From NCBI RefSeq assembly GCF_030028105.1, contig NC_092371.1:165719358-165783357 (forward strand): 64,000 bases of DNA, in the 5' to 3' direction. Both the position numbers and the translations under genes were made by a program. This document shows, one piece after another, positions 1 to 64,000 of the stretch. Source of the DNA: Mobula birostris. Its lineage: Eukaryota. The notes below the pieces were generated by a model. That model made no database searches and was not told the origin of the DNA. It saw nothing but the letters and a program-made list of their open reading frames with translations. Every line of letters starts with the position of its first letter. The first letter of the stretch is position 1.

Positions 1-1200
1 TGTTCCACTGTCAGCCCTGCTAGGGTATCTTTCCAGTCAACTTTGATCAGCTCCTCCCTCATGGGTCCATAGTCCCCTTTGTTCAACTGTAATACTGACA
101 CTTCCGATTTTCCCTTCTCCCTCTCAAATTGTAGTTTAAAACTTATCATTAGTCATTGGGTATATTTAATGCAGAGGTTCTTGATTAGTCAGGGCATCAA
201 AAGCTACAGGGAGAAGGAAAGAGAATGGGGTTGAGAAGCCAAATAAATTAGCCACGATCAAATGGCAGAGCAGACTCAATGGCTGAATGATCTAATTCTG
301 CTCCTGTAGATTGTCTTATGGTCTTATTAGTGATAGTGGCTATACATCTGAGCAAACTGTAAAGAGGACAATATCTTATGTCCATTGTTATTCTTTATTT
401 CAACTGATTCTATTTTTTGTTCATGTTAGCCAAGATTATTCACCATTACTGTCCTAATGTACATTGTCATCAGCACTGGCCTATCTCCCTTTCCATTCAG
501 CCTGTACACAACGAGGTCCTACAGCACCCCCCCCCCCGTCAATGCCAATCATCAAATGCCAATGTAAACTGATCCTTGGTCCCATGTGCCAGTTGTTGCC
601 CTGCAGCCACTGGGCTCCTGGGCCGGTTTCACTCACCTCAGCACTGAACTGGCTCCAGTAGCAGTGGGNNNNNNNNNNNNNNNNNNNNNNNNNNNNNNNN
701 NNNNNNNNNNNNNNNNNNNNNNNNNNNNNNNNNNNNNNNNNNNNNNNNNNNNNNNNNNNNNNNNNNNNNNNNNNNNNNNNNNNNNNNNNNNNNNNNNNNN
801 NNNNNNNNNNNNNNNNNNNNNNNNNNNNNNNNNNNNNNNNNNNNNNNNNNNNNNNNNNNNNNNNNNNNNNNNNNNNNNNNNNNNNNNNNNNNNNNNNNNN
901 NNNNNNNNNNNNNNNNNNNNNNNNNNNNNNNNNNNNNNNNNNNNNNNNNNNNNNNNNNNNNNNNNNNNNNNNNNNNNNNNNNNNNNNNNNNNNNNNNNNN
1001 NNNNNNNNNNNNNNNNNNNNNNNNNNNNNNNNNNNNNNNNNNNNNNNNNNNNNNNNNNNNNNNNNNNNNNNNNNNNNNNNNNNNNNNNNNNNNNNNNNNN
1101 NNNNNNNNNNNNNNNNNNNNNNNNNNNNNNNNNNNNNNNNNNNNNNNNNNNNNNNNNNNNNNNNNNNNNNNNNNNNNNNNNNNNNNNNNNNNNNNNNNNN

Positions 1201-1222
1201 GTGTATATGTGGTCTGTTTCTG

Positions 1223-1253
<31 letters not shown>

Positions 1254-1410
1254 GTCTGTTTCTGGTGTGTGTGTGTGTGTGTGTGGTGTGCTGTGGTGTG
1301 TGTGGTGTGTGAGTGAGTGAGTGTGGTGTGGTGTGAGTGAGTGAGTGAGTGAGTGAGTGAGTGGTGTGTGTGTGGTGTGGTGTGTGGTGTGGTGTGTGTG
1401 TGTTTGTGGT
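1201..1410. repeat. (GT)n/(GAGT)n/(GTGTG)n compound microsatellite next to an assembly gap
   Basis: Directly visible simple repeats immediately after the N run 669-1200. Confidence 0.95.
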
Positions 1411-2029
1411 TTTGATTGAGTTTCTTTCTTTTTCTTTTTTTGCCTGCAGGAAAATGAATCTCAAGGCTCTATATAGTATACATACTTCGATAATAAGTTT
1501 GAACTTTCAGCTTTACTAGCACTAGCTAGCCATCTTTACATGAAGCACCCCAGATATTTAGTTCCCAGGCTGGGTTACCCAGCAATTATGTCCCTCATGG
1601 CCATTTGATCAAAACTAGATTTATTTATGCTATCAGTTCGCCTATCTTGTTACAAATACTTGGTGAGTTCAAATTATTGGTTGTTAATTTTGACTTTCAA
1701 TATCTTTTCAATACTTTGACCATAGTTTCTGCTGTTACTTTGTTCTTCCTGGCTCAATCTGCTCATTCTAACTCATACTGTTACCCTGTGGCATTTTTTT
1801 TAGGGATACAGTACAGTAGCACAACGAGACCATGACACCCAACTGCACCCCTGCGACTGATTAACCTACTAACCCAGCCGTCTTTGTGGGACGAAACTGG
1901 AACATCCAGAGGAATCCAGTACAGTCTCAGGGAGAACATACAAACTCCTTACAGACAGCAGCGGGTCGCTGGCAATCAATATCAGCTGCAGGTTTCTGTG
2001 TTTCCCCTCACCTGAACCCTGCCAAGCTC

Positions 2030-2900
2030 TGTGTGACAATGTTCTCAGTATTAATTAGTGCTTATCAGCAGGGTCAATGTTGAGTCAATATGCAGTCCAT
2101 TGCCATCATTAATCAGTGACTCGTGCACTGTCCATTCCCAGTGCCCAAGACCAGTCCCTGCTCAGTGGCAGTCTATGCCAGAGTTTAATGCCAAGTGCCC
2201 AGCGACAGCATCTAACAACAGATTATGTCCATTCACTGTGGTCAGTGCCAATCTGTATGCTACAAAATTGGCCAGTGTCCATCTCTGCCCCAGAGGCAGA
2301 GTCCCATAACAGTGCCTCCAGCCAATCAACACCCAGTGAGTGCACCCAGTTGCAGTAAGTGCAGTGATGGTCTAATCCAATGCCCAGTGTCAGCCAGTGG
2401 CTTGCGACAGTTAGCTGGTAGCAATCAATGTGCAGTGATAATCTATGCCCAGTGATCCAGCACCAGAATAGTTCATTATATGCCCAGATCAAGCTGGTGC
2501 ATGGCAATACTGCCCAGTGACAGTGTCCAGAGGCAGTCACTCTCCAGTGTCAGTTACCACTAAGGATGGTTCAGAGGCAGTCAGTCAGTGCACAGTGACA
2601 GTCAATGCCCCATGACGGTGTTCAGTGACAGGGTGTTCACAGTATACAGCGTGAATGCTCAGAGACCGTATCCAGAGAAAAGTCGATGGTCAGTGAGAGT
2701 CTCTAAGCTCCCCGATAGGCTGCACCCAGCGACAGTGCCCATGGAGCCGATGCCAGTGAAGGTACCCACCAGCAATCTGCACCAAAGCCTACGGTCAGGA
2801 GCAATAGCCAGAGTTGCCATCGCCCAGTGACAGACAACACTCACGTCCAATCAGCACCCGGCGCCCCGGAAGTCAGTGTCCGGAGACAGTGGTCAGTCTA
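2030..2900. repeat. Degenerate CAGTG/TGCCCAGTG-rich minisatellite-like tract in EPM2A intron 1
   Basis: Recurrent tgcccagtg, cagtgtcc, cagtgacag motifs every few tens of bases; no clean unit could be defined by eye. Confidence 0.5.
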
Positions 2901-2944
2901 GTGATCGTGGGGCGCCGGGCGCCGGTCAGTCCCGTGTCCCTCAC

Positions 2945-3185
2945 CTTCCCAGATGAACTGGCCACGGATCCGCTTGCCGAATTTGAACCAGAACCTCTCG
3001 GCGCAGCGCTCTTGCAGCACCACCTCGCCACACCAGAAGGAAGGCTCGTTCACTGCGCTGCTCGCCGGCTGCATCGGCACCGCTCGCTGCGGATCCCAGT
3101 GCCCCAGCTCCGGCCTCGACCCGCACACGAACAGCTGGGCATCGTGGTCAGCCAGCGTCACCACCACCCCGAACCGCAGCAGCAT
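2945..3185 (-). CDS. EPM2A: Laforin (glucan phosphatase) coding exon 1, CBM20 carbohydrate-binding domain; rest of gene lies left of the window or in the gap
   Basis: Translation MLLRFGVVVT...LFVCGSRPELGHWDPQRAVPM...EPSFWCGEVVL...FWFKFGKR...WEG matches the laforin N-terminus (MRFRFGVVVP...VGSRPELGRWEP...FWYKFLKR...WEG). It ends TGG GAA G/gtgagg, a phase-1 donor at 2944, in CpG-rich sequence. Confidence 0.95.
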
Positions 3186-3400
3186 TGCGTGCCGACAGTG
3201 CCCGAGGTGAAACTAATAGCGGGCTGGAGGGTCACTCCAACTCCACCCTCCTCTCGCACTCTCACTGGGCTGTCCGGAGGCATTGAACTCGCTCCACGGC
3301 CAATGGGCTGTGAGGGAAGCTCGGCCGGCCGCGCACCCAAAATAACCGGAGACACGGCAAGATCGTATTTCGGTTTCATCAACATTCAGCGCAAACACAC
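3186..3400 (-). promoter_or_regulatory. CpG-rich 5' UTR/promoter of EPM2A
   Basis: CpG-dense sequence directly upstream of the ATG, with a CCAAT motif at about 3300. Confidence 0.55.
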
Positions 3401-3464
3401 TGCACCCCCCTTCCAACTGTTCTGTATGACCCTTGGATCTTCATTTTCCAAGCTCCACACAGGG

Positions 3465-3900
3465 AGCACACACAAAATGCTGCTGGGACTCAGCCGGTCA
3501 GGCAGCATCCGCGGACGGGAATAAACAGTCGACGGTTCGAGCCGAGACCCATATAACCGGGACTCGGGTTATTGCTTTGAGAATTTGTGTCTGGTACTCC
3601 CGCTGCGGCCTCCTCTACATCGGTGAGACTAGGCAAGGTCATTTGATTCCAGACTGTAGCTGTGATAGCAATGCCACCCCCCACCTCTAACCTCCCTCCC
3701 CCCACTCCCACATCTAAACCCTGGAACATTCAGCAACCGTTGCTGCCCTTGTGACAGGCCAGTCTCTGCATTGGCAGCATCATAGTCCCATGTACTGACC
3801 CATGCTCTAAGTTCATCACCCTTCTGGATACTTCTTGTATTGGACACACTTCAACTCATCCCAGGGACTGGGATGTTTCGTGGATAATTTCTATTTTCTA
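3465..3900 (+). mobile_element. Penelope-like element fragment (GIY-YIG endonuclease remnant)
   Basis: Translation CVWYSRCGLLYIGETR is the YIG half of a Penelope GIY-YIG motif; it follows the acacacaaaatgctg...cagcatc repeat seen many times in the window. Confidence 0.65.
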
Positions 3901-4105
3901 AATGTTTATAGTCACCGGTGGAAATCTTAAACACAAAGCTCAGGATAGATTTTAAATAAACAAGAATATTGTGTTCTCTTAAACACATCTCTGCTATTTT
4001 CCCCCACCACTGTCTGATAATACTCTCCTCAAAGTAAAGATTTTTCTCCTGTTCCCTTTTGATTGAATTGGTGGCTGTCATAATATTTTCAACCTCTAGA
4101 TGCAT

Positions 4106-6950
4106 ACACATAAGAACATAAGAAATAGGAGCAGGAGTAGGCCATCCGGCCCATCGAGCCTGCCCCACCATTCAATAAGATCATGGCTGATCTGTCCGTA
4201 AACTCAGCTCCATTTACCTGCCTTTTCCCCAGAACCCTTAATTCCCCTACTATGTAAAAACCTATCTTAACTGTTTCTAAATTATATTCCATCTGCCAGA
4301 CCTTGGCCTACTCACTTAACCTATCTATATACCTCTCCACATCCTCTGTACAATTTGTTTTTCCACTCAGTTTAGTGTCATCAGCAAATTTTGCTATGCT
4401 ACACTCTGTCCCCTCTTCCAAATCATCAATGTAAATGGTAAACAGCTGTGGGCCCAACACCAACCCCTGCAGTACCCCACTCACCACAGACTACCAACCA
4501 GAGAAACTCTCTGCCTTCTATTGGTTAACCAATCCACTATCCATGCCAATACACTTCCTCCGTCTCCATGCATCCATATCTTATTTACAAGTCTCTTGTG
4601 CGGCACCTTATCGAACGCCTTCTGGAAATCCTAGTCTACGACATCCACTTGTTCCCCTCTATCCACTGCACTCATTATGTCCTCAAACAACTCCAGTAAG
4701 TTTGTCAAACAGGACCTGCCCTTTCTGAATCCATGCTGCATCTGTAAATAGAACCACTCCTTTCTAAATGTTTCACTATTTCTTCCTTAATGACAGCTGC
4801 AAGCATTTTCCCAGCTACAGATGTTAAGCTAACTGGCCTATAATTGCCTGTCTTTTGTCTACATCCTTTTTTAAAAAGCGGTGTGACATTTGCTGTAATC
4901 CAATCCGCTGGGACCTGCCCAAAGTCTACAGAGTTTTGATAAATGATTACCAACGTGTCTACTATAACGGGGACCCCAACCTTTTTTGCACTGCGGACCG
5001 GTTTAATATTGATAATATTCTTGCGGACCGGCCACGACCCGGGGGCGGGGGGGTGTTAATCAGGACCGGAATAAAGGTGATAAGTCACTTATCACTGGCT
5101 AATACACTTAATTTTGCTTCTAAAAGGATTTATCTAACGAATTTAATATTAAAAACACAGCACATATTTTCCTCACATGAATTTAGCGATAAGTCAATTA
5201 TAAGTCAAGAGGGGGTTCCTTATGTCCAGACTATTCCGCAATTTAGTTTTCGTTGCATTCATTGCAGAAAACTCTGCTTCGCAGAGATATGATGTTGGAA
5301 ATGGAAGCAAAGTTTTCAGTGCTTTCATAGCTATCTCATGATATTGAGCCTTGACTTTGATCCAGAATGCCGGCAGAGATGTTATGTCAAACAAACTTTT
5401 CAGCCCACCGTCATTTGCAAGCTCAAGAAGTTGATCTTCTTCCCGCGCTGGCATGGATGATTCACCAGGGACATTCACAAATGGGTCACGGACCCATTCC
5501 TTTGCACGTCTTGGGCCATTTGCGGTTGAGAAGTAACGATCGAATTCTGTCAACAGCGAAGATAGGTGTTCGTGCACCAGCTGTGAGCCTCAGTCTCTCC
5601 CAAATTCCCAGCTAATTTTGGGAATATGTCAGATATGCTCCTGTCCACTCGCCGTCCTCACAGTTCCAGTTTGGCTTTGAAAGCAGACACTTTATCTGCC
5701 AACTTGAAGACAGTTGTCATTTTTCCCTGAAGTGACAAATTGAGTTCACTGAGCAGTTGAAGATGTCACACAGATAAGAGAGTTTTGCTATCCACTCCTC
5801 GTCACTGAAGTGTGCTGCCAGTGGTGACTTTTTTCCTGAAAGAAATCTCTGTAGCTGCTGTCTTAACTCAAAAACCCTGGCCAGGGCTCTCCCCCTTGAT
5901 AGCCACCTGACTTCAGTGTGAAAGAGGTGTTTGTGCTTTGTAAAGCTGCTCAAACAGAGTTAAGAGCTTTTGCTTTGATGTGATTGATAACTTCAATAAC
6001 ATCACTCAATACGCTGTTAAGATCAGGTGACATTTTTCGGCTAGCCAGCATTTCCCTGGGTGTGACACAGTGTGCAGACTGGCATTCAGGAGCAACCTCT
6101 TTGACTCGGGTAGTGAAACCAGACTCGTTAAGCCGTTCCAACAGCTGTGCTTCGATGTCCTCCGCTATGTCATCGATTTTCCTTGAAACTGTGGTAGCTG
6201 AAAGAGAAACCTGTGCCATCTTGTTAGCTGCAGCTTCTCCCAACAGTTCACGACACATGTCCTTGGCAGCAGGCAGAATCAATTCTTCACCAACAGTGAA
6301 AGGCTTCTTAGCCTTAGCAATACAGCTAGCCACTAAGTACGATGCTCTCAGAGCAGCAGCATTTGTGGAGGTGGTGTCTCTCAGCACTTCCTTCTGTCCC
6401 GCTTGCTCAAGTTTACTCCGCTCAAGAAACTCCAGCGGGTTTGTCTTTAAGTGCAGGGTGCTTGGACTCAAGGTGCTGAAGCAGTTCTGAGGGCTTCATT
6501 GCCTCATTAGACCATTTGTCTCCACATATCACACACGGGGCTTGGAGCGTGCAAGTCACCGGTCGCAATTAAGCCATATTTTATGTATGACTTGTCGTAG
6601 TTTCTGTTGAAAGAAGCATTTTTTTTTTGCAGTCTCGTCCTCAGCTGTCTCTGCGTTATCATCATCGTTAGGCCTTTTATGTCCTCTACTGTCTCTTCCA
6701 AAGAAACTCTCAAGCGACGTTTGTTTTTTACTCATCAAGTAGTTGTAGGTTAATGACCGACTGATGACCTCACGTGCGTTCAGGTTCAACAGTGGGCGTG
6801 ACAGCGAATGAGGAAAGGTGCAGCCGACTCATATCGTTTCCTCGCGGCCCGGTGGTTGGGGACCGCTGTACTATAACCTCCGCCAATTCCTTCAGCACCC
6901 TGGGATGCATCCCATCAGGACCAGGGGACTTCTCTACCTTCAGGCCCTCA
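4106..6950 (-). mobile_element. CR1 LINE ORF2 fragment, split by a hAT insertion (CR1 parts 4106-4967 and 6869-6950)
   Basis: KSPGPDGMHPRVLKELAEVIV on the right of the hAT continues as DTLVIIYQNS...VPADW...NYRPVSLTS on the left; the CR1-type 3' tail (cataagaa)n is at about 4108-4125. Confidence 0.85.
4968..6868 (-). mobile_element. hAT (Buster/Charlie-type) DNA transposon, internally deleted and frameshifted transposase
   Basis: TIRs c(a)ggggaccccaacc / ggttggggaccgctg; 8-bp TSD TACTATAA at 4960-4967 and 6869-6876 (nnnTAnnn pattern); transposase pieces SKKQTSLESFF, HTEVRWLSRG, LPFPTSYLCEAEFS (hAT dimerisation motif). Confidence 0.93.
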
Positions 6951-7165
6951 GAGCTTAAAGAGCCTGGTAGTGGAGGTACCGAGTGTTGTGCCTGTAGGTA
7001 CCACAATATCACTGGGAGCTGTATACCAGCGAGAGAGAGGAGAGATGTGTGGGTGGGAGAGATGACAAGAGGGAGAACAACAGTGTGAGAGACTTCCACG
7101 TCCTAAATGGATGACTTTAAATACAAACTAAAGAATGAGCCACATCTCTATCCCATACAGAGGTG

Positions 7166-7171
7166 TTTATT
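7166..7171 (-). terminator. Candidate distal polyadenylation signal AATAAA of SELENOL
   Basis: tttatt on + strand, about 150 nt downstream of the SECIS in transcript direction. Confidence 0.6.
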
Positions 7172-7321
7172 GCCTTGCAGAGAAAGTTTCATTGACCATT
7201 ACAGAAGTTGGTTTGCTGCACCCAAATTCGTTGTATTCGATTTTCATTTGAAAAAATAATTCCATCCTTCACAACCCGCGCACCTTCAAGATGACGCTCT
7301 GTTTAAAGGCGAGGTCTCTGT

Positions 7322-7396
7322 CTGTTCTATAGTTACATCGAGTGGTGCCATTCAGATAGTCTGAGTGACAGCACCACTGTCATCCACATAAAACAG
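7322..7396 (-). promoter_or_regulatory. SECIS element (type II, non-canonical apical CAC) in the SELENOL 3' UTR
   Basis: Sense RNA: CUGUUUUAU-GUGG-AUGAC-AGUGGUGCUGU-CAC-UCAGA-CUA-UCUGA-AUGGCACCACU-CGAU-GUAACU-AUAGAACAG. It has a 9-bp helix I, an AUGAC/CGAU core with tandem G.A pairs, an 11-bp helix II and a 5-bp apical minihelix, and lies downstream of a gene with in-frame UGAs. Confidence 0.88.
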
Positions 7397-8818
7397 GCTG
7401 AGACCTGGCCCCCCTTCTCACTGCTCTCTACCTCCCACCAAACACACTCAGACCCTGACAATTACAAGGAGGAAAAAAACCCAAACTTCTCAACGCCAAT
7501 CGAAAGAAAATTTAACTCATCCTTTCCCAGTGTGATTCTAGCACACAGAGAGAACAGAACAAGAGGTCATAGGTTAAGGATGAAGGGTGAAATATTTAAG
7601 GGGAACCTGAGGGAGAACATCTTCATCCAGACGGTGGCAGGAGTGTGGATGGGGGCTCAACTGTAGCATTGAAGAGAAGCTTGGATGAGAGGGGTTTGGG
7701 TGTGGGTAGATGGGTCTAGGCAGAAAAAGAGTTCAGTACAGACTAGATGGGCTGAAGGATCTGCCTCTAAGACGGTCATGTCCTAAATTTATTTTTCTGG
7801 AAGCATATATCTTCCTCTTAAAACCTCTGGATGTAAAACAAAAGAAATATTCTGAAGATACTTCACAAACAAGAGAAAATCTGCAGATGTTGGAAATCAG
7901 AGTAACAGCTAAAATGCTGCCTGGCCAGCTGAGTTTCTCCAGCATTTTAGGTGCGTTACTGAAGATACTTAATTCCAATTCACCCCAGCCATTTCACATT
8001 AAGGGACAGATGATCACTCCAGATGTGTGATGTTGCCTCGCCAACCCCAGCCTTACCGCACCAAAAACACCCAATTGATATTCCACCATAACCTGTGAGC
8101 AGGTGATCCCTTCTTGCCCAGTTACTGAGGAAACAAAGTCAATCCAATTCTGTTCTGCAGATAGGTTGAACGAACTAGGGCCCTTCTCTCTGGAGCAAAG
8201 GAGGATGAGATAAATTGATAGAGGCATACAAAATGAAAAGACGCATAGATCGTGTACAGACTTTTCTCCCCCAAGGTGGAAATGGCTAACATGATGGAGC
8301 ATAATTTTAAAGTGATTGGAGGAAAGTAAAGGGGGATGTCAAGACAAGTCCTCTAATACAGAGAGTGGCAGGTGCATGAAATGCCCCGCCAGGGGCAGTA
8401 ATAGAGGCAGATACATTAGACATTTAAGAATTTCTAGGATAGGCCTGTGAATGATGGAAAATAGGAGGGCTATGGGGAAGAGAGGGGTTAGATCGATTTT
8501 AGAATGGGTTAAAAGGTTGTCACAACATGGTGGGCAGATGAACCTGCACTGTGCTTTAATGCTCAATATTCAATTCTACACACAAGCTTCTCTTGAATAT
8601 CCGTGGAGCTCCCGTTCCCATTTAGAGCCAAACAAGTCAATGGAGAAAGCAGAACTCTTACTGTGTTAAGGCATTAGACTTGTCACTTTTCATTTGCATG
8701 TTATGTTGAATTGCATAGATTAGTTTAGCAAAGAACAGGAATATAGAATCAACGTTACTAAAACTACAGCTGAAGATTTTTCCCTTCCTGCAACTTCTCA
8801 CACTCTACAGAAACTGCT

Positions 8819-8929
8819 TTATCTCATGGCTTTCAGTATTTCTGCCACGTTAGGTCGATCAGTTGGTTTGGCACTTGGGTGGAAGAAAATGATGGTCCCT
8901 TGTTGATCCAATCCAAAGTCACCACCAAG
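8819..8929 (-). CDS. SELENOL: SELENOL exon 9, last coding exon ([11 protein letters not shown]...[16 protein letters not shown])
   Basis: ctccccaacag acceptor; GGDF and DRP motifs; TAA at 8821-8819. Confidence 0.93.
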   Translation of the reverse strand, partial: LGGDFGLDQQGTIIFFHPSAKPTDRPNVAEILKAMR

Positions 8930-11900
8930 CTGTTGGGGAGAAGAATAAAGAAAGACCCTTCTCAATTTAAGAGTGATTAAAGATCAGTTATGTCACATGT
9001 ACATTGAAACAGAGTGAAATGTGTTGTTTGTGTCAATGACCAACACAAAGGCCGTGCTGGTGGCTGCCCATGTGTCACCACGCTTTCCGACAGCAATGTG
9101 TCCATAACTCACTCACCCTAACTCGACGATTTTGGAATGTGGGAAGAAACGGGGGCACGAGGAAAGCCACACGGTCACGTTGAGAACGTACAAATTCCAG
9201 TGGGAATTGAACCTCAGTTGGAGATTGCTGCTACTGTAAAGCGTTACACTAACAGCCATGCTACCTGAACCAGGTGGCAGTTTGGGGAGGCTCTATAATG
9301 CCTGTCAATCTGAAGTACAATTATAAAGTGCCCCCACAGGACTGCGGTGGACCCTCTGCCCTGATTGCAAATGAAAGCAGATGATGCTTCGTTCTCATTG
9401 CAGTTGGGCACGGGGAGTAAAAGTATTCAACCAAAGTGACACCAAGTTCTCAATGAAAGAAAACAGAAGAGTACAGCACAGTCCAGGACCTTCGTTGACC
9501 TCTAACCTACTCCAAGGTTAATCTAACCCTTCTCTCTCTCATAGCCCTCCGTTTTTCTATCATTCATTCATATGTCTATCTAAGAGTCTCATAAATGTCA
9601 CTAACGTAACTGCCTCTAATACCACCCCTGGCAGTGTGTTCCATGCACATCTATCACTCTCTGTGTAAAAAAAACCTCCCTATACTTCCCAACAATCACC
9701 TTAAAATTATGCCCCCTTCTATTAACTATTTCCACCAGGGAAAAAGTCTCTGGCTTTTCATTCCATGTCTATGCTTCTTGTCATCTTGTACACCTCTATC
9801 AAGTCTCCTCTCACCCTCCTTCGCTCTAAAGAGAAGAGCCCCTTCTCACTTAACCTAACCTCGTAAGACATGCTCTCTCATCCAGGTAGTCATGGTTCTT
9901 GAACTCAGTTGCCCAACTAATTAAGACCAACACACCAGACACCTTCTCAACAACCCTATCAACCCGCATGGCAGCTTTGGAGGATCGCTCCGTTCCTCCG
10001 CACTGCTAAGAATCCTGCCATTAACAGCGTACTCTGCCTTCCAAAGTGAACCACTTCACACTTTTGTGAACAGAACTCCATCTGCCACTTCTCAGCCCAG
10101 CCCTGTCAATATCCTGTTGTAACCTACAGTAGCCTTTTACACTATCTGCAAACCAATTTGTCCATTTTCCACAAACTGCAGGGGTCCCAGAGCAGATCCC
10201 CATGGAATACCACAAGTCACAGACCTCCAGGCAGAATAGGTCCCATCGATTGTCACCCTTTGCTTCCTGTGGGCAAGCCAGTTCTAAATCCACGCAGCCA
10301 AGATTCCCTGGATCCCATGCCTCTTGAAAGGTGATATCATTTTTCAAACGCCGATTTAAAACATCAAGTATATTCTGGAGAGTGGGATGGAGGTGTGAAT
10401 GAACTCTTTACCTGGTTGGTTAATAACAAGCACTGAACTAACCTGGTGCACATCATCGGGGTGTGTGCTACTTGGTAAGAGTCGATTGCTGACTATTTGT
10501 TCAGCATAATAAGTAATCACATCGATATTCCAGACCTTCTGAATGGACACTCCCAATCCAAACGCATGGTACAACTGGAAAAGACACAGACAAGATGCCC
10601 ATTTTGACTCAGTGCTAACTCGCTATTTTAATATAATAAAATTTGATTTCCTGTTCAAATCCACCCATATTCTATGGAGGGGAATAAAGAGTCGGTGTTT
10701 TGGGCGGAGACCCTTCATCAGAACTGGAATGGAAGGGGACGGGAGCCTGAAAAAGAAGGTGGAGGGAGGGGGAAGAGGACAGGCTGGTGGGTGCTTGGTG
10801 AGACCAGGTGAGGGGGAGGCAGGATGAAGTGAGCTCGGAGATGATGGGTAGAATAGCTGATAGGAGAGGCGAGTGGACCATGAGAGAAAGGGAAGGATGA
10901 GGGGCATCAGAGGAAAGTGAAGAGAGGGGAGCCAGAATGGAAAATGGAGAAAGGACAGGAAAGGAATGGAGGGTTATGGGCTGAGTGCAAGTCAGTGGGA
11001 CTGGGTGAGAGTAAGAGTTCAGCACGGACTAGAAGGGCTGAGATGGCCTGTTTCTGTGCTGTAATTGTTATATGGTTGTATGGAAAAGGGGGAGGGAAAG
11101 CAATTACCGGAAGTTAGGGAGATTGGTGTTCATGCCGTCAGGTTGAAGGCGGAATATGAAGTGGGGAGCAATTTGGGAAACTCTAAACGGGTCGGCACTG
11201 GCTTGGTGGGTCAAATTACCCGCAGCTTAGGATCACCGTATCTATTTGGGGACCCAATGAAAACACTCAAAAGTGCAAGTCACCTGCCGACTGGGATCCA
11301 GCAACATGTCATAGGGGCAGTTAGTCTCCTGAAGCCACTGAACAGCTCCATCCCGACACCCAAACGCGACCAGCAAGACCTTCAGGGGCACAGCATCCAG
11401 GCAGCTCTGTGTGAAACACAACAACCTCTCAATAACTACACCACCAATAGACTCAACGGAAAAAAAAACACCACGAAGCAAAATTCACAGGACCCATATT
11501 AATACAACTGATCTAACTTTGAGGTTGCCTCTGTTAGAAATAGCCAGAGAACTTAACACGGTGCACAGCCTTAAGTTGATCTGAAGGATTCAGTGGGAAG
11601 GCTACGAGGAAGAGGAGCCGTACCTGGCGTGCCTGCAGCTCTGCCAGGTGATCTCGTCACGGGAGTCAGGCAAAGTGCCTGAGCAGGACCAGCAGCAGCT
11701 TCTTCTCATCCTGCAGCAACTCACCCAGTTGAATTTCTCTGAAATGCAAACCGGAATGAGGAGAGATTAGAAACCCAGCCTGCTTAACCCACACAGCACT
11801 GGACTTAACTTTATTCAGAGGGAGTTCATTCTGCAGGAAAAGACCACATTCATACGACAGAGCACCTCAAGGGAGCAGTGGGGAAAGGATCAATGGAGGG

Positions 11901-14900
11901 ATTAGAACAGTACAGTGTAGGACAGGCCCTCGGCCCACAGTGTTGTGCCGACACCTTAGCCTACTCCGAGATCAATCTAACCGTTTCCTCCCACGTAGCC
12001 CTCCATTTCCCTTTCATCAATGACCTAAGATTCTCTCAAATGTCTCTCACACATCTGCATCTACCACCATCCCTGGCGTTCCTTGTACACTTAACTCTCC
12101 ATGTAATAAAAACCTACCTCTGACACTCCCCTACTTTCCTGCAATCACTTTAAAATTATGCCCCTTGTACTAGCCCTTGGGGGGGGGGGGGAATCACTGC
12201 TTGTCCACTCTATGCCTCTTAATATCATATAGACCTCTATCAAGTTACCTCTTACTAATCCAAGTTGAAAAGCCTGAGCTCGCTCAACCTATTCCCATAA
12301 TACGTGCCCCTCCCACAAGGGCAGAAGGACTGAAGTGATGGGCTGATGGAGTGTTAGAGCTAATTGGAAAGGTGTGATTATGGGGCTAGGAGGCTGCAAA
12401 GGGCTGAATGGCCTACTCACATTTGTGATTGCGTGAGTATAGTTTTCTTTCTTTCTTTTTCAATCTTTTTATTAATTTCAAAATATAGAAACAAAACATA
12501 GCAATAATACAGATAATATAAGATGTATTGTTACATTTAAAAAAAGAGTAATTGCAAAACCAAATAGTGGAAATTATCAAAACTCCCATACATGTAGAAC
12601 TGATCACGGATAATATAAAGCAAAAAAAAAGGAAAAAGACAAAAAAAAGAAAAAAAAACCCATCCCAAAAGAAAAAAAAACTAAACTAAAAGACTTGGGC
12701 AAAACTAACAACTTAAAAATGGAAAAGAAGAAAACCTCAGCGTCGACGATTCCATTCCCCTCCAACAACAGTACAGAGAGATAAAACAAGTTTGGAAATG
12801 ATCAAATTACATCAAATGAAAATGCTGAATAAATGGCCTCCAAATTTTTTCAAACTTAATAGAAGGGTCATAAACTGCACTTCTAATTTTCTCCAAATTC
12901 AGACACAGCATAGTTTGTGAAAACCAATGAAATACTGTAGGAGGGTTGATCTCTTTCCAATTCAACAAGATTGACCTTCTAGCTACTAAAGTAAGAAATG
13001 CAATCATCCTTCGTGATGAAGAGGTTAAATTATTTGAGTCTATCATTGGTAATCCAAAGATAGCTGTAATTGGATGAGGTTGTAAGTCTAGATTTAGGAC
13101 CGTTGAAATAATATCAAAAATATCTTTCCAATATTTCTCCAACAAGGGACATGACCAAAACATGTGAGTTAAAGAAGCAATCTCAGACTGGCATCTGTCA
13201 CATATTGGATTAATATAAGAGTAATAACGAGATAGTTTATCTTTGGACATATGAGCCCTGTGAACTACTTTAAACTGTATCAACCTATGCTTAGCACATA
13301 CAGAGGATGAATTCACCAACTGAAGAATTTTTTCCCATTTTTCAGTCGGTATATTAATCTCAAGTTCTCTTTCCCAGTCAGCTTTAATTTTATTAGAGGC
13401 ATCAGGACATAAATTCATAATTATATTATATACAATTGCTATTACACCTTTCTGAGAAAGATTTAAGTCTAAGATTTTTTCCAAAGTGTCCATTGGATAT
13501 GGGTGTGGAAAATTAGGAGAGACAGTAATTAAAAAGTTTCTAATCTGTAAATATCTAAAAAAGTGAGATCTGGGTAAGTTATATTTATTAGAGAGTTGAT
13601 CAAAAGACATAAAACAGTTATCCAAGAATAAATCACGAAAAGATATTATACCTATGAGTATAGTTTCGAATATGTAATCTTCTTCAACAACTAATTAATA
13701 GCATGAAACACAAGAGGCATAGATGCTGGAACCTGGAGCAACAAAGACCTGCTGGAAGAACTCAGCAGGTTGGGCAGCAGCTGTGGGGAAAAAAAACAAA
13801 TTGTCGACATTTCAGGTCAAATTCCCGGACAAATCCTTTCCACCCACAGATTCCGCTCAGCCTGCCGAGTTCTTCCAGCAGGTTGCCTTAGTTGTTTGTT
13901 GTAACTCAGCTTGCCAAGTTATGAACGGGATCTTTAGGCAGCTACTGAGCCAGTTTACCTGGAGTATATCTGGGATTGTTACCTCATGGCATTGAGTATG
14001 TACAATCATTTACCTTTCAGTTCTTACATCAGTGAGCACAAGGCCTCTAGGCACCTGTGTCCCCATTGTCAGCTGGGCTTGGAAAGAATGAGCCTTCATT
14101 CGGCTATCCACATCACCAAGGAAATCATTCCACTCCACCTAAAGATTAAAGAGCAACTTAATTTGTCACACGTGAAATCATTTGGTGAAACGCGTCGTTT
14201 GCGGCAATGACACAGTCTGACAATGTGCTGGTGGCAGCCCTCAAATACCACCATTCTGCCCACAGTTCACTAACCCTAATTGTTTGTCTTTGGAACGTGG
14301 GGGGAAACTGGAGCACTTGGAGAAAACCCACACGGTCCCGAGGAGAAAGTACAAACTCCTCACAGCTGGTGGTGGCGGGGATTGAAGCCAGATCGCTGGT
14401 GCTGTACCGCCCGGGACGTCCACCTCCGCTAAATCCAGAAGTGAGGTTGGAAGCCGGTTTAAAATCCACCCAACCCAAATCCATCCTCTTTAGGACATTG
14501 AAATCCACATCCTTCTGGGAAGAATCATTAGCAAGCAATCTTCCGACGTCTGGCGCAGTAAAACGCACAGCGCTAACCATTACACTCCCGTGTCAGCACT
14601 GTAGTTTCATTTGTCACCGGCAGCTGCCAACAGCTGTTCTGCTGTGGGATGGGCCAGTTTACAAGTTTAATGTTAGTGGAAATAGATTTTGTACCAACAT
14701 TAAACATGACCAGGAGAATCCAGGCACTGACAAAAAATGCAGACAGCTCCCTCCTTTGATCCAGTGTTTACGGACTTTGTGCCCATACCACCAATCAGTG
14801 GCTACAATGTCAACACTAGCCTGACCATGGCCTTGGCACTCAGAAAAAAATCTTCAATTGAAGCAAAAGTCAAGTGGGGGCAGCACTGTGTAATTTTAAC

Positions 14901-17900
14901 CCAATCTGCCTCTGGGTAAACCAGCACTGAACACTGAATTCATCCTCTTCATACAAATTTTACTCTCCAGTGAAGTTGATCTAGGGCTTAGGCATGGAAA
15001 ACACCTTCCACACGACTGGAGTTAGGATCACCTTGATATCTGTAACTCTAGTGAGATGTTACGTAGAAAAATACACATAACTCTACATACAAACTATGTT
15101 CATGACTTGAGTAACATAGAATGTAATAAGCAGAATTACCTCAAACTCCAATAAGTCCTCGACCTGATCCTGTACAGAGACAGAGCTGTTGGATACAAAT
15201 AAATGTACCGGTTTAGCGGCCCAAAGGGTTTTTGAATTTATTCCTCCCCCATCCCAAATTGAAAGCCATCTGATCTCTACAACAGATTAATGGGGGGGGG
15301 GGGCGGGTGGAGGAAGAGGGGAGAGGGATATACAAAGCATCAAGAGTTATGGCACCAAGGCAGGTGGAAGGAAGTAAGATGCAGGTCAGACATGATCTCT
15401 CTGGATTGTGAAAATGTTTTGAGAGTCTGAAAGATCTCCTGTTGCTACAAGACATAGTATAGGAGCATAATTAGGCCATTTGGCACATCAAGCCTTCTCT
15501 ACCATTAAATAATTCCCAATTCTTTGTCCACCCTATTCGCTCATCTTCACTCTGTAAGCCCTTTGCCCCCTTACCAATCCTGACCCTGTCAATACACCCA
15601 GTGACTTGGCCTCAACAGCTGTCTGTGGCAATGAATTCCACAGAATCCCCACCCTCTGGCCAAAGAAACTCCTCATCTTCTGTTTTAAAGCAACATCCTT
15701 TTATTCTGATGCTGTGCCCCCTGATCCTACGTTTTACATTCTCAATGGTCCTACAGAAACAAAACACACTCTAACACTCAGAGATTTACACAATTAAATA
15801 TAACTGCTCAACCTGAGATACTTACTGGTAAAACCTTTTGAACAGATCTTCAGTATCACTTTGCTTCTGCACATGTAAACTTCAAGGGGGAAGAAAAATG
15901 TCTTGATTAGCTCTAACAGAAAAAAATAACCAGGCTGATTTTTTAATCTATTGAGGTTTTTATTAAATAGTTTGACTTAGATATTCACATAAAAGTTGCT
16001 GGTGAACGCAGCAGGCCAGGCAGGTCGAAGTTTTGGGCCTGTACCTCTTCCTAGAGATGCTGCCTGGCCTGCTGCGTTCACCAGCAACTTTTATGTGTGT
16101 TGCTTGAAATTCCAGCATCTGCAGATTTCCTCGTATTTGTGACTTAGATACTCAATTACTTCGCCTTAGTTGGGGTTTTCTTAGTCACAAAATTGAGCTT
16201 TTTGGCCATCAGACTAAATGCTATGTTTGGCGTAAGCCAAACACTGCACATCATCAAAAACGCACCATCCCTACCGTAAAGCACGGCGCGGCAACATCAT
16301 GCTGTGGGGATGCTTCATTGCCACAGGCCCTGGAAGACTTCTGAAGGTAAAGGGGAAAATGAATGCAGCAAAATACAGGGAAATCCTGGAGGAAAACCTG
16401 ATGCAGTCTGCAAGAGAACTGCGACTTGGGAGAAGATTTGTTTTCCAGCAGGACAATGACCCCAAGCATAAAGCCAAAGCTACACAAAAAAAAACAAAGT
16501 TAATGTCTTGGAGTGGCCAAGTCAGAGTCCAGACCTCAATCCAATTGAGAATTTGTGGCTGGACTTGAAAAGATCTGTACACTCATAACCTCCATGCAAT
16601 CTGGCAGAGCTTGAGCTGTTTTGTAAAGAAGAATGGGGAAAAATTGCAGTGCCCAGACGTACAAAGCTGATAGAGACCTATCCACACAGACTCAAGGCTG
16701 TAATTGCTGCCAAAGGTGCATCTACTGACATGAAGGGGGTGAGTAATTATGCAATCAATTACTTTGCATTTAATAATTATAATAAATTTAGTCCAATTTG
16801 AAGAAATTTGTTCTCACTTTGACACGCAAGAGTGTTTTCTGTTGATCAGTGTTAAACAAGCCAAATGAAATCCACTGTGATTCAATGTTGTAAAACAATA
16901 AAACATAACAACTTCCCGGGGGGGGGGGAATACTTTTTATAGGCACTATATATTAAAGCTGTAAAGCTGTCTGGAAATTTCTAAGATTGTGGGCGTAAAT
17001 ATGTATTTCAAAGTGCTAAGTTCAAAGTAAATTTATTATCAAAGGACATTTATGTTACCATATACAACCCTGAGATTAATTTTCTTGTGGGTATTCACAG
17101 TAAATACAAAAACACAAAAGAATTGGGTTTTATAGAAGCATAATGTACAATGGAAGATAGAAAATGCCTGTCAAAAGGGCAATGTTACAATTGTTATGGG
17201 GGAATTTTGATATGCATGCAGATTCGGAAAAATCGGGTTGGTGCTGGATCCCAAGAGGGGGAATTTGTAGAATGCCTATGAGATGGCTCTTTAGAGCAGT
17301 TTGTGGTTGAGTCCATTAGGAGATCAGCTATTTCGGATTGGGTGTTGTGCAATGAACCAGAATTGATTAGAGAGCTTAAGGTAAAGGAATCCTTAGGAAG
17401 CACTGAGTTCTATATAATATGTAATATAATAGAACTCACCCTGCATTTGAGAAGGAGGGTTAAAATCAGATGCATCAGGATTACAGTGGAGTAAAGGGAA
17501 TTACAGAGGAGCTGGCCAAAATTGAATGGAAGGGAAAACTAATGGAAGGGATAAATAACAGCAGAGCAGCAATGGCTGGAGTCTCCAGGAGCAATTCATA
17601 AGGTGCAGGATAGATACATCTCAAATAAGAAGTATTCTAAAGGCAGGAAGATGCAACTGTGGCTAACGAGAGAAGTCAAAGCCAACATAAAAGCCAAAGA
17701 GAGGGCAAATAATAGAGCACAAATTGGTGGGAAGTTAAGAGTATTGGGAAGCTTTTAAAAACCAACAAGGAAACTAGAAAAAGTCATAAAGAAGGAAAAG
17801 ATGGAATATGAAGGCAAGCTAGCCAATAATATTAAAGAGGATACCAAAAATGTCCTCAGATCTATGAAGTGTTAAAGAGAGGTAACAGCAGATATCAGAC

Positions 17901-20900
17901 TGTTGGAAAACGACGCTGGAGGGGTAGTAATGGGGTACAAGGAAAATGGCAGATGAAATTAATAAGTATTTTGCATCCGTCTTCACTGCAGAAGACACTA
18001 GCAGTATGCTAGATGCTCGAGAGTTTCGGGGAGCCAAAGTGAGTAAAGTTGTCTTTACTAGGGAGAAGGTTCTTGGGAAACTGAAAGGTCTTAAGGTAGA
18101 TAAGTCAACTGGCTGGACCAGATGGTATATACCTCAAAGTTCTGAAAGAGGTAGCTGAAGGGATTGTGGAGGCATTAGTAATGATCTTTCAAGAATTAAT
18201 GGATTTTGACATGGTGTTGGAGGACTGGAAAATTTCAAATGTCACTCTGCTCTTCAAGAAGGGAGAGAGGCAGAATAAAGGAAATTATAGACCAGTTAGT
18301 CTGACCTCAGTGATTGTGACAATGTTGGAGTCGATTGTTAAGGATGTGGTTTCGGAGTACTTGAAGGCACATGATAAAAACAAAGTCAGCATGGTTTCCT
18401 TGAGAGAAAATCTTGCCTGACAAATCTGTTGGAATTCTTTGAAAAAATAACAAGCAGGCCCACAGTATTACAGGAAAGATACAAGCATAGATAAAGCATT
18501 GGCTGATTGGCCAAGGGCAAAGAGTAACAATAGAGGGAACCTCTTCTGGTTGCCTGTTGGTGGCGAGTGGTGTTCCAAAGGCTCTGGGCCTATACACACT
18601 GGAATTCAGAAGAATGAGGGGGCATCTCAATTAAACCTATTAAATGTTGAAAGGCCACAATAGAGTCGAGGGGTGGGTGGGCGGGGGTGCGGATTGAACA
18701 GCCTTACTGTTTGAGGAAAATAACTGTTTTTGAGTCTGGTGGTCCTGACGTGGATGCTACACAGCCTCCTCCCTGATGGGAGTGGTGCAAACAGTCCCCG
18801 AGCGGGGTGGGTGGGGTATTACAATACAGTCTTAACTTGAAACATCCTAAGCAAGAATGGTACTCTAAATATTAGGTTTTATTCTCCTTTACAACTCGGC
18901 TTTGGTACGAGGGAACTGACTGTTACTTACTTGTTGAAGAAGTTTGCATAGAGCCGAATCAGTTCAGCCAAAGAGCCTATCTTCTGGGAGACAAATTCAT
19001 GGACCTTCTCTGAAAAACAAATGCCACAGGAGCATAGCGTTTAGTAACAGAAGTTCAACAAGGTTTGGGGCGCTTTAAGAGCCAGCAGCATTGCCGTTAG
19101 CGTGGTGATATTACAGCTCAGGGAGTTGAATTCCGGTGCCGCCTGAAAGGCGTTAGTGGCGTGAACCGCACGGGTTTCCTCCGGGTGCTCCGGTTTCCTC
19201 CCAAAGTCCAAAGACGCACTGGTCAGTCGGTTAATTGGTCAATGTAAATTGTCCTGTGATTAGCCTTGTGTTAAAAGGGTGGGTTGCTGGGTGGTGTAGC
19301 TCATTGGGCTGGAAGAGCCTATATCTCCAAATTAATAAAAAGTGGGATTAAAAAACACACATGGATGAACTCAGCAGCTATGGAGAGGAATGGAGAGCTG
19401 ATATTTCTGGCTGAGACCCTTCATCAGAACCACTGTTTAAAAATCCACAACACTGTGACACCACAAAGGCAAGGAATATTTAGCCTATTTCTAACTGAGC
19501 TGGTTCTAAGACGTCATAAATTTGGTCACTTCTTTAAAAAGTAAAATTAGCTGAAGTGTGAAAACCAATTCACACAATGCGGCTAGCATTTCGGGGATGA
19601 GGTCAGTCCTAATGACGAGACTCGGCATAAAACATCGTCTATTTATTTCATACTGCCTGACCTGTGAAGTTTCTCCAACGTTGGCAGAATCCTGTGTTTG
19701 TGTTTTGATAACACAAACAACAGGAATTCTGCAGATGCTGGAAATTCAAGCAACACACATCAAAGTTGCTGGTGAACGCAGCAGGCCAGGTGATGTTAGG
19801 AAGAGGTACAGTCGACGTTTCAGGCCGAGACCCTTCATCAGGACTAAAGCTCCATCCCTCCCCCTCCTGTCTTTTCCTATCATTTTGGATCTCCCCCTCC
19901 CTCTCCCACTTTCAAATCTCTTACTAGTTCTTCCTTCAGTTAGTCCTGACGAAGGGTCTCGGCCTGAAACGTCGACTGTACCTCTTCCTAGAGATGCTGC
20001 CCGGCCTGCTGCGTTCACCAGCAACTTTGATGTGTGTTGTTTGTGATTTGATATTTATTTGTTACTCCACTGCCTCAAATGGGTCACTTTTTCACTTTTG
20101 TTTCTTCTGCCACCTGAACTTGACATGTCGCAACAGAAATTTGCTGTGTGCAAGTAAACAAGGGACACCAAAGGATCAGCTTTCAGTAATGACTATTGCC
20201 AATGCACTCTCAATGAGGAATTATGCCAGCATCACCATTAGGTGGCGCTCCCTCTCTGCTCTGCAGCTCTTCACCCTTCACAACCGTCACCAGTGCTTTA
20301 CATTTCCTCAACACAAGATCCTGCAGATGCTGGAAACCCGAGGCAGAACACTCAGCAGCGCTCGAAGAACTCAGCAGGTCAGGCAACATGAATAAACAAC
20401 TGACGTCTTTGGGCTGAGACCCTTCTTCAGGGGTGGAAAGGAAGTGGGAAAACACCAGAAAAAGGTGGGGGGGGAGCTGAAAGTGATGGGTAAAGCCAGG
20501 TGGGTGGGAAAGGTAAAGGGCTGGAGGAGAAAATAGGAGAGGAGAGTGGACCATGGGAGAAAAGGCAGGGGAAGTGATAAGGCAGGTGAGGAGGGATCAG
20601 AGTGGGGAAGAGGAGGAAGGGAGGGGGAAGTAAAAAAAAATGCCAGATGGCACTAAATGGGCAGGTGTAGCATTTCCATCACTTGAAGAGGTGGGCGCCA
20701 GGAGTAAGATTAGTGGGGAGGGACAAACGGACAAGGGAAGTAGAGGGAGTTCCCTGCAGAAAGTTGGGGGGGGGTAAAAGATATGTTTAGTGATAGAATC
20801 CCTTTGGAGATGCACAAGTTGTGCAGGATGATGTGTTTATGGGGTGGTCGGTGTGGACAAGGGGAATTGTATCCCTGTGAAAGCAGTGGGAAGATGGGGT

Positions 20901-21467
20901 GAGCGCGGATGTCCAGGAAATGGAGGAGATGTGGGTGAGGGCAGTTTCTCAACCACCTGGCTTCACCTATCACCTTCCAGCTGGTCATAGCAAGGAGGAG
21001 GAGAGGACAAGTGGAGAAAAGGTGTGGAGATAGGATGCAGATGGAGAAGGAAGATAGTGTTAATGGGACAGGCAGAAAGAAGGGAGTGGAGGCTGGGGTG
21101 AAGACAGGGAGACGGAGGATGTCGGTGGGAATGAGGAAAGAGCGGGGGAAAGTATCAGGTTGGGGGATGGAGAGAAGGGGCGACTGAAAGGGAAGGGGAG
21201 ATGGGGTGGGGGAGGGGAGAAGAAGGGGTACCGTCTCTCTCGACATGTTGATGCAGGGCCGGCCGCATGTTTCAGGTTTGAGCACCTCTTTCTCCGTCCC
21301 CCTTCCCGTCCCGTCCCGTCCCGCCCCGCCCCGCCCCGTCCCCCGGGAACAGCACCTCCGGCGCTCTCCGCCCTCGCCGCCGCCAGGATCCTCCGGCCAC
21401 CCTGCGACAAGTCCTCGAGAGCCCGCAGCAGCTCCGCTTCTCCCGGCACCGGACCGCACTCCTCCAT
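8819..21467 (-). CDS. SELENOL: Selenoprotein L, complete 9-exon CDS (897 nt, 298 aa, Sec163 and Sec166 in a U-L-P-U motif; thioredoxin-like/AhpC-TSA fold)
   Basis: Exons 21467-21356, 19009-18931, 15879-15826, 15185-15140, 14138-14014, 11738-11624, 11406-11284, 10574-10443, 8929-8819 all have GT-AG boundaries with consistent phases (1,2,2,0,2,0,0,0). The joined translation contains [33 protein letters not shown] and DRP, the hallmark features of fish selenoprotein L. Confidence 0.95.
10443..10574 (-). CDS. SELENOL: SELENOL exon 8 ([10 protein letters not shown]...DDVHQ)
   Basis: tcttttccag acceptor, gttagt donor, 132 nt. Confidence 0.93.
11284..11406 (-). CDS. SELENOL: SELENOL exon 7 ([16 protein letters not shown]...MLLDPSRQ)
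   Basis: tttcacacag acceptor, gtgact donor, 123 nt. Confidence 0.93.
11624..11738 (-). CDS. SELENOL: SELENOL exon 6 with both Sec codons (TGA at 11668-11666 and 11659-11657)
   Basis: tttgcatttcag acceptor, gtacgg donor; reads [36 protein letters not shown]. Confidence 0.95.
12446..13654 (-). mobile_element. 5'-truncated L1/Tx1-clade LINE in SELENOL intron 5
   Basis: 272-aa ORF2 C-terminus with zinc knuckle (CDRC...HMFWSC), A-rich tail, TSD TGAGTATAGTTT at 12434-12445 and 13655-13666. Confidence 0.9.
14014..14138 (-). CDS. SELENOL: SELENOL exon 5 ([14 protein letters not shown]...LTDVRTE)
   Basis: tttaatctttag acceptor, gtaaat donor, 125 nt. Confidence 0.9.
15140..15185 (-). CDS. SELENOL: SELENOL exon 4 ([15 protein letters not shown])
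   Basis: tatccaacag acceptor, gtaatt donor, 46 nt. Confidence 0.9.
15826..15879 (-). CDS. SELENOL: SELENOL exon 3 ([17 protein letters not shown])
   Basis: cttcccccttgaag acceptor, gtaagt donor, 54 nt, phases 2/2. Confidence 0.88.
16185..16950 (+). mobile_element. Tc1-like transposon, 3' part
   Basis: MLWGCF...[11 protein letters not shown] transposase motif; terminal gaatacttttt...ggcacta resembles a Tc1 TIR. Confidence 0.88.
17160..18670 (+). mobile_element. Degraded CR1 LINE ORF2 fragment
   Basis: Fragments [24 protein letters not shown] with many stops and frameshifts. Confidence 0.85.
18931..19009 (-). CDS. SELENOL: SELENOL exon 2 ([26 protein letters not shown])
   Basis: ttgtttttcag acceptor, gtaagt donor, 79 nt. 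Confidence 0.9.
19085..19330 (+). mobile_element. V-SINE-type SINE
   Basis: Contains the V-domain-like core gggtttcctccgggtgctccggtttcctccc..agtccaaagac; antisense relatives lie near 1860-1970, 9100-9260 and 14270-14410. Confidence 0.75.
19810..19845 (-). ncRNA. Minimal type I hammerhead ribozyme motif (sense to SELENOL pre-mRNA)
   Basis: AGUC-CUGAUGA-AGGGUCUCGGCCU-GAAAC-GUC-GACU: stem I AGUC/GACU, intact catalytic core, short stem II, palindromic loop-less stem III. Confidence 0.75.
19942..19977 (+). ncRNA. Minimal type I hammerhead ribozyme motif
   Basis: AGUC-CUGACGA-AGGGUCUCGGCCU-GAAAC-GUC-GACU, same architecture as the inverted partner. Confidence 0.75.
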
Positions 21468-21580
21468 CGCTGCTGCCCCGCTTCGCTCTGAGCCGCGCCG
21501 AGCAGCGGGGCGGAGGGCGGAGGCTCGGGGAGGGAGGAGTTGCTCTGCCTGTTGAGGTGGCGAGCTTCACAGCCGGGGAG
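21220..21580 (-). promoter_or_regulatory. CpG island/promoter over SELENOL exon 1
   Basis: GC- and CpG-dense segment with GC boxes (ggggcggag) around the start codon. Confidence 0.7.
21356..21467 (-). CDS. SELENOL: SELENOL coding exon 1 ([37 protein letters not shown])
   Basis: ATG in good Kozak context (GCAGCGATGG) within a CpG island; phase-1 donor G/gtgctg matches the phase of exon 2. Confidence 0.8.
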
Positions 21581-22599
21581 AGAGGAAACACTGGAATACC
21601 TGTAGTTTGTTCCCGATTTTTATTTTTTTGTCCAAAGATTCGGGCGTCCCTGTTAAGGTCACCTCCCTTGAGGTGGTGGTGGGATGGTGGGGGAGCAACT
21701 TGTGGAGAGTATCCCGAGTATCATCACGGCCTGGTCGGGAAACACCTAAGGCCAGCAACAGAGAAGTAGCGGATAGAGCCCAGTCCATCACAAGAAAAGC
21801 CCTAAACACAAGAAATTCTGCAAGTGCTGGGGGTCCAAAGCAACACACAACAAATGCGGGGGGAACTCAACAGGTCAGGCAGCATCTGTGCAAGTTCATC
21901 AACTGTTGATGTTTCCGGTCGAGACCCTTCATCAGGACTGGAAAGGAAGGGAGAAGACGCCAGAAGAAAAAGGTGGAGGAAGTGGGGGACAGACTCGAGG
22001 GTGATGGGGGGAAACCAGGTGGGTGGGAAAGGTAAAGGGCCAGAGAGGAAGTAATCTGATAAGAGAGGAGACAGAGTTGACCTTAGGTGAAAGGGAAGGA
22101 GGAAGGGCACCAGAAGGAGGTGATAGACAGGTGAGGAGAGGTGATGGGCCACAGTGAGGAATAGAAGAAAAGGGAAAAATATTTTTACAGGAAGTTGGAG
22201 AAATGGAAGCTCATGCCACCCAGTTCAAGGCTACCAGACGGAATATGAGGTGTTGTTCCTCCACCCTGAGAATAACCTCATCTTGGCATAATAGGAGACC
22301 ACGGACTGACATGTCAGAACAGTAATGGGTTAAAATGGTTGGGCACCATGAAATTCTGGTTTTTGGTGGATGAAATGGAAGTGCTTGACAAAGCAATTCC
22401 CCAATTTTCGACGTACTTACTGCCTGCTGGCATTTAGGGCAGCAGAGAAGGTCCTCCGTCCTTGGTGGTGTTCAGGGCTTCCTTCATCGTGCTGGTAGCT
22501 TCCACTCGGTTTTCATTACTGTCAGTGATGTAAGTCCCAGGTAGAGGCTCAGGAATACCGTTGCACAGATGTAGAAGGGTTCTCCATTGCTGTTTCATA

Positions 22600-24500
22600 G
22601 AGTCATAGAAAAGTTCAGCACAGAAACAGCCCCCTCGCCTCGCCTCGTCTAGTCCATTTAGACTGGCTGCTCCCACCAACCTGCACTGGGACAATAGCTG
22701 TCCGTATCCCTACTAACCATGTACCGGTCCAAACTCCTCAGACATGTTGAAATCGAGCTCGCGTGCACCACTGGTGCTGGCAGCCCATTCCACCCTCTCA
22801 TGACCCTCTGAGTGACGAAGTTTCCCCTCATGTTCCCCTTAAACATTTCACCTTTCAACCCTACCCCATGACCTCTGGTTGTAGTCCCACCCAATCTCAG
22901 TAGGAAAGGCCTGCTTGCATTTAGTCCATCTGTACCCCTCAATTTTGTATACCCCTATCAATCTTCTACATTCTAAGGAATACAGTCCTAACCTATTCAA
23001 TCTTTCCTTATAACACAGGTCCTCCAGACCTGGCAATGTCCTTGTAAATTTTCTCTGTACCTGGTTTGCATCTTTCCTGTAGGTACGTGATAAAAACTGC
23101 ACACAATACTCCAAATTAGGCCTCATAATACAACGTCAACAGAATATCTCCTGTACTCAATAAACAATCAACATTTTGGGCCAAGAACCTTCAACAGTCC
23201 TGATGAAGGGTCTTGGGCCAAAATGCCAACTGTACTCTTTTTCCATAGATGCGGCCTGGCCTGCTGAGTTCCTCCAGCATTTTGTGTGTGTTGCTTGGAT
23301 TTCCGGCACCTGCAGATTTTTTCTTGTTCCTGTACTCAATACATTGATTTATGAAGGCCAATGTGCCAAAAGCTTTCTTTACAGCCCTATCACCTGTGAT
23401 GCCACTATCAATGAACAATGAACCTGTATTCCCAGATCCCTTTGTCCTATTACACACCTCAGCACCCTACCATTCACTGTGTAAGACCTACCCTGGTTGG
23501 TCCTACCAAAGTGCAAAACCTCATACTTGCATACATTACCTACCTTTTTTCCAGCTGGTTCCGATCCCTCTGCAAGCCATGATTGCTTTCCCCACTGTTT
23601 ACTATCCCCCAGTCTTGGTGCCATCCACAAATTAGCTGGTCCAGTTAACCACATTTTCATCCAGATCATTGATATAGATGACAAACAACAATGGTTCCAG
23701 CACTGACCCCTGTGGCACACCACTAGTCACAGGCCTCCAGTTAGCGATGCAACCATCTACAATCACTCTTGGGATTCTCCCACCAAGCCAATGTCTAATC
23801 CAATTTACTACCTCATCCTGAATGCCAAGCCCTTGCAATCCCTTTGCTCTTAACATATTTGTAGAATCCCTTAGGATTCTCTATCACCTTGTCTGTTACA
23901 GCAACTTCTTGCCATTTTTTTAGCCCTCCTGATTTCTTTAAGCGTTCTCTTGCATTTCTTATATGTACTCCATAAGCACCTCATTTGTTCCAGCTTGCCT
24001 ATACCTGCTATGCACCTTTCTAAATCTTTTTTTGAAGGCTTCCCACTTACCAAGTACACCTTTGCCAAAAAAAAAACAGCCTGTCCCAATCCATATTTGC
24101 CAGGTCATTTCTGATACCATCAGAACTGGCCTTTCTTCAATTTAGAATCTCATCCTGCAGACCAGACCTAACTTTTTGCATATTTATTTTAAAACTAATG
24201 GCATTGCGGTCACCAGAAGCAAAGTGTTCCCCTACAGAAACATCTGATACCTGCCTTGTCTCATTCCCTAATAGCAGATCCAGTATTGCATACCCTCTCG
24301 TTCGGATCTTCCTAAACACATTTGACACACTCTACCCTATCTCATCCTTTTCCCAGTCAATTTGTGGAAATTAAAATCATCTACTCTAACAACCTTGTGT
24401 TTCTTGCAACAGTCTGCAATCTCTTTACTAATTAGTTACTCTAAATCCCCAGGACTGTTGGATGGTCTGTAATATACTGTAGGTCCATTCATATGGTCAT
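22600..24500 (-). mobile_element. Degraded CR1 LINE ORF2 with an inserted Penelope-derived short repeat (about 23165-23325)
   Basis: [34 protein letters not shown] and 3' tail catagagtcatag; the duplicated cctgtactcaata flanks the insert. Confidence 0.85.
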
Positions 24501-24754
24501 CCCTTTCCAACAGTTTTGTTAGCCCTGTGCTGATTCTCCAAACCTGGGGGATCAGTGGACCACGCTCAGTTTGGCCTCTACCCTTTGACCTGTTTGGCAT
24601 GGGTGATCTTACCAAGAGCCAAACCATAAAGCCCTGACTCCAACCAAGATAGCTCTCCAGGTCTTTTAGGCACAGAAGCCTCCAAACCACGACAAGGTTG
24701 TGGTCCTCTTGGACGCTAATTTACGATGGGTGTCACCAAAGTAGAAGAGGCCAC

Positions 24755-27700
24755 GTCAGGACCACTGGATACAATAGACAACCACAACAGATTTGCAGCT
24801 GAAGTGTTGCCTCACTTGGAGGGACTGTTTGGGGCCCTGAATAGAGGTGAGGGAGGAGGTGAATAGACAGATGTAGCACTTGTGGCCGCTTGCCAAACAG
24901 GGAGGGATGAATGTACCAAGGAATCTCGGAGGGAGTGATCCCTGCATAGAGCAGGTGTGTTTGGAGGCAAGTGGGATCTCTTTGGAGATGGCAGAAGTTG
25001 TGGAGAATGACCTATTGATGCAGAGGCTGATGAGGTGGTAGGTTAGTACAAGAGGAACTCTCTCTGTTAAGCGAAGATGGGAATGAGTGCAGAGGGTGAG
25101 AAATGGAGGAGATGTAGGTGAAGGCAGCATCAATGGTGGAGGAAGGGAACCCCCATTCTTTGCAGGAGAACATCGCTGATGTTCTGGAATGGAAAGCTGC
25201 ATACGGGGAACAGATGCGGGAGAGATGAAGGAACTGAGAAAAGGGAATAACATTTTTTTTTAATTTTAATTTTATTTGGATAAGGAATTCACAAATATCA
25301 TGTACTTTTTTCACACATATACCCTTTTCCATTTTTTTATATGTATAAAACTACAATTATTTATACATTCTTAAGTACACATTGAGATGATATAAAAGGA
25401 AAATAAACATTTAAATAGATAATTATGTACTGTGGTAAATCTAACCTATTAGGCTAAGTAATGGAATTAGTTGTTAAGAAAAATGGTAATAATAGTTTCC
25501 ATATAACCCTTCTGGACCATTTCCACTGGTCCAAAATGTTGTATATAAGCCTATGTACCAACCATTGTAGGTGTTTATATCCTAATTTGTTCATGCTTGC
25601 TCCTGCCCGCAGACATAATTATCCAATCCCTATGTACTTATTTACTTAATTTTTTCATTTTTTTATCCCTTTCCCAAATCTTTCCCTTTACTTGTGTTAA
25701 TTCTCTATTTTCCAAAAGAAAACAAAAAAAACAAACATTTAGACTAGGGGTGCTTACGTTAGCAATATTACTGTGTTGATGAGAAGAGCAGTATAAATCA
25801 TTAGGAGAGTCATCTAAAGTCTGCTCGCATTGGGGTTATATATTCAATCCATTTATTCCAGATTTGATAAAATTTTTCTTTTTGAGTTCTCAGGGAGTAA
25901 GTCAACTTTTCCATTTTAAATATTTCCAAGATAATTTCGTACCAATCTTCTAATGTAGGTGGTATTGGATTTAGCCATTTTCTAGTGATTGATTTCTTAC
26001 TTGCCGCTAAGAGGGCCTGCAGCAACTTTATATCTTCCTTCTGTTCAAGAAACAATACATGCCCCAAATAGAGCGTCTCAAAGTTCAGAGGTATCTGGGA
26101 CCTAAGTACCTTAACTAATGTTCTATGAATACCTTCCCAAAATAGCCTTAATTTAGGGCAATCCCAAAAAATATGAAAATGATTTGCCTCCTTGGAGCCG
26201 CACCTTCTCCAACACATCACATTTGTATCTTTATATTTTTCCTGATATGGGGTCTTGAAGTATCTTATAATGTTTTTCCAACAATGTTCTCTCCAAGTCA
26301 AAGAATTAGTCGAGGACCATTGAAAGCTGCAGATTTTCCCCCAAGCCTCCTCTGAAAGTACCAACCCTGCTTCTTTCTCCCACTTCTCTTTAATATACAG
26401 TGTATTTACATTTTTAGCATGGGAGAGTGCATTATATAATCGAGAAACTGATTTACTAGGTATTGAACTGCAAGCCGAATTCAGAATCTTGAAAAATTCT
26501 AATTCCACTGTTGATAGGTCTGTATATCTACAACTCTGGTTAACATGGTTTCGTACTTGAAGGTACCTAAAAAAGTCATTATGTTCTAGGCCATGTTTGT
26601 CCTGCAGGATTTGGAAACTTTGTAATACTCTTTTATCTATAAGTGAGAGGTAGGTTGTAAGACCTTTCTTTATCCATAGCTCAAATCTTTTATCTCCTCT
26701 GTTGGGAAGGAATTCGGTATCATATGCACACCATCTAAAGAGTTTTAACATGTTATTAATTCCACATGAGTTAACCACCTTCTGCCATACTTTTAATGTA
26801 AGATTTATCCAAGCGTTTTAAAATTTTTCCAACTGGGCCATCAATCCTTTGTCAGCTATTGAGGCCTGAAGAGGAAAACTTTCAACTAAGCCAAATTCTA
26901 TTTCCTTCCATCTAGCCTTATATTCCCTATTACACCAATATAACAGAGGGGTTATCTGTGAGGCATAAAAATAATTTCTCAGGCAAGGAAGAACCATACC
27001 TCCTCCTTCCTTCCCTAACTGTAAGGTGTTATATCGAATTCTAGGTTTCTTTCCTTGCCAAATGAAGCGGGGAATCCATTTGTCCCATTCCCTGAATTGA
27101 TTATCATCCACCTCCACCGGTAAAGTATGGAAAAGATACAATAACCGAGGAAGAATGTTCATTTTTATAGTATTTATCCTTGAATTTAAACTTAAAAAGG
27201 GGATAAGATTCCATCTATGCATATCTGCTTTTATCTCTGAGATTAATGGCCCATAATTTACCTGTGACAGTGTTGAAAGATCCTTCAGCAGGGTTATTCC
27301 TAAATATTTTAATGATTTAGCTTCCCACTTAAGATCATATGTATCCTGCAACTTTTTGGATGGTGTATAATTTAGGGACATAACCTGCGTTTTCTTTACA
27401 TTTATTTTATAACCTGATATTTTCCCAAAGTCATCCAACAGTGTAAACAATCCTATAAATGATTTTTCTGGTTCACTCAGATAGACCAAAACATCATCTG
27501 CGAATAATGCCACTTTCTGTTCAATCCCTGCCACCTTGATACCTTTTACGATTTCGCTCTGTCTTATTAGTTGGGCAAGCGGTTCAATATATAGCGCAAA
27601 AAGGAGAGGAGAAATTGGGCATCCCTGTCTAGTGCCTCTCTCTCAGATAAAGGAGTCAGAGAGGTCCCCATTTATCTTAATTCGGGCTGTAGGGCTGTCA

Positions 27701-28990
27701 TATAGAGTCTAAATTACTTTAATAAACTTTTCTCGAAAGCCGAATCTTCCTAACACTCTGTATAGGAATGCCCAACTAACCGAATCAAAAGCTTTCTCAG
27801 CGTCCAATCCTACTACCATTGTCTCTGTCTCGTTCTTATTAACCTGTTCTAATATGTGCAGAGTTCTCCTTATGTTGTCCTGTGTTTGTCTTTGTTGAAT
27901 AAATTCAGTCTGGTCTAAGTGGATTAGGCCAGGTAAAAGCTTTTCCAATCTGCGCGCTAATATAGATGTAAATAGTTTGTAATCTAAATTAAGAACACTA
28001 ATTGGCCGATAATTGCCACATTCTAGTTTATCTTTACCCTCTTTAGGAATAACTGAAATAATCGCTTCTCTCCAGGAAGGTGGAGTTTCTCCTCTCTGCA
28101 AGATCCAATTAAAGGTGTTAAGTAGTAATGGGGCTAACTGTGTCTTCAGGGACTTGTACCACTCTGAGGTAAACCCATCAGAACCCGGGGACTTTCCAGC
28201 CTTTAACCTAGAGATGGCCACGTTCAGTTCTTTGACAGTTACTGGTTCTAATAAACTTTCATTTTGTAAATCTGTAAGTTTAGGTAGATCTAAAAAATTC
28301 AATACACTGTCTATATAGGGCTCATTGGGGGCCTGGGGTTGGGAGTAGGGAATAACATTTTTACAGGAGATGAGGGGGCAGGAAGAGCTATCATCAAGAT
28401 TGCCATGGGGATCAGGAGGTTTATAAAAGATGTTGGTAGACAGTTTATCTGCAGAGATGGTGACAGAGGGAGATTGAGAAAGATGTCAGAAATGAACTGA
28501 GTGAATTTACAGGCAGGGTGGATGTTGGAGGGAAAGTTGATGACAGTGACAGGCTCAGTATGTGGTGCTGCTTCGTGCACAACACAGACACCAATGTAGC
28601 AGAGGAAGAGTTGGGAAGCATTACAGGAGGAGGCTTGGAATCCGGAGAAAGTAGGAGGAGCCAAAGGAGAAATTGTTGAGGGCGAGGACAAGTTCTGCCA
28701 GATAAATGAGGGTGGTGGTGGAGGGAAACTAGTTGGTTCTTTTGTTGAGAAAGAAGCAGATACCTTTCAGGCTTTCTTGATGGGGGATAGAAGTCTTTAG
28801 GTACTGCACATCCATGGTAAAAATGAAACTGTCAGGGCCAGGGAATCGAAAGTTGTTGAGGAGTTCAAGAACATGTGAAGTGTTGTGGATATAGGTGGGA
28901 AAGGACTGAACTAAGGGGGAGAGAATGGAGTCGAGGTATGAGGGAACTGCATCTCAGTGGAGCAAGCAGAGACAATAGACCTACCCAGGT
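24755..28990 (-). mobile_element. Penelope-like element remnant interrupted by an L1 (parts 24755-25257 and 28347-28990)
   Basis: IPFSQFLHLSRICS, RVPLVLTYH, IQGPKQSLQVRQHFSC...VVYCI are typical of Penelope RT C-terminus/GIY-YIG regions. Confidence 0.75.
25258..28346 (-). mobile_element. 5'-truncated L1/Tx1-clade LINE, ORF2 RT domain with few disabling mutations
   Basis: ORFs 27709-28302, 26818-27534 ([10 protein letters not shown]) and 25810-26778 (CWRRC...HIFWDC); poly(A) tail; 16-bp TSD AGGGAATAACATTTTT at 25242-25257 and 28347-28362. Confidence 0.93.
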
Positions 28991-29609
28991 AGTCAGGAAA
29001 AGCCCTCTCCACCACTGAGCACATTTACCTGGAGTGCTACCACAAGAAAGCAGCATCCATCATCGAGGACCCCCACCATCCAGGCTATTCTCTCTTCTCA
29101 CTGCTACTGTCGGGTTGGAGGTACAGGAGCCTTTGGTCCCACACCACCAGGTTCAGAACAGTTATTACCCTACAACTGTCAGGCTCCTGAAACAGTGTGG
29201 ATAACTTCACTCACCTCAACACTGAACTGATTCCAGAACCTTCAGACTCATTTTCAAGAACTCGACAACTCATGTTCTCGGTATTCATTTATTTGCACAG
29301 TCTATCTTTTGTACATAATGTTATTTGTTAGTCGTTATGTGTAGTTTATCAATGGTTCAATTGTATTTCTCTGTTCTACTATTAATGTCTGCATGAAACT
29401 GAATCACAGCGTAGTGAATGGTGACACAGACATATTGATAATAAATTTACTTTGACTTTGACAACCACTGCCTTCTCCTGGTTAATGTGTTCCCACAGTG
29501 CTGTTAGAGAGCAAACTCCATGACACAGACCCAGCCACCAGTAATATATTTTGAAATCAGGAGGGCGTGTGGCGTAGAAGGCTTCAAAGGTTCAAAGTAA
29601 ATTTATTAG

Positions 29610-30270
29610 CGTAGTGGTTATCTCCAGAAAGACAAACGTCCCACAATGTGTGATCAAGATCGGAAATACAAACATCAAACAAGTCAACAAATTCAAATAT
29701 TTTGGCAGTTTAATAACAGGTGCGACACAGATATCAAATACAGAATAGCAATGGCGAAAGAAGCTTTCCAAAAAATGAAGACCATATTAACAGACAGAAA
29801 GATGAGCACATACACTAAAAACAGAATACTGCAGTGCTACATTTATTCTACCCTGACTTATGGAAGTGAACGCTGGACCATTTCTCCAGCAATGGAAAAG
29901 AGACTAGAGGCAGCTGAATTATGGTTCTACAGGAGAATGTTAAAAATATTATGGACCACACATACATCAAATGAAGAAGTTCTCAGAAAACCCCAAGCAG
30001 TTTGATCACTCATACCAACAATAAGAGAAAGACAACTCAGATTCCTAGAACACATCATGCGGAAAGATGAACTAGAAAAACTCATACTCTCTGGAAAGAT
30101 TGAGGGGAGCAAAGCTAGGGGAAGAGCTCGGTTTATGTACATCAAAAGCATAGCCAGGTGGCTACACATCGAGGAAATGGAAGTCATCCAAAAAACGAAG
30201 GAAAGATCTAGATGGAAAACCATGGTCACCAAAGTCCACATCGGATATGGTACCCAGACAGACAGACAGT
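29610..30270 (+). mobile_element. RTE-clade LINE 3' fragment
   Basis: RIAMAKEAFQKM...LTYGSERWT...ELWFYRRML, GKIEG..RGR; short (caga)n tail. Confidence 0.85.
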
Positions 30271-30398
30271 GGTTAGCACAATGTTTCATAGCCGCAGCGA
30301 TCCAGGTTCAATTCCCGCCGCTGTCTGTAAGGAGTTTGTACGTTCTCCCTTTGACTGCTCTGTTTTCCTCCCACAGTCCAGTTGGTAGGTTAATTGGT

Positions 30399-30847
30399 CA
30401 TTGTATACTGTCCCATGGTTTGGCTAGGGTTAAGTCAGGCATTGTATACTGTCCCATGGTTTGGCTAGGGTTAAATCAGGCATTGTATACTGTCCCATGG
30501 TTTGACTAGGGTTAAGTCAGGCATTGTATACTGTCCCGTGGTTTGGCTAGGGTTAAATCAGGCATTGTATACTGTCCCGTGGTTTGACTAGTGTTAAGTC
30601 AGGCATTGTATACTGTCCCGTGGTTTGGCTAGGGTTAAATCAGGCATTGTATACTGTCCGTGGTTTGGCTAGGGTTAAATCAGGCATTGTATACTGTCCG
30701 TGGTTTGACTAGTGTTAAGTCAGGCATTGTATACTGTCCCATGGCTTGACTAGGGTTAAGTCAGGCATTGTATACTGTCCCATGGCTTGACTAGGGTTAA
30801 ATCAGGCATTGTATACTGTCCCATGGTTTGGCTAGGGTTAACTCAAG
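30399..30847 (+). repeat. Minisatellite, 11 copies of a 41-bp unit (two copies 40 bp) inside a SINE
   Basis: Unit cattgtatactgtcccatggtttggctagggttaagtcagg starts at 30399, 30440, 30481, 30522, 30563, 30604, 30645, 30685, 30725, 30766 and 30807. Confidence 0.95.
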
Positions 30848-32889
30848 CATTGCTGGGCTGCGTGGATCAAAGAGCCTATTCTGTGCTGTATCCAATAAAT
30901 AAATAAACGTCACCATGCGCTATACTAGGTTCCTTTTCCTGTAGGCATTCACAGTAGATGCAAAGAAATACAATTTAATCAATGAAAAACTACACAGAAA
31001 CAAAGACTGACAAACGGATGTGCAAAAGTAGATGAACTATGCAAATATTAAAAATGATAATAATAATAAATACATAGTACTGAGAACACGAGTTGTCGGC
31101 ACCTTGGAAGTGAGTCCATAGGTTGCTAAATCAGTTGGGAATTGAGGTGAGTGTAGTTAATCACGGCATTTCAGGAGCCGGATGGTTGAAGGGCAACAAC
31201 TGTTCCTGAACCTGGTGGTGTGGGAGCTAAGGCTCCTGTATCTCCTTCCTGATGATAGTAGTGAGACGAGACGATTCTGCTGGTAGTGTTCCCATTGCCC
31301 TCGTTCTACTTGTTGGTAGTTTTGCGGGTGGGGGGGCTGTTTACCACTGGTGAGTAACTACTGTGTACACACCACTTGCATCCTGTCAAACAGGCTGCTC
31401 TCTCTGGCTGGGCTCAAACTTGTTGGGTCTCTGACTGTCCTGCAGAATTTCATCGGCCATTCCGGAACCACTTGCATTCCTAACCAAATCATTCCAGTAA
31501 CTTATCATGGGTAGGTTTACCATGATAAACACGATGGTTATAAACACCAAGACTGGCATTTTGCCCATTCACTCAGAATATCCTTCAAATCCCTTATTGT
31601 CCAGCTCAATAACAGACCATTCATCTCACTTTAAAGAAGAATTCCAGAGATATACCAACCTTTGTAGCTCAAAGTTCAAAGTACATTTATTATCAAAATA
31701 CATATATGTCACCATATACTACTGAGATTCATTTTCTTGCAGGCATTCACAGTAGAACAAAGAAATACAATTTAATCAATGAAAAACTACACAGACTGAC
31801 AAACAACGGATGTGCAAATAAAATACTACCACTGATAATAAATAAGTAAACAGCACATCTCACCCCAACTGAACAGATCTGTCAATACTCAAATCCAACA
31901 AAAATACTATCATTGCAGGTTGTGTCCATGTCTGCAACCGTGCACCCTAACCCTGGACCCTGAGCCCACTGGTTCCACCCTGTCAATAGATACTCAATAT
32001 CTGGGCTCTATGTTGGCAAATACATTGCTCTACTCGCAAAGGTTTTCATGATTATACTTCACAAACCCTCCTGTATGTCCTGATAGCCCATTCTGAAAGA
32101 GGGCCTTCGATTCCCTGCCAAGGTAAACCGTTGAGCTTGCTCACATTTTACTCACTGCATTTTGTAAGTCAAACTGCTATTGCAGGAATCAACCTAATGA
32201 CTTGTTCCTCCTCTTCCCCCTTGAGTTAACAAAACAGTCTGATTACGAGAACCAAGTGTGGTCTCAAAAGATCTGTACGGATGTTTAAAGACTTCTCCAC
32301 CTTGTCCCACTTCCTAAATAATTACTCCCCTTCCAGATTGCTTACTGTACTTAGTTATCATTTAAAGACTAGCCAGCTCGGTCTGGTCGGTTATCTCAGA
32401 ACATGACCTGCATCAACACATTGACTCCGTGTGGAAGCTTGCGTGCTTCAAGGCCTCCAACAGGCGATGCCAACTCAGGGCCACCCATGTTGGAACAGCT
32501 GTGGATGAGATGCCAGATGAAGATTGATCCAACCCCCACTCCCGAATGGACAGACTCGCATCTGCCTATCCCGGCCCATACCATACGAAAGAAGTACTTA
32601 AAAGTTTCTGTTTTCTGTACTACCAAAATGACTAACATCCCAATTTCAATACATGTTTTTGCTTTAACTGCTGAAATTTATCCCTTTCCAGATTCTTAGT
32701 AACTTCCTCACAACATCCCGTCTCACCTGGCTTTGGAGTACAGAAGTGAGTACTCCTTAGAACCCAGCTGTATTCAGAGTACAGATATAGTTAGTCCATA
32801 GACCAGTGACACAAGTTTTACTTTTTATTTTACTTAAAACAAGCTTACAAGAGTTATTAATCCTATGACATCCATAGTACTTTGATTTC

Positions 32890-34975
32890 AGATATTTTTG
32901 GATTATAGATATTCAAATCACCATCCAGTAATAGCTACCATCAAAACAAAATTAAAGAAAATGAAACATAAGCAACAATTCAAAACAGCGGTAGAAGAAA
33001 ACCTCAATGAAAACTAAACAACACCTATTTGGGACAGATTTAAATATGCTATATAGCAATCAGCAGAGGAGATAATCCTAGTACAAGAAATCTAACACAC
33101 CAAGGGGTGGATAACCCAAGAAATTCTAGATCTGATAGAACAAAGAAGGTTAGTGAAGAATAATGAACTGCAATGCAGAGAGCCGGACGGACGGACCAGA
33201 CAATTGTGCAATATTGCAAAGGAAGAATGGCTGAATCAAAAATGCAATGAAGTAGAGGCCATATTAACAACAGCAAAGAAATGCACAAGAAAATTAAGGA
33301 AATTACTGGAATTAAGAAAACCTCCTCTACAGGATGCATAAGATCAGTAGATGAATCCATACTAACAGATCCAGATAAAGTATGTGAGAGGTGGATTCAG
33401 TATATAGAGCAGCTTTTTGAAGATAATAGAGGGGAACCCCCAGATATTAAACACCTAATCCTGGCCCACCTATTACCAAAAAAGAAATAACTAAGGCAAT
33501 GAAAAACATGAAACATGGAAAAGCCACTGGACCTGATGAAATTTCAGTGGAAATGATACAAGCCCTAGAAGATCTGGGCATAGATATTCTCTTTGAACTG
33601 TTTAATGGCAGACATGAGTCTGGTGTATTGCCTGACAATCTCTTGAAACAGTATTTATAACTCTGCCAAAAATTTCTAGAACTACTGACCGCAAAAATTA
33701 TAGAACAATCAGTCTTATGAGTCACATAATAAAGATTTTGTTGAGAACTGTTCTGAGTCAAATTAAAAACAAGTTAAAGCCAGAAACTTCTAAGCTGCAA
33801 TATGGGTTTACTGAGGATAGAGGAACTAGGAACACAATTTTCATACTACGAATGCTTTCAGAAAGGGCAATTGAATATCAAAATGATGTCTTTTTATGTT
33901 TTATTGATTTCACTAAAGCATTCGACGAAGTGCAACATGAAAAATTATTTCAAATTCTCGCTAAACTAAACATTGACAGAAGGGACCAACAACTACTTCA
34001 AAATTTATATTGGAATCAAACGGCGGCAGTAAAATTTGATGATAATATAAGCAGTTGGACTAAAATTCAAAGAGCAGTTAGACAGGGATGCGTTGCCTCA
34101 CCAAAACTATTTAATATCTATAGTGAAATGATTCTCAGAGAAACAGAAGACCTAGATGGGATAAAAATTGGAGGTGTTAACATCAACAATATAAGATATG
34201 CAGATAATACCACCCTAATAGCAAGTGCTGCAGAAGACCTACAAATCCTCCTAGACAAAGTGGTACAAACAAGTACAGATGTTGGTCTAACCATCAACTG
34301 TAAAAAAAATGTATGGTGAAATCAAAACAACAAGGATGCTCCCAACTGCCAGTTGTACATCAGTAACCAAGAGATTGAACAAAAGACCAGCTTTAATTAC
34401 CTTGGTATCTTTATATCACAAGATGCTAAAAGTAAAGTAGAAATAAAAAGAATTGCCATTGCCAAAACCAACTTACAAAAAATGAAACCCAATTTTACCA
34501 ACAGACACATTTCCATGACAATAAGGCTTGGGCTACTAAAATGTTACATCTGGTCAATCTTGCTGTATGCTTCCAGAACACGGATTATAACACCAGAACT
34601 CCAAAGAAACTTAGAAGCAACAAAAATGTGGTTTCTTAGAAGAATGTGGAAAATATCATATAGAGATAGGGTAACTAATGAGACAGTACTCCAACGTGCC
34701 CATACAAAAAGATCTTTAATGAGAACACTAAATGAGAGGAAACTTAAATTCCTGGGCCATGTCATCAGAAAGGGAGAAATAGAATGCCTTACATTACAAG
34801 GCCGTATGCCTGGGAAACATGGAAGAGGAAGGCAAAGAAAAAAATATTTGGACACTGTGAAAGAAATAACAGATCTAAATGTGCAAGATATCATTGACGC
34901 TGCAAGGGATTGTTCGATGTGGACAGCCATGATCGCCCAAGCGTGTAATGCACAAGGCACATGAAGATGATGATA
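32890..34975 (+). mobile_element. RTE-clade LINE, RT domain, frameshifted
   Basis: FIDFTKAFD, VRQGCVASPKLFNIY, NNIRYADN; (gat)n tail at about 34965-34975. Confidence 0.9.
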
Positions 34976-36864
34976 TTCAGGCTGAAGATTAGCTGATGAG
35001 AAATTGTGCATACATTGCACATGGTTCCCTCATCAAAGACATCAATGTAAATTGCAAATTTATGTCACTTTATGTATATACAATTAGACCACCGCGTATA
35101 TAGATCTGTTACTTGTACATTGTGTTTTATAGGATCGCTTTTATAGATACAGTATTGTATTTTTTATGCTTTTTGTGGGGGGGTTTTTTGCTGCATCGGA
35201 TCCAGAGTAACAATCATTTCATTCTCATGTACTGAAGAATGACAATAGACCATCTTGAATGTTGAAATAGTTGAGGCCCATCGTTGACCCTTGTGAAGCT
35301 ACCGGTAACCACCTGAAAGGAATCAATTTATTCATAGTCTTTTTGTGTATTATAGCTAGTGTCCGCCCAAACTATGTGCACCTTCATTTAAACACTTAGT
35401 GTGACACCTTATCCAGATACTGACAATTCAGGTTCAGCATCCACTGATTTGTCTCTCAACTGCACCGCTTACTACATCTGCAGAGGAAAAAAATTGTGTC
35501 AAATGCAGCGTTCCCTTCATAAAACCAATGACTCACAGATAATAACACACTCAAAATGCTGGGGGAACTCAACAGGTCAGGCAGCATCCATGGAGGGGAA
35601 GAAAGAGTCGATGTTATGGATATTAACCTTGTCACTTTATTCCTCTCCATAAACACTGCCTAACCTGCTGAAACCTTCCAGCATTTTATAGATGCTACTC
35701 TGGATTTCTAACATCTGCAGAAGCTCTTGTGTTAGATTCAGATAATAAATTTGATTATATAATATGCTAATTTGTCAAACCCCTCACAATGGCTTCCAGC
35801 ATGCATCTAAGAACCAAGCTTAGGTTATTGAGAATGTGATTTCTGGATTGTCTCTTATCCCTCCTTGTTTGAATGGGGACATTACGAAGTCCTGATCCAT
35901 TAAGAATAATCACCACCATGGGTTCCTTCTCAGAACAAAGAGGCTAGTCATCTGCTACACATTTGTACTTTATTTTCCTGATAGCTTTGCATTTAGTTCC
36001 TCACTTGAAAACACTCACTTCCCCTATTCCTACTCTCATTTGCTTTTTGTGAAGATAGATGCAAATATTTGGTAAAGATTTCTTGCACTTCCTGAATGTA
36101 TCATTACAATCTCTCCTGCCTTCATCACTAAAGACTTACATTTCCCACTTTAAATACCCACAGAAAACCTCATCGATAATTATTATATCTGATGTGGTAT
36201 TCTATTTTCTCCTTCATTTTATTTTTTTTTATTTGCATTTCTAAAGCTCTCCTAATCCTATGGTTTTACATGTCTTTTATCTTAGATGAAACTTTAGATT
36301 TAATATTGTACAATGACGATAGACTAATTGTAATTGGTAGTTAAGGGACCTACAAGGAAGTGCTCAAAAACTGATAATCTATATATACTGCTCATATTGC
36401 AAATAGTGACATAACTGCGAACTACAAATGTGCAAGGCCTACATGGGCTATGGTAGATCGGAAAATGGAATTGAATGGCATGAGAATAAACAAGCCATGT
36501 GCAATATTTAAAAATTCATACCTAGCTAATATCAAATCTCTTTAAGGATCAAAAACCCAAAAGGAAGTGGTTCAGCCATGAGTATCAAGGGAGTTCAAAA
36601 GCAGTATTCAAACGTCAACACGAGGAATTCTGCAGATGCTGGAAATTCAAGCAACACACAAAGTTGCTGGTGAACGCAGCAGGCCAGGCAGCATCTCTAG
36701 GAAGAGGTACAGTCAACGTTTCGGGCCAAGACTCTGTCGACTGTACCTCTTCCTAGAGATGCTGCCTGGCCTGCTGCGTTCACCAGCAACATTGATGTGT
36801 GTTGCAGTATTCAAACAGCAGTTTGATCAAGGCACGACTGAGGAGGTGTGTGGACATCAGTGAG

Positions 36865-39800
36865 TTAGACCTGCAGGAGGAATTTAAAAGGAGATCATTT
36901 TTTCTTCAGCGGTTTGATCGCGGCATGACTGCGCAGGCGCGTGAACGTCAGCGAGTTAGACTGGCAGGAAGAATTTTAAAAGACAGCTTTATAGAGCGGA
37001 GGGCTTTGGCTCAATGGGGTTTCGGCGATAATGCGTGGAGGCGAGGTAAGTTACCTGTGAAGAACAGGAATACTGAGAAACATAGAAAATAGGTGCAGGA
37101 GTAGACTATTCGGCCCCTCGAGCCTGCACCACCATTCAGTATGATCATGGCTGATCATCCAACTCAGAACCCTGCACCAGCCTTCTCTCCATACCCCCGA
37201 TCCCTTAGCCACGAGGGCCTTATCTAACTCCCTCTTAAATATAGCCAATGAACTGGCCTCAACTGTTTCCTGTGGCAGAGAATTCCACAGAATCACCACT
37301 CTCTGTGTAAAGAAGTTTTTCCTAATCTCGGTCCTAAAAGGCTTCCCCTTTATCCTCAAACTGTGACCCCTCGTTCTGGACTTCCCCAACATTGGGAACA
37401 ATCTTCCTGCATCTAGCCTGTCCAATCCCTTTAGGATTTTATACGTTTCAATCAGATCCCCCCTCAATCTTCTAAATTCCAACGAGTATAAGCCTAGTCG
37501 ATTCAGTCTTCCATCATATGAAAGTCCTGCCATCCCAGGAATCAATCTGCTGAACCTTCTTTGTACTCCCTCTATGGCAAGGATGTCTTTCCTCAGATTG
37601 GGGACCAAAACTGCACACAATACTCCAGGTGTGGTCTCACCAAGGCCTTGTACAACTGCAGTAGTACCTCCCTGCTCCTGTACTCGAATCCTCTTGCTAT
37701 GAATGCCAGCATACCATTCGCCTTTCTCACCGCCTGCTGTACCTGCATGCCCACTTTCAATGACTGGTGTATAATGACACCCAGGTCTCATTACACCTCC
37801 CCTTTTCCTAATCGGCCACCATTCAGATAATAATCTGTTTTCCTGTTTTTGCCACCAAAGTGGATAACCTCACATTTATCCACATTAAATTGCATCTACC
37901 ATGAATTTGTCCACTCACCTAACCTATCCAAGTCACCCTGCATCCTCTTAGCATCCTCCTCACAGCTAACACTGCCGCCCAGCTTCGTGTCATCCGCAAA
38001 CTTGGAGATGCTGCATTTAATTCCCTCATCCAAGTCATTAATATATATTGTAAACAACTGGGGTCCCAGCACTGATCCTTGCGGTACCCCACTAGTCACT
38101 GCCTGCCATTCTGAAAAGGTCCCGTTTATTCTCACTCTTTGCTTCCTGTCTGCCAACCAATTCTCTATCCACATCAATACCTTACCCCCAATACCATGTG
38201 CTTTAAGTTTGCACACTAATCTCCTGTGTGGGACCTTGTCAAAAGCCTTTTGAAAATCCAAATATACCACATCCACTGGTTCTCCCCTATCCACTCTACT
38301 AGTTACATCCTCAAAAAATTCTATGAGATTCGTCAGGCATGATTTTCCTTTCACAAATCCATGCTGACTTTGTCCGATGATTTCACCACTTTCCAAATGT
38401 GCTGTTATCACATCTTTGATAACTGACTCTAGCATTTTCCCCACCACCGATGTTAGGCTAACCAGTCTATAGTTCCCTGGTTTCTCTCTCCCTCCTTTTT
38501 TAAAAAGTGGGGTTACATTAGCCACTCTCCAAACCTCAGGAACTAGTCCAGAATCTAAAGTGTTTTGAAAAATTATCACTAATGCATCCACTATTTCTTG
38601 GGCTACTTCCTTAAGCACTCTGGGATGCAGACCATCTGGCCCTGGGGATTTATCTGCCTTTAATCCCTTCAATTTACCCAACACCACTTCCCTACTACCA
38701 TGTATTTCCCTCAGTTCCTCCATCTCACTGGACCCTCTGTCCCCTACTATTTCCGGAAGATTATTTATGTCCTCCTTAGTGAAGACAGAACCAAAGTAAT
38801 TATTCAATTGGTCTGCCATGTCCTTGCTCCCCATAATCAATTCACCTGTTTCACTCTGTAGGGGACCTACGTTTGTCTTAACCAATCTTTTTCTTTTCAC
38901 ATATCTATAAAAGCTTTTACAGTCAGTTTTTATGTTCCCTGCCAGTTTTCTCTCATAATCTTTTTTTCCCCTTCCTAATTAAGCCCTTTGTCCTCCTCTG
39001 CTAAACTCTGAATTTCTCCCAGTCCTCAGGTGAGCCACTTTTTCTGGCTAATTTGTATGCTTCTTCTTTGGAATTGATACTATCCCTAATTTCCCTTGTC
39101 AGTCACAGGTGCACTACCTTCCTTGATTTATTCTTTTGCCAAACTGGGATGAACAATTGTTGTAGTTCATCCATGCGATCTTTAAATGCTTGCCATTGCA
39201 TATCCACCGTCAATCCCTTAAGTGTCATTTGCCAGTCTACCTTAGCTAATTCACATCTCATACCTTCAAAGTTACCTTTCTTTAAGTTCAGAACCTTTGT
39301 TTCTGAATTAACTATGTCACTCTCCATCTTAATGAAGAATTCCGCCATATTATGGTCACTCTTAACCAAGGGGCCTCTCACGACAAGATTGCTAATTAAC
39401 CCTTCCTCATTGCTCAATACCCAGTCTAGAATAGCCTGCTGTCTAGTTGGTTCCTCGACATGTTGGTTCAAAAAACCATCCCGCATACATTCCTCTTCCT
39501 CAGCACCCTTACCAATTTGGTTCACCCAATCTACATGTAGATTGAAGTCACCCATTATAACTGCTGTTCCTTTATTGCACGCATTTGTAATTTCCTGTTT
39601 AATACCATCCCCAACCTCACTACTACTGTTAGGTGGCCTGTACACAACTCCCACCAGCGTTTGCTGCCCCTTAGTGTTATGCAGCTCCACCCATATCGAT
39701 TCCACATCCTCCCGGCTAATGTCCTTCCTTTCTATTGTGTTAATCTCCTCTCTAACCAGCAATGCTACCCCACCTCCTTTTCTTTCATGTCTATCCCTCC

Positions 39801-42800
39801 TGAATATTGAATATCCCTGAATGTTGAGCTCCCATCCCTGGTCACCCTGGAGCCATGTCTCTGTGATCCCAACTATATCATATTCATTAATATGAATCTG
39901 CACTTTTAATTCATCCACCTTGTTACGAATGCTCCTTGCATTGACACACAAAGCCTTCACACTCGCTTTTACAACACTCTTAGCTCTTACACAATTATTT
40001 TGAAAAGTGGCCCTTTTTGATTTTTGCCCTGGATTTGCCAGCCTGCCACTTTTACTATTCACCTTACTACTTTTTGCTTCTATCCTCATTTTACACCCCT
40101 CTGCCTCTCTGCACTTGTTCCCATCCCCCTGTTGTGAACTAACCTCCTCTCTCCTAGCCTCTTTAATTTGATTCCCACCCCCCAACTCTCTGAGCATCTC
40201 TGTGAGGCCGGTGTTCTGTACTGGGTGTCAGATGTGGGGTATGTGGGATGTCTGGGAGACTCCTCCCAGCCACTTCTGCGCAAGGTGCATCAGGTGCAGC
40301 TCCTTAGGGACCGTGTTAGGGAACTGGAGATACATCTTGCTGACCTTTGTCTGGTCAGGGAAAGTGAGTACTGTTGTGGGGGGTGGACCTGACCTGGGGG
40401 AAGCAACAGTGGCCGTGCCTCTGGCACAGGGTCCGGTCCTGTGGCTCAGAAGGGGAGGGAAAGGAAGAGGAAGGCAGCAGTGATAGGGGACTCTATAGTT
40501 AAGGGGTCAGACAGGTGATTCTGTGGACACAGGAAAAAAGCATGGATGGTAGTTTGCCTCCCAGGTGCCAGGGTCCGGGATGTCTCTGATCACGCCATGG
40601 TATCCTGAAGTGGGAAGGAGAACAGCCAAAGGTTGTGGTACATATTGGTACCAATGACACAGGTAGGAAAAGGGAGGAGGTCCTGAAAACAGACTACAGG
40701 GAGTTAGGAAGGAAGTTGAGAAGCAGGACCACAAGGGTAGTAATCTCGGGATTACTGCCTATGCCACGTGACAGCGAGTATAGGAATAGAGTGAGGTGGA
40801 GGATAATTGCATGGCTGAGGGATTGGAGCAGGGGGCAGGGATTCAGATTTCTGGATCATTGGGACCTCTTTTGGGGCAGGCGTGACCCATACAAAAAGGA
40901 CGGGTTGCACTTGAATCCCAGGGGGACCTATATCCTGGTAGGGAGGTTTGCTAAGGCTACCGGGGAGAGTTTAAACTAGAATTGCTGGGGGGTGGGAACC
41001 GAACTGCAGAGACGGAGGAAGGTTCACAAATAGAGAAAGTGCGCAGGCAGTGAGGGGGGAGGATCGGCGGGTGATAGAGAAAGGATGTGCTCAGACTGAT
41101 GGATTGAGATGTGTCTATTTTAATGCAAGGAGTACGTGGAGCTATGTTGTTGTGGTCATTACAGAGACTTGGATGGCTCAGAGGTAGGAATGGCTAGTTA
41201 GAGTGCTAGGCTTTAGATGTTTCAGAAAGGACAGGGAGGGAGGCAAAAGAGGTGGGGGTGTGGCACTGCTGATCAGAGATAGTGTCACGGCTGCAGTGAA
41301 GGAGGAAGTCATGGAGAGATTGTCTACCGAGTCTCAGGAAGGGGTCAATAACACTACTGGGTGTATTTTTTACAGTCCACTCAATAGTAACAGGGCCATC
41401 GAGGAGCAAATAGGGAGACAGATTCTGGAACGGTGCAATAATAACAGGGTTTTCATTATGGGAGATTTTAATTTCCCAAATATTGATTGGCATCTCCCAA
41501 GGGGTTTAGATGAGGTGGAATTTATTAGGTGTGTTCAGGAAGGTTTCCTGACACAATATATAGGTAAGTCTACAAGAGGAGAGGCTGTACTTGATCTGGT
41601 ATTGGGAAATGAACCTGGTCAGGTGTCAGGTCTCTCATTGGGAGAGCATTTTGGAGATAGTGATCACAATTCCATCTCCTTTACCATAGCATTGGAGAGA
41701 GATAGGAACAGGCAAGTTCAGAAAGCGTTTATTTGGAGTAAGGAGGAATATGAAGCTACCAGGCAGGAACTTGGAAACATAAAATGGGAACAGATGTTCT
41801 CAGGGAAATATACGGCAGAAATGTGGCAAATGTTTAGGGGATATTTGCATGATGTTCTGCATAGGTACATTCCAATGAGACAGGGAAAGGATGGTAGGGT
41901 ACAGGAACCATGGTGGACAAAGGCTGTTGAAAATCTAGTCAAGAAGAAAAGCTTATGAAAGGTTCAAAAAACTAGGTAATGATGGAGATCTAGAAAATTA
42001 TAAGGCTAGCAGGAAGGATCTTAAGAATGAAATTAGGAGGGCCAGCAGGGGCCATGAGAAGGCTTTGGCGGACAAGATTAGGGAAAACCCCAAGGCATTC
42101 TACAAGTATGTGAAGAGCAAGAGGATAAGACATGAGAGAATAGGACCGATCAAGTGTGACAGTGGAAAAGTGTGTTTGGAACTGGAGGAGGTACTTAATG
42201 AATACTTTGCTTCAGTATTCACTACGGAAAAGGATCTTGGTGATTGTAGGGATGACTTACAGTGAATTGAAAAGCTTGAGCATGTAGATATTAAGAAAGA
42301 GGATGTGCTGGAGCTTTTGGAAAGCATCAAGTTGGATACGTCTCTGGGAACGGACGAGATATACCCCAGGCTACTGTGGGAGGCGAGGGAGGAGATTGCT
42401 GAGCCTCTGGCAATGATCTTTGCCTCATCAATGAGAATGGGAGAACTTCCAGAGGATTGGAGGGTTGCAGATCTTGTTCCCTTATTCATGAAAGGAAGTA
42501 GAGCTAGCTCAGGAAAATATAGACCAGTGAGTCTTACTTCAGTGATGGTGGTGGAGGCAGATACAATATGGTCTTTTAAGAGACTTTTGGATAGGTACAT
42601 GGAGCTCAGAAAAACAGAGGGCTATAGGTAAGCCAAGTAATTTCTAAGGTAGGGACATGTGGGCCGAAGGGCCTGTGTTGTGCTATAGGTTTTCTATGTT
42701 TCTATCCGGAGAGGCAGGATTTATGAACATTTGGAGAGGCATAATATGGTTAGGGATAGTCAGCATGACTTTGTCAAAGGCAGGTCGTGCCTTACAAGCC

Positions 42801-43885
42801 TGATTGAATTTTTTGAGGAAGTGACTAAATACATTTATGAAGGTAGAGCAGTAGATGTAGTGTATATGGATTTCAGCAAGGCATTTGATAAGGTACCCCA
42901 TGCAAGGCTTATTGAGAAAGTAAGGAGGCACAGGATCCAAGGGGACCTTGCTTTGTGAATCCAGAATTAATTTGCCCTCAGAAGGCAAACAGTGGTTGTA
43001 GACGGGTCATATTCTGCATGGAGGTCAGTGACCAGTGATGTGTCTCAGGGATCTGTTCTGGAACCCCTTCTCTTTGTGATTTTTGTAAATGACCTGAATG
43101 AAGAAGTGGAGAAATGGAAATTTGCTGATGACACAAAGGTTAGAGGTGTTGTGGATAGCGTGGAGGGCTGTTGGAGGTTACAGTGGGACATCAATAGGAT
43201 GCAAAACAGGGCTGAGAAGTGGCAGATGGAGTCCAACCCAAATAAGTGGGAGATAGTTCATTTTGGTAGGTCAAATATGATGGCCAAATATAGCATTAAT
43301 AGCAAGACTCTTGGCAGTGTGGAGGATCACAGGGATCTTGGTGTCCAAGTCCATAGAAAACTCAAAGCTGTTGTGCAGGTTGACTCTGTGGTTAAGAAGG
43401 TATACAGTGCATTGGCCTTCATCAATTGTGGGATTAAGTTTAGGAGCCAAGAGGTAATGTTGCAGCTATATAGGACTCTGTTCAGATCCCACTTGGAGTA
43501 CTGTGCTCAGTTCTGGTCGCCTCACTGCAAGAAGGATGTGGAAACCGTAGAAAGGGTGCAGAGGAGATTTACAAGGATATTGCCTGGATTGGGGAGCATG
43601 CCTTATGAGAATAGGTTGAGTGAACTCAGCCTTTTTTCTTTGGAGCGACAGAGGATGATAGGTGACCTGATAGAGGTGTACAAGATGATTAGAGGCATTG
43701 ATCGTGTGGATAGTCAGAGACTTTTTCCCAGGGCTGAAGTAGCTAGCACGAGAGGGCACAGTTTTAAGGTGCTTGGAAGTAGGTACAGAGGAGATGTCAG
43801 GGTAAGTTTTGTTTTAAGCAGAGAGTGGTGAGTGCGTGGAATGGGCTGCCGGCGACCGTGGTTTAGGCCGATATGATAGGGTCTT
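36865..43885 (+). mobile_element. CR1 LINE with ORF1 (Cys motif + SGNH esterase) and ORF2, interrupted by the antisense CR1 at 37076-40190
   Basis: 5' UTR-like segment 36865-37075; RPVFCTGCQMW at 40202; GDSIV, VHIGTND and DGLHLN esterase motifs at 40485-40979; endonuclease and RT fragments 41203-43831. Confidence 0.85.
37076..40190 (-). mobile_element. Young CR1 LINE, near-complete ORF2 (APE endonuclease + RT), internally deleted
   Basis: ORFs 39103-40197 (NARSIRNK, GITETWL, MGDFN, SDHN), 37896-38900 ([30 protein letters not shown]) and 37051-37791; 3' tail aaacatagaaa. Confidence 0.93.
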
Positions 43886-44605
43886 TTATAAGATTTTATA
43901 ATTCTTTTCCCCAAATGGAGGACCATGGCATTGATATTGAAAGGGATGATAGAGTAGGATTGTCATCTAGCCAGCAACAGCGGGGATAAAAAGGGGCTCT
44001 AAAAGTTTCTATTAACACAAAAAGGAAACCTAACAAAAGTTAATATGGGTTCTTTTACATTAATCAGGAGAAAATGTACTGCGAAACGAGGAAATGGAAG
44101 AGAAAGTAAATAAACATTTTGTCCTCTTCACAGAAAATATCCTGGTAATAGTACTGCACACCTCTCCCCTCTATCTACAGGGGGCACTGCCTCAGGAAGG
44201 CAGCATCAAGTCAAAATCCCCACTATCTTGCCTGTGCCATCTTCTCACATCTATGGAGCAGGAGGCACAGAAGTCTGAAATCCCACACCACCAGGCTCAA
44301 GAACAGACACTTCCCTTCAAACATTTCGTTCTTGCAGTAACACAATTACTACCTCAGTGCAGTAATACATCACTTCACACTACAATGGATTTTGGTCATT
44401 TCATTTTGGTTCTTCCTTATACAATTCAGTTTTTCTTCTGAATGTGGCTCTAAAGTCATTTGGTATAACTGAAGTGGAGGTTGATACATTCTTGATTAGT
44501 AAAGGCGTCAAAGTTATGGGGAGAAGGCAGGAGAATGGAGTTGAGAGGGATAGTAAATCAGCCATGATGGACTTGATGGCCAGATGGCCCACTTCTGTTC
44601 CCATG

Positions 44606-46507
44606 TCTCTTTTCAGAGGGGCTGCAATTAGTGTGAGGGGTCCTTTGTTGAAGAACTCTGCTTTTGACTGTTCTCGGCAGATTACAGTCAGCACAGGGCC
44701 AATAAAAAGAAAGGAGGCATAAGCAGAGCAGCCATTGTCAGAGTTGTCTGCCTTTGGCTCAACAGGCTTGGGCAAGCACAACTGGAGCTTCCAAGTGAGC
44801 AAGTTTCTAGTAAGTACACAGCTAGTGCACTGAGAATGGGTTCAGAGGTAGTGGGATGTGGGAACTCCAGGAGACCTCCAGTCTTCCTGATAACTACATC
44901 TGCATTAAGTACAATGAGCATCAGCTCCTGAGAGAAACTGCTCTTCCACCAAAGCTGCCCTCACCCCATCCTCCTGCTGCCACACTAGGGATAGAGTTCC
45001 TCTTGTCCTCACTTACCACCCTGCAAGCCTCCACATCCAGCATATAATTCTCTGTAACCTCCACCATCTCTAACAAGATCCCACCACAAAACACATCTTT
45101 CCCTTCCCCCTATTTTCAACTTTCTGCAGGGATCACTCCCTAGTCCACCCATCTCCCTCCTGACACTTACCAGTTCCTGCCCCTACACCTCCTCCCTCAC
45201 GACCACTCAGGGCCCCAAACAGACCTTCCTGATGAGGCAACACCACCTGCGAGTCTGTTGGGGTCATGTACTGCATCATTGCTCCCGCTGTGGCTTCCTG
45301 TAAATCAGCGAGACCCAGTGTAGATTTGGAGACCACTCAGTAAAACACCTTTGCTCCATTCATCACAAAAAAGCAAGATTTCCCAGTGGCCACCGATTTC
45401 AATTCTACTTCCCATTCCCATTCCAACATGTCAGTCCAAGGCCTCCCCTAGCAAAACTGCCCACAGGGATATTGGCCCCTTCAAGTTCAGGTGTAACTTG
45501 TCCCTTTTGTACAGGTCATACCTTCCGCAGAAAAGATACCAATGGCCCAGAAATCTAAAACCCTACCCCCTGCCCCAATTCCTCAGCCAAATCATCCAAT
45601 TCTTACCCTCACTGGCACATGGCACAGGCAGCAATCCAGAGATTACTACCCTGGAGGTCTTGCTTTTCAGCCTTCTACCCTCCATTCTCTCTTCAGGATC
45701 TCCACCTTTTCCCTACCTGCATTATTGGTGCCAATAAGCACCACAACTTCAGATTGCTCACCTTTTGCCTTTAGAATGCCATGGACCCGATCCAAAACAT
45801 CCCTGATCCTTCCCTGTGCATGCAACATACCACCTGGGTGTCCCTTTCACGTCCACAAGATCTTCTTCCTGCTCCTCTAACTATGGAATCCCGTATTGCT
45901 ACTGCACTCCTCTTCTCTCCAGTTCCCTTCTGAACCACAGAGCCAGACTCTCCACCAGAGTCCTGCTCGCTGTGGCTTCTCCTTGTTAGCTACCCACCCC
46001 TCAACAGTATCTAAAGTGGCATATTTACTATTGAGGGGTAGCCCGTACTGGTTGCCCATTCCCATTCCCTCTCCCAACAGTCACCCAGGTACCAGACTCC
46101 TGCAGCTCCTATATATCACCTTATTTCCCCATATGAGTTGAAGGTCATCCAGCTGTAGCTCTATTTCCTTGATACGTTCTCTCAGGAGCTGATGCTCGTT
46201 GCACTTAATGCAGATGTAGTTATCAGGAAGACTGGAGGTCTCCTGGAGTTCCCACATCCCACTACCTCTGAACCCATTCTCAGTGCACTAGCTGTGTACT
46301 TACTAGAAACTTGCTCACTTGGAAGCTCCAGTTGTGCTTGCCCAAGCCTGTTGAGCCAAAGGCAGACAACTCTGACAATGGCTGCTCTGCTTATGCCTCC
46401 TTTCTTTTTATTGGCCCTGTGCTGACTGCAATCCGCCGAGAACAGTCAAAAGCAGAGTTCTTCAACAAAGGACCCCTCACACTAATTGCAGCCCCTCTGA
46501 AAAGAGA
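44606..46507. repeat. Inverted duplication, 331-bp arms (44606-44936 and 46177-46507) of a CR1 5' end
   Basis: Arms are reverse complements with only 4 differences found by eye; the ORF track shows near-identical mirror ORFs (44688-44921 minus, 46192-46425 plus). Confidence 0.92.
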
Positions 46508-49500
46508 TGAAGGCACTGGAATTCTTTTTAAACCTCGCACTGCATCACCAAAGAACCACCTCTCGCTCTGATTGCAGCCCACCAAATATAGCTGAAAATT
46601 CAACAGGTGCGTCACTTTGAAAACCGAAGGAAGGTTGAAGGTTGAAGTCGGCAAGTCCTGAGACAGAGGCAAGAAGGTCAGGTCTATGAATCATGGCCAG
46701 GGACTTGAGGTTCAATATCTGAATTTGAGAGTGCGGGGCCAAGGACTGCAGACCTGGAGGGAGCCTGGACTGGGATTCGAGGCCTGTGTGTGTCTGCAGG
46801 AAAGGTCTTGTTTTGATGTTGCCGTCACCTTGTTTCGTTCTGTTGCTGCTGCTGCTGCTTGTGTTTTTGTGTTGAAAAACATGGGCATGCTACGTTCGTG
46901 CTGGAATGTGTGGTTTCACTCGCACATCCTTGGGTGTGTTGGTTGTTAATGCAAACGACACATTTTACCGTACAGTTTGATGTACATGTGATAAAAAAAA
47001 ACAGAATTTAAATTTGAAACCTAAATCTAACTTTTTACATCTAGTGTGGGAACACAAAATCTTATTGGCTGTGAGGAACTCAGGTTGACTAGATTAAGAA
47101 AAACAACTTCAGTCTGAAATTGTGAAAATTCATTGTTATTTTTTTTATTCCATCATAAAAACACCATGAGTGCAGGCTGTAGCATTTACTCCCGTAAGAG
47201 TGACCTCCAGTACATCTCCTTATCCCAGAGCAGCAGTGAGCCATTCACTGCCTTTGAGTTTTGTTTCCTACTCAGTGTGGACCTGTACTGTGGTTCAATT
47301 TACATACAATAAATCAGTTATAAACAATAGATAGTTAGTGCAAACATACTCTCACCCATTCTCTTTAAATGTAAGGTTTCAGCTCACAATAAAGGCATTG
47401 CCCTTCTCTGAGGACCGTCACCCTGTCGTGATGGAGAGGTTTCCGAGTTCCTGAGCTCCCAACATCAATGCTGTCTGGAGCTCAGCTCCTGGTAGGGTCA
47501 TGTCACAAAGGCAGTGAAGGGTCCCCAGTCATCTTGGATGCCACGCCACTGGGTGCTGACCCCAATCTGTCAAGGACCGTGTGGTGGTTGCCAGTGCCCC
47601 AGCCTCCCCACGTTAAACTAAGTCAAGCACAAGGGTTCTCCATTAAGGAGATTACTCGACTTGTGTGATTGCACTACTACTGCTGTAGACATTGCCACAC
47701 AAGTTCCTCTGGCAGTGGGCTTAAACGTGAAACCCTGATTATTACTGAATTTCATCACCTGGAGAGAGAAGCCATACGGCAAGGTGAAAAGAAACATGAT
47801 CAAAATTAATATTTAAAAGTTTTCTAAATGTGGTTCTTTCAAACAGAACACCATTCTTTCAAATTAATGTTACACAATGCCAACACTTATTCAAAATAAG
47901 ACTTACTGTAACAATGAGATTTTACCCCCCCCCCCCGCTTAAGCTTCCACACAGGAAGAATGTAAATAAAGCTCGACTATGTGGAATTGGAGATAACAAG
48001 ACCATAAGACATAGGAGCAGAATTAGGCCATTCGAACCATTGAGTGTGCTCTGCAATTCCATCATGGCTGATTTATTAGCCTTTCTCCTGCCTTCATCTC
48101 CCATAACCTTTGACGCACTTATTAATCAAGAACCTATCAACCTCCGCTTTAAATATACCGAATGACTTGGCCTCCACAGCTGGCTAAAGAAATTCCTCCT
48201 CATCTCTGTTCTAAAGGGATCTCTCTCTATTCTATGGCTGTGCACTTTGGTCCGAGACTCCCCCACAATTGGAAACATCCTCTCTACGTCCACTCTATGC
48301 CTTTCAGTAATAGCTTTCAAAGAGTCCACCCCCTGCCCAAGCTCAAGTGAGTACAGGCCCAGAGCCATCAATCACTCATGTGTTAACCCTTTCATTCCTG
48401 GGATCATTCTCACAAACTTCTTCTGGACCTTCTACATTGCCAGCACATCTTTTCTAAGATGAAGGGCCCACATCACCCCTAGTGTATAAACAGATTAACA
48501 GTAGATTGAGATTGGTTAACAGATGGAAAAAAGGAATAAATGGGCTCTCATGTTGGCAGGCAGTTACTAACAGAATATAGCAGGGATTAGTCATTGCCCA
48601 GCTATTTACAATCGATTTCAACAGCTTGGACAAAGGAAAGTGTGAGGGGTAATGAGGATGGTCATATGTTGGTTCGAGAAGTGGGAAGCTCCACAGAGAA
48701 TATAAAATAATATTATAAATGCCAAATATTTTAGTTTTATATTGAAAGAGACTAGGAAATTCTCACAGTGAAAGGACCCAGGCTTCCTTGAATACAAGTC
48801 AGCAAGACCAGCATGCAGGTACTACGGGCAACTATGAAAGCAAAGGATATGTTGGCTTTCAGTGCAAAGGGATGAGTTCAAGAGCATCCGCATCAAAAAG
48901 CCATCATAATGAGACTGTGTACAACCTTGACCTTCTGTATACTTGCAATGAAATATTACAATGAAGATTCAGCAGACTAGTTTCGAAGATGTTAGGTTTA
49001 TAATATTTGAAGAAATTATGTAAACAAGACAGTATTCTCAGTCACTTTTTATTTAGGCAAAACCTGATTTATACATCCTAGCAACAATACTACAAGTAAT
49101 TTTTCATTTTTTCTAGACAAACTATATGGTTCATCCAAACAATAATTAGCTGTCTATAAATAGCTTTGTTGATTCTCTTCATTTTAGTTATACCTTAAAA
49201 GGCAATCAGAAGAAAATAAGAATTCATTTATATTTTCATTGTTATACACAATGAGATGGAAGCAGGATTGGCAATTCTTACCCCCTCCCTTTCCCAGGCC
49301 ACTCTCCCATACTCTTCTCTCCTACCTGTTCTAGCTCAGTGGGACTCAATACTGACTCTTTCCTGGTCCGTGTTTAATGTTTCATATAAACAATAAGAGA
49401 ACCACTCCTCTGAAGAACACTGTTCTGGTCTGTAGAATAAAAGGTGACCTCACTGAAACATCTACCATATCTGCCATTCTTTGGGGTCTGACAAGGGAGC

Positions 49501-50561
49501 TGATTTCACTGGTTGCTGGGTCTGGATGCAAGAGGGTTAGACTTAAATCAAAGGGTGGATTGTGCAGGGTTGAGACAAGGAGAGATTTCTTTGAAACTTT
49601 CCAGTCTGAGGGGGTGTAAAGCATCGCCATCATTAATGGCATTCAAAACAGATTAGTAAGGTACTGGATTTCAAAGATACAGGGACATGGCAGAAAAATG
49701 GGGCTGAAATAGATTAGTAATGATCTTGATGAATAATGGACCAACTCAAAAAGACCAACAGCCTAGTCTGGGTTCTTACTTCTTTTCTACAGTCTTCTAT
49801 AGAAACAAGCAGAGATATTCTATAGAAACAATTCGATAGTCTTTCTGAATATATTGCAAGTGCTCTATCAATATCAACTCAGCAATAATCATTCAATAGA
49901 TCCTGCCTCACTTGACAAATATAAAATTTAAACTCAATAACTTTGCAATAACTGTAAACATGCAATCTTCATTTGATCATCTCTCACATGGGGGAGTTAC
50001 AGAAGTGAGGACAGTACTTGCATCTCCACATTAGAACAGGATAAATGCAATACACAAAAAAATCCAGCCTTTACTTGATGCTATTTCTCTCTTATCACAA
50101 GGATTCAAACTCTACAGTGGACTAACATAAAATTTATACTTTGTGCAATCTAGAGGTAACAATGTCCAATTACCCATGTCATTTCTTCAGGGAGAAATAA
50201 AACCAACGATCCAGCCACGGATTCAGTTGGATATTGATCCACACTAAAGAATATACAGATTCTCTGATCTGTTACTCAACACTGATTCTGCCAACTAACA
50301 CCACTACAGATTACCAAACATTATCACACTGACACTTGCTGGAACCTGACATCCAAGTTGACTTTTCATTTCCTACATCTCAATGTTGACTGTACTACCA
50401 ACGAACACAAGCATGCTTACAAGAATGCATTAAGATGTTGTAAATGAAACGTTTCTCCAATTTGCTGATCTGCATATGTGAAAAATAATGCAATTTTATT
50501 TGATACATTTTTGCTCCAAATAATGCCATTATAAAAACAAAAAAGAAAATTAAATAAAGTC

Positions 50562-50711
50562 AAATTTGCATTCTAAGGGTCACAGTTGTGTGTGCAGATT
50601 TTTGCCACTGAATCTGATTGGGTATGGCATGTATCTTGTGACATATCTAATCAGATTCAGTGGCAAAAATCTGTACACAGAACTGTGGCCCTTAAAGTTG
50701 AATACGAATTT
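50562..50711. repeat. Long hairpin/palindrome (about 53-bp core arms, about 15-nt loop), MITE-like
   Basis: taagggtcacagttgtgtgtgcagatttttgccactgaatctgattgggtatg pairs with catatctaatcagattcagtggcaaaaatctgtacacagaactgtggccctta. Confidence 0.85.
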
Positions 50712-51469
50712 GATTTTCTAATAAAGCCATTGTACTAAAATGGAAAAATCGGCATCAATATTTTGATAATCTGAATACCAAAATAAGTTTTATTTTAAAA
50801 AGGTACTTCAAATGTTATTGTTTCATAGAGCATTAATGCAGGATCAAGATGAAATTAGACTTTCACTACAGTGGCAACTTTACTTCTAATTTTAAAGTAG
50901 TAAAGATCATAAAAATGGCATTTAGAAGTAGTAGATCAAATAAAACTGTAACCTCCCACAGAGAATGGAATATGCAATTAAAAATCCAAATTACTGGGGC
51001 AAAATTTAGAACAAAATGAGATGCACCTCATCCTATTGGCCCCTGACACATTTAAGCTGCAACTGAAAACCTGTCACAATGGTTTAATCACAGCTTCACT
51101 CAGAGCTAACACATCAAGTGGAACAGCTGTTCAGTTCAAGAGCCGAGGCACGGTCCTGCAGTCAACACATTCAGAAAAACAAGGGTAGTTAACTCTCAAA
51201 TCACTGAAATTGAATTCTGAGCTCTGGAACACTGAATTGTAATAACGTCATGCTTACTGCTACATTACAGTAGCACCCACTTTATAGTGGTTAACTGATC
51301 TACCAACCTCCGCACCTTTGTAATGAGGGAGAATGACCAAACTCCACACGGACAACACTGGAGATCACTGACCTTTAATGATCTTCAAAGCACCCAAATA
51401 AATCCTTCAGACCCCAAACAAAACTTGTCGGCCTTTACCTGGTGCCATTCCTCTCATATTACAAGAATT

Positions 51470-51575
51470 CAAACTCTACCGTAGACTAACAGAAAATTTA
51501 CAAACTCTACAGTAAACTGGTGCAAAATTTACAAACTCTACAGTAGACCAGTGTAAAATTTTAAAATTCTACAGT
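51470..51575. repeat. Tandem repeat, about 31-bp unit x 3.5
   Basis: caaactctac(a/c)gta(g/a)ac......aaaattta repeated. Confidence 0.75.
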
Positions 51576-52662
51576 CTAAAGGCAAAACAGAGAAGAAAAT
51601 GTTCCAAGATGAAAAGAAGAATATTTTGGCTTTGTGAAGATGGCACAGCGTAAGGAGGCCCAATCACTTCTGTAGGACTTTGGCAGTGAGCCTGAACTTG
51701 GACATATTTGCAGCAGTAGAGCACAGGGTGAAGCAACTTTCAATCATTAAGCTGACGTAAATGTAAACAAAAATCTCAAATTGACCCAAAGCATTTATAA
51801 CTGAAAGTATTATAGTATAGGATAGTATATATTACAGTATAATTAGTCCACATAGGAAAAACAATGCGATGGACGCCAGTTCTTGTGGCATTGGCTTGGA
51901 GGTTAACTGATAATCAGAATAATTGGCAATCAAATCAATACATTGATGGGGACCTTTGTTTAAAGCCTGAATTACCTCCAAAAAGATAGTACCTACAATA
52001 TGGCACTGCCAAACCAACGTCCCCCCAAAGCAAGTCTCCAATGTTAGGGCAGAATTGCACCATTACTGCATAGCAACAAGTTGCAATGCTGACACTGTCT
52101 GAAGACATGTAGAGTCCCTCAAAATTGTTAAACCCAAAGTACTTCATGGGATTTAAATGGGGGAAAAATTACACTGAGCTTCAGGTGATATTGAATTTAG
52201 AAAGCATTGAAACTCAAGGACTACAACAATGAAACCACCTTCTATTTCTATTGCACCAAACCAACAGCAGAGAAAAACCAAGCACCAAGTTACATATATC
52301 CCAAATGTTTAGGCAATGGAATTGCATTTTAAAGTGTATTTGAGAAGGAGAGAGACAGTTTTTGGCAGTGGAAGGATAATTGGGCCTTGGAAGCCAATGG
52401 TGATGTTTTTTTTGCACAAATGTTAGTACGTAAGCAAATCCAGGTACTGCCATAAATTTGTTTTACTGGTGAAATATAACCAGACAAAGCAGTAGTATTT
52501 ACAAGGCAGGAGTTGCTAAAAATAACAACTAGCAGGTGATTATACTGTCCTTTGTATAACATGAGATAACTTAAGATTGTCCCAAACAGATACAGCTTGT
52601 GTTAAACAAGAACTATAGGGGAGCGGCTGTGTAGGGGATGCCTGCAACAAGTACTCAGATGT

Positions 52663-54855
52663 TCAGACAAAGGAATTGGTACTCTCTGGATTGACACGAA
52701 TGATTCGGGAGCCATTGCGGAGATCCTGGAGCTGCTTGGCTGGTGTCCCAACCCCCTCCTCGAACCGCCTCTCCACCACCGGGAGAACCGTCTCGTAAAG
52801 GAAGGAAACATTGTCCCGAATGAAGATTTTCTTCTCCGGGTCCTGCTCACAACGCAGGCTGTAGTCGACGTGCTGCACGGCCACCAGTATGATCTCCTGG
52901 AGGCTCTCCAACAGGACCATGTGCAGCTCTGGAAAGTACAGCTTCAGCCCTTCCTCCAAGAAAGCCATCAGCTGCTTGGTGAAGGCCACGATGGTGTAGC
53001 TGAGGTTGACCCAACAGTCGTCACCCGTGTACTGATCGAAGTTGGTGATTCCGCTAGCCTTCATCTCCTCCTTCAGTTTTGTCAAGGCCTCAGGAGTCAT
53101 CAGGTTCATCCTCCTCCACATCTCCTCAGAGTTGCGGTGCTTGGTGGCTTCCATGATGATTCCCTTGTAGCTCTGGAGCGCCGCCTTGATGTCCTTGACC
53201 AACAGCGCCTGTAGGGTGAAGGTGAGGTCCAGGCCGATCTCACGCAGCTTGTTGCAGTGCTCCTTGGCCACCTCCACGCACTCCGCTGTGGTGGACAGGC
53301 TCTCCTTGCTGTCGAACACCTGCTTGCTGAAGGCATCCACGAAGAGGCGAGTGGCCGAGCGCGACCACACCACGAAGGCCGAGTAGCAGCCGCTGTCGCC
53401 AGCGAAATCCATCTCGAACTCGCGGGCCGTGTCGAGCAGGCCGGTGAAGAAGATGTTGCAGAGCTTGTGGATGTAGAGCAGGGTGGCGCCCTCGATGCGC
53501 AGCTGGCGGATAGCCGTGTGCACAGCAGCCGCCCGGTTCTTCAGGAACAGCTCGCACGCCTTGGTGGACTGGCCCAGGCGGATGAGCTGCGAGACGGCGC
53601 GCCGGGTGGCCCGTGGGCCGCCGCGCAGCGAGCGCCCGGGCGACAGCTCGTACACCAGCACGTCGGTCAGCCGGCGCACCCGCTGCTCCACCCGGCTCCT
53701 CAGCTGCCGCACACCCGGCTGACCGTCGGCGCCACTCACGTAGGCTGACAACTTGTCCAGCAGATCCACGGCACCCTCGAAGTCCCGCTGGGCGATGCAC
53801 ACGTCCAGGTCCTCGGGCAGCTCCTGGATCCAGTCCAGGCTAAGGTCCAGCGGCTGGAGGGGCGCCCGTTGCTCCTCGCCCTCTCTCTCCTCCTCCTCGA
53901 ATGGGTTGGTACTGCCAGACGCCAGGGGTCTCCTGCGCTGCTCCTCCTCCTCCTTCTTGGCCGCCGCCAGCCGCAGGGCCTCGGCCTTCTCCAGCTCCCG
54001 GCGCTCGTTCAGCGCCTTGTTTTTCTTGGTCTGGTCCAGGATCTCCAACCACTCCTTCTTCACCTTGGCGTTCTCGGCCTGGAAGACGCGAGTGTCGGGG
54101 AACATCAGCACCTTGAACATGTCGCGCATCGGGCCCGCGTCCTTGACGTTCACCACTGCGAAGCTGTCCAGCTGGTAGACGGCGTCGAAGCGGTAGCGGA
54201 GGCCGGCGCCGCGGCGGCCCGGCAGCCAGGCGGCCACCAGCAGGCAGTCGTTCATGAGGAAGGCGTGCACCCGCTGCAGCTGCGCCGCGCTCTCCGGGTC
54301 GCACTCCAGCAGGTCGCCGTTGTAGACCAGGTAGCGGCCGGGCGCCTGCAGCAGCTCCTGGCAGCCCTCCACCTTCTGCAGCAGCGGCGTCAGCGTGCGC
54401 TGCTTGTGCTCCTCGGCATCCCGCGGCAGCAGCGAGGAGTCCGACTGCGAGGAGGCGCCGGTGCTGGCGACGGACGAGGTCGAGGAGGAGACGGCCGCCC
54501 CGGTTTGCAGGAGCTGCTGCTGCTGCTGCTGCTGCTCTCGGTCGGCCGCCAGCAGCATCTGGGTCAGGCCGTCCATGATGCCCTTCTGCTCGGTGAGGAT
54601 GTGGCTGAGCTGGTACATCTCGCTCTCCAGGTACGAGATCTCCCGCGCCGTCTCGATGAACTGCCGGTAGTTCTTGTAGACGTTCTTCTTCAGGTTCTGC
54701 GCCGTCTCGTCGGCCAGGCTCTGGATCTTGTGCCGGTGCTCCTGCAGGTCGCGGTCACCGTCCGACTGCTGCGACAGCTGCTTCACGTAGAGCGCCGGGT
54801 CGAAGCGCATGGCCTCCAACTGGCGCCGCAACTTCCCGCCGCCGTCCACTGCCAT
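52663..54855 (-). CDS. EXOC8: Exocyst complex component 8 (Exo84), single-exon, 730 aa
   Basis: Uninterrupted ORF with LSQQSDGDRDLQEHR, LKKNVYKNYRQFIETAREISYLESEMYQLSH, a PH-like domain (HAFLMNDCLLVA) and an Exo84 C-terminus; intronless and head-to-head with SPRTN as in human. Confidence 0.98.
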   Translation of the reverse strand: MAVDGGGKLRRQLEAMRFDPALYVKQLSQQSDGDRDLQEHRHKIQSLADETAQNLKKNVYKNYRQFIETAREISYLESEMYQLSHILTEQKGIMDGLTQMLLAADREQQQQQQQLLQTGAAVSSSTSSVASTGASSQSDSSLLPRDAEEHKQRTLTPLLQKVEGCQELLQAPGRYLVYNGDLLECDPESAAQLQRVHAFLMNDCLLVAAWLPGRRGAGLRYRFDAVYQLDSFAVVNVKDAGPMRDMFKVLMFPDTRVFQAENAKVKKEWLEILDQTKKNKALNERRELEKAEALRLAAAKKEEEEQRRRPLASGSTNPFEEEEREGEEQRAPLQPLDLSLDWIQELPEDLDVCIAQRDFEGAVDLLDKLSAYVSGADGQPGVRQLRSRVEQRVRRLTDVLVYELSPGRSLRGGPRATRRAVSQLIRLGQSTKACELFLKNRAAAVHTAIRQLRIEGATLLYIHKLCNIFFTGLLDTAREFEMDFAGDSGCYSAFVVWSRSATRLFVDAFSKQVFDSKESLSTTAECVEVAKEHCNKLREIGLDLTFTLQALLVKDIKAALQSYKGIIMEATKHRNSEEMWRRMNLMTPEALTKLKEEMKASGITNFDQYTGDDCWVNLSYTIVAFTKQLMAFLEEGLKLYFPELHMVLLESLQEIILVAVQHVDYSLRCEQDPEKKIFIRDNVSFLYETVLPVVERRFEEGVGTPAKQLQDLRNGSRIIRVNPESTNSFV

Positions 54856-55238
54856 CCCTAACCGCCGAGACCGCGAGGCCGAGGAAAAAATCGAGTCCCA
54901 GGCCTCACCTCAGGATTGTCCCTCCACTTCCGCTCGCCCCTTCAGCTGACAGCTCCTTCCGCCCGGCGGAGAGCGGAGGCTCTGATTGGCAGCTGATAAC
55001 TAAGCCATTTATTTTCTTGATCCCCATTGGTCAGTGGAAATTCACCCCCTGACTATAGGTTGATTTCGTTTTGCAGCATGGCCAATCAGCACCCTCTCTT
55101 ACTTCTCATTGGTTGTTGCCCCACCCATCCTGGTTTCTGAGTGGCCCATTCGCGCAGATTGCCGGCGCGTCCATTGGTCTGATCGGGTCCATCGTCGTCA
55201 CGTGATATAGGAGGGTCTGGCGCTGATGGGCTGAGAGA
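54856..55238. promoter_or_regulatory. Bidirectional promoter EXOC8/SPRTN
   Basis: 383 bp between divergent ATGs; five CCAAT/ATTGG boxes (about 54985, 55026, 55082, 55108, 55173), an ETS-like CACTTCCG (about 54925) and E-box CACGTG (55199-55204). Confidence 0.85.
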
Positions 55239-55483
55239 ATGGAGGGAGATTTGCTGCTGGCCCTCCAGTTACAGGCCGCCTGGGAGGCCGAGGATGCCGG
55301 CGTCGCTGAGGTGGGCCGAGCGCGTCCAGCTGAGCCCCACGGCCCTCTTTCTGTGGTGGACGGGTCGTGGGAATTGATCGACCCGAACCCGGACCTGCGC
55401 GGCCTCTTTCTGCAGTTCAACGACATGTTCTTCTGGGGCCGGCTGGCCGGGGTGGAGGTGCGCTGGAGCCCGAGGATGACGCT
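55239..55483 (+). CDS. SPRTN: SPRTN (Spartan, DNA-dependent metalloprotease) exon 1
   Basis: MEGDLLLALQLQAAW...LSVVDGSWELIDPNPDLRGLFLQFNDMFFWGRLAGVEVRWSPRMT; donor CT/gtgagt. Confidence 0.96.
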
Positions 55484-57166
55484 GTGAGTTGGGGCCGGGG
55501 CCAGGGCAAACAGTTCGCACCGAATGATCAGCAGTTATGGTGGGGCTGATTTCCCCCTAACGTGACCTTTTCCTATCTATCATAAAGGAATGGATAAAGT
55601 AAAGGCTGGGCAGTTGTTTCCAATGTTTGGGCACATAACCTTAAAATTTGGGGAATTTCCCGAATAGTAGCGAATGTGTGGAATTCTTTGCCTAAGGAAA
55701 TAGTAGAGGTTACCTTATTAAACATATTGAAGACACTGTTAGACTAGCAGGGGAATTGAGGGTCATGGAGGCAGGTAGTTGGAGCAGAGTCCAATTACCA
55801 TGATATTACTGAATGGACAGATGGCGTGCTCCTGCTCCAAGTACTGTCCCCCTTGTCCACCTGAGTTTGTGCCAGTTTCTCAGCACCGCCCTGAGGAACG
55901 CTGCAGGAACCCGTCCTGGTGCGGATTTCATCGCATTTCGGGGAGAGTACTTTCAGTAAATGAGGTACAGGTTTAGTGTAGGTAAGTGACGTACAAGTTC
56001 AGCCATGATCCTAATGAGTGGCAGGGTCTGAGTGGTCTGTTCCCNNNNNNNNNNNNNNNNNNNNNNNNNNNNNNNNNNNNNNNNNNNNNNNNNNNNNNNN
56101 NNNNNNNNNNNNNNNNNNNNNNNNNNNNNNNNNNNNNNNNNNNNNNNNNNNNNNNNNNNNNNNNNNNNNNNNNNNNNNNNNNNNNNNNNNNNNNNNNNNN
56201 NNNNNNNNNNNNNNNNNNNNNNNNNNNNNNNNNNNNNNNNNNNNNNAAACACCCACATGCAAAATGCTGGAGGAACTCTCAGATCAGGTGGCATCTATGG
56301 AGAGGATTGAACAGCTCATGTTTCGGGGTGAGACTCTTTGTCGGGACTGGAAAGGAACAGGGAAGATGCCAAAATAAAATGGTGGGGGGAGGGGAAGTGG
56401 TTAGAAGCTACAAGCTGGAGAGTGATAGGTGAAGCCAGCTGGGAGGGGATGCTGTAAGAAATTGGTAGGTGCCTCAATGGAAAAGGTAAGCTCCTGGAGA
56501 AGAAGGAATCTGTGAGAGGAGGGTGGACCATGGGAGAAGGGAAAAGAGGGAAGGTGGAGGGGAACTCTCGATTGTTTAATCCCCTCAATGGATGCTAACT
56601 GACTTATAGAGTTGTACAATTTATTCAGCTCTCCTTTCTGGTATCGATTCTGCTCATTGCCAATCTCTACAGCTTCTGGGTGCTGAGTTGGATCATGCCT
56701 TGTATCTGTCCACTCGAGTCTTTCAAATCAAAACTAAGTTGGTCAGATAGTTGTTTGGGGAGGGATATCTAGTTGTCAACTGGAACCAGAAGTAATGGGT
56801 TGGGGGGGAAAGGTGAAATATTGAAGGGGAACTTCACCCAGAGGGTGGTGAGAGGGTGAAATGAGCTGCCAGCAGAAGTGGTGGCTGTGGGTTTGATTGC
56901 AGCACTTGAGGATGTGGTTGGGAGGGGTGTGGGGGCTGTGTTCCAGGTACAGATCGATGGGAATAAAAGTTCGGCATGGATTCGATGGGCCAAGGTCTAT
57001 GTTTCTGTGCTGTAGTGTTCTATGATTCCAGTGTACATTTCTAAACAAAAATGTGATCAATCATTTGGAAATAAATCTTTAGTCTGGTTCTGTGTTGTCA
57101 ATATAACATTTGCAGTTACAGTATTTCAAATGTTTGGTACCACTTGTCTGCTTTGCATTGTTACAG

Positions 57167-57266
57167 ATGTGCAGGTTTATGCTGCTACGAGGGGCGAGGG
57201 GGACTGTGTTCAATACGCATCAGTGAACCTCTGTTGAAACTGCGAGCCAGGCGTGACTTGGTTGAA
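57167..57266 (+). CDS. SPRTN: SPRTN exon 2 (CAGLCCYEGRGGLCSIRISEPLLKLRARRDLVE)
   Basis: ttacag acceptor, gtatgt donor, 100 nt, phase-consistent. Confidence 0.95.
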
Positions 57267-58079
57267 GTATGTGCTACGTAGTTTTAGTGTTTGGTACTTT
57301 AGGAACCCTGACAAGTCTGTTAAATGTTTTACTTCACTTTTGAATACAATACACACGGTGCACAAAAGGTCTCCCTTCCAGCTCTTGCTGGGTTCATGGG
57401 TCTGTGGTATGGTCCAGTCACAGGAACAGAATTCTCAGCACCTAGTGTCTGTCCACAAGTAATCCAAAGTTGCCTTATTCTTTCCAGAAATGTAAAATGC
57501 CTAATTCTGAAAAGTATGTTCTCACCGTTCCCACATGGCCAGAAAGATCTCCCGTTCACTATTCCTTTCTGAAAGGTATGTTCTCGCCATTCCCATGAGG
57601 CTAGGAAGATCTCCCGTTCACTATTCCTTTGCTACCATAGTGCTATGATCTCTATGACCTCACTTTCTAATCCAGCTAACCTTTACAGCTTCCCCAAGTT
57701 GTGAATGTAACGTGTCGGAAACCAGCCTCCCCTCTGGGACTCTCTCTATACTCCTTCCTGCCTCAGGAAAGCAGCTAGCATAATCAAAGACCCCCCACTC
57801 ACCCTGGACCTCTTCTCTTTTCGGGCAAAAGATACAAAAACACATACCATCAGGCTTAAGGACAAATACTCACATTTTACTTTATCTTTAGAAGTGAAAT
57901 GCAACCTTTATGTAATGATAGTTTTGGAGTGTGATGTCTGAACACATACATGCAAATCTGTAAGATATTAGAATGTCATTGTACTTTCAGTTAAGAAAAT
58001 GTTTTATTATGAAAAATATTTGGAAAGGAAACTTAATTACAATAACATAGTCACAACTTCCGTTTTGCTTTCTCAATAG

Positions 58080-58208
58080 ACACTGTTACATGAAATGATC
58101 CACGCCTTGCTGTTCGTTACAAACAATAACAAAGATCATGATTCTCACGGGCCTGAATTCTGCAAACACATGAACAGGATCAACAAGATGTCTGGAGCCA
58201 AGATCACT
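58080..58208 (+). CDS. SPRTN: SPRTN exon 3 with HExxH zinc-protease motif (TLLHEMIHA...HGPEFCKHM)
   Basis: tctcaatag acceptor, gtaagt donor, 129 nt. Confidence 0.96.
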
Positions 58209-58792
58209 GTAAGTACTGAGGCAGACACCAATTATGAGTCGTTCGCTTTTTTAAAAGTAAAAATCCCGAAGCACACATCAATCCCCACCTTCTGAGCTAA
58301 GGCGGTGATGAATGAAGCCATGGTTCACTGTGTCAGGGCTGGTGATGAAAGAGGATGTAATTGGATGAGCAGCTTTTCTTGGAATGGTTTCTGCCCATTT
58401 GTTGGCTGCATTTCTGCATGTGGTGGTTGAGCTTAAGTCCCAGAATATAAAACTGTACAGCACAGCATCAGGCCCTTCAACCCACTATGTTGTGCCAAAC
58501 CAATTAAATTAGTATTCACATGGCCAAATAAACTAAACCCTTCTGCCTACTTAATGTCCATATCCTCCCTTTTCCTTCACATTGAAGTGCCTATCTAAAA
58601 GTCTCTTGAATGTCTCTAATGTATCTGCCTCTACCAGCACCCAAGGCAACGGTTTCCAGGCACCCATCACTCTGCGTTGGTCTTTGTTATGAGAGGATTT
58701 AAACAGAGGAGCAAGGCTGCCTTACCTACTTGATGAGGCCACACTTGGAGTTTTGTGTGCATTTTTGGTATCCTTGCCTACAAAAAGATGTA

Positions 58793-59421
58793 TGGTGGAC
58801 TCCAGTTAATCGGGGCAGCAGCTTATTTGTGGCAACTCTTAACAAGAACAAATCGAGAAAATAGCTAGAATTCCCTTCGGTTACTTGGGATGCTGCCACT
58901 TAATTGGGACGGGAGACTGTTGTCAAACAGTCTATAACTAGCATCAGATGCGTGCACTTGTGTTGGGCATTAGACACTGCACTGTGCTCGGAGCGAACAG
59001 TTTTAAAGTAGCTTCAGTTGCTTGGTCGTGGTCACCTCCTGCATGCAAGGAACCCTAGCTTTGATGTCTACCCATACCAGTAGACCCAGACTTCCAAGGT
59101 CGAGAGAGTTGAGTTCCCCCAGTGCAATGCCATTTCCACTTTGAGATCCTTCCTGCAGAGGTTTCTTGCCATCATTTTATACGATGGACAACCACCAAAT
59201 CAACTATTAGGTAATACAGTTTTACAGTACTGCAGTAGTGTCGGTGTCCTAATTTGTTCTGTATTTCATTTAAATACATAATTTGTTTCTCAGTTAAATG
59301 GCAGTTTGCCTTTTTTATACCTTTTTAACTATTTCCATGAAACTTTGGCTAATTGGGGAAGCCACTTAATTGGGCCAAAATGTACTGGTCTCAATGTGTC
59401 CCAATTAACCTGAATCCACTG
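58793..59421. mobile_element. Non-autonomous Tc1/mariner (pogo/Tigger-like) element
   Basis: Imperfect TIRs tggtggactccagttaatcggg / cccaattaacctgaatccactg flanked by TA on both sides. Confidence 0.65.
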
Positions 59422-61668
59422 TATATGCCAAAGTTTCATTTGAGCAATTTTGCCATGTAGGGAGAGATTGAGTGGACTAGGTCTGTATCAGGCTTGTGAT
59501 GAATGAAAGGAGAGCTCATAGAAACGTACAAAATTTGTACAAGGGTGAAAGTTTAGAAAATTGAAGTTAATTTCTTCACCTGAAGTGTGCTGCATCTCTG
59601 GAATTCTCCACCCAAGAGGTTCATAGTGGGTCTCAGTTGTTGAGTTCAGCAGAGACGGAGCCACCAGGCTGAGATAGACGGTCAGGTTTGATCTTAACAA
59701 AGGGCAGAGCAGGCTCAAAGGGCCAGGTGGCTGACCCTTGCTCCTATTCTTGTGTTCTTGAACACAATCCAGTAAAATGTTGGTGATCCCTTGCAGCAGA
59801 GTTTCTTATAGTGGGGGAGTCTAGAACCAGAGAGCTCAGCCTCAGAATAGAAATATGTCCCTTTTGAACAGAGATGAGGAGGAACCTCTTTAGCTAAGGG
59901 GTGGTGAATCTGTGTAATTTATTTCTACAGGTAGCTGTGGAGGCCAAGTCATCAAGTATATTTAAAGTGGAAGTTGATAGGTTCTTGATTAGTAAGGGTG
60001 TTAAAGGTTACAGGGAGAAGGCAGGAGAGTGGGGTTGAGAGGAATAATAATCAGCCATGATGGAATGGTGGTGCAGGCTTGATGGGCTGAATGGCCTAAT
60101 TTTGCTCCTGTGTCTTGTGGTTTCATTGACCCCGGAGTAAATTGGCATAACGTCATGGGCCAAAGGGCCTGTTCTGCTCCTGTGTCTCATGAGGTATGGC
60201 ATGGCCTGCTCCAAATCAAAAGGGATATTGGTTCCAGCTCTAGGGCAGAAGCACAGAGATGTACTGTGATCAGGATGAGCTCCTTTGGTGAAATATGGAG
60301 GGGCATTTGTATCTTAAATGAAAAGTATTTATCATCCCAAGTAAAGTGCATCCAAAACCATTTAATAATTGTGTCCCATCCAGCTTAAATGTTTAATGAA
60401 TTTCTCCATTGCTGTGTCCATACATAAAGCACTGCAGCGTGGAACTGACCCTTTGGCCCGTGCTGAACTGTTACTCTACCTCGTCCCATTGACCCGCACC
60501 TGCAGCACTGCCCTCCATACCCCTCATCTATGTACTATCCAAACTTTCTAAATGTTGCAACTGAACATTTCTGCTGGCAGCTTGTTCCACACTCTCATTA
60601 CCCTCTGAGTATACAAGTTCCCCTTAAATATTTCACCTTTCACTCTTAACCTGTGACCACTAGTTCCAGTCTTGCCCAACCTCTGGAAAAAGCCGGCTTG
60701 CATTTAACTCTCTGTGCCCTTCGTCTGTCATTTCTCTGGTAATAATTTGCATGCTTGGCTTCTGAGTAACCCTAATTTTCATTACGACGTCATTGGCTGT
60801 CTTGTGCTGAAGTCCCACCCAAAATGACTGCAATTATCGACTTCTCTTTAACCTGGTTAGTGACCTTTTTAATGTTCTGGTGCCATTTTCTATTTCCCTG
60901 TTAATAACTCAGTGAAGTTCCTTGGAAATTTATTCCCTGAAATGTAGGGAAGGAGGGGAGATCTGATAGAGGTACACAAAATTATGAAGAGTTATGGATA
61001 GGGTAAATGCAAGCAGGCCTTCTCCATTGAGGTTGGGTGAGACTACAACTAGAGGTCATAGATTTAAGTTGAAAGATAAAATGTTTAAGAGGAGCCTGAG
61101 GGGAAAATTCTTCACTCAGAGTGTGGCGCCAGTGTGGAATGAGGTGGAAGTGGGCAGATATGGGTTCAGTTGAGAGAAGATTAGGTAGGTACATCGATGG
61201 GAGGAGTATGGAGGGCTATGGTCCATGTGCGGGTCAATGGGACTGGGCAGGATAATGGTTTGGCACAGGCTAGATGGGCGGAAGGGCCTGTTTCTGTGAT
61301 GTAGTGCTGTATAATTCTGTAATATATTACTATTATAGAAGGTACACAAGGCTGGTTGTCTGAGGTGTATTTACTAATAGGTCAATAACAGTGACACAAT
61401 CCTTAAATTGACCTGTAATGCTGATGTATCTGCAAGTATGACTTAGTTTGAAATGGTATGTAGCCTTGGAGAGGGTAATTTGTGTATGTGGTGTGTGCAT
61501 GCCGTTGGTTAGTCTGTTTGAATGTAGCTGTGATTATGGATGGAGTTTGCAGTCTGACTGCATTATCAAACATGAAGGATGGAGAGAAACACAGATTGGG
61601 AGGTGAACCTGAAGTGCTATTTCTAGCCACAGAATTGTTGCTTGTTTTAACATGTCTGTCTCTCTCAG

Positions 61669-61936
61669 ATTTATCACAACTTCCACGACGAGGTTGATGT
61701 ATACCGGCAGCACTGGTGGCGTTGTGACGGGCCCTGCCAAAACAGGCGGCCCTACTACGGTTACGTGAAACGGGCAATGAACAGAGCACCATCGGCTCGA
61801 GACCCCTGGTGGGCTGAGCATCGGCTGACGTGTGGTGGGACGTTCACTAAAGTTAAGGAGCCAGAGAATTACAAGGCAAAGAAAGGGAAGGCAGAAGGAA
61901 TGGCAGGCCATCTCTCAGGACCCCCTAAGGATAAAG
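61669..61936 (+). CDS. SPRTN: SPRTN exon 4 (IYHNFHDEVDVYRQHWWRCDGPC...CGGTFTKVKEPE...KDK); last exon is beyond the window
   Basis: tctctcag acceptor, G/gtactg donor, 268 nt; zinc-binding subdomain motif. Confidence 0.95.
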
Positions 61937-64000
61937 GTACTGTATATCCCTGGGTGGGTGGGTATGTTTTGGAATATGGAAGTTCAGCTCGACTATGTGG
62001 GCTGAAGGGCCAATTTCTGTTTCTGTGCAACGATTCTAATTCATTGTATTCTTGGTCTTGCACTCATCACAACACCAGACATTTGTTTATATTTGACTTT
62101 GAAGGTGAAACAATAGTTTTCTCTGTTTCTGTTACAGTTTGCAATTCAACATTTGCAATTAATTGATGAGGAGTGTTTGGTTCTGGGCCTGTACTTGCTG
62201 GATTGGAAGAATGGGGGGGGGGTTGGGGGGATCTCATTGAAACCTACTGGATGCTGAAAGGCCTAGATGGGGTGGATGTGGAGAGGATATTTTCTATAGT
62301 GGTGGACTAGAAGGATATCCTTTTAGAACAGATGAGGGATTTCATTAGCCAGGGGTGGTGAATCTGTGCAATTCATTGCCACAGGGGGCTGTGGAGGCAA
62401 AGAAATCTGGTATATTTAAAGCAGAGGTTGAGAGGTACTTAATTCATTGCCACGGACGGCTGTGAATGCCAGGAAACCAGATATATTTAAAGTGGAGATT
62501 GAGAGATACTTGATTCGTAAAGGCATTGAAGGCTTCAGGGGACAAGGCAAGAGAATGGAGTTGAGAGTAATGATAAATCAGCCAAAATAGAATGTCAGAG
62601 AGGCCTCGATGGGCTGAATGGCCTTATTCTGCCTTATGGTCTTAGAAGTTCAGACTGATTAACTGTCATCTTTTCTAAAGGAGAGATTTGATTGTCCTTC
62701 AGACTTAACGCCTCATTCACTTCAATTCTTGAGAGGTTTGTTCAACAGCTGATCCCATTACCTGTCTAGTTGGTTCTTAAGCTGGTTTATAACTTCATCA
62801 GCTGGAAATGAACAGAACTCCTTAACTATTCTCCTATCTTGCTGTGAGTTGAGGTTTATTAAATAAAATTTACTGAAATAAAGTAAAATCAGCTTGTCAG
62901 CTAAATGTCAACTTATTTAGCCATTCACATCAACCGTTTTTGGTAGACCCCTCCACCTCTCTCTGTCTATTACCTCAGCCACTGCACTCTCTATAATGCT
63001 CTGTACATTGCAAGTACCTGCTGGTTTTATATTTTGATGCATATTTGAATAGTTTAACCTCTAACTTTATATTTTATATCATTCTTTATTAACCATTGCA
63101 TGTTGTTTTTTTGTTGCGCATCACATCCTGACCAACTCACTACAGCAAATTCCAAATACATGTAAAGTTGATCCTTAAAGACTAGCATGTATGTTTGCAT
63201 TACTGTGAAATGGGTCCACTATTCTGGGATACATTTCCACATCCATTGCACATAGAAATCTAAAGCACATTACAGGCTCTTCGGCCCACAATGTTATGCC
63301 AACCACGTAACCTACTCTAGAAGCCACCTAGAATTTCCCTAGCCCTCTATTTTTCTAAGCTCCATGTAGCTATTGAAGAGTCTTAAGAAAGACCCTATTG
63401 TATCCGCTTCTACCACCGTCGTTGGCAGTGCATTCCACACACCCACCACTCTCTGTTGGAAAAACTTACCTCTGATATCCCCCCGTACCTTCTTCCAAGT
63501 CCCTTAAAACTATGCTCTGGCTATCCACACGATCTATCAGGTCACCTTTCATCCTCTGAACTCCAAGGAGTTGGTGTACTCAGGCATTAAGCCATTTTAA
63601 AGAGCAGTTAAGCCAAAATATATTGATATGATATTGGTGTTGCAGTAATGTCCTCGTAATTGAAAGTTCAAAGTAAACTTGTTATCGAAATCAGTACGTC
63701 AGCATGTACTACCCTATGATTATCGTTTTGCAGGCATTCACATAGAACAAAGAAATATAGTAGGATCAATGGAAAAACAGACTGACAAACAACCAATGTG
63801 CAAAAGACAACTGCAAATAAAAAATCACAATAATAATAATAATAAAAAAGCAAAGAATACTGAGAACCGAGTTGTCAAGTCTGTCGGTTGTGAAATCAGT
63901 TCATTGATGGGTTGGGTTTGAGTGAAGTTCTGGTTCGCCGATGGTTGAACTGTTCCTGAACCTGGTGGTGCGGGACCCAAGGCTCCTGTACCTCCTTCCC

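Follow-up and report, generated by a model that had tools for sequence, protein, structure and literature searches.

A gene with two in-frame UGA codons raises the question of which element in its mRNA has both of them read as Sec. The question arises for SELENOL of the ray Mobula birostris, located in the 64,000-nt stretch of contig NC_092371.1 analyzed here (the window; positions are counted from its first letter). A preliminary description of this DNA had pointed to a SECIS-like hairpin downstream of the coding region, with CAC in place of the usual apical AA, as the only SECIS that could be found for the two UGAs. Papers are cited below by PMC number, as excerpted.

The SELENOL gene and its UxxU motif

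SELENOL consists of nine coding exons at 21467-8819 on the minus strand, amounting to 897 nt and 298 amino acids, and all of its introns are GT-AG. The only in-frame stops are UGA codons 163 and 166, in the motif RHFA-U-LP-U-RDH.

21356..21467, minus strand, exon 1, with the ATG at 21467
18931..19009, minus strand, exon 2
15826..15879, minus strand, exon 3
15140..15185, minus strand, exon 4
14014..14138, minus strand, exon 5
11624..11738, minus strand, exon 6, with UxxU (UGA at 11668-11666 and 11659-11657)
11284..11406, minus strand, exon 7
10443..10574, minus strand, exon 8
8819..8929, minus strand, coding part of exon 9, with the stop UAA at 8821-8819 and a C-terminus as in P0001 and P0002

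At the protein level the gene is ordinary: it shares the thioredoxin/AhpC-like fold and the RHFAUxxUR motif with the SELENOL family, for which UxxU in an AhpC/thioredoxin-like protein is the mark of membership. The NCBIfam model SelL_rel_redox was matched by three of the five exons tested, and Pfam AhpC-TSA_2 weakly by one of the five. Exon 6 aligned with SelL_rel_redox (NF040769) at an E value of 2.4e-11 and 43.6 bits, a score that belongs to a 38-aa piece and lies below the whole-protein cutoff of 120. A protein search with the UxxU exon gave 0 of 46 candidates, and a PDB search with the same exon gave no significant match. The last junctions and the C-terminus were confirmed by two spliced relatives, P0001 (93% identity in exon 8) and P0002, and the closest named protein, bamboo shark Selenoprotein L (UniRef name), is 73% identical to P0001. 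The motif regex matched 15 of 152 homologues, nine with WxxW and four with CxxC; the WxxW forms are consistent with gene callers that may have read UGA as Trp. The database model of SELENOL from Chiloscyllium punctatum (P0157) lacks the UxxU segment, 19 residues in all, as is typical of misannotated selenoproteins.

The 3' region of SELENOL is bounded by the next gene on the same strand.

2943..3185, minus strand, first exon of EPM2A (laforin), matching laforin 4rkk (E value, 6.8e-11) and CBM_20

Predicted fold of the hairpin

The hairpin had been described as a 9-bp helix I, an AUGAC/CGAU core, an 11-bp helix II and a 5-bp minihelix, and folding reproduced each of these parts at 7396-7322 on the minus strand. 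The fold has an MFE of -28.3 kcal/mol (z score, -4.15), with none of 200 shuffles equally stable, and its prediction did not change across four sequence contexts of 75 to 451 nt. Helix I also runs on, beyond what had been described, via 7-bp and 6-bp segments to 7413/7305, and the extended hairpin (7413-7305) reaches -50.6 kcal/mol (z score, -5.26; 0/200 shuffles).

7305..7413, minus strand, whole SECIS hairpin with extended helix I, from folding against shuffles
7388..7396, minus strand, 5' strand of helix I, 9 bp, paired with 7330-7322, from sequence and fold
7386, minus strand, U three bases 5' of AUGA, a secondary conserved SECIS position, from sequence (PMC2761289, PMC2647825)
7379..7383, minus strand, 5' side of the core, A-UGAC, kink-turn and expected SBP2 site, from sequence and pair probabilities
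7368..7378, minus strand, 5' strand of helix II, 11 uninterrupted bp, from fold and pair probabilities
7365..7367, minus strand, unpaired apical bulge CAC at the usual AA(R) position, unpaired with probability 0.95-1.0
7352..7364, minus strand, helix III of 5 bp (7364-7360/7356-7352) with the 3-nt loop CUA, the type II apex, from the fold
7341..7351, minus strand, 3' strand of helix II, from fold and pair probabilities
7337..7340, minus strand, 3' side of the core, CGAU, from sequence and pair probabilities
7322..7330, minus strand, 3' strand of helix I, from the fold

A helix I that closes the internal loop and a helix III at the apex, as expected of type II, are both present, and the segment 7396-7322, as folded in the model, is a type II SECIS by structural definition. 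Pair probabilities range from 0.85 to 1.0 for helix II and from 0.76 to 1.0 for helix III, and the claim that CAC at 7367-7365 is unpaired was upheld by values of 0.95-1.0 for these bases. The sole AA of the apex (7352-7351) lies on the 3' side and is paired in the dominant fold. In the core, UGAC at 7382-7379 faces CGAU at 7340-7337 in U.U, G.A, A.G and C.C pairs; these include the invariant tandem G.A/A.G of a UGAN/NGAN core, stacked directly below helix II, and an unpaired purine, A7383, precedes UGAN. A rival hairpin, UGACAG/CUGUCA, in which the core would be buried, had a probability of 0.00 in the four contexts and was 8.9 kcal/mol worse when forced.

Several features that had not entered the search criteria are present nonetheless: AUGA has a U 3 nt ahead of it, helix II starts with purine-pyrimidine pairs, and the pair on top of the tandem GA is non-Watson-Crick. 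U is found at the upstream position in 65% of human SECIS elements (PMC2761289), and the first two pairs of helix II, A-U and G-C, have the purine-pyrimidine character whose preference is described in PMC1874613. At 11 bp, helix II is within the published range of 11 to 16 bp but at its lower limit (PMC2647825). The hairpin had been called a textbook type II fold, a label that overlooks its fourth quartet pair, C.C, which departs from KGAW, a consensus of frequency rather than an invariant (PMC2647825). C.C still counts as non-Watson-Crick, and SBP2 binding depended on such a pair at this position in PMC1874613.

The CAC apex among published forms

The bulge begins 11 nt past the quartet, within the SECISearch spacing of 11 to 13, and its apical dinucleotides at offsets 11, 12 and 13 are CA, AC and CU. 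These contain neither the AA sought by the strict, default and loose patterns nor the alternatives of the loose+ pattern (AR|CC), which covers the CC form. CAC is one substitution away from AAC, CAA or CCC, and the predicted fold is the same for all of them.

The apical norm had been given as AA(R), with CC variants in mammalian SELENOM and SELENOO. AA is indeed the majority form: in a survey of 44 vertebrates it was almost universal, the exceptions being the CC of mammalian SelM and SelO, and the conclusion drawn there was that only mammals gave rise to non-AA forms (PMC3316567). The list of CC elements is longer, however, since the excerpts also place CC in human TXNRD3 (PMC2761289) and in Ciona savignyi DsbA, the relatives of which carry AA (PMC2874816). 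The claim that CAC is an unusual variant was overstated: it belongs to neither the AA nor the CC form, but it falls inside published consensus descriptions. SECISaln gives the apical motif as a "run of Ms," where M is A or C (PMC2647825), a criterion satisfied by CAC at 11 nt above the core, and PMC3328465 mentions three unpaired bases that are adenosines or cytidines.

Compared with the canonical type II element (AUGA_AA_GA), the ray element has the same helix I, internal loop, A-UGAN, tandem GA, 11-bp helix II, bulge and helix III, and the same 3' location in a UGA-containing gene; it differs in a CAC bulge without AA or AG, in C.C instead of N.K as the fourth pair and in the lack of an Rfam score. 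With the CC-form elements of mammalian SELENOM and SELENOO, human TXNRD3 and C. savignyi DsbA it has apical cytidines in common, but its apex is a mixed C-A-C without a CC dinucleotide, in a different gene and in a nonmammalian vertebrate. No CAC, CA or AC apex was mentioned in the SECIS literature text searched, a body of excerpts that includes PMC13134290, PMC3473315, PMC12628022, PMC7539508, PMC2375036 and PMC13059024, with query terms other than these letters and figures outside the scope. SECIS sequences of orthologues were likewise not found in this text, and SELENOL, SelL and SECIS were all absent from the supplement of the 2026 vertebrate selenoproteome (PMC13134290). The CAC form may thus have been described earlier.

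Pattern and covariance searches

We re-implemented the four SECISearch1 patterns from the supplement of PMC3753652, without the energy filter, and scanned 8900-5000 on the minus strand. They yielded 0, 3, 2 and 11 cores, 12 of them distinct, and none of the four matched the CAC element. When the apical letters of the strict pattern were freed, the CAC element was the only match in this interval. All four patterns demand AA, AR or CC, and SECISearch3 grading gives CA/AC no credit (PMC3753652), so such elements are missed or downgraded. The expectation that default searches could miss the element was borne out for the re-implemented SECISearch1 patterns but may not extend to the default of SECISearch3, which recommends a covariance model and filters without an apical-letter test (PMC3753652); this program could well detect it.

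The closest counterpart by gene is the zebrafish SelL SECIS, also a single SECIS in a UxxU gene. The SECISearch patterns default, loose and looser did not find it, while its scores in Covels and Infernal were high. This profile is seen in five of 40 zebrafish rows (GPx.14, SelL.3, Fep15.4, TR.11 and SelK.1; PMC3753652), so the likeness is only a lead.

The Rfam SECIS models gave no match to the ray element at the gathering threshold or at an E value of ≤10, in four scans that had no known SECIS as a positive control; SECIS_1 among them is presumably RF00031. The best Rfam matches were miRNA families far below the cutoff, which we dismissed as generic hairpins.

No convincing canonical SECIS was found elsewhere in 8900-5000. 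Upper stems of the 12 cores with AA, AR or CC patterns had energies of -0.5 to -9.9 kcal/mol, compared with -19.0 kcal/mol for the CAC element. Four of them (cores 7192, 8801, 8017 and 6559) folded no better than shuffles (z scores, -0.41 to +2.49); the other eight, seven of which lie beyond the signal at 7171, were rejected on upper-stem energy alone. Core 7192, an AUGAA...AA candidate that matches the loose and loose+ patterns, gave z scores of -0.41 and -0.11 with its AA paired, and its loop is AAUAAA itself, so that cleavage would take off its 3' side. A GUGAG-led hairpin at 8801-8755 (minus strand), right after the stop codon and with a GAAG/CUUC mini-stem, resembles a SECIS but has UAG instead of NGA on its 3' side (z score, -0.19). 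A NUGAN core with at least 10 stacked pairs, one mismatch allowed, occurs only at 7383 in the sense strand of 21500-3186. The CAC hairpin thus stands as the sole convincing candidate for the two UGAs, as had been claimed, although SelL is known to have its two UGAs normally served by one SECIS (PMC3316567), which is not a peculiarity of the ray.

Expectation by chance

Of both strands of the window, the combination of RUGAN, at least 8 stacked pairs and NGAN occurs in the 7396-7322 element alone. The interval from the stop codon to the next gene (5,619 nt) was put through 18,746 dinucleotide shuffles, of which 75 contained a match with 11 pairs, 185 one with 10 pairs and 470 one with 9 pairs, where the 11-pair cut was chosen post hoc with the element already seen. 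A looser, mismatch-tolerant pattern open to any apical letters matched the window 76 times, with a formed stem in 10 cases; the CAC element was second by energy after a GC-rich plus-strand match at 53582 (-24.6 kcal/mol). This pattern produced 32 matches of ≤-19 kcal/mol in 153 shuffled windows (0.21 per window). As such matches are not rare, the position behind a UxxU gene supplies much of the weight: structure by itself is not unique at genome scale, but structure together with position is.

Position of the element and the end of the mRNA

The CAC element lies on the sense strand of SELENOL, 1,422 nt past the stop codon and ahead of an AAUAAA at 7171. The distance from UGA to the core is 1,834 nt, inside the range of 207 to 5,207 nt for mammalian selenoprotein genes (PMC3316567). 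Its sequence occurs once in the window, and repeats upstream of it have lengthened the UTR. Three poly(A) signal hexamers bear on whether it is part of the mature mRNA.

8555..8560, minus strand, AUUAAA on the margin of an interspersed repeat, 5' of the SECIS
7788..7793, minus strand, AAUAAA in an A run, 5' of the SECIS, with no UGUA in the preceding 60 nt
7166..7171, minus strand, AAUAAA with upstream UGUA and U/GU-rich downstream sequence, the likely end of the SECIS-containing mRNA

By a rough count, the best context among four hexamers compared is that at 7171, and the SELENOL mRNA would end there, about 200 nt downstream of the SECIS. The spliced contig of P0002, at 2,558 nt, is close to the predicted 897 plus about 1,670 nt, which is circumstantial; that of P0001 is only 1,819 nt, and a long UTR is not required by it. 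Use of the poly(A) signal at 7793 would exclude the SECIS from the mRNA and leave only the pattern matches at 8801 and 8017, neither above chance.

A possible intron in the 3' UTR was noted from sequence alone on the minus strand, with a donor-like site at 8801 or 8661 and an acceptor-like site at 7455. With this putative intron spliced out, the repeats and both upstream hexamers would be lost and the SECIS would come to lie near the stop codon.

Proposed function and alternatives

SBP2 binds the kink-turn core of SECIS elements, and helix II sets the unpaired apical bases about 11 bp from the core, where Sec insertion needs them. The role of these bases was long unexplained; in a 2022 cryo-EM structure of the selenosome, the SECIS apex reportedly contacts domain 4 of eEFSec. 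In the excerpts of PMC2792357, the apical bases are required yet not contacted by SBP2. We propose that SELENOL mRNA of the ray probably has the CAC hairpin as its one functional SECIS and that both UGAs of UxxU would be decoded as Sec. A and C are similar along one edge, where an exocyclic amine lies beside a ring-nitrogen acceptor, and this would let the CAC bulge stand in for AA(R). AA, CC and CA/AC might then be one "M-M" class, in which single substitutions lead from one member to the next, and not two distinct forms.

Against a working SECIS stand the lack of an Rfam score, the near universality of AA in the survey, the hexamers upstream at 8560 and 7793, the 1,819-nt contig of P0001, the C.C pair off KGAW and a helix II at the 11-bp minimum. 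On balance, the CAC element is very likely the real SECIS of SELENOL, of neither the AA nor the CC form.

The alternative that survives best, although unlikely, is that the SECIS is real but CAC is a damaged, weak form, by recent drift or as a hypomorphic allele, and that full-length SELENOL is therefore scarce. Sec insertion can be lost when the apical motif is mutated (PMC2792357), and two of the three human CC-type elements, those of SelO and TXNRD3, are in the weak class (PMC2761289). However, apical-region swaps in chimeras changed output just 2- to 5-fold, and weak human elements bear a two-part signature of upstream U and first G-C pair (PMC2761289), of which the ray element has the U but not the G-C. 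The reading frame, both UGAs and the long paired stem are, moreover, all intact. As the first G-C pair of the weak elements is absent, our best guess is that the CAC element would be moderately active.

Less likely still, CAC could be a consensus error or a private allele in a species that normally has AAC, CAA or CCC. Each of these is one substitution away and leaves the fold unchanged, but the window is part of a 250.7-Mb NCBI record, the 897 coding bases of SELENOL are free of frameshifts, and an error hitting exactly one of these three bases would be improbable a priori.

We give little credence to the reading in which the mature mRNA lacks the CAC hairpin or makes no use of it and SELENOL relies on another element, such as core 7192. 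The hexamers at 8560 and 7793 would allow for it, and 7192 fits two of the patterns with AA, but the pairing of that AA, the AAUAAA loop and a stability no better than that of shuffles speak against 7192. An mRNA ending at 7793 would keep only 8801 and 8017, both at chance level, the former with UAG, not NGA, opposite its core.

A chance or repeat-derived hairpin that merely resembles a SECIS is the least credible reading by far, despite the 0.21 comparably stable matches per shuffled window under relaxed patterns (32 in 153) and the generic miRNA hairpins as best Rfam matches, given that for the interval after the stop codon just 75 of 18,746 shuffles match, that the hairpin is not repeated in the window and that SELENOL needs a SECIS and no other was found.

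Implications for the apical motif

If the CAC hairpin is the working SECIS of SELENOL, it suggests that the apical position may accept any mixture of A and C. It is possible, and proposed here tentatively, that the mixed CA/AC apex is a third form, fixed and fully active in ray SELENOL and perhaps in cartilaginous fishes or fish SelL. Against this stands the SelM paper, whose abstract reportedly describes mutants apart from AA and CC as inactive. If the third form is real, the apical motif would be read base by base as A or C via a common edge, the origin of C-containing SECIS elements would include nonmammalian vertebrates, and searches with AA/CC patterns would have systematically overlooked a class of real elements. 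The CAC element would be a counterexample to the mammals-only view of non-AA forms and, as a natural variant in an intact double-Sec gene, a ready-made probe of how the apex is read. It refines a known SECIS type and is not a new recoding system.

Other features of the locus

A hairpin formed by 11656-11624 and 11406-11370 (minus strand, spliced) crosses the exon junction, beginning 5 to 8 nt past the second UGA; by analogy it resembles a Sec redefinition element. Against 1,000 synonymous shuffles it was more stable when taken as 60 nt (fraction, 0.021) or 66 nt (0.011), though not as 48 nt (0.214), and it ranked fifth among 279 coding windows. An intronless EXOC8 of 730 amino acids lies at 52663-54855 on the minus strand, where the gene order is EXOC8, SELENOL, EPM2A. 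This EXOC8 groups with those of Mobula hypostoma, Hypanus sabinus and Hemitrygon akajei, in keeping with a myliobatiform ray. LINE-like open reading frames or fragments, labeled by eye, are present at 12807-13610, 25810-27381, 33717-34319 and 37051-43831, one of them within a SELENOL intron. The spacer between SELENOL and EPM2A holds decayed sequence like that of a DNA transposon at about 6870-5000 (minus strand), by eye of the hAT type.
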